This document shows positions 1-43,963 of a stretch of DNA of 43,963 bases, in pieces. The stretch lies in the sequence record SRR20825006_2499. One strand, 5' to 3'. A program made the position numbers and the translations under genes. Under the pieces are notes generated by a model. It saw nothing but the letters and a program-made list of their open reading frames with translations. It did not search any database and had not been told where the DNA came from. The stretch's first letter is position 1. Every line of letters starts with the position of its first letter.

Positions 1-27
1 CGCCTTCGACCACTCGGCCACCTCTCT
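1..27 (-). tRNA. tRNA-Ser, 5' part only (truncated by window start)
   Basis: Reverse complement of 1..27 is AGAGAGGTGGCCGAGTGGTCGAAGGCG, an acceptor stem plus D-arm typical of bacterial tRNA-Ser. The anticodon lies outside the window. Confidence 0.8.
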
Positions 28-97
28 ATATTACATATAGCTTTAGAGTGCCAAATAACGAATTTTTTTTTAGTTCTTAAAATTTATGTAGTTAATT

Positions 98-1117
98 TTA
101 ATTCATCTCGCCTCTTAAAGACGTTTCATATATGGTTTTGAACACTTTAGCTTGAATATTATTCCCAAGTAAATACATTAATTTTGTAATTGCAGCCTCT
201 GTTGTAATATCTTTCCCGTTAATTACACCCGCTTTTTTTAGGTGAGAACTCGTTTCATACTGTCCCATTATCACACTTCCTCCAGAACATTGTGTAACAT
301 TTACAATTATTTTTCCCGATTTAATAGCTTTTTTTAACAAATCGTCAAACCATTTCTCGGTAGGAGCATTACCCGCTCCGTAAGTTTCTAATACTATAGC
401 TTTTGTAGTTGGGTTTGTTAATAAGCAACCTAAAGTATTTTCATTAATGCCAGGAAAAAGCTTTACTAAAGCAATATTCGCATCCATTTGTTTATGAACC
501 TTCAACTTCTTTCGAGTTGACTTCAATAAATATTCATGATGCACTTTTAAATGAACTCCGCTTTCTGCAATTGCGGGGTAATTTAAAGAAGCAAACGCCT
601 GAAAATGCTCTGCATTTATCTTGGTCGTTCGGTTAGCTCTGTACAGTTTATATTCAAAATACAAGCATACTTCTCTAATAACGGCACTGCCATTTTGTTT
701 TAATGAGGCAATTTGAATGGAAGTAATTAAATTCTCCTTCGCATCGGTTCTTAAATCTCCTATTGGAAGCTGAGACCCTGTAAAAATTACAGGTTTAGAT
801 AGATTTTCAAGCATAAAACTTAAAGCCGAAGAAGTATAACTCATGGTATCACTTCCATGAAGCACTACAAAACCATCGTAAGTTTCATAATTTCTCTCGA
901 TTACTTCTACAATCTGAACCCAAGAATCTGGATTCATATTTGAAGAGTCTATAGGTTCTTCAAAAGAAATGGTATCAATATTACAATCTAAAAGAGACAA
1001 TTCTGGAATTCGTTTTAACAATTCGTCAAAATTAAATGCATGGAGAGCTCCTGTTTCAAAGTCTTTCACCATCCCAATAGTTCCTCCTGTATAAATAAGT
1101 AAAATTTTAGCTTGCAC
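98..1117 (-). CDS. ansA: L-asparaginase type I (cytoplasmic)
   Basis: YTGGTIGM and HGSDTM catalytic Thr motifs, TGSQLP, no signal peptide; GTG start overlaps the upstream stop. Confidence 0.93.
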   Translation of the reverse strand: MQAKILLIYTGGTIGMVKDFETGALHAFNFDELLKRIPELSLLDCNIDTISFEEPIDSSNMNPDSWVQIVEVIERNYETYDGFVVLHGSDTMSYTSSALSFMLENLSKPVIFTGSQLPIGDLRTDAKENLITSIQIASLKQNGSAVIREVCLYFEYKLYRANRTTKINAEHFQAFASLNYPAIAESGVHLKVHHEYLLKSTRKKLKVHKQMDANIALVKLFPGINENTLGCLLTNPTTKAIVLETYGAGNAPTEKWFDDLLKKAIKSGKIIVNVTQCSGGSVIMGQYETSSHLKKAGVINGKDITTEAAITKLMYLLGNNIQAKVFKTIYETSLRGEMN

Positions 1118-2246
1118 TTACTTTATATTTTAAATGGTTTGTAACTGGGTGAGCATACATTCTTAAAAAATTTTCCAATTCAATTTTATCCCCTATTTGG
1201 ACACGACGTTTAATCCGTCTTTTAAATTGACGCTTTTCTTTGTCTGAATAAAATTCTGAAAACTTAGTTGTATTATTGAGCAAATCATAAGCTAAATAGT
1301 TAGAAGGCCATAGCTTATAGTTTTTATATATTTCGGCATCAATAGTATCTGCCAACATTTGAAACTGCTTATTATTTGGCTCTCCACTATTCTTAATTTC
1401 ATCTAATTCGGCAGAAAAAACTTTCCCTGCAGAAATATGAATATGTCTTTTCCTTCCAGTAATTCCTTTTAAAATACTATTAAAATCTTCATTATTAGAC
1501 TTTACATATTCTATTTCTTTATGCTTCGCCATTAATTCTGGCATCTTCAACACATCTGTTGGGTCGTATTCATAAGAAATAGAAATAGGAACTATTTTAA
1601 GCTTTTTAAAATAATCCATCACTTGGTCTTCATCATTTGCGAGCGCTAACATTTTCAAAACCCCTTGTTGGGTTTGATCATCTCCATTTTTTGTTCTCCC
1701 CTCTCGTTGCGCTATCCAAATAGACCTTTTTTCTTTCTGAAGTGAATTGCTTATATAAGAAGATACTAATTTTGAACTTTTCAGCATTTCTCGAGGCGAT
1801 AAATCTCTTTTAATAATGAAGCTTCTATTTAGTCTAGACAATGCCATTAAAAAAGGTTTTTTTACCAAATTGTCTCCAATTGCCGAAGCTGTCATTACCA
1901 AATCATGTTCGTACAAGGCAACATTTAATAAAGAAGTATCTAAAATTATATCTCGATGATTGGATATAAAAAGATAAGATTCTCCTTTTTCTAGCTTCTC
2001 AAAACCATCTGTAGAAAAACCTTCGGAGCTCTTTTCGAGCACCATTCTAATACTGTTATATATTATTTTACTCTGAAAATCTCTTATTGAATGACAACTT
2101 TCTGCTATTGCCATAATCTCCTCCATATTCTTGTTGGGGAAAGTAAATTGAAGCATCGCCAAAACCATAGGATGCTCCATAAATTTCAAAAGGGCATCGT
2201 TGACTTCAGAATCGTAATAAGGTCTTATATCGTCTATTGTAATCAC
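1107..2246 (-). CDS. Glycerolipid acyltransferase (PlsC-like superfamily)
   Basis: NHRDIILD (HX4D) and QREGRTKNG acyltransferase motifs; GTG start. Confidence 0.85.
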   Translation of the reverse strand: MITIDDIRPYYDSEVNDALLKFMEHPMVLAMLQFTFPNKNMEEIMAIAESCHSIRDFQSKIIYNSIRMVLEKSSEGFSTDGFEKLEKGESYLFISNHRDIILDTSLLNVALYEHDLVMTASAIGDNLVKKPFLMALSRLNRSFIIKRDLSPREMLKSSKLVSSYISNSLQKEKRSIWIAQREGRTKNGDDQTQQGVLKMLALANDEDQVMDYFKKLKIVPISISYEYDPTDVLKMPELMAKHKEIEYVKSNNEDFNSILKGITGRKRHIHISAGKVFSAELDEIKNSGEPNNKQFQMLADTIDAEIYKNYKLWPSNYLAYDLLNNTTKFSEFYSDKEKRQFKRRIKRRVQIGDKIELENFLRMYAHPVTNHLKYKVSAS

Positions 2247-2307
2247 TCGGACTCTATGTTTAATGGCAAAAAAACAAAATTTAGTTCACTTTAACCGTAA
2301 AAGCTTG

Positions 2308-3075
2308 TTAAACTCCAAATACCTCTTTAGAATTATTAGTGGTAATGGTAACTATTTCTTTTAGAGAGGTATTATATATGTCTACCAATTTTCCTGCAAC
2401 TTCTGTTAAATACAAACTTTCATTACGTTTACCCCTATAGGGTGTAGGCGCCAAATAAGGAGCATCTGTTTCCAAAACAATTTCTGTAAGCGGAATTTCA
2501 TTTAAAAAAGTATCAATCTTTCCATTTTTAAAAGTTACAACACCACCAATTCCTAATTTCATATTATAAGAAATAGCTCGTTTTGCTTGCTCTAATGTAC
2601 CGGTAAAACAATGGAAAATCCCGAAAAGGTCTTCTCCCTTTTCACTTTCCAATACTTCAAATACTTCATCAAAGGCATCTCTACAATGAATTATAATTGG
2701 AAGTTTATATTTTTTGGCTAACTGGATTTGATATTTAAAAGCCTCTTGTTGCTGCTTTAAAAAAGTTTTATCCCAATATAAATCTATTCCTATTTCTCCA
2801 ATAGCATAAAAACTTCTTCTTGCCAATAACTCTTCAATATGCTTTAATTCTTCCTTATAATTTTCTTTTACATGCGTTGGATGTAATCCCGTCATTAAAA
2901 AAACATTTTTGGGATATGCTTTTTCCAACTCCAACATGGCTTGCGTATAGGTAGAATCGATAGCAGGGATAAAAAAACGTTCAATTCCTGCATCTAGTGC
3001 TCTTTGGATCATAGCATCTCTATCTTCGTCAAAAGCCTCACTATATAAATGAGTATGTGTATCTGTTAAAATCAT
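2308..3075 (-). CDS. tatD: TatD family DNase/hydrolase
   Basis: DTHTH, GLHP, GEIGID, HCR, HCF and LETDAPYL motifs. Start reassigned to ATG 3075 (MILTDTHTH); the longer ORF-track start overlaps the divergent gene. Confidence 0.93.
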   Translation of the reverse strand: MILTDTHTHLYSEAFDEDRDAMIQRALDAGIERFFIPAIDSTYTQAMLELEKAYPKNVFLMTGLHPTHVKENYKEELKHIEELLARRSFYAIGEIGIDLYWDKTFLKQQQEAFKYQIQLAKKYKLPIIIHCRDAFDEVFEVLESEKGEDLFGIFHCFTGTLEQAKRAISYNMKLGIGGVVTFKNGKIDTFLNEIPLTEIVLETDAPYLAPTPYRGKRNESLYLTEVAGKLVDIYNTSLKEIVTITTNNSKEVFGV

Positions 3076-3079
3076 GGCG

Positions 3080-3087
3080 CAAAAATA
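3080..3087 (-). promoter_or_regulatory. Bacteroidetes sigma-A -7 element for tatD
   Basis: TATTTTTG on the minus strand matches TAnnTTTG, 4 nt before the ATG. Confidence 0.6.
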
Positions 3088-3101
3088 ACAGTTTAAACGG
3101 C

Positions 3102-3109
3102 TATATTTG
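3102..3109 (+). promoter_or_regulatory. Bacteroidetes sigma-A -7 element for the retropepsin gene
   Basis: TATATTTG matches TAnnTTTG, 18 nt before ATG 3128. Confidence 0.6.
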
Positions 3110-3127
3110 CATAAAACTGAAGAGATA

Positions 3128-3568
3128 ATGCAAAGTTTAAAAAAATTCTTGTTAGCAAAAGGATATATAAAAACCCCACTTACCCTCACCAAAACAAATC
3201 ATTTTGAAGTAGTTGCAAAAATTAATGGTATTACTGGTAGATTTATTCTAGACACAGGCGCTTCTAATACTTGTATTGGTTTTGACTGCATTGAACATTT
3301 TAATTTAGAAACCGAGGCTTCCGAAGTCAAAGCAGCGGGTGCTGGAGCAACAAATATGTTAACACAGGTTTCTAAAAAAAATACTTTGGAGGTGGAATCT
3401 TGGAAACTCAAAAAGCTCAAAATCGTACTTTTTGATTTAACACATGTAAATTCTGCACTTACTATTCATGATGCCCTTCCCGTTCATGGGATTATTGGTG
3501 CAGATGTTCTAAAAAAGGCCAAAGCTGTAATAGACTATAACAAAAAAACATTATTTTTAAAGTCTTAA
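3128..3568 (+). CDS. Retropepsin-like (clan AA) aspartic protease
   Basis: FILDTGAS catalytic motif and GIIGAD C-terminal motif. Start reassigned from TTG 3107 to ATG 3128. Confidence 0.85.
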   Translation: MQSLKKFLLAKGYIKTPLTLTKTNHFEVVAKINGITGRFILDTGASNTCIGFDCIEHFNLETEASEVKAAGAGATNMLTQVSKKNTLEVESWKLKKLKIVLFDLTHVNSALTIHDALPVHGIIGADVLKKAKAVIDYNKKTLFLKS

Positions 3569-3580
3569 AAACCAACTAGT

Positions 3581-5599
3581 TTGAAACCTAAGACTTTATT
3601 AACTACACTACTATTTTTTATAGTAGCACTGATTAATGCGCAAGAAAATATCAGCAATTTTGTGAAAGCATTAGACTCAGCGCAAAACGAAACTATAAAA
3701 CTCCAAGTCTTAGACTCCATTATTAATAAGATAGACAAACAAGCTTATACAGATACGTATGTTACCTATACCAAAGATTATATTTCTATAGCTGAAAAGT
3801 TAGAAATGTATGACAAAATGATTGCTGCCTCTGTTAAAGTATTTTACTACATCAATAACATCCAAAACCATAAAGACGACGCTCTAAAAGTTGTTCTAAA
3901 TGCTGAAAAATATTTAAATAAAACCAAAGATTCTTTTCTACTTGGAAGTGTTTACTTAAAGAAAGGTGGCGCTTATTATGATATAGATTTTAAAAAAGCA
4001 GCCGAAAATTACGCTAAAGCTATTTTAAATTTTGGAATAAAAGATTCCATTTACGTAGCCGACTCATACCTATTTAAAGGGCAATCCGAAGCTTATCAAG
4101 GAAACTTCTTACAAGCTATTAAAGATTACAAAACCGCATCTATGTATTATGAGTCTCTTGGAGACGTGGAATATGTTATTCTAGCCAAAAGTGGAGTTGC
4201 AACTGTTTATGGAATGAATAAATTTTATGAGCAAGCTGAAAAAGCTGAAGACGAAGTAATTGCCTACGCAAAAGAGAACGATAAAGCAGATGCAATTGTA
4301 AGTACTCTTTACAACAAAGCCATACATTATAAAGAATTAAAAAACCCAAAACGACAAGAAGAATTACTATTAGAGGCTGAAAAAATTAATAAAGAAGCCA
4401 ATAATAATGATGTTTACAGCAGCATATATATTGAAACTTCACTAACAAAACTTTATGTAAACATCAATCAACTCAATAAAGCACGTCAACATTTTGCTAT
4501 TATCGAAGACCTTAAAGAAGATATTGTAAATGAAAAACAATTAATGAATCATTACAAAATTGCGAAAGTTGCAATTTTAGAAGGCGAAAAAAAATACGAG
4601 GAAGCCATTGCTTTACTGAAAGAAGTTATTCTTTTTTCTGAAGAAGGAAAAAGTAACGACCATTTAGTTGATTTAAAAGAACAATTAGCACAACTCTATA
4701 ATAAAACTGGAAACACCACTGCTTCATACAAAGCTTTTCAAGAATACAACACTCTAAAGGATTCTTTATTTAATGTTCAAAAAACCAACGCCCTCACCTA
4801 TTACCAAACACTGTACGAAACAGAGAAAAAAGAGAAAGAATTAGTAACAAAAAACGCCTCAATTGAAGCTTTAAAGGAAGAAAACCAGGCCAAGAAACGA
4901 CTTCTAGGCTTTTCTATAGCTGGATTAAGCTTACTGTTTTTATGTGTTTTCCTATACAGAAACAAACAACATTTAAAAAAATCGAAAATCCAGCAGGAAG
5001 ATTTTAGTCAGCAATTATTATTATCTCAAGAAGAAGAACGAGAACGTATTTCTAAAGATCTTCATGACGGAGTAGGTCAAAGTTTACTTCTGATAAAAAA
5101 TAAAGTAGCTTTAAATACAGATGAAAGCACTAGAACAATGTTTAATAACGCCATTGAAGAAGTACGTTCTATTTCTAGAGCACTCCATCCTTTTCAGTTA
5201 GAAAAATTAGGAATCACAAAAGCAATAAAAAATACAATTAGAGACGTAGACGAACACACAGATATCTTTATTTCTTCCAATATTGACGATATTTCAAATA
5301 CACTTACCAAAGACCAAGAATTAAATTTATACAGAATTGTTCAAGAAACACTTTCCAATATTGTAAAACATGCTAATGCGGAAGCTGCAAAAATTTCTGT
5401 AATAAAAGAAAGCAAACGCATTCTTATTGTTATTAAAGACAATGGGGATGGTTTTGACTTTTCAGAAAGGTATAATGATTTTAAATCGCTCGGACTAAAA
5501 ACACTTCGAGAGCGAACCAAATATTTAAAAGGAACTATGAAAGTTGATTCAGAAAAAAATAAAGGAACTACTTTCTCATACATTATTCCAATAGCATGA
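3581..5599 (+). CDS. TPR-repeat sensor histidine kinase (HisKA_3 type)
   Basis: Signal peptide (INA|Q), TPR-like helical repeats, TM segment, H-box ERERISKDLHDGVGQ, N-box ETLSNIVKHA, G1 DNGDGF. Confidence 0.9.
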   Translation: MKPKTLLTTLLFFIVALINAQENISNFVKALDSAQNETIKLQVLDSIINKIDKQAYTDTYVTYTKDYISIAEKLEMYDKMIAASVKVFYYINNIQNHKDDALKVVLNAEKYLNKTKDSFLLGSVYLKKGGAYYDIDFKKAAENYAKAILNFGIKDSIYVADSYLFKGQSEAYQGNFLQAIKDYKTASMYYESLGDVEYVILAKSGVATVYGMNKFYEQAEKAEDEVIAYAKENDKADAIVSTLYNKAIHYKELKNPKRQEELLLEAEKINKEANNNDVYSSIYIETSLTKLYVNINQLNKARQHFAIIEDLKEDIVNEKQLMNHYKIAKVAILEGEKKYEEAIALLKEVILFSEEGKSNDHLVDLKEQLAQLYNKTGNTTASYKAFQEYNTLKDSLFNVQKTNALTYYQTLYETEKKEKELVTKNASIEALKEENQAKKRLLGFSIAGLSLLFLCVFLYRNKQHLKKSKIQQEDFSQQLLLSQEEERERISKDLHDGVGQSLLLIKNKVALNTDESTRTMFNNAIEEVRSISRALHPFQLEKLGITKAIKNTIRDVDEHTDIFISSNIDDISNTLTKDQELNLYRIVQETLSNIVKHANAEAAKISVIKESKRILIVIKDNGDGFDFSERYNDFKSLGLKTLRERTKYLKGTMKVDSEKNKGTTFSYIIPIA

Positions 5600-6234
5600 T
5601 GAATCCATCCATTATAACTGCAGATGATCATCCGTTTCTATTAAAAGGTCTCAATGATTTTTTAATTGAGAACAAGTATAACATTTTAGATAGCGCTCAG
5701 GACGGAAACACAGCATACAATTTAATTGTAAAACACAAACCCAATATTGCTATTTTGGATATTGAAATGCCAAAAATGACAGGACTTGAAGTAGCTTTAA
5801 ACTGTAAAAAGAATAATATAAAAACTAAAATTATTCTTATTACCCTACACAAAGAACCGGATCTTATTTATCAAGCAAAAGAACTCAATGTAGAAGGATA
5901 TATTTTAAAAGAATTTGCCATTGAGGAAATTAAGCTTTGCATTGAAGAAATCTGTCAAAACAGAAGGTACTACAGTCCAATTATACTTCATAAAACAAAG
6001 TCTTTACAACTAAGCAAAGATGATATCCTAGCCATTTTCACTCCTTCAGAAATAAAAATACTTCGATTAATTGCTAAAGAAAAAACAAACAGGGAGATTG
6101 CCGAAATGCTTTTTATCTCCATAAGAACCGTTGAGAAACACCGAAGTAATATTATAAACAAACTAGAAATACCCCATAAAACCAACGCCTTATTACTTTG
6201 GGCAATAGAAAATCAAGAACTTCTTCTAAAATAA
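5596..6234 (+). CDS. NarL/LuxR-family response regulator
   Basis: ADDH, ILDIEMP (phospho-Asp), YILK, LuxR HTH (TNREIAEMLFISIRTVEKHRSNI); ATGA overlap with the kinase stop. Confidence 0.92.
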   Translation: MMNPSIITADDHPFLLKGLNDFLIENKYNILDSAQDGNTAYNLIVKHKPNIAILDIEMPKMTGLEVALNCKKNNIKTKIILITLHKEPDLIYQAKELNVEGYILKEFAIEEIKLCIEEICQNRRYYSPIILHKTKSLQLSKDDILAIFTPSEIKILRLIAKEKTNREIAEMLFISIRTVEKHRSNIINKLEIPHKTNALLLWAIENQELLLK

Positions 6235-6235
6235 T

Positions 6236-6253
6236 ATACGAGTAAGTACGTAT
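6236..6253. promoter_or_regulatory. Inverted repeat, candidate response-regulator operator
   Basis: ATACG-N8-CGTAT right after the regulator stop, followed by a TAGCTTTA -7-like box at 6276..6283. Confidence 0.45.
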
Positions 6254-6312
6254 TCCATTTATTACAAACATAGTGTAGCTTTATAACTCATAATCAACCT
6301 AATACCGAAGTA

Positions 6313-6423
6313 ATGATACCACTCTATGTTATAAAAAAGATTCCTACCTTATTATTATTCCTCCTCATATTTTTAATTGCAATAGCGCTATTTATTAACA
6401 TTTACTGTCTTTTAACACTATAA
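6313..6423 (+). CDS. Putative 36-aa single-TM micro-protein
   Basis: Hand translation: MIPLYVIKKIPTLLLFLLIFLIAIALFINIYCLLTL. Absent from the ORF track (short). Confidence 0.4.
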   Translation: MIPLYVIKKIPTLLLFLLIFLIAIALFINIYCLLTL

Positions 6424-6527
6424 ACGATAGTATTTGTAATTCATCCTAGATAAATAGGGTAATATTCCCTTTGAAATAACTCATTAAATTATAGAATTTT
6501 ACCAAACCAACTAATAATGAAATGATT

Positions 6528-6644
6528 ATGAAGACTGACATCCAGCAGCAAAAAAATTCAAACGACATTCACTTAGCCATAACTATTGTAAGTTTAGCTA
6601 TGATTACTTTCCTTCTAAATTTATTTTTGGTTTTATCAATTTAG
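6528..6644 (+). CDS. Putative 38-aa single-TM micro-protein
   Basis: Hand translation: MKTDIQQQKNSNDIHLAITIVSLAMITFLLNLFLVLSI (alternative ATG at 6522). A-rich leader; ends 30 nt before a strong hairpin. Confidence 0.45.
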   Translation: MKTDIQQQKNSNDIHLAITIVSLAMITFLLNLFLVLSI

Positions 6645-6674
6645 AATTCCGATATATTAGCCAACCAAAATGAA

Positions 6675-6705
6675 AAACGCCCAACTGAAATTCAGTTGGG
6701 CGTTT
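6675..6705. terminator. Intrinsic terminator of sucAB, probably bidirectional
   Basis: Perfect 15-bp inverted repeat AAACGCCCAACTGAA-A-TTCAGTTGGGCGTTT with a U-tract on the minus strand. Confidence 0.85.
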
Positions 6706-6727
6706 CCAATTCTATAAAACTTATATT

Positions 6728-7954
6728 TTATAACTCTAAAGCTTTCTTAACATTACCGTCCATCAATAATTCTTCTGGACTTTCTAATGCTTCTTTTACG
6801 GCTACTAAAAATCCTACAGATTCTTTCCCGTCAATAATACGATGATCGTAAGATAAAGCCACGTACATTATTGGAGCAATTGCAATAGCACCATCTCTAG
6901 CAATTGGTCTTTCTACAATATTATGCATCCCAAGGATTGCACTTTGCGGCGGATTAATAATTGGAGTAGACAACATAGAACCAAACACCCCTCCATTGGT
7001 AATTGTAAAAGTACCTCCAGTCATTTCGTCAACTGTAATTTCTCCTTCACGAGCTCTTATTGCTAATCTTTTAACTTCTGCTTCAACACCTCTAAAGCTT
7101 AAATTCTCTGCATTTCTAATTACAGGAACCATCAAACCTTTTGGTCCAGAAACCGCAATACTAACATCACAGAAATCATAACTTATCATTTCTTTGCCAT
7201 CAATCATGGAGTTAACAGCAGGATACATTTTTAATGCACGTACAACTGCCAATGTAAAGAAACTCATAAAGCCTAGACCTACTCCATGTTTCGATTTAAA
7301 TTCGTCTTTGTACTGCTTACGCAATTCAAAAATCGGACTCATATCTACTTCATTAAATGTAGTTAGCATAGCCGTTTCATTTTTTACAGAAACCAAACGC
7401 TCTGCCACTTTACGTCTAAGCATTGATAATTTTTTACGCTCACTACCACGACTTCCAGTACTTGGAGTCCCCATAGATGGAGTAGCTTTTACGGCATCGT
7501 CTTTAGTAATTCGGCCGTCTTTTCCAGTACCTTTTACCTCTTTAGGATCTACTCCTTTTTCGGCTAGTACTTTTTTAGCTGCCGGACTTGCAGTACCGCT
7601 AGCATATGTTTCTTTTTTCTCCGGAGCTTTTTCAGCTGGAGCAGCTTTTTCTTCTTTTTTAGGCGCTTCTTTTTCTTCCTTTTCGGCTGATGCATCTTCA
7701 CCACCCGCTGGTTTCTCTGCAGAAGTGTCGATTAAACAAACTACTTCTCCAACAGCTACCGCATCTCCTTCTTCAGCTTTAAGTGTAATTATTCCACTTG
7801 CCTCTGCAGGCAACTCTAAAGTAGCCTTATCAGAATCTACCTCAGCAATTGCTTGATCTTTCTCAACATAATCTCCATCCTCAACTAGCCATTCCGCTAT
7901 CTCTACTTCTGTTATCGATTCCCCAGGAGAGGGAACTTTCATTTCTAAAACCAT
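6728..7954 (-). CDS. sucB: 2-oxoglutarate dehydrogenase E2 (dihydrolipoyllysine succinyltransferase)
   Basis: Lipoyl domain (DSDKATLE), E3-binding [10 protein letters not shown], catalytic YDHRIIDG. Confidence 0.97.
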
Positions 7955-8008
7955 TGTTCTTTATTTTAGTTTTATATTTTATTGTCTAATTCTATTATAA
8001 ATATACTC

Positions 8009-10801
<2,793 letters not shown>

Positions 10802-10837
10802 GTTTTCTTTTCACTGTCTCTTTAGACAAAATTTATA

Positions 10838-10845
10838 CAAAAGTA
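10838..10845 (-). promoter_or_regulatory. sigma-A -7 element for sucAB
   Basis: TACTTTTG on the minus strand, 36 nt upstream of the sucA ATG. Confidence 0.6.
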
Positions 10846-10904
10846 CAATATTTGAGAAAATTGATACATAGTTTTAATATATTTATAAGATAAAAATTAC
10901 TGAT

Positions 10905-11447
10905 ATGCATATTTATAACAAGTCCTGTTTCAAAAAATACATCTTCGCTCTCTTAATGTTAGGAATTACTCAATTTGCTACTGCTCAAATGACGCAAAAT
11001 TACAGAAGTCCTAATTTTTGGGACAATGTACGTTTTGGTGGCGGATTAGGATTAGGGTTTGGAAATGACTTTTTTAGTGGTTCTATAACTCCAAGTGCCA
11101 TTTATCAAGTAAATGATAAGTTTGCAACTGGTGTTGGTTTAAACTTTACTTATACCGACGATCGTAATTATACAGCTACTGTTTTTGGAGGAAGCGTACT
11201 CGGTTTTTATAGCCCAATTAGAGAGATTCAACTTTCAGCAGAATTTGAAGAACTTCATGTAAACAGAAAATATGAATATGACGGAATCCCAGATTTTAGA
11301 AACGAATATTGGTATCCAGCACTGCATCTTGGTGCAGGTTACAACACAGGACCTGTAACTATAGGAGTACGGTATGATGTTTTATATGATGATGACAAAA
11401 GTATTTACGGAACACCTTTCATGCCTTTTGTAAGAGTTTATTTTTAA
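10905..11447 (+). CDS. Small outer-membrane beta-barrel protein, function unknown
   Basis: Signal peptide (ATA|Q), alternating Gly/aromatic strands, C-terminal VRVYF beta-signal. Confidence 0.7.
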   Translation: MHIYNKSCFKKYIFALLMLGITQFATAQMTQNYRSPNFWDNVRFGGGLGLGFGNDFFSGSITPSAIYQVNDKFATGVGLNFTYTDDRNYTATVFGGSVLGFYSPIREIQLSAEFEELHVNRKYEYDGIPDFRNEYWYPALHLGAGYNTGPVTIGVRYDVLYDDDKSIYGTPFMPFVRVYF

Positions 11448-11472
11448 TCAGAAGCAAAAAAATAGGACGAAA

Positions 11473-11512
11473 AAAAGCCCTCTTCTTTAACCATAAAAAG
11501 AAGAGGGCTTTT
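11473..11512. terminator. Bidirectional intrinsic terminator
   Basis: AAAAGCCCTCTTCTTT...AAAGAAGAGGGCTTTT between convergent genes. Confidence 0.85.
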
Positions 11513-11547
11513 AAAAAATGCAAAATCTAAGTAAATAATTTTAATTT

Positions 11548-12195
11548 TTATAATGACCAAGCACGACCACCAGTAGCTTCTTCTACTGGCATGCAGCCAT
11601 TATACACCCCAGGAATAGGATCATAAGCCAATACTTCTTCCCCTATTTTCTGACTGTTTTTAAAGGCGTTTATTGTTGACCAACGTAAATCGTTTATCAT
11701 ACCAAAAGCAAGTGCTTCATTGTCTTCTACCTTATTTTCGGTAGTTCCAATTTCCACTTCATTCCCTTCAATACTAATACGTTTGTTTAGATCTTTCTTT
11801 TTATCTTCAGAAACTTTAAGATTTGCAGCTACAATCTCCTCATATTGTTCTGGAGTTATATCATTTAAATCTTCATTATAAGTTGCTTTTAACTGATTTA
11901 CCAAACCTGCCATTCTTTTACGGTAGCGAGCTTGCGCTTCATCAGACTCTACTTCTTTAACATACTTGTCTATAAATTGAGGTACATTAACTTGAGAAGC
12001 AGATGGTGTATCTGTTTCAGGAATAATTACATCTACAATATTTGTAAGTGCAACTCCTTCTTCTGGTGTAAAAAACTCAGGAACCCAAGTTGCTTTATCG
12101 GCAGTGCAGCTTTGCAACATGCTTAAAAGCGTAGGTGTTGCTACAACAAAACCTGTAGTTAAACCAATATTTCTAAGTGCTCTTCTTCTGTCCAT
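11548..12195 (-). CDS. Gluconate 2-dehydrogenase subunit 3 family (small partner of the GMC flavoprotein), Tat lipoprotein
   Basis: MDRRRALR twin-arginine motif, LQSC lipobox, IIPETDTPSA and YDPIPG motifs; directly downstream of the GMC gene. Confidence 0.85.
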   Translation of the reverse strand: MDRRRALRNIGLTTGFVVATPTLLSMLQSCTADKATWVPEFFTPEEGVALTNIVDVIIPETDTPSASQVNVPQFIDKYVKEVESDEAQARYRKRMAGLVNQLKATYNEDLNDITPEQYEEIVAANLKVSEDKKKDLNKRISIEGNEVEIGTTENKVEDNEALAFGMINDLRWSTINAFKNSQKIGEEVLAYDPIPGVYNGCMPVEEATGGRAWSL

Positions 12196-12205
12196 AATAT
12201 GTTTT

Positions 12206-13921
12206 TTACAAATTCATTTTTTTAAGTTCTTCTACCGCATGGTTTGCAGCTCTTGCTGTAAACGCCATATATCCTAAAGATGGATTATGACATGCTGAAG
12301 AAGTCATAAAAGCTCCATCTGTTACATATACGTTTGGCACAGCATGTAATTGGTTATTTTTATTTAATACTGAAGATTTAGGATCTCTTCCCATACGAGC
12401 AGTTCCCATTTCGTGAATTCCTAATCCCATTCCTCCAATACTATCATATGTAGAAATATCTTTAAAACCAGCAGCTTCCAACATTTCGGCAGCTTGTTGC
12501 TTCATGTCTTTACGCATTGCTAATTCGTTTTCACCAAAATCAGCATCAAAAGTTACCGTTGGTAATCCCCACTCATCCTTTTTATCATAATCAAGATACA
12601 TACGGTTTTTATGATCTGGAAGCGTTTCTCCAAAAGCAGTCATTCCCATAGTCCAGTCTCCTGGCTCCATAATTGCTTCTTTCAATTCTTTTCCATAAGC
12701 AAGCTCACGGATAGATTCAGACCAATCTCCTCTACTTGCACCACCTTGATATCCGTAACCTCTAATAAAGTCTTTACGGTCTGTGGCACCTCCTAGATTT
12801 CTAAAACGCGGAATGTAAACCCCGTTTGGTCTTCTTCCTTTGTAATATTTATCGTGGAAACCGTCAAACTTCCCGCTAGCACCTACTCTAAAGTGATGAT
12901 CCATTAAGTTATGACCTAGTTCTCCGCTGTCGTTCCCCATTCCGTCTGGGAATCTTTCAGATTTAGACTGTAATAAAATAGAAGCTGAAGCAATTGCAGA
13001 AGCACATAAAAAGATAACTTTTGCTTTAAACTCCATTGTTTCTTTAGTTTCCGCATCAATAACACGAACTCCAGTTGCTTTTCCTGTTTCAGAATCATAT
13101 ATTATTTCATGCACAATAGAATTTGGACGAAGCGTCATGTTTCCTGTTGCTTCTGCAGTAGGTAATGTAGATGAGTTACTACTGAAGTATGCTCCAAAAG
13201 GACACCCTCTAATACATCTATTTCTATATTGACATGGACCTCTTCCTTGTCCTTCTTTTGTTCCTTGAGTAATATGAGCTACACGTCCAATTGTAATGGT
13301 ACGGTCTCCAAATTTTTCTTCAATAATATCTTTAAAATGGTCTTCCACACAATTTAAATCCATTGGAGGTAAGAATTTACCATCAGGCAAAACAGGTAAA
13401 CCTAAATTTACACCACTTACTCCAATAAATTGCTCTACTTTATCGTACCATGGTTTTATTTCATCATAACGAATAGGCCAATCTACAGCAATCCCATCTT
13501 TAAGATTTGCTTCAAAATCAACATCTCCCATTCGGTAGCTTTGGCGCCCCCACATTAGTGAACGTCCTCCAACATGATATCCACGCATCCAATCAAAGCG
13601 GCGGTCTTCATTATAAGGATGCTTAACATCATCAACAAAAAAGTGTTCGCTTGCTGCACTAACTGTGTAACCTGTTCTGTTTTGTTTGAATTTTCTTTCT
13701 TTTACTTCTCTGGAAGCTGCGCCTCCGTTTGGCATATCCCATGGATCTAAATTTGCTGTTGGGTAGTCTTCCACATGTTTTACCATACGGCCTCTTTCCA
13801 AAACCAACGTTTTTAATCCATTTTCACAAAGTTCTTTTGCTGCCCAGCCACCAGAAACTCCAGTTCCTACGACTATAGCATCATACTCCTCTTGAGGGGA
13901 ATTGTAATAAAATGTACTCAT
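12206..13921 (-). CDS. GMC oxidoreductase, glucoside 3-dehydrogenase (LacA-like) catalytic subunit
   Basis: GTGVSGG FAD motif, VGGRSLMWG, CQYRNRCIRGC Fe-S motif, HEMGTARMG, NPSL. Confidence 0.88.
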   Translation of the reverse strand: MSTFYYNSPQEEYDAIVVGTGVSGGWAAKELCENGLKTLVLERGRMVKHVEDYPTANLDPWDMPNGGAASREVKERKFKQNRTGYTVSAASEHFFVDDVKHPYNEDRRFDWMRGYHVGGRSLMWGRQSYRMGDVDFEANLKDGIAVDWPIRYDEIKPWYDKVEQFIGVSGVNLGLPVLPDGKFLPPMDLNCVEDHFKDIIEEKFGDRTITIGRVAHITQGTKEGQGRGPCQYRNRCIRGCPFGAYFSSNSSTLPTAEATGNMTLRPNSIVHEIIYDSETGKATGVRVIDAETKETMEFKAKVIFLCASAIASASILLQSKSERFPDGMGNDSGELGHNLMDHHFRVGASGKFDGFHDKYYKGRRPNGVYIPRFRNLGGATDRKDFIRGYGYQGGASRGDWSESIRELAYGKELKEAIMEPGDWTMGMTAFGETLPDHKNRMYLDYDKKDEWGLPTVTFDADFGENELAMRKDMKQQAAEMLEAAGFKDISTYDSIGGMGLGIHEMGTARMGRDPKSSVLNKNNQLHAVPNVYVTDGAFMTSSACHNPSLGYMAFTARAANHAVEELKKMNL

Positions 13922-13952
13922 TTTTTTTAGCTTGTTTACAATAGTAGTTCTC

Positions 13953-13960
13953 CAAATATA
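13953..13960 (-). promoter_or_regulatory. sigma-A -7 element for the GMC operon
   Basis: TATATTTG on the minus strand, 31 nt upstream of the ATG. Confidence 0.55.
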
Positions 13961-14064
13961 AAAATTAATTTTTTACATTAGACGAATATTTTAATTATCA
14001 ATTAATCATTTTAACAACATTAACATTGTTGATTTAATAATTTTCGACCTAATAACCTACGAAT

Positions 14065-15090
14065 ATGAAGAGAAGAAATTTTATTAGAAACACTAGTCAA
14101 GCAGGCTTAGCGCTCTCATTTTTAGGGATGTACGCCTGTAAAGAAACTCCTTCAAAAGAAGCAATTCCCGAAGAGGAAGCAGCCGTTTTTGAACCTTTTT
14201 TTAAATTATCATTAGCACAATGGTCTCTTCATAAAATGATCTGGGAAGAAAAATTAAATCCAATGGATTTTGCAAAAAAAGCAAAAGATTTAGGTTTTGA
14301 AGGTTTAGAATATGTAAATCAACTTTATAATAAAGAACTCGAAAAAAGAGGAAACAACAATAATGCAATTATTTCTTTAGCTGAAGATTTAAAAAAAATA
14401 AGCGATCAGCAGCAAATGAAAAATCAGATTATGATGGTTGATTTACAGGGAGACGAAAATTTACTTTCTACCCCCAATCAAACACATCGAAAACAAGGAG
14501 TGGAAAATCATAAAATCTGGATTGATGCTACTGCAATTTTAGGATGCCATTCCATGCGGATTAATTTATTTGGATCTAACGATGAAGAGGTTTGGAAAGA
14601 AAATTCCATCGCTTCTTTAAAGGAACTTTCTGAATATGCTTCAGAAAAAAATGTAAATATAATTGTAGAAAACCATGGTTACCTCTCTTCAAATGGCGCA
14701 CTCATGGCCGAAGTTATGGAAACTGTTAATAAAGAAAATTGCGGTACATTACCCGATTTTGGAAATTTCTGCTTAAAAAGAGAAGACAATAAATTATGGG
14801 ACGCACCTTGTATTGAAGAATATGATATCTATAAAGGTGTTGAAGAATTAATGCCATTTGCAAAAGGAGTTAGTGCAAAAACTTTTAACTTTGACGAAAA
14901 TGGCAACGAAACAACCATCGATTTTTATAAAATGATGAAAATTGTTAAAGATGCAGGGTTTACTGGTTTTGTTGGAGTAGAATATGAAGGAGAAGAATTA
15001 TCCGAAGAAAAAGGAATTTTAGCAACAAAAGCATTATTATTAGCTGTTGCAAAAAAATTAAGTGAGACTTCAACAACCAATCAAGCATAA
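14065..15090 (+). CDS. Sugar-phosphate isomerase/epimerase family TIM barrel (AP_endonuc_2), Tat lipoprotein; likely 3-ketoglycoside lyase/hydratase
   Basis: MKRRNFI plus MYAC lipobox; SLAQWSLH, VENHG, LPDFGNF, GVSAK, GVEYEG. Confidence 0.8.
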   Translation: MKRRNFIRNTSQAGLALSFLGMYACKETPSKEAIPEEEAAVFEPFFKLSLAQWSLHKMIWEEKLNPMDFAKKAKDLGFEGLEYVNQLYNKELEKRGNNNNAIISLAEDLKKISDQQQMKNQIMMVDLQGDENLLSTPNQTHRKQGVENHKIWIDATAILGCHSMRINLFGSNDEEVWKENSIASLKELSEYASEKNVNIIVENHGYLSSNGALMAEVMETVNKENCGTLPDFGNFCLKREDNKLWDAPCIEEYDIYKGVEELMPFAKGVSAKTFNFDENGNETTIDFYKMMKIVKDAGFTGFVGVEYEGEELSEEKGILATKALLLAVAKKLSETSTTNQA

Positions 15091-15106
15091 CTATTTTTGA
15101 ATATAC

Positions 15107-15137
15107 AATCCCAATTTGCAAGCATTGGGATTCTTTA
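15107..15137 (+). terminator. Intergenic hairpin / possible terminator
   Basis: AATCCCAAT-N8-ATTGGGATT followed by CTTTT. Confidence 0.55.
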
Positions 15138-15172
15138 TAATTACTAACTATAACTATTAAACGCAAGCGAAC

Positions 15173-16402
15173 ATGAACAAAAAAATTCAATTTCAGCTAT
15201 CCTTTATGATGTTCTTAGAATTCTTCATTTGGGGAGGCTGGTTTGTAACGCTAGGAACTTTTCTTGGCAACAACTTAGAAGCTACAGGCGCACAATCTGC
15301 CATGGCATTTTCAACTCAATCTTGGGGCGCAATTATTGCTCCATTTATTATAGGACTTATTGCCGACCGTTATTTTAATGCCGAAAGAATTTTAGGGGTA
15401 TTACACATTATTGGCGCAATTTTGATGTATTTAATGTACCAAAGTACAGATTTTGGTGCCTTTTACCCATATGTACTAGCATACATGATTGCCTTTATGC
15501 CAACCCTGGCCTTGGTAAATTCTATTTCTTTTAACCAAATGACCGACCCTGGAAAACAATTTTCTTTTGTAAGAGTTTTTGGAACCATTGGATGGATTGT
15601 TGCAGGAAGTGTAATTAGTTACCTTGCTTGGGATTCTAGTGAAAATATTGCCCAAGGAATGCTTAAAAATACCTTTTTAATGACAGCCATTGTTTCTGCT
15701 GCTCTAGGTATATTTAGTTTTACTTTACCTAAAACACCACCAAAAGTTAATAAAGAAGAAAAAGCAAGTATCTCAGAAATTTTAGGTTTAGATGCCTTGA
15801 AATTATTAAAGGATAGAAACTTTTTATTATTCTTTATTTCTTCCGTATTAATATGTATTCCATTGGCTTTTTATTACCAAAATGCGAGTCCTTTTTTAAC
15901 TGAAATTGGCGTTGAGAATTCAACTTTTAAAATGTCTTTCGGACAAATGTCAGAAGTATTATTTATGCTTCTTTTACCATTTTTCTTTAAAAAATTTGGC
16001 TTCAAAAAAACAATTCTTGCAGGAATGCTTGCTTGGACTTTACGCTATATATTATTTGCTTTTGGAGACTCCGGAGATTTAGTTTTTATGCTTATTATAG
16101 GAATTGCTTTACACGGACTTTGCTATGATTTCTTCTTTGTATCTGGACAAATCTATACCGACTCTAAAGCTGGTGCTAAATATAAAAGTGCTGCACAAGG
16201 GCTTATTACCCTTGCAACCTACGGGGTTGGAATGTTAATTGGTTTTGAAATTGCAGGAATGATTTCTGACAAATTCTTAATTGCTGAAGGGTCTCACGAC
16301 TGGTATAGCATTTGGATTTACCCTGCTGGTTTTGCACTTGCCGTAGCGGTATTGTTTGCTATCTTTTTTAAAGATGAAAAAATAGAATACAAAGAGCAAT
16401 AA
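15173..16402 (+). CDS. MFS permease, nucleoside:H+ symporter (NupG-like) family
   Basis: About 12 TM segments; MMFLEFFIWGGW, RVFGTIGW, GQMSE, HGLCYDFFF, SAAQG. Confidence 0.88.
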   Translation: MNKKIQFQLSFMMFLEFFIWGGWFVTLGTFLGNNLEATGAQSAMAFSTQSWGAIIAPFIIGLIADRYFNAERILGVLHIIGAILMYLMYQSTDFGAFYPYVLAYMIAFMPTLALVNSISFNQMTDPGKQFSFVRVFGTIGWIVAGSVISYLAWDSSENIAQGMLKNTFLMTAIVSAALGIFSFTLPKTPPKVNKEEKASISEILGLDALKLLKDRNFLLFFISSVLICIPLAFYYQNASPFLTEIGVENSTFKMSFGQMSEVLFMLLLPFFFKKFGFKKTILAGMLAWTLRYILFAFGDSGDLVFMLIIGIALHGLCYDFFFVSGQIYTDSKAGAKYKSAAQGLITLATYGVGMLIGFEIAGMISDKFLIAEGSHDWYSIWIYPAGFALAVAVLFAIFFKDEKIEYKEQ

Positions 16403-16503
16403 TATAGAGGTTTGGAATTAAGAGTTTAGGCGTGTATAAATTGTAAAACACCCATAACTTCTTCCATGTACTCTTTTTAACTTTATAATATTTAACTAAC
16501 AAT

Positions 16504-17640
16504 ATGAGTAAGAAAATAAGATTAGGAATTTTAGGAGGCGGAGGCGATTCGTTAATTGGTGTTTTGCACCGTATCGCTTCTTCTATGTACGATAGCTACC
16601 AATTGGTTGGAGGTGTTTTTAATCCGAATTACGATGATAATATAGGGTTTGCTGAACAAATTGGCATCCCAACAAATCGAATTTATAAAGATTTTGATGT
16701 ATTTATTGAGGAAGAATTAAAACTTCCTGAAGATGAGCGCATCCAAGTAGTTTCGATTTTAACACCTAACTTTTTACATTTTCCGATGGCAAAAAAACTA
16801 TTGGAATCTGGTTTTAATGTTATCTGTGAAAAACCAATGACCACAACATTTGAAGAAGCTCAAATTCTTCAAAAAACATTGGAAAAAGCAAATACTATTT
16901 TTGCTGTAACTTATACCTATACAGGCTACCCAATGGTCCGCCAGATGAAAGAGATGATTTCTACTGGAGTAATTGGGAAGGTTCAAAAAATAGATGTTCA
17001 ATATTATCAAGGTTGGATTAATCCAATTATTCACGATAAAGAAAAAAGAGCTAGCACCTGGCGTTTAGATCCAGAGAAGTCTGGAATTAGCTGTTGCGTT
17101 GGAGATATTGGAACACATGGTTTTGATATGATTGAGTATGTTACAGGGATGGAAGTAAAAACCATTCTAGCCGACCTCAATTATTTATATGCCGACAACA
17201 AAATGGATATTGACGGAACTATTTTACTTCGCTTTGCGGAAAATGTAAAAGGAGTTTTAAGAACAAGCCAAATTGCTACTGGAGAAGAAAACAATTTTAC
17301 TGTAAAAATTTACGGAGATAAAGGTGGTTTAAAATGGGAGCAAGAAAATCCAAACTATTTACACCACCTAACTGAAGATGAACCATTAAAAGTTTTAAAA
17401 CCAGGGCATGCTTATAACAGTGCATTTTCTTTAGACGGAACAAAACTTCCTCCAGGACATCCAGAAGGAATTTTTGACTCCATGGGTAATATTTACAAAG
17501 GAGTTGCTAAAGCCATCCGAAAAGAAAAATACCATCCAGGAGAATTTCCAACTATGAAAGATGGAGTGCGTGGAATGAATTTTATTGAACGTGCAGTAGC
17601 CTCACATCAACAAGGAAATGTTTGGGTAGAAGTTAAATAA
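16504..17640 (+). CDS. Gfo/Idh/MocA oxidoreductase (copy 1)
   Basis: GILGGG, TPNFLH, CEKPMT, DIGTH, GHPEG. Confidence 0.9.
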   Translation: MSKKIRLGILGGGGDSLIGVLHRIASSMYDSYQLVGGVFNPNYDDNIGFAEQIGIPTNRIYKDFDVFIEEELKLPEDERIQVVSILTPNFLHFPMAKKLLESGFNVICEKPMTTTFEEAQILQKTLEKANTIFAVTYTYTGYPMVRQMKEMISTGVIGKVQKIDVQYYQGWINPIIHDKEKRASTWRLDPEKSGISCCVGDIGTHGFDMIEYVTGMEVKTILADLNYLYADNKMDIDGTILLRFAENVKGVLRTSQIATGEENNFTVKIYGDKGGLKWEQENPNYLHHLTEDEPLKVLKPGHAYNSAFSLDGTKLPPGHPEGIFDSMGNIYKGVAKAIRKEKYHPGEFPTMKDGVRGMNFIERAVASHQQGNVWVEVK

Positions 17641-17663
17641 TTTCTACTCAATTATGATAATTT

Positions 17664-17699
17664 AGGCTGTGCGTATGTATACACACAGCCTTGTTTTTT
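17664..17699 (+). terminator. Intrinsic terminator between the two Gfo genes
   Basis: AGGCTGTG...CACAGCCT stem followed by TGTTTTTT. Confidence 0.7.
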
Positions 17700-17735
17700 A
17701 ATAAAACTAAATTTATATTCAGTAATAAAAAAACA

Positions 17736-18881
17736 ATGAGAAAATTAAGAATGGGAATGGTCGGTGGTGGCATTGGCTCTTTTATGGGCGATGTACACCG
17801 AAAAGCATCTGGCCTTGATGGAATGATAGAGTTAGTATGCGGTGCATTTAATAGCTCTCTAGAAAAAACAATTGCCTCTGGGAAAGCATTATATCTTCCT
17901 GAAGATAGATGCTACGGAAGTTATCAAGAGATGATTGAAAAAGAAAAACAACTCCCAGAAGGAGAGCGAATGGATTTTGTAACTATTGTTACGCCAAACC
18001 ACTTACATTTTGAGCCAGCTAAAATGGCTCTAGAAAATGGTTTTCATGTAGTTTGTGACAAACCTATGACGCTTACTGTTGAAGAAGCAAAAACACTTGA
18101 AAAATTAGTTGAAAAAACAGGACTCCTCTTTGCTTTGACTCACAATTACACAGGCAACGCCATGGTAAAACAAGCCAGAGCAATGGTTTTAAACGGGGAT
18201 TTAGGAGCTATTTACAAAGTACAAGTGCAGTATTTACAAGGGTGGATGACCGCCGAAGTAAATGAACAGGCAAAAATTAAACCTTGGAGGGCAGATCCTA
18301 CAAAATCTGGTATTGGAGGTTCTTTAGCAGATATAGGCACACATGCAGAAAACTTGGTATCCTATATTACTAATTCTGAGATTGCAGAAGTTGCAGCAGA
18401 TTTAGGGAGAATTGGAAAAGACCGTGTACTTGATAACGATGGAAACATTCTTTTACGAATGAAAAATGGAGCCAAAGGAACAATGTCAATCTCTCAAGTT
18501 GCCACTGGAGAAGAAAATGCCTTGATTGTAAAAATATATGGTAGCAAAGGAAGTATTGAATGGAATCAAGAAGATTCCACAAAACTTATTGCCAAGTGGG
18601 TTGACAAACCTCAGCAAACTTTTACTCCAGACGGGATAGCTATTTATGATAATGTAAGAGCTATATCTAGAATTCCAAAAGGACACCCAGAAGGCTATTT
18701 AGAGGCATTTGGAAATATATATAAAGCCTTTGGATTACACCTAATGAGTATATTAGAGAACAAAACCATAGAGAAACCCGATTATCCTTCAGTAAAAGAA
18801 GGCGTTAATGGGGTTGAGTTTATTTATGCTGCAGTAAAAAGTGATAAGGAAAATTCCGTTTGGACGGCTTTAAAAGCATAA
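17736..18881 (+). CDS. Gfo/Idh/MocA oxidoreductase (copy 2)
   Basis: GMVGGG, TPNHLH, CDKPMT, DIGTH, GHPEG. Start reassigned to ATG 17736 (MRKLRMG) because TTG 17691 lies in the terminator. Confidence 0.9.
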   Translation: MRKLRMGMVGGGIGSFMGDVHRKASGLDGMIELVCGAFNSSLEKTIASGKALYLPEDRCYGSYQEMIEKEKQLPEGERMDFVTIVTPNHLHFEPAKMALENGFHVVCDKPMTLTVEEAKTLEKLVEKTGLLFALTHNYTGNAMVKQARAMVLNGDLGAIYKVQVQYLQGWMTAEVNEQAKIKPWRADPTKSGIGGSLADIGTHAENLVSYITNSEIAEVAADLGRIGKDRVLDNDGNILLRMKNGAKGTMSISQVATGEENALIVKIYGSKGSIEWNQEDSTKLIAKWVDKPQQTFTPDGIAIYDNVRAISRIPKGHPEGYLEAFGNIYKAFGLHLMSILENKTIEKPDYPSVKEGVNGVEFIYAAVKSDKENSVWTALKA

Positions 18882-18979
18882 TTTTAAGACTAATTATTTT
18901 TTATCAATTTTATTTCTGAATAAATTGCTAATTAAATCACTAAAACGATTTTATAATATTCAACTAAATACATCAATAA

Positions 18980-20032
18980 ATGAAAACTATAAAAGGCCCT
19001 GCGGTATTTTTAGCGCAGTTTGTAGATGACAAAGCCCCTTTTAATTCTCTTGACGGAATTTGTAAATGGGCAGCCGATTTAGGCTATAAAGGAATCCAGA
19101 TTCCAACCACCGAAAAGTTCTTAATCGATTTAGATAAAGCGGCGGAAAGCAAAACATATTGCGATGATCTTAAAGGAAAAATTAATTCCTACGGGTTAGA
19201 GATTACAGAGCTATCTACGCACTTACAAGGGCAACTAGTGGCAGTAAACCCTGCCTATGATATTATGTTTGATAATTTTGCCCCAGACAATGTAAAAAAT
19301 AACCCTAAAGCACGTACCGAATGGGCTATAGACCAGATGAAGAAAGCTGCAAAAGCCAGTAATTATTTAGGGTTAAATGCGCATGCAACCTTTTCAGGCT
19401 CCTTACTTTGGCACACTTTCCATCCTTGGCCACAAAGACCACCAGGATTGGTAGAAATGGGATTTGAAGAATTAGCAAAACGCTGGCTCCCTATTTTAAA
19501 TGAATTTGATGAGCAAGGCGTTGATGTTTGTTATGAAATACATCCAGGAGAAGACCTTCACGATGGAGATACTTTTGAACGTTTTTTAGAAGCTACTGGC
19601 AATCACAAACGTGTAAATATTTTGTACGACCCATCTCATTTTGTCCTTCAACAGTTAGACTATATTGAGTATATTGATCATTATCATGAATTTATCAAAT
19701 CCTTCCATGTAAAAGATTCCGAATTTAATCCGACAGGAAAAAAAGGAGCATTTGGAGGATATAATAATTGGGGAGACCGTGCAGGAAGATATCGCTCTTT
19801 AGGAGACGGACAAATAGATTTTAAAAGAATCTTTTCAAAACTCACTCAATACGGATGTGATGTTTGGGCAGTTATGGAATGGGAATGTTGTATTAAAAGT
19901 CCAGAACAAGGAGCAAGAGAAGGTGCGCCTTTTATCCAAAAACATATTATTGAAGCTACGGAAAAAGTATTCGACGATTTTGCAGGTGGAGACACAGACG
20001 ACGCAAAATTGAAAAAAATACTAGGATTATAA
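18980..20032 (+). CDS. Sugar-phosphate isomerase/epimerase family (IolE-like TIM barrel), cytoplasmic
   Basis: YEIHPGEDLHDG, YDPSH, FHVKD, MEWECC; no signal peptide. Confidence 0.85.
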   Translation: MKTIKGPAVFLAQFVDDKAPFNSLDGICKWAADLGYKGIQIPTTEKFLIDLDKAAESKTYCDDLKGKINSYGLEITELSTHLQGQLVAVNPAYDIMFDNFAPDNVKNNPKARTEWAIDQMKKAAKASNYLGLNAHATFSGSLLWHTFHPWPQRPPGLVEMGFEELAKRWLPILNEFDEQGVDVCYEIHPGEDLHDGDTFERFLEATGNHKRVNILYDPSHFVLQQLDYIEYIDHYHEFIKSFHVKDSEFNPTGKKGAFGGYNNWGDRAGRYRSLGDGQIDFKRIFSKLTQYGCDVWAVMEWECCIKSPEQGAREGAPFIQKHIIEATEKVFDDFAGGDTDDAKLKKILGL

Positions 20033-20050
20033 AAAACTAAAAACAAACAT

Positions 20051-20803
20051 ATGAAAACTATTAACTATTTATTTATAGCATCACTCGCAATGATGTCTTG
20101 CAAGCAACAAAATAATGATAAAACTGCTTCTGAAGAAAGTATTAAAACAGAAACGGAGGCTACCCAAGAATTAGCTTCTAATAATGACGGATGGAAAATA
20201 CTATTTGATGGAACAAACTTTGATTCTTGGCACATGTTTAATGGTGGCGAAGTAAACGATTCTTGGACAATCAAAGATGACGCAATGGTATTAACTCCAA
20301 GTGAAAACGCTGGAAATATTGTTACAAATGAAGAATTTAAAAATTTCGAACTTTCTTTAGAATGGAAAATTTCTGAAGGTGGAAATAGTGGTTTTTTCTG
20401 GGGTATCATAGAAGATAAAAAATACCATGAGCCCTATCAAACTGGACCGGAAATCCAAATAATTGATAATGAAAAACATCCAGATGCAAAAAATGGTGAG
20501 AGTCACCAAGCAGGAGCTTTATACGATATGATTGCCCCAAGTGAAAAAGTAGCTAGACCAGCTGGAGAATGGAACACATGTATTTTGGTAATTAACCATA
20601 AAACAAATCAAGGTTCTGTAACTTTAAACGGTACGGAAATTGTTAAATTCCCAGTTCATGGAGATAAATGGGAAGAAATGATAGCAAATTCTAAATTTAA
20701 AGGATGGGATGGCTTTGGAGCTTCAGAAACTGGAAAAATTGGTTTACAATATCACGGAGATGAAGTTTCTTTTAGAAATATAAAAATAAAAGAGCTTAAT
20801 TAA
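20051..20803 (+). CDS. DUF1080 (3-keto-disaccharide hydrolase) lipoprotein, copy 1
   Basis: MMSC lipobox; LFDG, ELSLEWK, GNSG, EIQIIDN, GALYD, GEWN, LQYHG, FRNIKIKEL. Confidence 0.88.
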   Translation: MKTINYLFIASLAMMSCKQQNNDKTASEESIKTETEATQELASNNDGWKILFDGTNFDSWHMFNGGEVNDSWTIKDDAMVLTPSENAGNIVTNEEFKNFELSLEWKISEGGNSGFFWGIIEDKKYHEPYQTGPEIQIIDNEKHPDAKNGESHQAGALYDMIAPSEKVARPAGEWNTCILVINHKTNQGSVTLNGTEIVKFPVHGDKWEEMIANSKFKGWDGFGASETGKIGLQYHGDEVSFRNIKIKELN

Positions 20804-20805
20804 GG

Positions 20806-21633
20806 ATGAAAAAAATACTATTTAGCGCCCTATTAATTGGTGCTATTGCGGCGTGTAATTCGCCTCAAAAAGAAGAACAAAAAGTAGAAGTCCCTAAAAC
20901 TGAAGAAAAATCTGACGTTATAACTTATGAAGAATATTCTGGGGAAGAACCAACTACTCCTGAAGAAACAGAATTTTACAAACCTGTTGCTCCAACTGTA
21001 AATCCAACCGAAAAAAATGGAGCTCCTAGTGATGCTATTATCCTTTTTGACGGAAAAAATTTAGACAATTGGATTAGCTCTAAAGACAGTACTGCTGCTG
21101 CTTGGACTTTGAATAAAGACGGAAGTATGACCGTAAAAGATAAAGCGGGCGATATTCAAACCAAACAGAGTTTTGGAAGCATTCAATTACATATAGAGTG
21201 GAAATCGCCTGCCAAAATTCAAGGAGACGGACAACACAGAGCCAATAGTGGTGTGTTTTTACAAAACCTATATGAAGTTCAAGTATTAGACAATAATAAC
21301 AACAACACATATACAAATGGGCAAGTAGGCGCTATTTACAAACAAGGTGTACCGTTAGCAAAGGCTTCTGTGCCAACTGGAGATTGGAATACATATGATA
21401 TTATTTACCATGAACCTGAATTTAATAGTGAAGGAGGGAAAATAAAATCGGCTACTATAACCGTTTTACATAACGGCGTACTAATTCAAGACCATACTGA
21501 AATAAAAGGTACTACCCCTTATATTGGATGGCCTAAAAATGAAGCGCACGGCGATGGCCCAATAAGACTTCAAGATCACGGCGATAATAGTCGTGTTAGC
21601 TATAGAAATATTTGGGTGAGAGAATTGAAGTAA
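20806..21633 (+). CDS. DUF1080 (3-keto-disaccharide hydrolase) lipoprotein, copy 2
   Basis: IAAC lipobox; PSDAIILFDG, QLHIEW, NSGVF, YEVQVLD, LQDHG, YRNIWVREL. Confidence 0.88.
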   Translation: MKKILFSALLIGAIAACNSPQKEEQKVEVPKTEEKSDVITYEEYSGEEPTTPEETEFYKPVAPTVNPTEKNGAPSDAIILFDGKNLDNWISSKDSTAAAWTLNKDGSMTVKDKAGDIQTKQSFGSIQLHIEWKSPAKIQGDGQHRANSGVFLQNLYEVQVLDNNNNNTYTNGQVGAIYKQGVPLAKASVPTGDWNTYDIIYHEPEFNSEGGKIKSATITVLHNGVLIQDHTEIKGTTPYIGWPKNEAHGDGPIRLQDHGDNSRVSYRNIWVRELK

Positions 21634-21657
21634 TTCTCTATAATTGACAGAAAAAAT

Positions 21658-21692
21658 AAATAGGCTACTGATACAAAATCAGTAGCCTATTT
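21658..21692. terminator. Bidirectional intrinsic terminator
   Basis: AAATAGGCTACTGAT-N5-ATCAGTAGCCTATTT with A/T tracts on both sides. A second hairpin, AGGCTCTAG-A-CTAGAGCCT, lies at 21714..21732. Confidence 0.85.
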
Positions 21693-21739
21693 TTATTTTA
21701 TTCTAATTTATTTAGGCTCTAGACTAGAGCCTTTATTTA

Positions 21740-23254
21740 TTACCAATTTGGATTTTGTTCAATCTCTGGATTGGTATTAATTTCTCCCTGTGGAATTGGG
21801 AAAAGCTCATGTTTTGGCAACACTAAAAACTCTTTCCCTACTTTATCACTATCATCCATTTCTTGCTGAATAAGTCCCCATCGTTTTAAATCGTAAAAAC
21901 GAAGTCCTTCTCTAAAAAACTCAACCATTCTTTGATGTCTAATTTCTTCCATCATGGCATTTTGACTTAAAGAGGTTAGAGCAGTTAAATTAGCTCTTTC
22001 ACGAATTCTATTAACAAGAGGAATAGCTTCACTAGAACGTCCTTGCTCGTTTAAAGCTTCAGCATACATTAAAATAATATCTGCAAAGCGAAGTGCTTTT
22101 TCATTAATTTCAGAGATCCAAATCCCCTCATTATCATCATACCAATTTTGATATTTTTTAATTTTAGCACTATAACCAAAAGGAGAAGAGAATTCAGAAA
22201 AAGGAAGATTATAAAAAGTAGACCCCGGATAATCCCAAGCTAAAGAAGCATACATTCTTGGGTCGAAGTCTCCATCTACTGTTTTTTCAACCTGAAATTC
22301 ATTAAAAATCTTTTCTGTAGGATGTGCTTCAAACCAGCCCCCAACTTCTGTTGGAGCAAACTCTTGAGCTGTAGTTACCCCTTGCGATTCATTTGCATTT
22401 TCTCCAGCCCATGGATCTATTCCTCCTACGTTTTGATTTTGGATTTCGAATAGAGATTCTATATTATTATCACTTCCTGGCATAAAATTATCTTGATAAT
22501 CTGCTAACAAGTCATAATTATATGGTGCTTTTGGCATTCCATCTGGAGTTGTAAGCAATGAGAATTGATTTACAGCCTCTTCCCACTTCTCTTGATATAA
22601 ATATGCTTTTCCTAAATATCCTATTGCAGCTCCTTTGGTAGCTCTTCCTACCCATTGTGAAGGATAACTTACAGGAAGATTAGTGCCAGCATCTTTAAAA
22701 TCGTTTTCAACTTGTGTCCAAACCTCACTTTCCGAAGATTGTTTTACAAAATAATCTTCTCTAGTTTGTGGTACCGAAGTAAAAATAGGCACTGCACCAA
22801 AATTTATCACCAAATTGAAATAGTTAAGTCCTCTTAAAAACTTAGCTTCTGCAATATATTTTTCTTTTTCAGTTTCAGAAATCTCTACAGTGCTGATATT
22901 ATCAATAATTTGATTTGCTCTAAAAATACCAGTATAACAACCTGTAAAAATAGCACTTGGAGTACCTGTGGATGGGTTGTTACTAAAGGTAGACAACTCA
23001 TATAATGCCTTTACATCGTTTCTAATAAAGAAATCGTCTCCTCTACCATTTGTAGTTTCTACCCCTCTTACGCCCCAATAACCATTATCTACGTGTTTAA
23101 ACATTTTATAGGTTGCTGCAAGTCCTGATAGCACGTCGTCTTCAGTTTTCCAAAAATTTTCTTGAGTAACTACATTTGGATTTATCTGTTCTAATTCATC
23201 ATCGCAACCCACCAGTGGCAACAGAATTAAAAGTATGTATATATATTTTTTCAT
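21740..23254 (-). CDS. susD: RagB/SusD family lipoprotein
   Basis: LVGCDDEL lipobox, EAKFLRGLNYFNL, RATKGAA, RFADIILMYAEA, RMVEFFREGLRFYDLKRWG, QNPNW. Confidence 0.93.
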   Translation of the reverse strand: MKKYIYILLILLPLVGCDDELEQINPNVVTQENFWKTEDDVLSGLAATYKMFKHVDNGYWGVRGVETTNGRGDDFFIRNDVKALYELSTFSNNPSTGTPSAIFTGCYTGIFRANQIIDNISTVEISETEKEKYIAEAKFLRGLNYFNLVINFGAVPIFTSVPQTREDYFVKQSSESEVWTQVENDFKDAGTNLPVSYPSQWVGRATKGAAIGYLGKAYLYQEKWEEAVNQFSLLTTPDGMPKAPYNYDLLADYQDNFMPGSDNNIESLFEIQNQNVGGIDPWAGENANESQGVTTAQEFAPTEVGGWFEAHPTEKIFNEFQVEKTVDGDFDPRMYASLAWDYPGSTFYNLPFSEFSSPFGYSAKIKKYQNWYDDNEGIWISEINEKALRFADIILMYAEALNEQGRSSEAIPLVNRIRERANLTALTSLSQNAMMEEIRHQRMVEFFREGLRFYDLKRWGLIQQEMDDSDKVGKEFLVLPKHELFPIPQGEINTNPEIEQNPNW

Positions 23255-23278
23255 CGTATTTATTTTTATCTATTCGTC

Positions 23279-26200
23279 TTAAAAAGAAAATTCAACTCCT
23301 GTTAGAAAAGTTCGAGAAAGTGGATATGCAACATGTCCAAAATCTACTCCCCTATCTAAAACAGATCCTGTTCTACCTAAATCTGGATTATATCCTTTAT
23401 AATCTGTAATGGTAAAAATATTGTCAAAACTTACATAGATTCTACATCTACTAACTTTTATCTGATTCATTAATTCTGAAGGCAATGTGTACCCAAATTG
23501 TAGCGTTTTGAATCTGAAATAAGAACCATCTTCTAAGAAACGATCTGAAGTTCTAGAGTTTAGGTTAGGATCGTTAATAACTGCACGTGGTATAGATGTA
23601 TTTTGATTAGTTGGTGTCCACGCATTTAATGTTGTTTTAGCGTAGTTGTATTCTAAATTCATCCCTTCAAGGTCTTGACGAACTCCATTGTAGATTTTAT
23701 TTCCTTGAGTACCTTGAAAAAACAAATTAAGGTCGAATCCTTTCCATGCAAAATTAGCTCCCAAACCGTAAGAAAATTCAGGATTTGGACTCCCTAGATA
23801 TTGTCTATCATCTTCATCTATTTGTCCATCATTATTGTAATCAATAAATCTGATGTCTCCAGGCTTTGCATTTGGCTGAATTAATTGCCCATTTTGTGTA
23901 TGTGCATTAACCTCTTCTTCAGAATTAAAAATTCCATCCGTTTTAATTAAATAAAAAGCTCCTACAGGAAGTCCTGCTTGTGTAACAGTAGCCGATGCGC
24001 CATGATGAGTTGGCTGACCTCCAAAAATTTGTTGAGAACCAGTTCCTAGAAAGTCTACTTCGTTATCTACTGAAGCAAAAGTTCCAGTTATTTGATATGA
24101 AAACTCATCGCCAGAATTACTGTAAGACAAAGAAGTTTCAAAACCTTTATTGGTAATCTGCCCTGCATTTATATACGGACTATTAGCACTTGCTCCTGTT
24201 GAAAGCGGAATTGGAACTTGCAATAATACATCCGAGTTCTCTTTTACAAAATAGTCGAATATAAAATCTAGTTTTCTATTAAAGAAGCTTAAATCGGTAC
24301 CTATATTGTAAGATTTAGAAGTTTCCCATTTTATATCGGGAGTAGCAAACGCCGTTTGAATAGCTCCAGGCCATAAGGCTTGATTTTGTCCTGCTACATA
24401 ATTGGTATTAAGATTTATTGCAGGACTAAATCGGTAATCATCAAATTCTTGGTTTCCTAAAACCCCATAACTCATTCTCAGTTTAGCAACATTTACTGTT
24501 TCTTGAATCTTACTAAAAAATGGTTCTCTTGAAAGGTTCCAAGCAAAAGCAATAGAAGGAAAATTTCCAAATTTATTATCTCCCCCAAATCTAGAAGAAC
24601 CATCTCTTCTAATAATTCCAGTTAAAATATAACGTTCATCAAAAGAATAAGTTAACCTTCCTAAATACGAAACTAATACGTTTTCCCAAGCATTACTTCC
24701 AGCAGCAGCATTTACAGTACCTGCATCTAAAACCATAACTCCAGGAGGCATTCCACTTTTGGAACCTGTTAAACCTCTGTATTTAGTATCTTGGTAGGTA
24801 TATCCAACTAAGGCATCTATTTTATGCTTCCCAAACTCTCTTTTATAATTAAGTGTGTTTTCTGCCAATACATAATCGTTTTCATATCTTGTTTCTGTCA
24901 AATCTGAATCCAAATTAGTAAATAAGGCACCCACTTCATATGGATACGTATATTGGTAATTATATCCTTCTGTACTAGTGTATCCTAAATTCAGTTTATA
25001 TTTCAAACCTTCTATAATATCAACTTCTGCAAAAGCGTTGATAATAGCTTTTTTAACTCGGTCTTCTGGAACTCTTAAGTTTAATTGCGCTACTGGGTTT
25101 GCTATATCTACAACTGGACCGTATGCCCCTCCATAACCTCCAACAGCATCTGGGTTATATACATCAAAAACAGGAATCATTTTAGGAGCAGATCCTACTG
25201 CATTTCCTCCTTGTCCACCTAAACCTTCGGCTCTTCTCCAATATTCTTTAGATAATATAACAGATTCTCCAATTTTAAATCTCCCTTTTGTTAAAGTAGA
25301 TTTTAAACGAAGATTATACCTATTGTATCCTGTATTCTTAACAATTCCGTCCTGATCTATATATCCTCCAGAAACGCTATAATTATAATTTTCTCCTCCT
25401 CCACTGGCAGATAAATTATAATTTTTAATTGGTGCTGTTCTATAAATTTCATCTTGCCAATCTGTTCCTTCTCCTAAAGATTCAGGATTATTAGCAATAT
25501 CTAGCCTTGCAAGTCCCGCATTGTCATGAGCGGCATTACTTACATTAGCCCATTCAGAAGCATTTAATACATCTGCTTTATTTATTATATTTTGAAATCC
25601 ATAATACGTACTAAAGTCAATAACATTTTCTCCACTTCTACCTGTTTTAGTAGTAATTATAACAACACCATTTGCTGCTCTTGAACCATAGATAGCAGCA
25701 GCAGAAGCATCTTTTAAAATATCCATAGATGAAATATCCGTTGGATTTAAGTTATTGATATTATCTACTTGTACTCCATCTACAATATAAAGTGGATTAT
25801 TATTTCCTAAAGACCCTGTACCTCTAATTAAAATTCTAACTCCAGAACCAGGATTTCCCCCAGACGATTCTACTTGCACTCCAGGCACACGTCCTTGCAA
25901 AGCTTTTTCCACAGTACTAGACCCCTGAGTTACAATATCTTCAGCTTTAACAGAAGACATTGCCCCTGTTACTTCTTCTCTAGTTTGCGTTCCATAACCT
26001 ATTACGACCACCTCATCTAAAGCAGCAGCACTTTCTTCTATGGTAACCGTTACATTTGTTTGACCATTTAATGGAACTTCTTTAGAAGTAAATCCGATGT
26101 AAGAAACTACTAAAATAGCGTCTCCACTTGAGGTGGTTAAAGTAAAATTACCATCAAAATCTGTTTGTGATCCATTAGAAGTTCCTTTCTCTAAAATATT

Positions 26201-26665
26201 TGCTCCCGGTAATGGAGTTCCATTATTATCTAGAATCTGACCAGAAACCTCAAACTCTTGCATTGTATTAGCTCCTATTTCTATGGAAGTACTATCTTTT
26301 GGAGCCGTTTCTTTTAATAAAATTTTTCGGTCTACTACTTCGAAATCTATATTCTGACCAATAAAAATTTGCTCTAAGGCTTTATCTATGGAAACTTTTT
26401 TAAGTTTTAAAGATACTTTACGATTTAAATCGACTGCTTCAGAATTAAAAATAAATTTAAATTCTGTAGTAGTTTCAATTTCATTAATAGCGGTTCCAAC
26501 AGTACCATTCTCAAGGTCTATAGTTATTTTAGTTTTCTGAGAATATGAAGTGTTAGCTTGCAAAGTAAAAATCATTGCAAAAAGAAACAAAATGGATAGC
26601 TTCATTTTTAAATCAAGGTTGTAAGTCCGAGAGTTTAAAACCCTCAGCTTTAATAGTTTTTTCAT
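23279..26665 (-). CDS. susC: SusC/RagA TonB-dependent transducer with N-terminal STN signalling domain
   Basis: STN extension, LDEVVVIGYG, plug KDASAAAIYGSRAANGVVIITTK, C-terminal Phe. Confidence 0.95.
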   Translation of the reverse strand: MKKLLKLRVLNSRTYNLDLKMKLSILFLFAMIFTLQANTSYSQKTKITIDLENGTVGTAINEIETTTEFKFIFNSEAVDLNRKVSLKLKKVSIDKALEQIFIGQNIDFEVVDRKILLKETAPKDSTSIEIGANTMQEFEVSGQILDNNGTPLPGANILEKGTSNGSQTDFDGNFTLTTSSGDAILVVSYIGFTSKEVPLNGQTNVTVTIEESAAALDEVVVIGYGTQTREEVTGAMSSVKAEDIVTQGSSTVEKALQGRVPGVQVESSGGNPGSGVRILIRGTGSLGNNNPLYIVDGVQVDNINNLNPTDISSMDILKDASAAAIYGSRAANGVVIITTKTGRSGENVIDFSTYYGFQNIINKADVLNASEWANVSNAAHDNAGLARLDIANNPESLGEGTDWQDEIYRTAPIKNYNLSASGGGENYNYSVSGGYIDQDGIVKNTGYNRYNLRLKSTLTKGRFKIGESVILSKEYWRRAEGLGGQGGNAVGSAPKMIPVFDVYNPDAVGGYGGAYGPVVDIANPVAQLNLRVPEDRVKKAIINAFAEVDIIEGLKYKLNLGYTSTEGYNYQYTYPYEVGALFTNLDSDLTETRYENDYVLAENTLNYKREFGKHKIDALVGYTYQDTKYRGLTGSKSGMPPGVMVLDAGTVNAAAGSNAWENVLVSYLGRLTYSFDERYILTGIIRRDGSSRFGGDNKFGNFPSIAFAWNLSREPFFSKIQETVNVAKLRMSYGVLGNQEFDDYRFSPAINLNTNYVAGQNQALWPGAIQTAFATPDIKWETSKSYNIGTDLSFFNRKLDFIFDYFVKENSDVLLQVPIPLSTGASANSPYINAGQITNKGFETSLSYSNSGDEFSYQITGTFASVDNEVDFLGTGSQQIFGGQPTHHGASATVTQAGLPVGAFYLIKTDGIFNSEEEVNAHTQNGQLIQPNAKPGDIRFIDYNNDGQIDEDDRQYLGSPNPEFSYGLGANFAWKGFDLNLFFQGTQGNKIYNGVRQDLEGMNLEYNYAKTTLNAWTPTNQNTSIPRAVINDPNLNSRTSDRFLEDGSYFRFKTLQFGYTLPSELMNQIKVSRCRIYVSFDNIFTITDYKGYNPDLGRTGSVLDRGVDFGHVAYPLSRTFLTGVEFSF

Positions 26666-26752
26666 AATTTTGAATTGTTAGCGTTGATTAATAATTTTTT
26701 AGTCACTTAACCAAATCGGGGGATGTGACCGCATTCCCTGATTTATTATTTG
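26665..26752 (+). ncRNA. Candidate cis-antisense sRNA to the susC leader (promoter box plus terminator)
   Basis: TAATTTTG -7 box at 26665..26672. A 14-bp hairpin at 26713..26744 has three non-canonical pairs, all G-U on this strand, and is followed by a U-rich tail. Confidence 0.55.
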
Positions 26753-26812
26753 TAAAATGACTAACTCTTAGAAAATGGTTGAACTAGTTTTTCTTCATAA
26801 AGACATTTTTAA

Positions 26813-27973
26813 TTAATTGATTACTATTTTATTTTCTATAACTCGATATTCTATATCATATACTTTACTGAAATAATTAAACACCTGTTCAATACTTTCA
26901 TACTTCGTTTCTATTGTGGCATTAAAATGTTCTTCATTTAAAGCATCATTATTATTAATAATTACCACATTGTAATTTCGTTCTAAGGCTTTAATAATAT
27001 TTTTAAAAGGTTCATTTTTAAAAACCATATCCCCTTTAATCCAAGAGGTATATATTGAGGTATCTACCTTGTCTTTTTTAATTACTTTCTTCCGTCTATC
27101 TAAAGAACCTCTTTCTCCAGGCACTAACTTTATTTCTTCTTTTTTAGATGAATTATTATCAGCTAAACTCACAGAACCATTCACCAAAACAACAGCTGAA
27201 GTTAGATCTTCAGTATAACTTTTAAGATTAAACTCCGTTCCATATACCTTTACTTCCATTCCATTAGCTTCTACAAAAAATGGCTTATGCTCATTATGGG
27301 CAACCGTAAAAAAGGCCTCTCCTGTAAGATATACTCTCCGTTCTTTTTTATTTGAAAACTTAACAGGAAACTTCAAAACACTTCCAGAATTCATTACAAC
27401 CTGAGTTCCATCTGCTAGAATTAAATTGTATTTTTTTCCATAAGGAATAGTTAGCTTATTGTACACTAGAGGGGAGGAGTCTTCTTTATTGTCTTGGTAA
27501 GAAAGCTTATTCCCGTCATTATTAGCAAGGGGTTGACCGTCTGGATTTTTAATTACTTCTTTGGCACCATTTTTTATGCTTTTCAACTCTCCGTTAGCCA
27601 ACTGTAAGGTTATTTGCTCTTCTCTAGATGATATTGATTCTTTAATACTCTCTGGGAAAAATTGATTTTTTGCAAGAAAACTAGCTCCGACAATAAAAAT
27701 AACAACAGCTGCATATTTAACTACAGAAGTAATTTTTTGCAGTTGCTGTTTTCTCTTCTCTTTTTTTATATCCTTTAAAAAATCTTGCTTTACCTTTTTT
27801 AAATCTGGTTGATTCATTGCGATAGCTATTGCGAAATGCGTTTCAATATAAGTTTTAAATACTTTTGCATTATTATCATTCTCAATCCATTCATGAAGCA
27901 CTTCTAACTCATTCAATGTTGCAGCATTAGTTAAAAATTTTACAATAATGTCTTCTATTTTTGAAGGAATCAT
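26813..27973 (-). CDS. FecR-family anti-sigma factor
   Basis: TM segment KYAAVVIFIVG, LADGTQVVMNSGS, VYLTGEAFF, VKVYGTEFN, SWIKG; upstream of the STN-SusC. Confidence 0.92.
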   Translation of the reverse strand: MIPSKIEDIIVKFLTNAATLNELEVLHEWIENDNNAKVFKTYIETHFAIAIAMNQPDLKKVKQDFLKDIKKEKRKQQLQKITSVVKYAAVVIFIVGASFLAKNQFFPESIKESISSREEQITLQLANGELKSIKNGAKEVIKNPDGQPLANNDGNKLSYQDNKEDSSPLVYNKLTIPYGKKYNLILADGTQVVMNSGSVLKFPVKFSNKKERRVYLTGEAFFTVAHNEHKPFFVEANGMEVKVYGTEFNLKSYTEDLTSAVVLVNGSVSLADNNSSKKEEIKLVPGERGSLDRRKKVIKKDKVDTSIYTSWIKGDMVFKNEPFKNIIKALERNYNVVIINNNDALNEEHFNATIETKYESIEQVFNYFSKVYDIEYRVIENKIVIN

Positions 27974-27988
27974 TTTGAGTATTTAATA

Positions 27989-28018
27989 GTATTACAAATC
28001 AAAATTATAATACCCTTA
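27989..28018 (-). promoter_or_regulatory. Promoter region of fecR-susC-susD
   Basis: Minus strand reads TAAGGGTATTATAATTTTGATTTGTAATAC. It contains a TAATTTTG -7 box (28000..28007) and an AAGGG...TGTA pattern that may be an ECF promoter (inferred). Confidence 0.45.
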
Positions 28019-28034
28019 TTTTTTTTAGCTTTTT

Positions 28035-28067
28035 TTTGTCAAATTCACTTTTATTAACATAAATTTG
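28035..28067 (+). promoter_or_regulatory. Complete sigma-A promoter for the ECF sigma gene
   Basis: TTTG-N21-TAAATTTG (-33 and -7 elements). Confidence 0.65.
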
Positions 28068-28096
28068 AGGTTTAACAACCTGCCAACCCACAATTT

Positions 28097-28669
28097 ATGA
28101 TTTACAATAATTATGAAATTTTTATAAATAGCTTAAAAAAAGGAGATGAAAAAGCCTATGAATATTTAGTAGATAAATACTATCGAAAAATATATGCATA
28201 CGCTGTAAGCTTAATAAACGACAAGGTTATTGCAGAAGATATTGTTCAAAATGTATTATTAAAGACATGGCAGTATCGAAAGAAATTAAATAAGAATTTT
28301 TCTATTCAGAGTTTTCTCTATAAATCTGTTTACAACGAATTTGTTAATACCTATCAAAAAAGTAAAGCCACCACCTATTTGCATTATAAATATTTAGAAA
28401 GCCTAGAAGAAATTACTACAAGTATAGATGATTCTAAAATTGAAAATTTCTTTAGAATAGTTACAGAAGAAATTGAAAAATTACCGCCTAAATGCAAAGA
28501 TGTTTTTATGTTAAGTAAAATTGAAGGTCTTACCAATATTGAAATTTCCGAACATTTAGATTTATCTATTAAAACTGTAGAAGCGCAAATAACAAAGGCA
28601 TATAGTAAGTTAAGAAATAGATTGGGAGAACAATACAAAGTATTATTTTTATTTACATTGGTAAACTAA
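28097..28669 (+). CDS. ECF sigma-70 factor (Bacteroidetes PUL type)
   Basis: AEDIVQNVLLKTW region 2; LPPKCKDVF...EISEHLDLSIKTVEAQITKA region 4; divergent from fecR. Confidence 0.93.
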   Translation: MIYNNYEIFINSLKKGDEKAYEYLVDKYYRKIYAYAVSLINDKVIAEDIVQNVLLKTWQYRKKLNKNFSIQSFLYKSVYNEFVNTYQKSKATTYLHYKYLESLEEITTSIDDSKIENFFRIVTEEIEKLPPKCKDVFMLSKIEGLTNIEISEHLDLSIKTVEAQITKAYSKLRNRLGEQYKVLFLFTLVN

Positions 28670-28670
28670 A

Positions 28671-28710
28671 AAAGATCCTCCTTTTAGAAAAAAGAGGACC
28701 TTTATTTTTT
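28671..28710. terminator. Imperfect intrinsic terminator between convergent genes
   Basis: AAAGATCCTC...GAGGACCTTT followed by ATTTTTT. Confidence 0.55.
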
Positions 28711-28722
28711 AAGTTGGTTAGT

Positions 28723-29244
28723 TTATTTTCCGCCTTTCAACTCGTCTTGCCAAGCATGTAACTCTACCCACTTCCCTTCGTAAGCTAATTGTGCTTGTCT
28801 TGGCCAAGTCCCAGGTTTGTGTATTTCGTATGCCTTTCCACCAGATTTTAAAACTTCTTCACATTTTTCTACACTACACTCAGAAAGTCCTTTCCAAGTG
28901 GTAATGCCTTTAGCGTGAAATAATAGTTCAATTTTAGGCCCTATTCCTTCCACAATTTTAAGGTCGTCTTGTTTTATTTTTTTTCCATAAGTAGCCTTAG
29001 CTAATGCAGCATCAAACGGAATTAAATTTAAAGTTGTGTTTTCAGTTTTTGAACTTACAGAAGGACTAGGTTTGGCTGCCAATTTAGACCTACAATCGGT
29101 AAGGTCGGCTTCCAATTTGTCGTATTTTTTTTGCCAAGCTTCAATCTCGGCAGTATTATTTCTAGAAGATAACCTCCCTAGTAAATAACCTAAAATTGCG
29201 CATATAACGCCTACTATTAATGGAATAAGTAAACACCAGTTCAT
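28723..29244 (-). CDS. Membrane-anchored protein with coiled coil and C-terminal HhH-like (DUF4332-like) domain
   Basis: N-terminal TM segment, short coiled coil, DDLKIVEGIGPKIE helix-hairpin-helix, WPRQAQLA. Confidence 0.65.
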   Translation of the reverse strand: MNWCLLIPLIVGVICAILGYLLGRLSSRNNTAEIEAWQKKYDKLEADLTDCRSKLAAKPSPSVSSKTENTTLNLIPFDAALAKATYGKKIKQDDLKIVEGIGPKIELLFHAKGITTWKGLSECSVEKCEEVLKSGGKAYEIHKPGTWPRQAQLAYEGKWVELHAWQDELKGGK

Positions 29245-29263
29245 ATATATAAATTTTGGATGA

Positions 29264-30160
29264 TTAGTTCTTAATTGTAATTACAGTTCTTCTATTTTTT
29301 GCTCGCCCTTCGTTCGTGTTATTATCTGCTATAGGCTCCGTTTCTCCCCTTGAAATGGTTTCAATATTTTCAGAAGAAATACCATTTCTTACCAAATAGG
29401 TTTTTATAAATTCTGCTCTTTCTTTTCCTAAAACCTTATTATTCTCTGCGTTTCCTGTGGTATCGGTATGACCAATAATTTGGACTGAAACATCATCAAC
29501 CTTATCCATAGCCTGAACAATACTTAAATACTTAGCCCGTTGCTCCTCTGTTAAGGTAATAGTACTTCTGCCAGTCTCAAAGTATAATACAATTGGATTC
29601 TTTTTAATATTTTCTACAACCGCTTCGGCATCTTTAAAATTAGAATCGTTTGTTATAACAAAAGAAACAGGCCCTACATAGATACTATCTTGAACTTTTA
29701 GATTTGGTTTTAATTCTCCATAAGTATTAATTTTTTTAGAAGAAACCCCTTTTGCTATCAAATGGTTTTTAACTGCATTTGCTCTGGCTAATCCTAAGTT
29801 TGGAAAAGCAGAATTATTTTCTTCAGCAATTGAATAAAAGCCTGTTACATCAATAAATTTTGCACCATCTCCATTAAGATAATCTTTCAATTGAGCAATT
29901 CCTTCTTCTACCCCAGCACCAAGAGGCCTAAGAATAATAAAATCAGATTTATTAAAATTGAAATTATCATTCGTTTTATAATTAAAATTTCCTGTGCTGT
30001 CTATTATTACAAGTGGGTTAACAACCATTGAAGTTTCTTTTGGAGCTATAGTCTCTATATTTTCTATTGGGGTTGCTTCTACCTCACAACATAAAATCCA
30101 ATTAAAAAAAGAGCCAACTATAATGGTAATAATTATACCAACTAAGTAGAGAGATTTCAT
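29264..30160 (-). CDS. OmpA-family protein with tandem OmpA_C-like domains
   Basis: N-terminal anchor; degenerate first domain (VTGFYS...LGLARANAVK); canonical second domain (GHTDTTG...LGKERA...NRRT). Confidence 0.85.
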   Translation of the reverse strand: MKSLYLVGIIITIIVGSFFNWILCCEVEATPIENIETIAPKETSMVVNPLVIIDSTGNFNYKTNDNFNFNKSDFIILRPLGAGVEEGIAQLKDYLNGDGAKFIDVTGFYSIAEENNSAFPNLGLARANAVKNHLIAKGVSSKKINTYGELKPNLKVQDSIYVGPVSFVITNDSNFKDAEAVVENIKKNPIVLYFETGRSTITLTEEQRAKYLSIVQAMDKVDDVSVQIIGHTDTTGNAENNKVLGKERAEFIKTYLVRNGISSENIETISRGETEPIADNNTNEGRAKNRRTVITIKN

Positions 30161-30193
30161 AGGATATCACTTTGGTTTATAAATTCTTACACT

Positions 30194-30201
30194 CAAATTT
30201 A
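30194..30201 (-). promoter_or_regulatory. sigma-A -7 element for the OmpA operon
   Basis: TAAATTTG on the minus strand, 33 nt upstream of the ATG. Confidence 0.55.
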
Positions 30202-30549
30202 GTCAATTTCTTAAATTGTAGGGCTAAATATGTAAAAAACTTTGAGTCAAATAGTTATGAAAATGTAAAATTCTTCATTCTAACTTTTAAATTTTGTATC
30301 TTTAATAGAAAGCGTTGGGATTAAAATCTTTTTGTATTAAACTGAAAAAACATTTAGACATAAACTCATCAGCAAATAAAGAGCACGTTTTGGAGCGTTA
30401 AAATCTCAATTAATAAGTAAAATAAGAGGTTTTAAAACCAAAAAAATACTGCATAACCTCCTTTTAAAAAGAGAATTGCAGAAAAAGCTTAAAGTATTCG
30501 TATATAATTTTTAGAAATACGATATTTACCAACATAAAATCAGAACAGC

Positions 30550-31539
30550 ATGTCACTACATAATATTAGACTTGAAGTAATGCAAACTATAGAAAAGAGA
30601 GTTGATTCTTTTCTAGAGCAATATCTTATTCCTGCTGACCAAATATGGCAACCTACAGATTTCTTACCAGATTCTCAAGGTGAAAACTTTTTTGAAGAAG
30701 TGAAAAAAATAAGAGGAGAGGCACAAGAATTAGGATACGATTTTTGGGTAGTATTGGTTGGAGATACAATTACAGAAGAAGCTTTACCTACCTACGAATC
30801 TTGGTTGATGGATGTAGAAGGCGTAGACCAACATGCAAGAAATGGTTGGTCAAAATGGGTTCGTCATTGGACTGCAGAAGAGAACAGACATGGAGATGTT
30901 TTAAATAAATATTTATACCTCTCTGGCCGTGTGAACATGAAAGAAATTGAAGTTACTACACAACATATGATTGCTGATGGTTTTGATATAGGTACCGGAA
31001 GAGACCCATATAAAAACTTTGTTTATACTTCTTTCCAAGAATTGGCTACCAATATTTCTCATAAAAGAGTTGGACAATTAGCTAAGAAGAAAGGAAACCC
31101 TATGTTGGCAAAAATGTGTAACATAATTGCTGGAGATGAGATGAGACACCATTTGGCATACCGTGAGTTTGTAAAAATTATTTTTGATTACGACCCTAGT
31201 GAAATGATGATTGCCTTTGCTGATATGATGAAGCGGAAAATTGTAATGCCAGCACAATTTGTTAGGGAATCTGGAGACCATATTGGAAGTGCTTTTGAAA
31301 ACTTCTCTAATGCGGCACAACGCCTAGGTGTTTACACAACTTTTGATTATATCAATATTTTAGATCGATTAAACCAATATTGGGAAATCGATAAAATTAG
31401 AGAGTTAAATGATAAAGGTGAAAAAGCTAGAGATTACCTAGTAAGATTACCTGAAAGATTAAAACGTATTTCAGAAAGAATGTCTACTCCCCAAGATCCA
31501 CATATTTTTAAATGGGTGGAAGCTAATGGAGTTTTATAA
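30550..31539 (+). CDS. Acyl-ACP desaturase (soluble di-iron family)
   Basis: WQPTDFLP, TEEALPTY, WTAEENRHG, TSFQE, IAGDEMRH (two E/D-x-x-H iron motifs). Confidence 0.92.
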   Translation: MSLHNIRLEVMQTIEKRVDSFLEQYLIPADQIWQPTDFLPDSQGENFFEEVKKIRGEAQELGYDFWVVLVGDTITEEALPTYESWLMDVEGVDQHARNGWSKWVRHWTAEENRHGDVLNKYLYLSGRVNMKEIEVTTQHMIADGFDIGTGRDPYKNFVYTSFQELATNISHKRVGQLAKKKGNPMLAKMCNIIAGDEMRHHLAYREFVKIIFDYDPSEMMIAFADMMKRKIVMPAQFVRESGDHIGSAFENFSNAAQRLGVYTTFDYINILDRLNQYWEIDKIRELNDKGEKARDYLVRLPERLKRISERMSTPQDPHIFKWVEANGVL

Positions 31540-31680
31540 TCTGTACTTTTCAGATAAAGACGCAAGACCGTTTCGCTGCAAAAAAAGTAAAGACAAGTTG
31601 TTACTGGGATAAAATATTCCGCTTTCAATTTTTAATAGTTAAGAGGAAATATCTCCCGAAAACAGCTATCTAAAAAATAA

Positions 31681-31732
31681 TTAATCTCTAAATGTATCCT
31701 GAGCTTGTTGAAGGATAACATTTAGAGATTAA
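31681..31732. repeat. Long stem-loop with a REP-like core between convergent genes
   Basis: TTAATCTCTAAATGT / ACATTTAGAGATTAA arms enclose ATCCTGAGCTTGTTGAAGGAT. Confidence 0.6.
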
Positions 31733-31793
31733 ATTTAAAAGCTAGATAAGCTCATTTTAACAACTACAAATTGCATCTCAGACCTTTTTATAG

Positions 31794-33293
31794 CTAATTT
31801 ATCCAGAGTACTGCATTATCTGAGATAGAATAATTATTTAATTTACTATGGGCTCTGACTTTAATTAAATGAACTCCTTTAGCCAAATTAGTTGGTATAT
31901 TTAAACGCCATAAATGTTTACTTTGATGTATTGGCTTTGGTATTGCTCCAATAGCAGCATTTTTATATCTTCCTAATTCTTGAATTTTATACAGCCTTTT
32001 TTGAACAGGAGAAATGCCGTTATAGAGTTCCATTGGAATCCATAAATTTTCATCAAATGATACTTCAACACTTGTTTCTGGAGGAGCGGAAAAAACATTT
32101 GCATAAATATAAGGCTCATTAAGAACATTTAATGCAGTATCCCATTCTCTATTTTCTGGAACAGTAATTTGCATTTGTTTACTAAAAGGAGCTCCAGAAA
32201 CTTTATACCTTAATTTATACGATGCTTTATTAGTATCTAAAAACCAATATCCTTTTGGAGTGCCATCATACATTAATGCAAAAGGAATCCCATTTAAATC
32301 GTGAGGTCCTTGCCACCATGCCCCGCAAACTGCACCCGCAACTAATTCATGCACTTGAGATTTACCTTCTTCTCTATTAAAATACTTTTGATATTGTGTA
32401 TGTGTATGCCCAGTTGCTATAAAAACTTCTTTAAAATCTTTAAAAAGAGCGATAAAAGCATCCTTATCTTCCATTTCTTCAACAGGAATATGCATAAAGA
32501 TTTTTATTGTCTCAAATTGATCTTTCTTTAATTCAATAAGGTGGTTTATAAATTCTTTCTGCATATCATCTATTTTACCAACATAATCTTTATTTGTAGT
32601 TGGATAAATATTGTTAAGAACAAGAAATAACTGCTCCCCAAATTCAAATGCATAATAAGAAGGCCCAAAAAAAGACTTGAAAGTACGATCTCGGTTAGAT
32701 ATTAATTCTTGATGATAATCCATATCATGGTTTCCCATAACATAAAATATAGGAGAATTTATTAAGCCAAGAGTTTTAGATAATGGATCGAAAATATCAA
32801 GATTATCAAAAGATAAATCTCCTAATGGAACTATAAAATCGGGTTTATTATCTACTAATTCTTCAACCACCAATTTCCCTACATGGTAAACATCATCTAT
32901 AATATCAGCCTGAGGGTCTCCAAGCAATGCAACCTGAAGACTATCGGGTTCTTTATTAGGATACAATGGAAATGAATAATCCTTTAAATTTTCTGCATCA
33001 GAAGCAAAAAAATAACGTCTTCCATTATCAACTTTAGAAATATACCCTGAAGGCTTTATCAAAAAAACAGGATAGTTTTGTATTTTTTCAATTTTATAGG
33101 CTCCTTTGGCATCTGTAGTTACAATATTCTGTCCATTAGAAACCCCTATATTACTTAATAATTGTTCCCCGCTATCATAAATCCCATTTGCATTTTCATC
33201 TACAAAAACTACTCCTTCAATTGTTTTATTTACTTGACCAAAACAAACAAGAGGAACTACAAAAAGTAGATACTTAATACACTGTTTCATCAT
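31794..33293 (-). CDS. Exported calcineurin-like metallophosphoesterase (MetallophosN/C architecture)
   Basis: Signal peptide (CFG|Q), GVVFVDENANG, GDPQ, GDLSFD, GNHD, HIP, GHTH, GAVCGAWW, DGTPKGY; ATGA-coupled to the upstream gene. Confidence 0.88.
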   Translation of the reverse strand: MMKQCIKYLLFVVPLVCFGQVNKTIEGVVFVDENANGIYDSGEQLLSNIGVSNGQNIVTTDAKGAYKIEKIQNYPVFLIKPSGYISKVDNGRRYFFASDAENLKDYSFPLYPNKEPDSLQVALLGDPQADIIDDVYHVGKLVVEELVDNKPDFIVPLGDLSFDNLDIFDPLSKTLGLINSPIFYVMGNHDMDYHQELISNRDRTFKSFFGPSYYAFEFGEQLFLVLNNIYPTTNKDYVGKIDDMQKEFINHLIELKKDQFETIKIFMHIPVEEMEDKDAFIALFKDFKEVFIATGHTHTQYQKYFNREEGKSQVHELVAGAVCGAWWQGPHDLNGIPFALMYDGTPKGYWFLDTNKASYKLRYKVSGAPFSKQMQITVPENREWDTALNVLNEPYIYANVFSAPPETSVEVSFDENLWIPMELYNGISPVQKRLYKIQELGRYKNAAIGAIPKPIHQSKHLWRLNIPTNLAKGVHLIKVRAHSKLNNYSISDNAVLWIN

Positions 33294-35089
33294 AGCTTTA
33301 CATTTAACACCTCTAGAATTTTAGTATAAATTTCTGTATTCTCATAAACTCCACTAAACACTTCCGATTTTGGCCCATAAGCAAATACTGGAACCATTAC
33401 TCCTGTATGATCGTGAGTTAAAAAATCTCCTTCTATTTGATGTTTTTCTATATCGCCCTGTGGAATTCCAAAACCAGAAGTTTCATGATCCGCAGTTATA
33501 ATAACTAAGGTGTTTTTATGAGTATCGGCAAATTTTATAGCTTCGGTTATAGCTCTATCAAAATCGATTCCTTCCGTAATAATTCCACCAGTATTATTAG
33601 TGTGACCAAAAGAATCTATTTTTGCAGCTTCAACCATCAAAAAGAAAGGATTGTTATCTTTATTTAAAAATCCAAGCGATTGTTTTGTTAGCTCTGCAAG
33701 ATCATTTTGTCTCCCGTCTAGAATAGAAGGCACATCATTTTCCGCTATAAAATAACCTATTCTATCTGCTTTTGATGTTTCTATTTTTGTTTGATCTTTT
33801 ATAACAGTAAATGGAGACTCTTTTATGATGGAATTGAAATGATTTTTATTTCCTCCAACAAATAGAGTAAGATTACTTTTCCATAAATCTGCTGCAATCT
33901 GAGCTGTAGAATCTCGGTCTGCTCGGTGAGCGTAGAAAGCTGAAGGTGTTGCTCCTGTAACAGCATCTGTAGTAATAACACCTGTTTTATAGTTATGTTT
34001 ATAAAGCACCTCTGTAATATTGTCCAAAGGTTTCCCAACACTATCAACACCAATAAAACGATTGTTAGTTTTAGAACCTGTTGCCAAAGCAGTCCCAGCA
34101 GCAGCAGAATCCGTGGTAAAATCGTCCGCAGATTGTGTTCTTATTAAGCCAATATTTTTTAATTTGGTTAGCGTAAGATTTCCGCCATTTGCTAAAGCAG
34201 CAGCACTAATTTGTGTTAAACCGTTTCCATCTCCAATTAATAAAATAACATTTTCAACTTTACTAGATGCTTCATCTGAAACGAAACTAGGATTATAAAC
34301 TTCAGAAAAAATAGTTGTTAAAGATTCTCTGTGTTGTATAGATGACAAATACCTCTCACAATCATAAGGATTATCTGTATTAATAAAATCTACCCCAATA
34401 TTATAAAATGCCTTCCAAGCTGATTTACTATCGGGAGTTCCCCAAAAACGAAAAGGCTTATTATAATTATGCGCTTTATTAACTACTGCTTCCACTTTAT
34501 TAAGTTCAGCAGAAACCATTCTTCCTTTACCGTTCCAAACCGAATAATCTGAATAGGGAAGGCTTATTAAGGCTACTTTTTCCCATGCTTCATTAGAGAT
34601 AGGAGCTAAGCTTTGATAATCAAAATAAATAAAACTAGGGTATTTTTTATAATCTTCAGGTGCAGGTCTATTACCAGATATAACAAATTTAACATGAGGA
34701 TTTTCAAGTATGCTTGGATACTGTTCTAACTGTTCTACAACGGCTGCCAAGGTAGTTTTTGCATCAGATTTTATATCAATTAAAAACTGAATGTTCTGTT
34801 GTGAATCAAGATTTAAAGAAAGGGCTGTTTCAAAAGGCTCTAAATACAATTTTTTAAAAGTTAAATGGTCTTGTATTTCATCCTCGGCATGAGCAACAAA
34901 CAATTCATTGTCTACTAAAAAAACATCAATCTCAATACTATTGGCGCCATTAGCAAAAGCATTCCAAAAGGGTACTTTTTGTTGGTAGTCGTTATGAGAA
35001 TGTATTTTATAACTTGAAGGCATCTGTGCCTGAGCTAAAATAACATTGAGTAGTACTACTAGAATTTGTAAACGTGTTATGTAATGCAT
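33290..35089 (-). CDS. GDPD/PI-PLC-like phosphodiesterase fused to alkaline phosphatase (PhoA family)
   Basis: N-half: HSHNDY, SIEIDV, VAH, LIDIK, RFWGTPD, DFINTD. C-half: IGDGNG, TDSAA (catalytic Ser), ATPSAFYAH, EAAKIDSFGH, TADHET, DHTG. Confidence 0.88.
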   Translation of the reverse strand: MHYITRLQILVVLLNVILAQAQMPSSYKIHSHNDYQQKVPFWNAFANGANSIEIDVFLVDNELFVAHAEDEIQDHLTFKKLYLEPFETALSLNLDSQQNIQFLIDIKSDAKTTLAAVVEQLEQYPSILENPHVKFVISGNRPAPEDYKKYPSFIYFDYQSLAPISNEAWEKVALISLPYSDYSVWNGKGRMVSAELNKVEAVVNKAHNYNKPFRFWGTPDSKSAWKAFYNIGVDFINTDNPYDCERYLSSIQHRESLTTIFSEVYNPSFVSDEASSKVENVILLIGDGNGLTQISAAALANGGNLTLTKLKNIGLIRTQSADDFTTDSAAAGTALATGSKTNNRFIGVDSVGKPLDNITEVLYKHNYKTGVITTDAVTGATPSAFYAHRADRDSTAQIAADLWKSNLTLFVGGNKNHFNSIIKESPFTVIKDQTKIETSKADRIGYFIAENDVPSILDGRQNDLAELTKQSLGFLNKDNNPFFLMVEAAKIDSFGHTNNTGGIITEGIDFDRAITEAIKFADTHKNTLVIITADHETSGFGIPQGDIEKHQIEGDFLTHDHTGVMVPVFAYGPKSEVFSGVYENTEIYTKILEVLNVKL

Positions 35090-35104
35090 AGTGTATAAAT
35101 AAGT

Positions 35105-35135
35105 AAAAGATGCTGCTTTTTACACAGCACCTTTT
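35105..35135 (-). terminator. Intra-operon hairpin after susD
   Basis: Minus strand reads AAAAGGTGCTG-N9-CAGCATCTTTT; the single mismatch is a G-U pair on the coding strand. Confidence 0.6.
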
Positions 35136-35179
35136 CGGAATTAAAAAAAATCAAACTAATCCTTTTCTTTTTATATTGG

Positions 35180-36766
35180 TTACCATCCTTTATTTTGAGG
35201 GATTCCAGAGGATTCAATTACTCTATTTGGGATAAGCCAAACGTGCATAGACGAAGGGTCAAAGCTTCTTGCTGGCCATACAATTTCTGATGTATAAGGA
35301 GAATCTGGATTAGATCTATCCTCATAAATTCTACCATGTAATGGCTTGCTATACACTTCTTGTGCATCTCCCCAACGAACTAAATCGAAATGTCTATTTG
35401 CAAATTCTCCTGCAAGTTCTACCCTTCTTTCATGTTTTAAATCTTCCATTGTTGCATTAGAAATAAGTGGTAATCCTGCACGATTTCTCACTGCATTTAA
35501 TGGAGCATCTCCATTTTTACCTTGCATAATTAATGCTTCAGATTTAATTAATAATATTTCAGCATATCTAAGTATAGGAACATTATAAGTAGTAGTTGGA
35601 TTATCTCCGTTTGTATTTAAATAAGTTCCAACAGGGTTTTCCATTCCATATTCATACATGTATTTATTGAATTGAAATCCAGATAATGAATTTTCCGACT
35701 GGTAACGTCTTGTTTCTCCAAAATACTTAAATTCATCTCCGAAATTTAAGATTGTAACCCCTCTTCTTGGATCTTCCTCTTCAAATTCTTCATATAATTC
35801 TTCTGTTGGAGTATAATATCCCCATCCATTATATTTACCCCATCCTTTATTTTCTAGCATAACTCCTGGTAATTTACTTCCATCGTCAACTCCAGAATCT
35901 ACAGACCAAATATATTCTGAAGTCCAGTTATTTAAATGGCTATGTAACAACCTATAATCTTCATCAGGATTATCTGTATCTATTAATGCTCTTCCAGATC
36001 CAGAATTTGTTACTGCATCAGCGTATTTTACTGCAAGGTCAAATTTAGAAGCATCATACTGTCCCCAATACAAATATGTTTTTGCTAGGTATCCTAATGC
36101 TGCGTCTTTATGAGCTCTTCCATAATCTTCAGTATTATACTCGGTAAATAATGGTAATAAATCTGCCGCCTTAGTTAGATCTTCCACAATAAAACTGTAA
36201 TTCTCTATAACACTTGCAGGTCTTGAGTAACTTCCAGCTTCATTATCCATATTTTCTTCAGTAATAATTGGCACACCTCCATTTTCTCCATTATCTCCAT
36301 ACGAATGAGCTAACCAGAAATAATGAAAACCACGCATAAAATAGGCTTCTCCTAACAAACGATTTTTTAAATTCTCATCAATATCCATTGCAGGGACATT
36401 ACGTATAATATCATTAGCTCTTCGTATAATTTTATACGACTGAGGGTACATCCAATATATATAACCTTCATCTCCAGTAATATTGAAGTTTTTTATGTTA
36501 TCTGCTTCTGCTTTAATACGTCCAGTTATCATATCATCAGACGCATTAATGAACCAGAAAAAACCTCTAGAAAACATATCTTCATCTTTCATATAAAAAT
36601 ACATACTATTAGTTGCCTCTATAGCATCTTGTTGAGACTGCCAAAAATTCTCATAAGATATATTTCCTTTGGGCTCTAAATTTGTAAAATCATCTGAACA
36701 AGATGTGCTGAAAATACTTAAGCATATTAGCAGAAGTATTATTTTATTATTTATATTTTTTTTCAT
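35180..36766 (-). CDS. susD: RagB/SusD family lipoprotein
   Basis: TSCSDDF lipobox, GEAYFMRGFHYF, GRAHKDAA, LRYAEILL, HERRVELAGE, QNKGW. Confidence 0.93.
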   Translation of the reverse strand: MKKNINNKIILLLICLSIFSTSCSDDFTNLEPKGNISYENFWQSQQDAIEATNSMYFYMKDEDMFSRGFFWFINASDDMITGRIKAEADNIKNFNITGDEGYIYWMYPQSYKIIRRANDIIRNVPAMDIDENLKNRLLGEAYFMRGFHYFWLAHSYGDNGENGGVPIITEENMDNEAGSYSRPASVIENYSFIVEDLTKAADLLPLFTEYNTEDYGRAHKDAALGYLAKTYLYWGQYDASKFDLAVKYADAVTNSGSGRALIDTDNPDEDYRLLHSHLNNWTSEYIWSVDSGVDDGSKLPGVMLENKGWGKYNGWGYYTPTEELYEEFEEEDPRRGVTILNFGDEFKYFGETRRYQSENSLSGFQFNKYMYEYGMENPVGTYLNTNGDNPTTTYNVPILRYAEILLIKSEALIMQGKNGDAPLNAVRNRAGLPLISNATMEDLKHERRVELAGEFANRHFDLVRWGDAQEVYSKPLHGRIYEDRSNPDSPYTSEIVWPARSFDPSSMHVWLIPNRVIESSGIPQNKGW

Positions 36767-36794
36767 AATTAAGTTTTTATAGTAATTATCCTTT

Positions 36795-39700
36795 TTAAAA
36801 TGAGAATGACAATCCTAAAGAGTATGTTTTAGATAATGGATACCTTCCAACATCTAAACCGTTTCCACCAACTTCAGGATCCATTCCAGAATAATCTGTT
36901 ATTGTAAATAAGTTTTCACCTGAAAAGAATAAGCGTAATGTAGAAGAAGCACTTATTTTATTCATCACTTGAGATGGTATTGTATACCCAAGTGTTACAT
37001 TTTTCAGTCTCAAATAAGATCCATTTTCAAGATACCAACTAGAGGCATTCCCAAAGTTAGCATTGTTATCACTAGTAGATATCCTTGGAATATCTGTATT
37101 TGTATTTTCTGGAGACCATGCATTTAAAACTCTATTGTCTAGATTATACCCCTGTAATGCAGCGTTATATGTGCTGAATTTATACGCATTGAAAACCTCT
37201 ACACTTCCAACTCCTTGGAAAAGAGTATTTAAATCGAAGCCTTTATAATTTAAATTAAAACCAAAGCTATAAGTCAAATCTGGAATATAGCTTCCCATAA
37301 AAGTTTTATCATCATTATCTATCTTCCCATCTTCATTGGTGTCGACAAATTTAAAGTCGCCCGGAACAGCATTAGGTTGAATAAGTTTTCCATCCTTTTG
37401 ATGAGCATCTATTTCTGCTTGACTTTGGAAAATTCCTGCATAAGGAATTAGATTATATGAATACAATCCTTGTCCAACTTCAGATCTAAAAGGAGTAAGC
37501 ACCCCTCTAACATTATCTGTATGGTTTATATAGTCAACTCCAGATTCATTATATCCATCTAGATTAATCAACTCATTACTTAAGGTGCTTAAATTTGCAA
37601 ACACCCCAAACTTCAATCCATTAGTAAGCGTTTTATTATAATTTACAGCAAACTCCCATCCTTTATTTTCTACTTCTCCTCCATTAACATCTGCAGAAGA
37701 GGTTCCTTGGTGTAAATCTTCCAATCCAGGCACAATCATTCCCTTTGTATTTTTCTTAAAATAATCTACTGTTAAAGTTAGACTGTTCTTAAAAAATCCA
37801 GCATCTAAACCAAAATCTATAGATTCTGATGTTTCCCATTTAAGATTTGGATTGGATTGTCTTCCAACAAAAACTCCTTTATAATCTAAACTTCCATTTT
37901 CACCCAATATTACCTGAGTAGTATTTAAAGGAACATCAAAAGAATAATACCCTACCGAATTAATATTTCCAATTTGACCCCATGATGCTCTCAATTTTAA
38001 ATTATTAATGGTATTGCTATTGAAAAATGATTCGTTAGAAATATTCCAACCAGCAGAGGCAGCAGGAAAATAATCAGATTGGTTATCTGTTGCCAATCGA
38101 GATGTTTCGTCTCTACGAATACTTGCAGAAATAAAATACCTACTATCAAAATTATACATTAATCGTCCAATTGCAGAAGTTAAAGCGTCTTCATAAACTT
38201 CTGTTATAGGAGTACGTATTTCTGTAGCATTCCCCATGTATTGATTAAAACTACCTTCATTACTAAATCCTCTTCCTTCTTGGTAGTAATATTCATAATT
38301 CACTTTTTGAGCAGAATGAATGGCTGTAAGATTTAAATTATGACTCCCAAAAGTCTTAGCGTATGTAAGTTGGTTATCCCAAACCCACTGTTTTCTATTT
38401 GAATAACTTTGATATAAGAAGTTTTGCTCATTAGTTCTCCCAGATTCTGGCACTCTAGGAACAAATCTTTTATAATCTGTATTTGTATAATTATAGCTAT
38501 AAGAAGATTTAAAACTCAACCCATCTAAAATATCATATTTACCATACACATTAGCATTAATAAAGTTTACTGGATTTGTAGTTGTAGGTCTAAGTAAAAG
38601 CGCCATAGGATTATAAACATCTCCATAAGCCCCTGCAAATTGTGACAAATCTGCTGGTGCAACTCCATGAAATTCTCCTTGCTCATTATATACAGGAGCT
38701 GCAGAAGGCATATAAATTGCATTTATGATTGTTCCTGAATACCCACTTGATGTATTTGTTCCTGTTGCTTCTGTTGAAGAATAGTAAACATTTTCTCCAA
38801 CCGTAAATTTATCGGTAACATCTATGTCTGTTTTAACTCTAAAAGAATAACGCTCTGATTGTGTTCCTACAAGCACCCCTTCTTTTTTATTATAATTAAA
38901 AGAAGTTAAATAATTTACATTATCTGAAGCACCATTTACATTCACATTTGCATTATATATTGGGGCATCTCTAAAAATTTCGTCAACCCAATCGGTTCTT
39001 GTTACTTGCCCCCATGGATTTTCGGTTGCATTATGAGCAGATTGTCTAGGTTTTCCAGAATTATCGGCTGCCAAATTATATATATCTGCCTGTTGTTTAG
39101 CGTTTAATGCTGAAGGTAAATTAGTTGCAGATTGAAATGCCGTGTACATATCTACGCTAACTACTGGCTTCCCTTTTATTCCGTTTTTAGTTTCAATTAC
39201 AATAACTCCAGATGCTGCTTGTGCCCCATAAATTGCCGCAGATGCCGCGTCTTTTAACACAGACACCGATTTAATATCGTTTGGATTTATTGGGGGACCA
39301 TAATAAGGAACTCCATCTACAACAGTTAATGGCGATTCATCTGCAAGAGACCCCTGACCTCTAATTACAATTCTACCTGCCGCCGATGGATCTCCACCTT
39401 GCTGTAACACAGTTACCCCAGGTAAATTACCCTGTAAAAAATCTGTGAAATTAGTTACTGGGCGACTACTAATAGTCTCTATATTCTCCACCTTTGCTAT
39501 TGCAGAAGTGATGTCTCCCTTTTTTGCGGATCCATAACCAATTAACAGCACTTCTTCAAGAGCATTTATTTCTTCCTCCATTTCAATATTTAAATGGCTT
39601 CCTTCTACATATTTAAGAGTTGTGGACTTATACCCTATATAAGAAACAGTAATTACACCACTATTTGTAGCTACATTTACCGTAAAATTTCCATCAAAAT

Positions 39701-39863
39701 CTGTAGTTGTTCCTTTAGAAGATTCATCATTCGGAATTATGGTTGCTCCTGGAATTGGCATCCCATCTATTTTGGAGACAACGGTTCCTTTAATTATAGT
39801 TTGTGCCGATGCGCCAAGGCAAAAAAATGAGCACAAAATAATTAGTAAAAATTGTTTTTTCAT
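36795..39863 (-). CDS. susC: SusC/RagA TonB-dependent transporter
   Basis: Signal peptide from ATG 39863 (MKKQFLL...ASA|Q), LEEVLLIGYG, KDAASAAIYG plug, C-terminal Phe; no STN domain. Confidence 0.95.
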   Translation of the reverse strand: MKKQFLLIILCSFFCLGASAQTIIKGTVVSKIDGMPIPGATIIPNDESSKGTTTDFDGNFTVNVATNSGVITVSYIGYKSTTLKYVEGSHLNIEMEEEINALEEVLLIGYGSAKKGDITSAIAKVENIETISSRPVTNFTDFLQGNLPGVTVLQQGGDPSAAGRIVIRGQGSLADESPLTVVDGVPYYGPPINPNDIKSVSVLKDAASAAIYGAQAASGVIVIETKNGIKGKPVVSVDMYTAFQSATNLPSALNAKQQADIYNLAADNSGKPRQSAHNATENPWGQVTRTDWVDEIFRDAPIYNANVNVNGASDNVNYLTSFNYNKKEGVLVGTQSERYSFRVKTDIDVTDKFTVGENVYYSSTEATGTNTSSGYSGTIINAIYMPSAAPVYNEQGEFHGVAPADLSQFAGAYGDVYNPMALLLRPTTTNPVNFINANVYGKYDILDGLSFKSSYSYNYTNTDYKRFVPRVPESGRTNEQNFLYQSYSNRKQWVWDNQLTYAKTFGSHNLNLTAIHSAQKVNYEYYYQEGRGFSNEGSFNQYMGNATEIRTPITEVYEDALTSAIGRLMYNFDSRYFISASIRRDETSRLATDNQSDYFPAASAGWNISNESFFNSNTINNLKLRASWGQIGNINSVGYYSFDVPLNTTQVILGENGSLDYKGVFVGRQSNPNLKWETSESIDFGLDAGFFKNSLTLTVDYFKKNTKGMIVPGLEDLHQGTSSADVNGGEVENKGWEFAVNYNKTLTNGLKFGVFANLSTLSNELINLDGYNESGVDYINHTDNVRGVLTPFRSEVGQGLYSYNLIPYAGIFQSQAEIDAHQKDGKLIQPNAVPGDFKFVDTNEDGKIDNDDKTFMGSYIPDLTYSFGFNLNYKGFDLNTLFQGVGSVEVFNAYKFSTYNAALQGYNLDNRVLNAWSPENTNTDIPRISTSDNNANFGNASSWYLENGSYLRLKNVTLGYTIPSQVMNKISASSTLRLFFSGENLFTITDYSGMDPEVGGNGLDVGRYPLSKTYSLGLSFSF

Positions 39864-40000
39864 GTTAGATTTTTGTTGATTGTTCAAGCGCAAATCTATA
39901 TCCATGCCGATGCTAAAAGGAGGACTTTAGATACTAAAAAGTATACTTTAGTTACAAATGACACCACAAATAAGCTTGATTTGGTGCATTTTAGATGCAG

Positions 40001-40037
40001 AAACATTAAGGTAACATTGAGAAAACAAATAGGTAAC
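40001..40037. promoter_or_regulatory. Direct repeat, candidate HTCS/AraC operator upstream of susC
   Basis: AAACA-N3-AGGTAAC at 40001..40015 and 40023..40037 (22-bp period). Confidence 0.55.
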
Positions 40038-40086
40038 TATATAAATTCTTCTTGGGTTTGCCCAGAAGTACTTTGTTAAAGTACAA

Positions 40087-43000
40087 CTACTTATAAGATT
40101 TTGGACTGGTTTTATAATACTTCTTAAATAGGCGACTAAAGTACTTCGGGTCGTTAAAACCACATTCATAACTAACTTCCGACACGTTCAACCTTTTACT
40201 TTTTAATAGCAAAGCCGCCTTTTGTAAACGCAAATTAATTATAGTTTCTGAAGGTGAAACATCTAAAACTTCTTTAAATACACGATAACATTTTGTCCTA
40301 GAGATATCCAATTCTTTTATCAAACTATCTACATTAAAATTAGAATTAGAAAGTTCTTTCTTAATAACTTCTATTGCATTTTGCACCAATTCCTCATGCG
40401 GAGAAGACCCTAATATTGTATTTGCTATTTGCAGCCCGTCTGCATGATTTTCATAAGTATTTTTGGCTTTGTATTGAGCAATTATTTTTTTTATTTGCTT
40501 TTGAAAAAAAGACGGACTTACAGGCATATAAATCATTAAATCTGCTCCGTTCTCAATAATTCGCTCTTGTAAATTAACATCCACCTTTTCTAAAACCCAT
40601 ACCACAGGAGCTTTTAGGGTTTTAGTACTCTTTAAAAATGTAGTTATTTCGGTATCAAAAAAACGATTATAGGCAATCAAAGCATGAATTTCTTTTTTAT
40701 TTACTATGGATGAAACAGTTTTTGAAGTGTTTTCAAAAACAAGAGTATAATTAGAGTTGTTTAGAAGCTGACCCACAATTTCATTATCTTCTTTTTTACA
40801 AAAAACTAAAATTGTATTTCCTTTAATAACCCCTTCATCAGAAGCAGTATCAAAATGCTCCATATAAGAAATACTAGAACTTATAAGTTCTTTAGACGTA
40901 GTAATAGGAATATTTGTTTGTAATGAAAAAGCAGTAGCTATATTAGTCTCACAAGTTCCATTTAAGTCATTCAATAAAATTGAAAATGCTTTAAAATATG
41001 GGCTAAATAATGTTATACTATTCCATTTTTCAATTAAAATTGGACAGTTAGAATTTATAGAAAGTAATAAGGTATTGGTGCCTAAAGAAATACTTATATT
41101 GATACTGCTTTTTGGCGTAAGATATTTTATTATATCAGTAAAAATATACTGAAAAAGGAGCTTCAATCTAAGTACATCTACCTCTATAATAGTTGCTTCA
41201 TTATTCGATTTAAACTCAAATTTTACTTCCGTATCTTTTATTTCATCTAAATGAAGCTCAACTATTAACTGATTTACAAACGGTTCTATATCTATTTTAG
41301 AAAGGTAAGGTTTTCCTATTTTTTTAACTTGATCTAAATAATCCCACTCTGAAATCAAATTTATTAGATTGGTAATTTCTTTCTGTAAGTTAGTATTAAG
41401 ACTTCCTTGATGCTTAAGCTGATTAACATTTGATAAAATTCGGGACAACGGTTTTTTAAATTCAATTAAGATAAACTCCTTAAACTTATCCAATTCAAAA
41501 TCCTTATTTTTAATTTTGCTATGCAATTTTATCAACTCATTGCTCTTAGCCTCTATGGAGGCATTTGTTTCTTCTAAAGAATTTTTTTGAGAATTTATTA
41601 AACTTGTACGCTCTTCAATTTTCTTTTCCAGAATTATCTCTTTAAGCCTAGATTTTCTGTTATTGAATTTAATAATTCCTACAACTACAACTATTAATAA
41701 ACTCCCCATAAACATATAAAACCACCATGCCAGATAGAATGGGGTTTCAATTTTTAATGTAAAAAAGCTTGGAAGAATAGCCTCATCAATTTTAACAAAA
41801 AAATCATAGTCTCCAGAAGGGATATTCTCATACTTAATAGATGTATTAGTATAAAGCATCCATTCTTTATTATACCCCTTTAAACGATAAAAAATCTTTT
41901 TAGAACTCAGTCCATAATCTATAGGAATAATGTTTACAGAAATTTCATTTTTAGCATGTGGCTTTACTAACTTCTTACTAAAATTCTCCTGTCCATCTAC
42001 TAAAAGCTTAATATTTGGCGTAGGATTATTAATTACATAAGAATTTGGCTGAAAATAATTAAGACCGCTTATTCCTCCATAATAAAGGGTTTCTTCTGGT
42101 GCCTTATAAAAAGCTCCTTCAGAGAACTCATTATCTTGCAAACCATAATCTATAGGTATTTTATAAATTTCATAAGTTCCTGCATTAATTGCTACTATTC
42201 CTTTGGTGGTACTTGCCCAAAATTTATCTTTACTCTGCAAAACACTATATACCATATGGCTAGGCAAATTATTTGCCTCTGTTATAGTTTTAAAAACGCC
42301 TTTATCTAAATGATAGATACTAATTCCTCCTAAAGTAGAAATCCAATAGTTTTCTGAATTACTATCTCTAGTTATGTGGTATACACTATTTCCAGAAAGT
42401 CCTTTAGAAGCATCTATTTTTTCTATGTTTCCATTAATTTGGTTAAAAATAATAAGTCCATTTTTTTCAGTAGCTAAAAAAATAAGATCCCCATTAATTA
42501 AAACATTCCGAAAATGATACTTTGCTAATTTATCTTGATGTTCAAACTCAATAAAACTATTTTTTTTGGTATCATATTTTGCTAATCCACCCCAACATGT
42601 TATCCAAATATTATTATTTATATCTTCATAAAAATTATAATTTCTATTGTTCGGCAAGTTTTCTTCTAAATTTGCATCATAAAGCGAATAACCCTTACTT
42701 CCAATTTTTATTATCCCTGCGTAAGATCCTACCCAGATAGTCCCATCTGAAGCGGTATATAAACTTCTAATTCTATTCCAATCTGGATTTGAGTTTGCTT
42801 CTTTTATTTTATACGGAAGAAAATAATTTTCAGAATTTAACCTGTATACCAGTCCATTACTGTAATATCCTAACCATAACGTTTGGTTATCATCTTTTGT
42901 AATTGCCCGTATTGTTCCTTTTGGAAGATTTGGCTGTTTGGTAGGATGGGGTAAAATGGTGGTTATTTGTTGTGACTCATTATACACCATACTCAATCCG

Positions 43001-43749
43001 CCATCTTTATATCCGAGCCAGATATTTCCAAAGGCATCCTCATAAACACACTCTATTTCGTTTGTAGATAAACTATAAGGAGCATATACATCAAAGGTAT
43101 AGTGTTGAAAAGAGAGATTATTACTATTGGAAGTTCCAGATTTAAAATACAGTCCGTTACTCTCTGTTGCATACCATATATTATCCTTACTATCCAAAAG
43201 GATATCATTGATTTTAATATTAGGTTCTTTTTTAAGAAAATTTCTCTTTAAAGCTTCATATTTTTTATTTCCCAATGGGGTGTGAGAGTACTTTGGAAGC
43301 GCTAGCTGCTCTTTATCTGAGAGCGTATAATACATACTATCTAAAAGCACAATGGGAATACTGTCTTTAGAAAGGTAAAGACCATTTAATTGTTTTTTAA
43401 AATGAAAATTTTTAAACTTTCCATTCCCGATATATTTAGATACCGAATTATTATCTGTTCGGATCCAAATTTCTCCATTTTTATCTTTAATGAAGTTAAT
43501 AACTACATTTCCAGAAAGTGATAATGTATCTGCTATTTTATGCTTAAATACAGTTATATTATTTCCATTATAAATATTCAACCCATCCCAGGTTGCTATC
43601 CATATCCTCCCATCGTTATCACTAATAATATCACTTACGGAATTATTAGACAGTCCATCTTTGGTTGTTAAAGGCTTAAATTTTAAGTTTTGCGAAACAA
43701 GATTGCTGGAAATCAATAAAAAGATAAATACAAAACGAGTAATAAGCAT
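40087..43749 (-). CDS. Hybrid two-component-like regulator (beta-propeller sensor, Y_Y_Y, TM, degenerate kinase and receiver, AraC HTH)
   Basis: GLSNNSV / IWIATWDGL propeller repeats, YRLKGYNKEW Y_Y_Y domain, WWFY TM segment, intact AraC domain (SEVSYECGFNDPKYFSRLFKK). ATG 43749 preferred over TTG 43776. Confidence 0.9.
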   Translation of the reverse strand: MLITRFVFIFLLISSNLVSQNLKFKPLTTKDGLSNNSVSDIISDNDGRIWIATWDGLNIYNGNNITVFKHKIADTLSLSGNVVINFIKDKNGEIWIRTDNNSVSKYIGNGKFKNFHFKKQLNGLYLSKDSIPIVLLDSMYYTLSDKEQLALPKYSHTPLGNKKYEALKRNFLKKEPNIKINDILLDSKDNIWYATESNGLYFKSGTSNSNNLSFQHYTFDVYAPYSLSTNEIECVYEDAFGNIWLGYKDGGLSMVYNESQQITTILPHPTKQPNLPKGTIRAITKDDNQTLWLGYYSNGLVYRLNSENYFLPYKIKEANSNPDWNRIRSLYTASDGTIWVGSYAGIIKIGSKGYSLYDANLEENLPNNRNYNFYEDINNNIWITCWGGLAKYDTKKNSFIEFEHQDKLAKYHFRNVLINGDLIFLATEKNGLIIFNQINGNIEKIDASKGLSGNSVYHITRDSNSENYWISTLGGISIYHLDKGVFKTITEANNLPSHMVYSVLQSKDKFWASTTKGIVAINAGTYEIYKIPIDYGLQDNEFSEGAFYKAPEETLYYGGISGLNYFQPNSYVINNPTPNIKLLVDGQENFSKKLVKPHAKNEISVNIIPIDYGLSSKKIFYRLKGYNKEWMLYTNTSIKYENIPSGDYDFFVKIDEAILPSFFTLKIETPFYLAWWFYMFMGSLLIVVVVGIIKFNNRKSRLKEIILEKKIEERTSLINSQKNSLEETNASIEAKSNELIKLHSKIKNKDFELDKFKEFILIEFKKPLSRILSNVNQLKHQGSLNTNLQKEITNLINLISEWDYLDQVKKIGKPYLSKIDIEPFVNQLIVELHLDEIKDTEVKFEFKSNNEATIIEVDVLRLKLLFQYIFTDIIKYLTPKSSINISISLGTNTLLLSINSNCPILIEKWNSITLFSPYFKAFSILLNDLNGTCETNIATAFSLQTNIPITTSKELISSSISYMEHFDTASDEGVIKGNTILVFCKKEDNEIVGQLLNNSNYTLVFENTSKTVSSIVNKKEIHALIAYNRFFDTEITTFLKSTKTLKAPVVWVLEKVDVNLQERIIENGADLMIYMPVSPSFFQKQIKKIIAQYKAKNTYENHADGLQIANTILGSSPHEELVQNAIEVIKKELSNSNFNVDSLIKELDISRTKCYRVFKEVLDVSPSETIINLRLQKAALLLKSKRLNVSEVSYECGFNDPKYFSRLFKKYYKTSPKSYK

Positions 43750-43938
43750 ATTAGAATAAATTCGTATAAATATCAACCTTGCAAATTACTCTTTTTTATG
43801 TTATCTCCCTTTTAAATTAATGTTACACAATTATCAACTATTATAATTATTCATTAATGTCCGAATAAAGATACAAGACCGCTTCACTATAAGAAAAAGG
43901 ACAAAGACTATATCTTAACTATCTTAAAATAAATAAAC

Positions 43939-43963
43939 TACCTCGAGGCAAGCCTACGAGGTA
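43939..43963. repeat. GC-rich palindrome at the window end (REP or IS200/IS605-end-like)
   Basis: TACCTCG-AGGC-AA-GCCT-A-CGAGGTA hairpin in AT-rich surroundings, truncated by the window edge. Confidence 0.5.

Follow-up and report, generated by a model that had tools for sequence, protein, structure and literature searches.

What does a SusCD locus whose only enzymes are phosphoesterases take up, and what switches it on? The question is raised by five ORFs, all co-oriented on the minus strand at 31794-43749 of a 43,963-nucleotide stretch of DNA (sequence record SRR20825006_2499; hereafter the window). The initial annotation had read here a regulator, susC, susD, a GDPD-like/alkaline phosphatase fusion and a calcineurin-like phosphoesterase, with signal peptides on both enzymes, ATGA coupling between their genes and no glycoside hydrolase, lyase or sulfatase. 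Domain profiles bear out this inventory for all five ORFs (Table 1): none of the five genes matches a model for a glycoside hydrolase, a lyase or a sulfatase above its cut-off, the two enzyme genes do overlap by ATGA at 33290-33293, and both enzymes show signal peptides by pattern, i.e. hydrophobic N-termini followed by Gln (Q22 in 106/106 fusions). The sulfatase model PF00884, scoring 20.8 against a cut-off of 25, was rejected as a superfamily echo.

Table 1. Genes and putative control elements of the locus, by position in the window
Feature	Coordinates	Strand	Remarks
Regulator gene	40087..43749	(-)	Reg_prop, Y_Y_Y and AraC HTH matches; 1220 aa
Four 11-bp units ending GTTA/GTTT	40001..40044	(-)	likely PhoB (Pho) box
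16-bp repeat 1, TGaAAcAAaanTnCnC type	39984..39999	(-)	adjoins Pho-like array; predicted pseudo-HTCS site
16-bp repeat 2	39941..39956	(-)	43 bp after repeat 1
16-bp repeat 3	39920..39935	(-)	21 bp after repeat 2; over expected -33 region
-7 promoter element TAGATTTG	39891..39898	(-)	~102 nt past last GTTA; conserved in 55 loci
susC	36795..39863	(-)	TIGR04056, 837 bits; TonB-dependent transporter, 1022 aa
susD	35180..36766	(-)	SusD lipoprotein, PusD2-like; W315 = PusD2 W297
12-bp hairpin	35105..35135	(-)	between susD and enzyme genes
PhoA1-type fusion	33290..35089	(-)	PF13653 GDPD_2 + PF00245 PhoA
Calcineurin-like metallophosphoesterase, accessory	31794..33293	(-)	PF16371/PF00149/PF16370; MetallophosN/C family

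The 90-nt gap between susD and the fusion contains a hairpin, a possible attenuator or mRNA stabiliser. SusC has no N-terminal signalling (STN) extension, and an alternative, longer ATG at 39905 is probably not its start, since it overlaps the -7 promoter element.

A Pus2-like cassette and its candidate substrates

The residues expected in both domains of the fusion (H32, N33, D34, E53, D55 and H67 in the N-terminal PI-PLC/GDPD-superfamily domain; D287, S328, T381, R392, E487, D492, H496, D534, H535 and H561 in the PhoA domain) are invariant in 106/106 fusions. The latter domain aligns with TAB5 AP (E 5e-67), and comprises what we take to be the catalytic Ser nucleophile, the Arg and the three-metal ligands. 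In the metallophosphoesterase D126, D159, N188, H189, H268, H296 and H298 are conserved; a PDB sequence search with this protein gave spurious matches only, and an atlas search returned its own family only.

A SusCD system served by phosphatases alone is already known in Pus2 (PUSII) of Flavobacterium johnsoniae, which consists of PusC2 (Fjoh_3251), PusD2 (Fjoh_3250) and PhoA1 (Fjoh_3249) (PMC8115612; bioRxiv 10.64898/2026.09.03.749221). The locus shares with it the order susC-susD-(GDPD-like+PhoA fusion), a homologous SusD, predicted periplasmic enzymes and the absence of CAZymes. In a pairwise comparison its SusD is 44% identical over 525 columns (E 2e-143) to ABQ06266.1 of F. johnsoniae DSM 2064, probably PusD2 itself judging from strain, cluster context and W297; this E-value lies below the BLASTP E <= 1e-100 by which PusD2 homologues are recognized (bioRxiv 10.64898/2026.09.03.749221). 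The pocket Trp is kept in 141/145 family members, and the SusC and the fusion are respectively 41-42% and 40-43% identical to their counterparts at PUSII-architecture loci. A fold search with the SusD retrieved generic SusDs, with no clue to the ligand. This close kinship to a characterised system supports the initial reading of organophosphorus import followed by periplasmic stripping, and by its sequence relationships the locus is very probably Pus2-like and directed at organophosphorus compounds.

It is nonetheless distinct from Pus2. Whereas the latter has an ECF sigma/FecR pair and an STN-bearing SusC, the locus combines a kinase-dead hybrid two-component system (HTCS) protein with an STN-less SusC, and differs further in its accessory MetallophosN/C enzyme (found in 23/56 loci), the strong Pho-like array at its susC promoter and the marine genera that account for many of its named hosts. 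In a midpoint-rooted FastTree phylogeny its SusD falls in a separate clade of 50 rows (support 100), outside the PusD2 clade but nested in a 124-row clade common to PusD2. Pus1 of F. johnsoniae likewise couples SusCD to two phosphoesterases, one of them calcineurin-like; however, its enzymes, a PI-PLC and a calcineurin-like GIPC-PLC homologue, are annotated with other Pfam families, it is ECF-regulated, and PusD1 is phylogenetically distinct from PusD2 (bioRxiv 10.64898/2026.09.03.749221). It is the regulation, i.e. a pseudokinase with a pseudo-receiver and a two-element promoter, that is the new part of the cassette.

A survey of synteny, as the initial annotation had proposed, recovered the phosphatase fusion beside this regulator in 55 of 56 distinct loci, the 56th stopping at a contig edge. 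As these loci span 40 different upstream contexts, the arrangement is not due to chance: the five genes are a mobile, conserved Flavobacteriaceae cassette. Two types can be told apart: type-A loci (n=49) have both this SusD and this regulator, while in type-B loci the regulator precedes an unrelated SusCD pair, as seen in 8/56.

Could the system instead salvage both carbon and phosphorus from a phospho-glycan, such as yeast-type phosphomannan or the head groups of GPI/GIPC/MIPC, with the help of glycosidases whose genes lie outside the locus? Genes for GH92, GH125, GH63-like, GH20 or GH29 enzymes do occur in 10/92 related-SusD operons lacking this regulator, a Bacteroides muris locus combines a PI-PLC with GH92 and GH125, GH92 or GH89 follows in 4/6 type-B-only loci, and an HGSNAT gene lies 3' of the fusion in four Zobellia loci. 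Yet classical glycan PULs co-encode their CAZymes, and by neighbour annotation none of the 49 type-A operons contains a glycoside hydrolase; the consistent presence of CAZymes, which the initial annotation had held would speak against its reading, was thus not found. With the Pho-like array pointing to a phosphorus-driven system as well, we regard this alternative as unlikely; on substrate class it overlaps with the Pus2-like reading.

For that reading, the substrate is less opaque than the initial annotation had it when it called it unreadable from sequence. GroPI is bound by PusD2 (Kd 200-400 uM), and cells without PusCD1 can grow on GroPI/PtdIns by means of PusCD2, although GroPI is not the substrate that PusCD2 prefers (bioRxiv 10.64898/2026.09.03.749221). 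By analogy with these ligand data and from the neighbours of related SusDs, which include PI-PLC, GH92, GH125 and GH63-like genes, the class can be narrowed toward sugar- or inositol-ring phosphates. Whether the substrate is specifically a ring-containing diester is evenly balanced; choline/ethanolamine diesters or nucleotides are less likely.

A hybrid regulator lacking the phosphotransfer residues

The regulator has the domain order (Propeller-Y_Y_Y-TM-DHp-CA-REC-AraC) and the predicted folds of canonical HTCSs: a periplasmic propeller/Y_Y_Y sensor, a TM segment at ~671-695, a pseudo-DHp/CA, a pseudo-receiver and an AraC HTH. Its signaling core, however, is stripped: I762 replaces the His, D872 the N-box Asn, Y1027 the receiver Asp and M1075 the receiver Lys, while the G2 box is deleted. 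The His, N-box Asn, G2 Gly, phospho-Asp and receiver Lys are retained in 0/95 distinct orthologues, as against 42-43/43 canonical HTCSs; across this 95-member clade the G1 box is also lost, the G2 box is deleted in 95/95, and a Tyr holds the phospho-Asp position in 95/95, with an Asp one residue past it in 8/95. In sequence databases we found a clade of 65 proteins without PF00512, PF02518 or PF00072. When we looked for HTCSs with a similar sensor domain but an intact catalytic core, scoring at most four candidates per genome, 3 of 301 Bacteroidota genomes gave matches at E <= 1e-45, all of pseudo-clade length. Likewise, a literature search for a degenerate HTCS family returned only a remark on BT4236, reported as a single protein with a His-to-Gln change (PMC11253607, PMC3878776), in contrast to the whole clade described here.

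The loss of all catalytic motifs, along with a split regulator gene in one locus (L027), might suggest a decaying remnant. This is scarcely credible: the length is held steady near 1230 aa, new invariant residues have emerged (Y868, K875, Y1027), the cognate DNA sites are conserved, and pooled dN/dS over 14 pairs is 0.14 for the sensor, 0.135 for the kinase core, 0.095 for the receiver and 0.05 for the HTH. The AF2 model (pLDDT 84) matches the CA fold 4pl9 (Z 15.7, rmsd 2.5, 139 aligned) and the receiver 3cfy (Z 15.5, rmsd 2.8, 127 aligned), as well as AraC folds. The dead kinase and receiver domains are under purifying selection, with their predicted folds intact. Of the dedicated ligand-sensing regulator first proposed, the regulator and its sensor stand, but with the His, Asp, Lys and boxes absent it can hardly be a phosphotransfer device; we hold with high confidence, from these motif losses, that phosphotransfer is not its mode of signaling.

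A partial precedent is offered by Vibrio cholerae ChiS, a DNA-binding membrane hybrid kinase which does not require phosphorylation to activate (bioRxiv 10.1101/2020.01.10.902320); it differs in keeping phosphorylation as an inhibitory input, in its other DNA-binding domain, in its periplasmic partner and in its unrelated lineage.

A two-element promoter upstream of susC

The first element is an array of four 11-bp units, the best match in the whole window to a matrix built from cassette promoters (score 18.9), which scores 20.1 with a motif learnt from phoB promoters alone. It reaches at least 12 in 54/55 training promoters versus 1/615 background regions, and the cassette matrix in turn reaches at least 10 in 16/21 phoB promoters (L242 was scored separately and L239-L241 left out in this round), counts that overstate independence because both promoter sets hold close relatives. 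With the de novo motif from the 21 phoB promoters, 48/55 cassette promoters exceed the background 95th percentile. The cassette matrix also scores 22.1 and 19.3 at pstS and pstC promoters, and the array recurs at a phosphate-induced TBDT divergent from phoB. A phoB gene is assumed for the host genome from its presence in 21/21 relatives; TIGR02136 is found in 1/21 genomes, flavobacteria being mostly without PstSABC. A literature search for a Pho box found no Flavobacteriaceae consensus, and exact-pattern genome scans were too sparse for a regulon.

The array at susC is reversed relative to pstS and lies ~100 bp further upstream than at the pstS, pstC and TBDT promoters, and so does not have the standard PhoB activating geometry. 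An antisense PhoB promoter reading into the regulator gene was considered and rejected, no conserved -7 element being found on that strand in 52 loci; the regulator's own promoter has a borderline three-unit score of 6.8 in the window and exceeds the 95th percentile in 12/52 orthologues. At ECF-type loci a strong array is mostly absent (at least 12 in 2/57 ECF and 1/43 FecR upstream regions), although Pi depletion induces the PUSII genes of F. johnsoniae (PMC8115612).

The reversed orientation, the weak signal at PUSII and phoX (1/4 upstream regions scored with the cassette matrix) and matches before a small unrelated gene would also fit an array read by another OmpR-family regulator at a purely substrate-induced locus, as might the Riemerella 'PhoP' motif TTTAACA, which is ArcA-like and present at 583 peaks (PMC9603813). 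Against this stands its recurrence at phoB, the divergent P-induced TBDT, pstS and pstC, which renders that alternative quite improbable and a PhoB input at the susC promoter probable.

The second element consists of direct repeats of 21-bp period, as predicted for HTCS sites: Bacteroidota HTCSs have sites made of 16+5 bp direct repeats ahead of susC (PMC11253607, PMC3878776), and the cassette shows the same geometry. The spacing of the three repeats is 43/21 in 32/55 loci, 42/21 in six and 43/22 in three, and the triple scores at least 15 in 0/443 background regions, 0/21 phoB promoters and 2/84 susC promoters without this regulator. They are predicted sites of the pseudo-HTCS, found almost only at this cassette. 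Downstream of them, TAGATTTG fits TAnnTTTG, which we take to be the Bacteroidota -7 consensus; a sigma-70 scan gave chance-level matches and is not applicable. Where the initial annotation favoured induction by the substrate over phosphate starvation alone, the Pho-box-like array together with the regulator-specific repeats better suits both.

The sign of the regulator's action is less certain. The same uptake locus could be activated by PhoB, with the kinase-dead regulator as a repressor or constitutive DNA binder whose block is lifted by a ligand or by nothing: the S/CHIP contact His is retained in only 12/107 rows, HTCSs deviating at this contact can be repressors, as BT2391 is for its PUL (PMC11253607), and repeat 1 adjoins the array while repeat 3 covers the -33 region. 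However, HTCS activators usually have just such tandem 16+5 bp repeats immediately before the core promoter, PhoB at ~-100 and reversed would need a partner to activate, and purifying selection acts on the sensor domain. We therefore accord repression a low though appreciable probability, and on balance favour the sensor as an activator.

Proposed mechanism and implications

With the sensor as activator, the whole is somewhat better than evenly favoured as a Pus2-like scavenger of ring phosphates which PhoB and a phosphotransfer-free sensor jointly switch on. SusC and SusD, as PusCD2 homologues with the pocket Trp kept, would import a head-group phosphodiester, e.g. glycerophosphoinositol, a glycosylated inositol phosphate or a sugar phosphodiester. 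Given the intact catalytic residues of both fusion domains and the metallophosphoesterase, cleavage of the diester would fall to the PI-PLC/GDPD-like domain together with the accessory enzyme, and release of the phosphate to PhoA. A ligand on the propeller would shift the coiled coil, a movement that the dead core of kinase and receiver would relay mechanically to the AraC domain. PhoB would co-activate from upstream, much as CRP does beside AraC/RhaS, making an AND gate for low phosphate and substrate. More tentatively, and with less than even confidence, we propose that the clade of HTCSs without phosphotransfer constitutes a one-chain transmembrane mechanical switch which senses the organophosphate taken up and, together with PhoB, activates an AND-gate promoter of fixed geometry, and that these promoters also disclose what the Pho box of Flavobacteriaceae looks like.

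Uptake loci of Bacteroidota are regulated chiefly by HTCSs, for which His-to-Asp transfer is assumed to be necessary; a conserved natural family without the phosphotransfer residues offers a direct test of the mechanical share of the signal. The promoter defines exact sites at which either input can be mutated, along with a candidate for the flavobacterial Pho box. The regulator's ligand is also a lead to what Pus2-family systems prefer as substrate, and with this cassette, organophosphorus uptake of the Pus2 type reaches into marine genera.

The cassette and its known relatives

The cassette proved to comprise the five co-oriented genes described in the initial annotation, all on the minus strand: a regulator, susC, susD, a fusion of a GDPD-like domain to PhoA, and a calcineurin-like metallophosphoesterase. 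The claimed coupling of the two enzyme genes is likewise borne out by a shared ATGA overlap, and a 12-bp hairpin separates them from susD. The representative of the 90% cluster of the window SusD is named Galbibacter orientalis by NCBI; hence, the window probably comes from a marine flavobacterium. In the nearest genome compared (G001) a related fusion lies behind a different, ECF-regulated SusCD, and no match to the regulator was found there.

A SusD scan recovered 57 loci, with the regulator ahead of susC in 44. An independent search with the cytoplasmic part of the regulator gave matches in 11 of 301 Flavobacteriaceae genomes, each with a single copy, and regulator-susC-susD was followed by the fusion in all 10 loci retrieved. 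Over 56 distinct regulator loci, 48 carry the SusCD type of the window (type A), six an unrelated pair of 989/580 aa (type B) and two both; the metallophosphoesterase is present in 23, and the upstream genes fall into 40 different groups. As the SusCD is swapped and the fusion is present in 55 of these 56 loci, the stable core comprises the regulator, the promoter and the fusion, with an exchangeable transporter. The absence of CAZymes, a claim to be refuted by their consistent presence in orthologous loci, holds more widely: none of 49 type-A operons has a glycoside hydrolase among its annotated neighbors (the first three downstream genes outside the core, annotated through representatives). 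In the six type-B-only loci, GH92 is next in two and GH89 in two, at 430-460 bp.

An HGSNAT-like gene is added in four Zobellia type-A loci. In Zobellia L006, L007, L009 and L028 the cassette plus this gene directly adjoins a phoB-phoR/TBDT/lipoprotein (PUSIV-like) cluster. Another SusCD family (~985/580 aa), unrelated to type A, is found together with the GDPD-PhoA fusion as well (L092-L097, L104, L024, L034, L090, L091, L109), under a pseudo-HTCS (the hybrid two-component regulator without phosphotransfer residues, as in the window), an ECF pair or no adjoining regulator; in two Wenyingzhuangia genomes it stands in tandem with type A and the promoter is duplicated.

The statement that phosphorus-related SusCD pairs have been reported in Flavobacterium agrees with the accessible parts of two sources. 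Lidbury et al. describe PUSII (Pus2) of F. johnsoniae, induced by Pi depletion, with FecR, PusC2, PusD2 and PhoA1 (pf00245+pf13653) (PMC8115612), and Connolly et al. characterize PusCD2 as supporting growth on GroPI and PtdIns by an auxiliary route (bioRxiv 10.64898/2026.09.03.749221). According to the available text of this preprint, PusD2 binds GroPI at 200-400 uM via a predicted W297 stack, GroPI is not the substrate that it prefers, and pus loci have ECF pairs; that text makes no mention of HTCS, two-component or marine. Some cassette loci may already be included in the genome tables of these sources. We recovered ECF-FecR-susC-susD-fusion loci in Flavobacterium; most of their SusDs fall into the same 90% cluster as ABQ06266.1 (F. 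johnsoniae DSM 2064). This protein has Trp at 297 (W297=W315) and is 44% identical to the window SusD (E 2e-143). A FastTree phylogeny of 143 rows places the 50 SusDs linked to the regulator in a single clade of their own (support 100), apart from the PusD2 clade, both within one larger clade. Whereas Pus2 is under ECF-FecR control, the window cassette has a pseudo-HTCS upstream of susC.

Enzymes and candidate substrates

The PhoA domain of the fusion aligns to TAB5 phosphatase (E 5e-67). Its nucleophile, Arg and metal ligands are invariant in 106/106 fusions; in the N-terminal domain the same holds for H32-N33-D34, E53, D55 and H67. This domain type is placed in cd08577, an uncharacterized PI-PLC/GDPD group, in the available preprint text (bioRxiv 10.64898/2026.09.03.749221). 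The metal motifs of the metallophosphoesterase are kept in 26-27 of 27 orthologs, and sequence searches returned no solved close relative.

By analogy with the PusD2 data, the Trp pocket leads us to favor a sugar or inositol ring with phosphate as the substrate. Among 92 family loci without the regulator, 10 have GH92, GH125, GH63-like, GH20 or GH29; PI-PLC, PhoX or phytase-like genes are found in others. Because of these genes, glycosylated inositol-phosphate head groups or phosphomannan would fit. Aminophosphonate-type genes occur near some related loci, and therefore the substrate is probably not uniform across the SusD family.

Bacteroides muris L059 and L118 combine PI-PLC, a ROK kinase, SusCD, two EEP phosphatases, GH92, PhoA, GH63-like, GH125 and GH20; L146, L054, L144 and L131 are similar loci. 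This gene content makes them candidates for GPI or mannosyl-inositol-phosphate breakdown; a literature search found no paper on this type of locus.

Two elements in the susC promoter

The gap between the regulator and susC is conserved across genera, and its sites lead us to propose two inputs at the susC promoter. The first element, a putative Pho box, is an array of 3-4 GTTA-ending units with an 11-bp period. With a matrix built from 55 gaps, 54 of these reach at least 12, compared with 1 of 615 background regions; in the window, which lay outside the training set, the top match is this array. All of 21 genomes have one copy of a PhoB-like gene (best models TIGR02154 and NF053854, both below cut-offs), which lies opposite a divergent gene in 20, mostly TBDT-like as in F. 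johnsoniae, and 3 kb from pstS in G002, another compared genome. The phoB promoters reach at least 10 with the GTTA matrix in 16/21 cases (shuffle p<=0.015 in 18/21), with pstS at 22.1 and pstC at 19.3. Reciprocally, with a motif derived de novo from the phoB promoters, 48 of 55 cassette promoters exceed the 95th percentile of background and 18 the 99th, the window promoter scoring 20.1. Against the Pho reading, ECF-type loci score low with the GTTA matrix, only 1 of 4 phoX regions scores, and the orientation and distance of the array are unlike those at pstS. By sequence, the unit core corresponds in reverse complement to the Riemerella PhoP core TTTAACA, as given in the accessible part of PMC9603813; no box sequence is given in the available text of PMC3547664. 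Upstream of the ECF gene of PUSII-type loci (L099-L108) there is a common TAAT/TAAC pair 11 bp apart, then CCTACCC and a -7 element; we propose that the pair could be a weak or variant Pho site.

In the second element, a 16-bp repeat occurs three times, at +1, +44 and +65 counted from the last GTTA; the -7 element lies at ~+102. Scores of at least 15 occur in 0/443 background regions, 0/21 phoB promoters and 2/84 susC promoters without the regulator. The 16+5 bp pair of repeats matches the HTCS site layout in the accessible text of PMC3878776. In two Wenyingzhuangia loci both elements recur ahead of the second susC.

Coordinates of features in the window and in compared loci from other genomes (L-numbers)
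Sequence	Position	Feature	Remark
Window	11548-28669	GMC oxidoreductase, two Gfo/Idh/MocA, two 3-keto-disaccharide hydrolases, TIM-barrel proteins, MFS transporter	presumably an oxidative, GH-free glycoside pathway
Window	21740-26665	ECF/FecR-regulated SusCD pair without own enzymes	genes of 11548-28669 converge on it
Window	30550-31539	plant-type acyl-ACP desaturase family gene (PF03405, E 7e-136)	convergent with cassette
Window	39863	most likely susC start	placed here because an upstream ATG overlaps the -7 element
L045	3469-6181	aminotransferase/HAD genes (aminophosphonate-type)	beside related transporter
L091	13089-18002	DUF5690/FAD oxidoreductase/HAD/purple-acid-phosphatase genes (aminophosphonate-type)	beside related transporter
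L049 (Bacteroidales)	6600-6931	both promoter elements, no adjoining regulator	regulator may be encoded elsewhere in its genome
L209	1616-1972	one of two orthologous small secreted proteins (115-118 aa), GTTA array upstream	possible unrecognized Pho-regulon member
L210	1092-1439	ortholog of the L209 protein in a second genus, GTTA array upstream	as for L209

A regulator without phosphotransfer residues

A search with residues 700-1229 of the regulator recovered 65 proteins, all without PF00512, PF02518 and PF00072, and separated from canonical HTCSs by an E-value gap of ~40 orders of magnitude. In an alignment of 95 distinct sequences of this pseudo-HTCS clade with 43 canonical HTCSs, the His, the N-box Asn, both G2 Gly, the Asp and the Lys are found in 0/95 of the former versus 42-43 of the latter, and Tyr replaces the receiver Asp in 95/95. 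Judged by these residues, the regulator is predicted to be kinase-dead. An AF2 model (clade sequences only, pLDDT 84) suggests that the DHp, CA, receiver and AraC folds are kept, with the substituted Tyr predicted to close receiver strand 3. For 14 non-overlapping pairs, several of them near saturation, the pooled dN/dS is 0.135 for the kinase core, 0.095 for the receiver and 0.14 for the sensor.

Precedents for this clade are presented by BT4236, with Gln for His, and ChiS, which activates without phosphorylation (accessible parts of PMC11253607 and bioRxiv 10.1101/2020.01.10.902320, respectively); the former source adds that HTCSs departing from S/CHIP-DK may repress or bind DNA unphosphorylated. 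We found no description of such a phosphotransfer-free HTCS clade in the literature searched, including the available text of PMC13292587. A phosphatase-only SusCD locus is of an already known kind; new would be the dual promoter and the conserved HTCS free of phosphotransfer, both well supported at the level of sequence.

Follow-up and report, generated by a model that had tools for sequence, protein, structure and literature searches.

The 43,963-nucleotide stretch of DNA analyzed here (the window; sequence record SRR20825006_2499) encodes a regulator derived from a canonical hybrid two-component system (HTCS). It retains the propeller, membrane helix, DHp, CA-like, receiver and AraC parts of its ancestor, whereas the phospho-histidine, the N, G1 and G2 boxes, and the acidic pair, aspartate and lysine of the receiver are gone. 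In our best reading, which we consider probable, this protein, here termed the pseudo-HTCS, is a phosphorylation-independent HTCS derivative that controls an operon resembling Pus2 of Flavobacterium johnsoniae.

Domain architecture and lost catalytic residues

The gene begins with an ATG at position 43749 of the minus strand, and no stop codons interrupt its frame (Table 1); an in-frame TTG at 43776 could add nine residues. Seven stretches of the sensor match Reg_prop in Pfam (E 1.8e-30), and phmmer aligns it as far as residue 654 to solved HTCS sensor domains, with E values of 9.5e-38 for 3v9f and 1.8e-50 for 4a2l, the sensor structure of BT4663, a canonical Bacteroidota HTCS. The Y_Y_Y match, at 24.4 bits, lies under the Pfam cut-off of 26.6 bits; the alignment to the solved sensors spans this region, and 16 of 20 aligned clade members match Y_Y_Y at E ≤ 1. 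The signal peptide and the membrane segment that follows the sensor are putative, being read from the translation. At the C terminus, HTH_18/HTH_AraC covers residues 1145–1219 in Pfam, the domain superposes on 6swi with an rmsd of 1.7 over 105 residues (VIA-align, Z 16.5), and the solved HTCS REC+AraC fragment 12aw_A matches the protein with an E value of 4.5e-22 (phmmer).

Table 1. Positions of the regulator, its domains, the downstream genes and the intergenic elements in the window.
Feature	Position	Strand	Evidence
pseudo-HTCS gene, 1220 aa + stop	40087..43749	-	ORF list, translation, Pfam, 100% match to protein cluster
Periplasmic sensor, residues ~21-665, tandem Reg_prop propellers and Y_Y_Y-like end	41755..43689	-	Pfam, phmmer
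Single putative membrane segment, residues ~675-695 (WWFYMFMGSLLIVVVVGIIKF)	41665..41727	-	Read from translation only
Coiled coil and pseudo-DHp helical hairpin, residues ~696-810, Ile762 at phospho-His	41320..41664	-	hhalign, AF2, Foldseek
Pseudo-CA (ATPase-like) domain, residues ~817-952, Asp872 for N-box Asn	40894..41301	-	hhalign, VIA-align
Pseudo-receiver, residues ~976-1103	40441..40824	-	phmmer, hhalign, VIA-align
AraC-type DNA-binding domain, residues ~1117-1220	40090..40401	-	HTH_18 E 1e-18, VIA-align
Candidate operator, four GTTA-type units, 11-bp spacing	39989..40039	-	Alignment of 14 intergenic regions
Second conserved intergenic element, repeat ~21 bp, just upstream of susC	39919..39960	-	Alignment of 14 intergenic regions
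SusC-type TonB-dependent transporter, 1036 aa, without STN domain	36795..39905	-	TIGR04056 E 2.9e-251, Pfam
SusD-type lipoprotein, 528 aa	35180..36766	-	SusD_RagB and SusD-like_3 (Pfam)
GDPD_2 and alkaline phosphatase fusion, 599 aa	33290..35089	-	PF00245 E 1.4e-55, PF13653 E 1e-8
Calcineurin-like metallophosphoesterase, 499 aa	31794..33293	-	MetallophosN, Metallophos, MetallophosC (Pfam)

Although Pfam detects neither HisKA, HATPase_c nor Response_reg in the protein, even at E ≤ 1, profile alignment and structure prediction identify its middle part as a DHp, CA and receiver scaffold. A phmmer search with residues 690–1110 against 1.84 billion representatives returned 37 matches, about 25 of them family members; those at E ~1e-4 are true kinases, all eight that were scanned carrying HisKA and HATPase_c and one being a canonical HTCS. 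The family aligns with the cytoplasmic parts of canonical HTCS over 508 columns (hhalign, Prob 100, E 1.5e-61), and the proteins agree throughout in domain order and folds. The AF2 model of the middle region, computed from a 14-row alignment, has a pLDDT of 80 and places the two helices of the pseudo-DHp at model residues 2–77 and 84–111 (model number = residue − 699). Its Foldseek matches in the PDB include ShkA (6qrj, E 6e-11), HK853 and WalK, all three between 6e-11 and 5e-9, as well as AdeS and the known pseudo-kinase DivL; with VIA-align included, the kinase-like domains of phytochrome and ETR1 are also among the structural matches. The pseudo-CA domain superposes on the ETR1 catalytic domain 4pl9 with Z 15.7 and an rmsd of 2.4 over 139 residues, and the pseudo-receiver on 3cfy (Z 16.6, rmsd 2.8 over 127) and 4l85 (Z 16.4, rmsd 2.2 over 118).

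Within these folds, hhalign to canonical HTCS places Ile762 (codon 41464..41466) at the phospho-histidine, Tyr868 and Asp872 at the N-box asparagines, and S-N-C-P-I at the DxGxG of G1, while the G2 box and lid fall within a 15-residue deletion; the N-box lysine is retained as Lys875. In the receiver, Cys984-Lys985 occupies the position of the acidic pair, Tyr1027, followed by Asn1028, that of the phospho-aspartate, Leu1053 that of the Thr/Ser, with Glu1054 after it, and Met1075 that of the lysine, next to which Pro1076 persists. On sequence and model, a DHp–CA fold lacking the residues for autophosphorylation is what defines a pseudo-histidine kinase, and a receiver fold with tyrosine for the phospho-accepting aspartate makes the next domain a pseudo-receiver; of the features of an HTCS, the protein has the sensor propeller and the C-terminal AraC helix-turn-helix, without the HisKA histidine, the HATPase_c boxes or the receiver residues. 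The five canonical HTCS used for comparison (1304–1411 aa) are some 100–190 residues longer.

These results agree with much of the preliminary description of this DNA, which had reported an uninterrupted 1220-residue frame, here assigned to the minus strand, a preserved propeller sensor and AraC domain, and persisting domain order and folds. The altered motifs that it quoted all lie where it had placed them (FILIEFKK at residue 759, FQYIFTD at 866, ILVFCKK at 980, ALIAYN at 1023 and MIYMP at 1072), as does the isoleucine in place of histidine, and the profile–profile alignment matches them to the catalytic motifs of canonical HTCS.

Conservation across the clade

In a tree of sensor domains, the pseudo-HTCS proteins form a single clade of 75 members with an SH-like support of 100, hosted by Flavobacteriaceae and Cyclobacteriaceae. 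The loss of all phospho-sites, proposed earlier for the window's protein, holds for the clade as a whole. For 20 aligned members, the list of 25 families matching at E ≤ 1 contains no HisKA, HATPase_c or Response_reg, and none of 42 non-identical members has a histidine within three residues of the phospho-site, where 26 of them have serine. The phospho-aspartate position is tyrosine in 41 of the 42, and position 1075 is never lysine (Leu in 38, Met in 3, Phe in 1). The pattern recurs at 75 further loci, none with a histidine at its site and none with the lysine. The replacements themselves are conserved, Tyr1027 being joined by Glu1054 (37/42) and by Asp or Glu at 872 (40/42), which argues for a new fixed function. 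The S/CHIP interdomain motif of canonical HTCS is likewise not retained in the clade, its proline alone surviving in 33 of 42 members.

The dead domains evolve under constraint. For the pair L068/L069, at a dS of ~1, dN/dS is 0.024 in the DHp, 0.070 in the CA and 0.036 in the receiver, compared with 0.078 in the sensor and 0.007 in the AraC domain, and whole-gene values lie between 0.03 and 0.12 in all 16 estimable pairs. Mean pairwise identity is lowest in the dead domains (30–35%) and rises to 42% in the sensor and 57% in the AraC domain. That the gene might be a decaying, functionless HTCS relic is, in our estimate, most improbable. The relic reading can draw on three domains that Pfam no longer recognizes, on the absence of the whole locus from the nearest genome compared, and on two of the 76 relatives whose genes appear truncated (L143, with a 1117-residue frame, and L149, with one of 1056). 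Against it stand frames intact in the window gene, in all 13 relatives sampled and in all 8 carriers from a single genus, confidently predicted folds, and replacement residues conserved across two bacterial families, together with a dN/dS of 0.02–0.07 in the dead domains. The earlier judgment that this is not a pseudogene is thus upheld. The preliminary description had set against its own view the pairing of intact orthologs with neutral decay: an intact relative was found, in Saccharicrinis, but the decay is absent.

Conservation also bears on whether phosphate might be accepted at a non-canonical site, either His743 or an aspartate directly after Tyr1027, from a trans kinase or a small molecule as donor. 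His743 lies 19 residues upstream of Ile762 on the same helix, and 70 of 76 members share it, so a non-canonical phospho-acceptor may exist; it is also found in the canonical HTCS from Saccharicrinis, but the column in four other canonical HTCS holds one serine and three gaps. Aspartate occupies position 1028 in 7 of 42 members, but the window's protein has asparagine there. With the N, G1 and G2 motifs for ATP binding gone and the lid deleted, phosphorylation in cis is implausible, and the receiver lacks the acidic pair, aspartate and lysine that catalyze phosphotransfer. We regard such phosphorylation as very improbable.

The phosphatase operon and its intergenic repeats

SusC, SusD, the phosphatase fusion and the metallophosphoesterase all follow the regulator on the same strand, the last two genes sharing 4 nt, so the label of phosphoester uptake locus given to it earlier is a fair one. 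As in canonical HTCS, a homologous sensor and an AraC output stand directly upstream of SusC/SusD. The order regulator, SusC, SusD and GDPD–PhoA recurs in 13 of 13 sampled loci. Among 76 family loci in named genomes, SusC is directly downstream in 70, the GDPD–PhoA phosphatase is present in 67, and a metallophosphoesterase homolog follows the phosphatase in 17; five members from Cyclobacteriaceae/Cytophagales have no adjacent SusCD. The nearest genome compared is without the whole locus.

The cassette resembles Pus2/PUSII of F. johnsoniae, for which the cited parts of PMC8115612 and bioRxiv 10.64898/2026.09.03.749221 describe PusC2, PusD2 and PhoA1, the latter combining pf00245 with pf13653. 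Compared by domains, the window locus likewise has a SusC/SusD-like pair and, after it, a PhoA with an additional pf13653, as do the 67 related loci with the phosphatase. The control differs: F. johnsoniae Pus2 is under ECF sigma/FecR-like control, with pf16344 in PusC2, whereas the window SusC lacks both STN and FecR-type domains and its locus is headed by the pseudo-HTCS.

Other regulators also head homologous loci. In a Saccharicrinis genome (locus L179), a fully canonical HTCS precedes SusC and SusD genes whose products share 52% and 63% identity with those of the window, and an alkaline phosphatase and a metallophosphoesterase are present as well. Five further SusCD–phosphatase loci, from other lineages, are headed by ECF sigma/FecR (sigma/anti-sigma) pairs identified with Pfam, and a sixth has ORFs of matching sizes. 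The cassette thus works with ATP-using regulators too, and the suggestion that an ATP-free relay would suit a phosphorus-scavenging locus is not borne out.

Between the regulator gene and susC, four repeat units (AGTTACC, TTGTTTT, ATGTTAC and ATGTTTC) lie 48–97 nt past the regulator's stop codon. An AATGTTA-like pair 11 bp apart occurs at 48 of 71 loci, compared with 63 of 12636 background windows (0.5% or less); the repeats accompany both SusC types and were not found in the 150 nt examined at the canonical-HTCS locus L179. We infer that they are the regulator's binding site. For HTCS sites, the cited part of PMC3878776 predicts direct repeats ~21 bp apart. The exact pattern AATGTTA-N4-AATGTTA is not unique to these loci, its genome-wide counts equaling those of a reversed-pattern control. 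Four genomes carry this exact pattern between aspS and a MORN-repeat gene; G001, one of the four, has no regulator, so another protein may bind such repeats. The second conserved element, TTTGTAAC...TATAC / TTTTAGTATC...TCCTCC, which reads TTTGAAAC..ACACC in relatives, may be a promoter or a second site.

Possible modes of signaling

The most likely mode of action would be a one-component-like switch that works by conformational coupling. An organophosphate taken up by the neighboring SusC/SusD pair, or its breakdown product, would bind the periplasmic domain; our best guess for this ligand is a glycerophosphodiester or an inositol phosphate. The resulting change would run along the membrane helix and the coiled coil to the DHp-like helices, presumably in a dimer, and the dead CA and receiver domains would serve as structural and allosteric spacers that determine where the AraC domains lie or how freely they move. 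The AraC domains would then bind the four 11-bp-spaced GTTA-type repeats and switch on the SusC–SusD–(GDPD–PhoA)–metallophosphoesterase operon. The protein would in this way act without any phosphorylation, and as an activator rather than a repressor.

The last point is where a different reading departs, in which the regulator binds DNA constitutively or represses, the on-switch lies elsewhere (for example in PhoB), and the propeller is a ligand-free anchor or a relic. Its attraction lies in the lost S/CHIP motif, which according to the cited part of PMC11253607 holds AraC inactive in canonical HTCS; deviation from the motif is connected there with DNA binding that does not depend on phosphorylation and, in the case of BT2391, with repression. 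We nevertheless think it quite improbable, given a sensor that is the second most conserved part and under purifying selection, and an architecture and position upstream of susC that match activating HTCS.

Alternatively, the dead kinase and receiver might be mainly docking surfaces, a scaffold of the DivL/RetS type that binds PhoR, PhoB~P or another partner, with phosphate status reaching the operon through protein–protein contact and not through the protein's own sensor alone. DivL (4q20) and RetS (6dk8) are among the Foldseek matches of the DHp–CA fold, the conserved replacement residues suggest a new surface, the cited part of PMC8115612 reports that F. johnsoniae Pus loci are induced by phosphate depletion, and partner-dependent pseudo-kinases and pseudo-receivers are documented in that of PMC12632262. 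The 76 loci, however, show no conserved partner gene beside the regulator, and purifying selection on the sensor (dN/dS 0.05–0.15) indicates that this domain is in use. We consider the docking role unlikely.

A further possibility, to which we give a small chance, is that a cytoplasmic module for binding a ligand or a partner has been made out of the dead CA and receiver domains and reads the phosphorus status of the cell. Candidates would be Pi, a nucleotide second messenger or PhoB~P; the pseudo-receiver of ShkA reportedly has c-di-GMP as its nucleotide second messenger. The new site would comprise Tyr1027, Glu1054, Leu/Met1075, Tyr868, Asp/Glu872 and His743. If so, one polypeptide would join substrate outside, sensed by the propeller, with phosphorus need inside and drive the operon without phosphotransfer of its own: a two-input AND gate made from a fossil phosphorelay.

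The preferred reading, a switch coupled by conformation, has partial parallels. In BT4236 of Bacteroides thetaiotaomicron, the cited part of PMC11253607 places Gln848 at the kinase histidine and suggests a phosphorylation-independent mechanism. Compared by this description only, BT4236 has a single histidine replacement, whereas in the pseudo-HTCS all three modules have degenerated too far for Pfam to recognize them, a state that defines the whole clade. BguR of Formosa agariphila and SusR are presented in the cited part of bioRxiv 10.64898/2026.01.10.698779 as membrane-spanning one-component regulators, with ATP-independent signaling proposed for marine Bacteroidota. Like the pseudo-HTCS, they have a periplasmic propeller sensor with a Y_Y_Y domain (Y_Y_Y-like in the pseudo-HTCS), a single membrane helix and, in the cytoplasm, a DNA-binding domain. 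As described there, however, BguR has 940 residues, no kinase or receiver domains and a GerE domain on a helical linker, and targets beta-glucan loci, whereas the pseudo-HTCS interposes ~400 residues of dead DHp–CA–REC scaffold, ends in AraC and heads a phosphatase locus. These intervening folds, and AraC in place of GerE, set it apart from the BguR/SusR type.

Two-component folds without catalytic residues that are used for allostery or partner binding are reviewed in PMC12632262, the cited part of which limits its sequence analyses to PF00072. Such cases include DivL, the kinase-like domains of plant phytochromes and ETR, the pseudo-receivers of ShkA and CikA, and ALR domains. Usually one module has been lost there within a network that still phosphorylates, whereas the pseudo-HTCS combines a dead kinase and a dead receiver in a single polypeptide. 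Its pseudo-receiver is too diverged for PF00072, and surveys based on that family would therefore pass it over.

Kinase and receiver folds in the middle of the regulator

The middle of the pseudo-HTCS, the regulator with the layout of a hybrid two-component system (HTCS), is a dead kinase and receiver. Pfam recognizes Reg_prop in seven stretches and a C-terminal HTH_18/AraC domain, with a Y_Y_Y match below threshold, and NCBIfam contributes AraC-type matches only. The altered catalytic motifs quoted in the preliminary description are all found where it had placed them, including the isoleucine that replaces the phospho-accepting histidine (codon 41464..41466), and the comparison that it had proposed with the Pfam models HisKA, HATPase_c and Response_reg returns 0 matches, even at E ≤ 1. 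Annotation seen for the family goes no further than the labels "AraC family" or "two-component regulator propeller domain-containing", and these proteins would escape any census of HTCS or pseudo-receivers that relies on domain models.

Features of the regulator locus
Feature	Position	Strand	Remark
Pseudo-HTCS gene	40087..43749	minus	one open frame, 1220 aa; 39–43% identity to the window's protein, 13 sampled loci
Inverted repeat GTACTTT..AAAGTAC	40068..40084		short; directly after the regulator stop codon
Candidate operator	39989..40039		four GTTA-type direct repeat units, 11-bp spacing; just past the regulator stop codon
Second conserved element	39919..39960		repeat about every 21 bp
SusC	36795..39905	minus	57–69% identity to the window's protein, 13 sampled loci
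SusD	35180..36766	minus	70–79% identity to the window's protein, 13 sampled loci
GDPD-PhoA	33290..35089	minus	54–59% identity to the window's protein, 13 sampled loci
Metallophosphoesterase	31794..33293	minus	

An exhaustive phmmer search with residues 690–1110 against 1.84 billion representatives gave 37 matches, of which ~25 are same-family proteins of 1199–1261 aa or fragments thereof. The matches at E ~1e-4 are true histidine kinases: each of the eight that we scanned has HisKA together with HATPase_c, and a canonical HTCS is one of the eight. A word-indexed homolog search with the middle region returned only the regulator itself and one Zobellia protein, a poor yield that reflects a limit of the method, since the exhaustive search and the genome scan found more relatives. 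When the cytoplasmic part of the family was aligned with that of four canonical HTCS by hhalign, the two matched over 508 columns (Prob 100, E 1.5e-61). In this alignment, the phospho-His falls at Ile762 and the N-box asparagines at Tyr868 and Asp872; G1 (DxGxG) reads S-N-C-P-I, and the G2 box and lid are lost in a 15-residue deletion. In the receiver, the acidic pair is replaced by Cys984-Lys985, the phospho-Asp by Tyr1027, the Thr/Ser by Leu1053 and the lysine by Met1075. The solved REC and AraC fragment of an HTCS, 12aw_A, aligns with residues 987–1220 at E 4.5e-22.

A single-sequence AlphaFold prediction of residues 681–1220 was unusable (mean pLDDT 43), and we instead took a model of the cytoplasmic part built from a 14-row alignment (pLDDT 80). 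In it, a long helical hairpin comes first, then an alpha/beta domain, then a receiver fold with five strands and last the AraC domain. The top solved matches in Foldseek are hybrid and classical kinases, namely ShkA (E 6e-11), HK853, WalK and AdeS; they also include DivL, a known pseudo-kinase. VIA-align pairs the model with receiver domains (Z ~16) and, at Z 15.7, with the catalytic domain of ETR1. A complex prediction for two copies of residues 700–961 scored 0.28 against a mark of 0.32, which speaks neither for nor against dimerization.

Shared losses, distribution and constraint of the family

Twenty representatives of the family align from end to end, and the 25 Pfam families listed for them include none of the three phosphorelay models. 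Of 45 members collected, three were duplicates; residues were counted in the remaining 42, all non-identical. None of the 42 has a histidine within three residues of the phospho-His site, and the phospho-Asp position is tyrosine in 41. At the receiver lysine stand Leu (38), Met (3) and Phe (1), and at the N-box asparagine Asp (26) and Glu (14). Serine persists at the Thr/Ser position in 30/42 members, and the residue after this position is Glu in 37. The residue after the phospho-Asp position is Asn in 25, Gln in 9, Asp in 7 and His in 1; the aspartate that follows Tyr1027 in those 7 members might leave a small door to noncanonical phosphorylation.

A scan of one genome per species produced at least 600 candidate stretches, of which the best 80, corresponding to 79 loci, were kept; 76 of the 79 hold members of the pseudo-HTCS family. 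Their Flavobacteriaceae carriers include Flavobacterium, Zobellia, Cellulophaga, Tenacibaculum, Polaribacter, Wenyingzhuangia, Arenibacter, Maribacter and Aquimarina, and those from Cyclobacteriaceae/Cytophagales include Echinicola, Algoriphagus, Belliella and Lunatimonas. Within this best-80 set the same residue pattern recurs in 75 of the 75 tabulated loci (L110 is not in the table, L112 is cut by a contig end and L149 ends early), and His743 is kept in 70 of the 76 members. A tree of the sensor domain, built without rows L112, L180 and L182, places 75 rows in one clade with SH-like support of 100.

Carriers are sparse: 13 of 401 randomly sampled genomes of the window's family have the regulator, as do 5 of 401 randomly sampled from the phylum, all five belonging to that same family. 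One genus has it in 8/10 genomes. In the nearest genome, G001, synteny with window 26000..31619 holds at 87% identity and stops at ~31619, and the regulator-SusCD-phosphatase locus (31619..43800) is wholly absent, so the locus is accessory in the window's lineage; in the family sample of 401, the regulator is also missing from all three genomes of the same genus.

That the gene is not a pseudogene, as the preliminary description had argued, is borne out by frame and substitution data. The frames are open over 1231–1268 aa with no stops in all 13 sampled carriers and in all 8 carriers of the single genus; truncated-looking genes number 2 of the 76 members in the best 80 of at least 600 stretches (L143 and L149). 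For a within-genus pair (L068/L069, dS ~1), dN/dS is 0.024 in the dimerization and histidine helices (DHp), 0.070 in the ATPase-like domain (CA) and 0.036 in the receiver, with 0.078 in the sensor and 0.007 in the AraC domain. Of 28 within-genus pairs, 12 could not be estimated owing to saturation, and between genera saturation of synonymous sites makes dN/dS impossible to calculate. Conservation within the regulator is lowest in the dead domains, at a mean pairwise identity of 30–35%, yet these domains are clearly constrained.

The phosphatase cassette and its regulators

Four same-strand genes lie downstream of the regulator, encoding a SusC without STN domain, a SusD, a fusion of GDPD_2 and alkaline phosphatase (GDPD-PhoA) and a metallophosphoesterase, whose gene overlaps that of the phosphatase by 4 nt. 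The order regulator, SusC, SusD, GDPD-PhoA is found in all 13 sampled loci, in which conservation of the regulator falls far behind that of the transport and enzyme genes. Among the 76 named loci from the best 80 of at least 600 stretches, SusC is directly downstream of the regulator in 70 (40 of the window's type and 30 of a second type of 988–1005 aa, most 989, with ~31% identity), the GDPD-PhoA phosphatase is present in 67 and the metallophosphoesterase in 17. As exceptions, contigs end at L112 and L145, L154 has an additional SusCD pair inserted, and L132 has a different phosphoesterase. Five Cyclobacteriaceae/Cytophagales loci of this set lack SusCD. At one of them (L164, Lunatimonas, 12753..19431), the genes after the pseudo-HTCS encode a small regulator of AraC type, a TIM barrel protein (AP_endonuc_2), a GFO/IDH/MocA oxidoreductase, an SDR and an MFS transporter, a gene set reminiscent of inositol or sugar catabolism that may hint at the class of ligand. 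ORF sizes at L165 (Lunatibacter, 12934..19645) match this arrangement, again with no SusCD after the pseudo-HTCS, and at L168 unrelated genes adjoin the regulator, also with no SusCD.

The same cassette occurs under other regulators. In a Saccharicrinis locus (L179), one of three non-family loci in the scan, a fully canonical HTCS with all key residues (HisKA 1.2e-13, HATPase_c 1.9e-30 and Response_reg 1.1e-22 in Pfam) directly precedes genes for a SusC and a SusD, 52% and 63% identical to the window's proteins, respectively, and for an alkaline phosphatase and a metallophosphoesterase. In a tree rooted on four other HTCS it branches beside the pseudo clade, a placement that is weak because outgroups are few and branches long. 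A SusD at least 47% identical to the window's is encoded in 9 of 401 phylum genomes, 8 of them without the pseudo-HTCS. By Pfam, five of these eight loci are headed by an ECF sigma factor and FecR; a sixth (L194) has ORF sizes as in those loci, and the neighborhood of the other two holds no recognizable regulator. Because it is headed by a canonical HTCS, by ECF sigma/FecR or by the pseudo-HTCS, one cassette is served by three kinds of regulator.

The domain content of the cassette matches that of Pus2/PUSII of F. johnsoniae, a locus that is induced by phosphate depletion and contributes to growth on glycerophosphoinositol (PMC8115612, bioRxiv 10.64898/2026.09.03.749221). Pus2/PUSII is headed by an ECF sigma/anti-sigma pair that regulates it (PMC8115612, bioRxiv 10.64898/2026.09.03.749221), whereas the pseudo-HTCS heads the window's locus. 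Our literature search returned no HTCS-type regulator described for Pus loci, and neither report mentions "hybrid two-component", "HTCS" or "AraC" in its main text. The organophosphate-scavenging regulators so far described in marine and soil Flavobacteriaceae are ECF sigma/anti-sigma pairs; the pseudo-HTCS and its repeats provide a candidate regulator and operator for this process in these bacteria.

A second SusC/SusD pair in the window (21740..28669), with a SusC carrying an STN domain (23279..26665) and a SusD (21740..23254), is controlled by a FecR anti-sigma factor (26813..27973) and an ECF sigma factor (28097..28669). The two main regulator styles for SusC/SusD loci thus neighbor each other in one window.

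Candidate operator and proposed mechanism

A pair of AATGTTA-like sites 11 bp apart, each with at most one mismatch, lies within 260 nt of the regulator stop codon in 48 of 71 loci and occurs with both SusC types; as background, 63 of 12636 windows drawn from these loci contain such a pair, true sites counted in. Within the 150 nt printed for L179, no such site is marked. Sites of HTCS have been predicted to be direct repeats with a 21-bp architecture (PMC3878776), and the two 22-bp units of the candidate operator, each with two putative half-sites, would fit this prediction. The motif has no genome-wide enrichment. We rejected a Pho-box reading of the repeats: in five genomes, with one mismatch allowed, the pattern does not exceed its reversed control in frequency, and the exact copies adjoin aspS and a MORN-repeat gene, not phosphate genes. 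Exact AATGTTA-N4-AATGTTA is found between aspS and the gene for a small MORN-repeat protein in four genera (L070, L071, L072 and L074, in genomes G115, G001, G028 and G138, respectively), one of which, G001, lacks the regulator, and these copies bear on the specificity of the candidate operator. The inverted repeat after the stop codon may weakly terminate or attenuate transcription between the regulator gene and susC. Rfam has no match in window 31000..43963 at E ≤ 0.1.

Nutrient-uptake loci of Bacteroidota are regulated mainly by HTCS, whose signaling is assumed to require His-to-Asp transfer. The pseudo-HTCS is most likely a phosphorylation-independent, one-component-like switch of HTCS descent. 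Beyond anatomy, conservation, selection and linkage, which alone are observed, we infer a mechanism in which the periplasmic propeller domain would sense an imported organophosphate or its product and the signal would pass through the membrane helix to the DHp-like helices. The dead CA and receiver folds would serve as constrained structural or allosteric parts, and the AraC domains would bind the repeats and turn the operon on. In canonical HTCS, the S/CHIP motif keeps the AraC domain inactive until phosphorylation (PMC11253607). The pseudo-HTCS family has lost this motif, Pro alone being left, which fits another mode of gating.

Pseudo-kinases and pseudo-receivers are an established concept (PMC12632262), an HTCS with a single His-to-Gln change, BT4236, has already been noted (PMC11253607), and BguR and SusR are described as propeller-sensor regulators without any phosphorelay domains (bioRxiv 10.64898/2026.01.10.698779). 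In our literature search, no HTCS clade emerged that keeps both kinase and receiver as dead folds. The clade is a natural experiment in which the architecture has long been kept in two bacterial families with all catalytic residues lost and other residues fixed where they stood. Three questions become testable: what share of HTCS signaling is mechanical versus chemical, which roles the kinase and receiver folds play beyond phosphotransfer, and how regulators are swapped on a fixed SusCD-phosphatase cassette.

Two further features of the window stand apart from the cassette. An element of ~85–120 bp at the window end (43815..43963), with some 45 copies in G001 at 80–91% identity, looks like a dispersed small repeat of REP or MITE type. 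The cluster at 11548..21633 encodes a GMC oxidoreductase with gluconate 2-dehydrogenase subunit 3, two xylose-isomerase-like TIM barrels, a nucleoside/H+ symporter-type MFS protein, two GFO/IDH/MocA oxidoreductases and two 3-keto-disaccharide hydrolases, and looks like an oxidative (3-keto) glycoside pathway.
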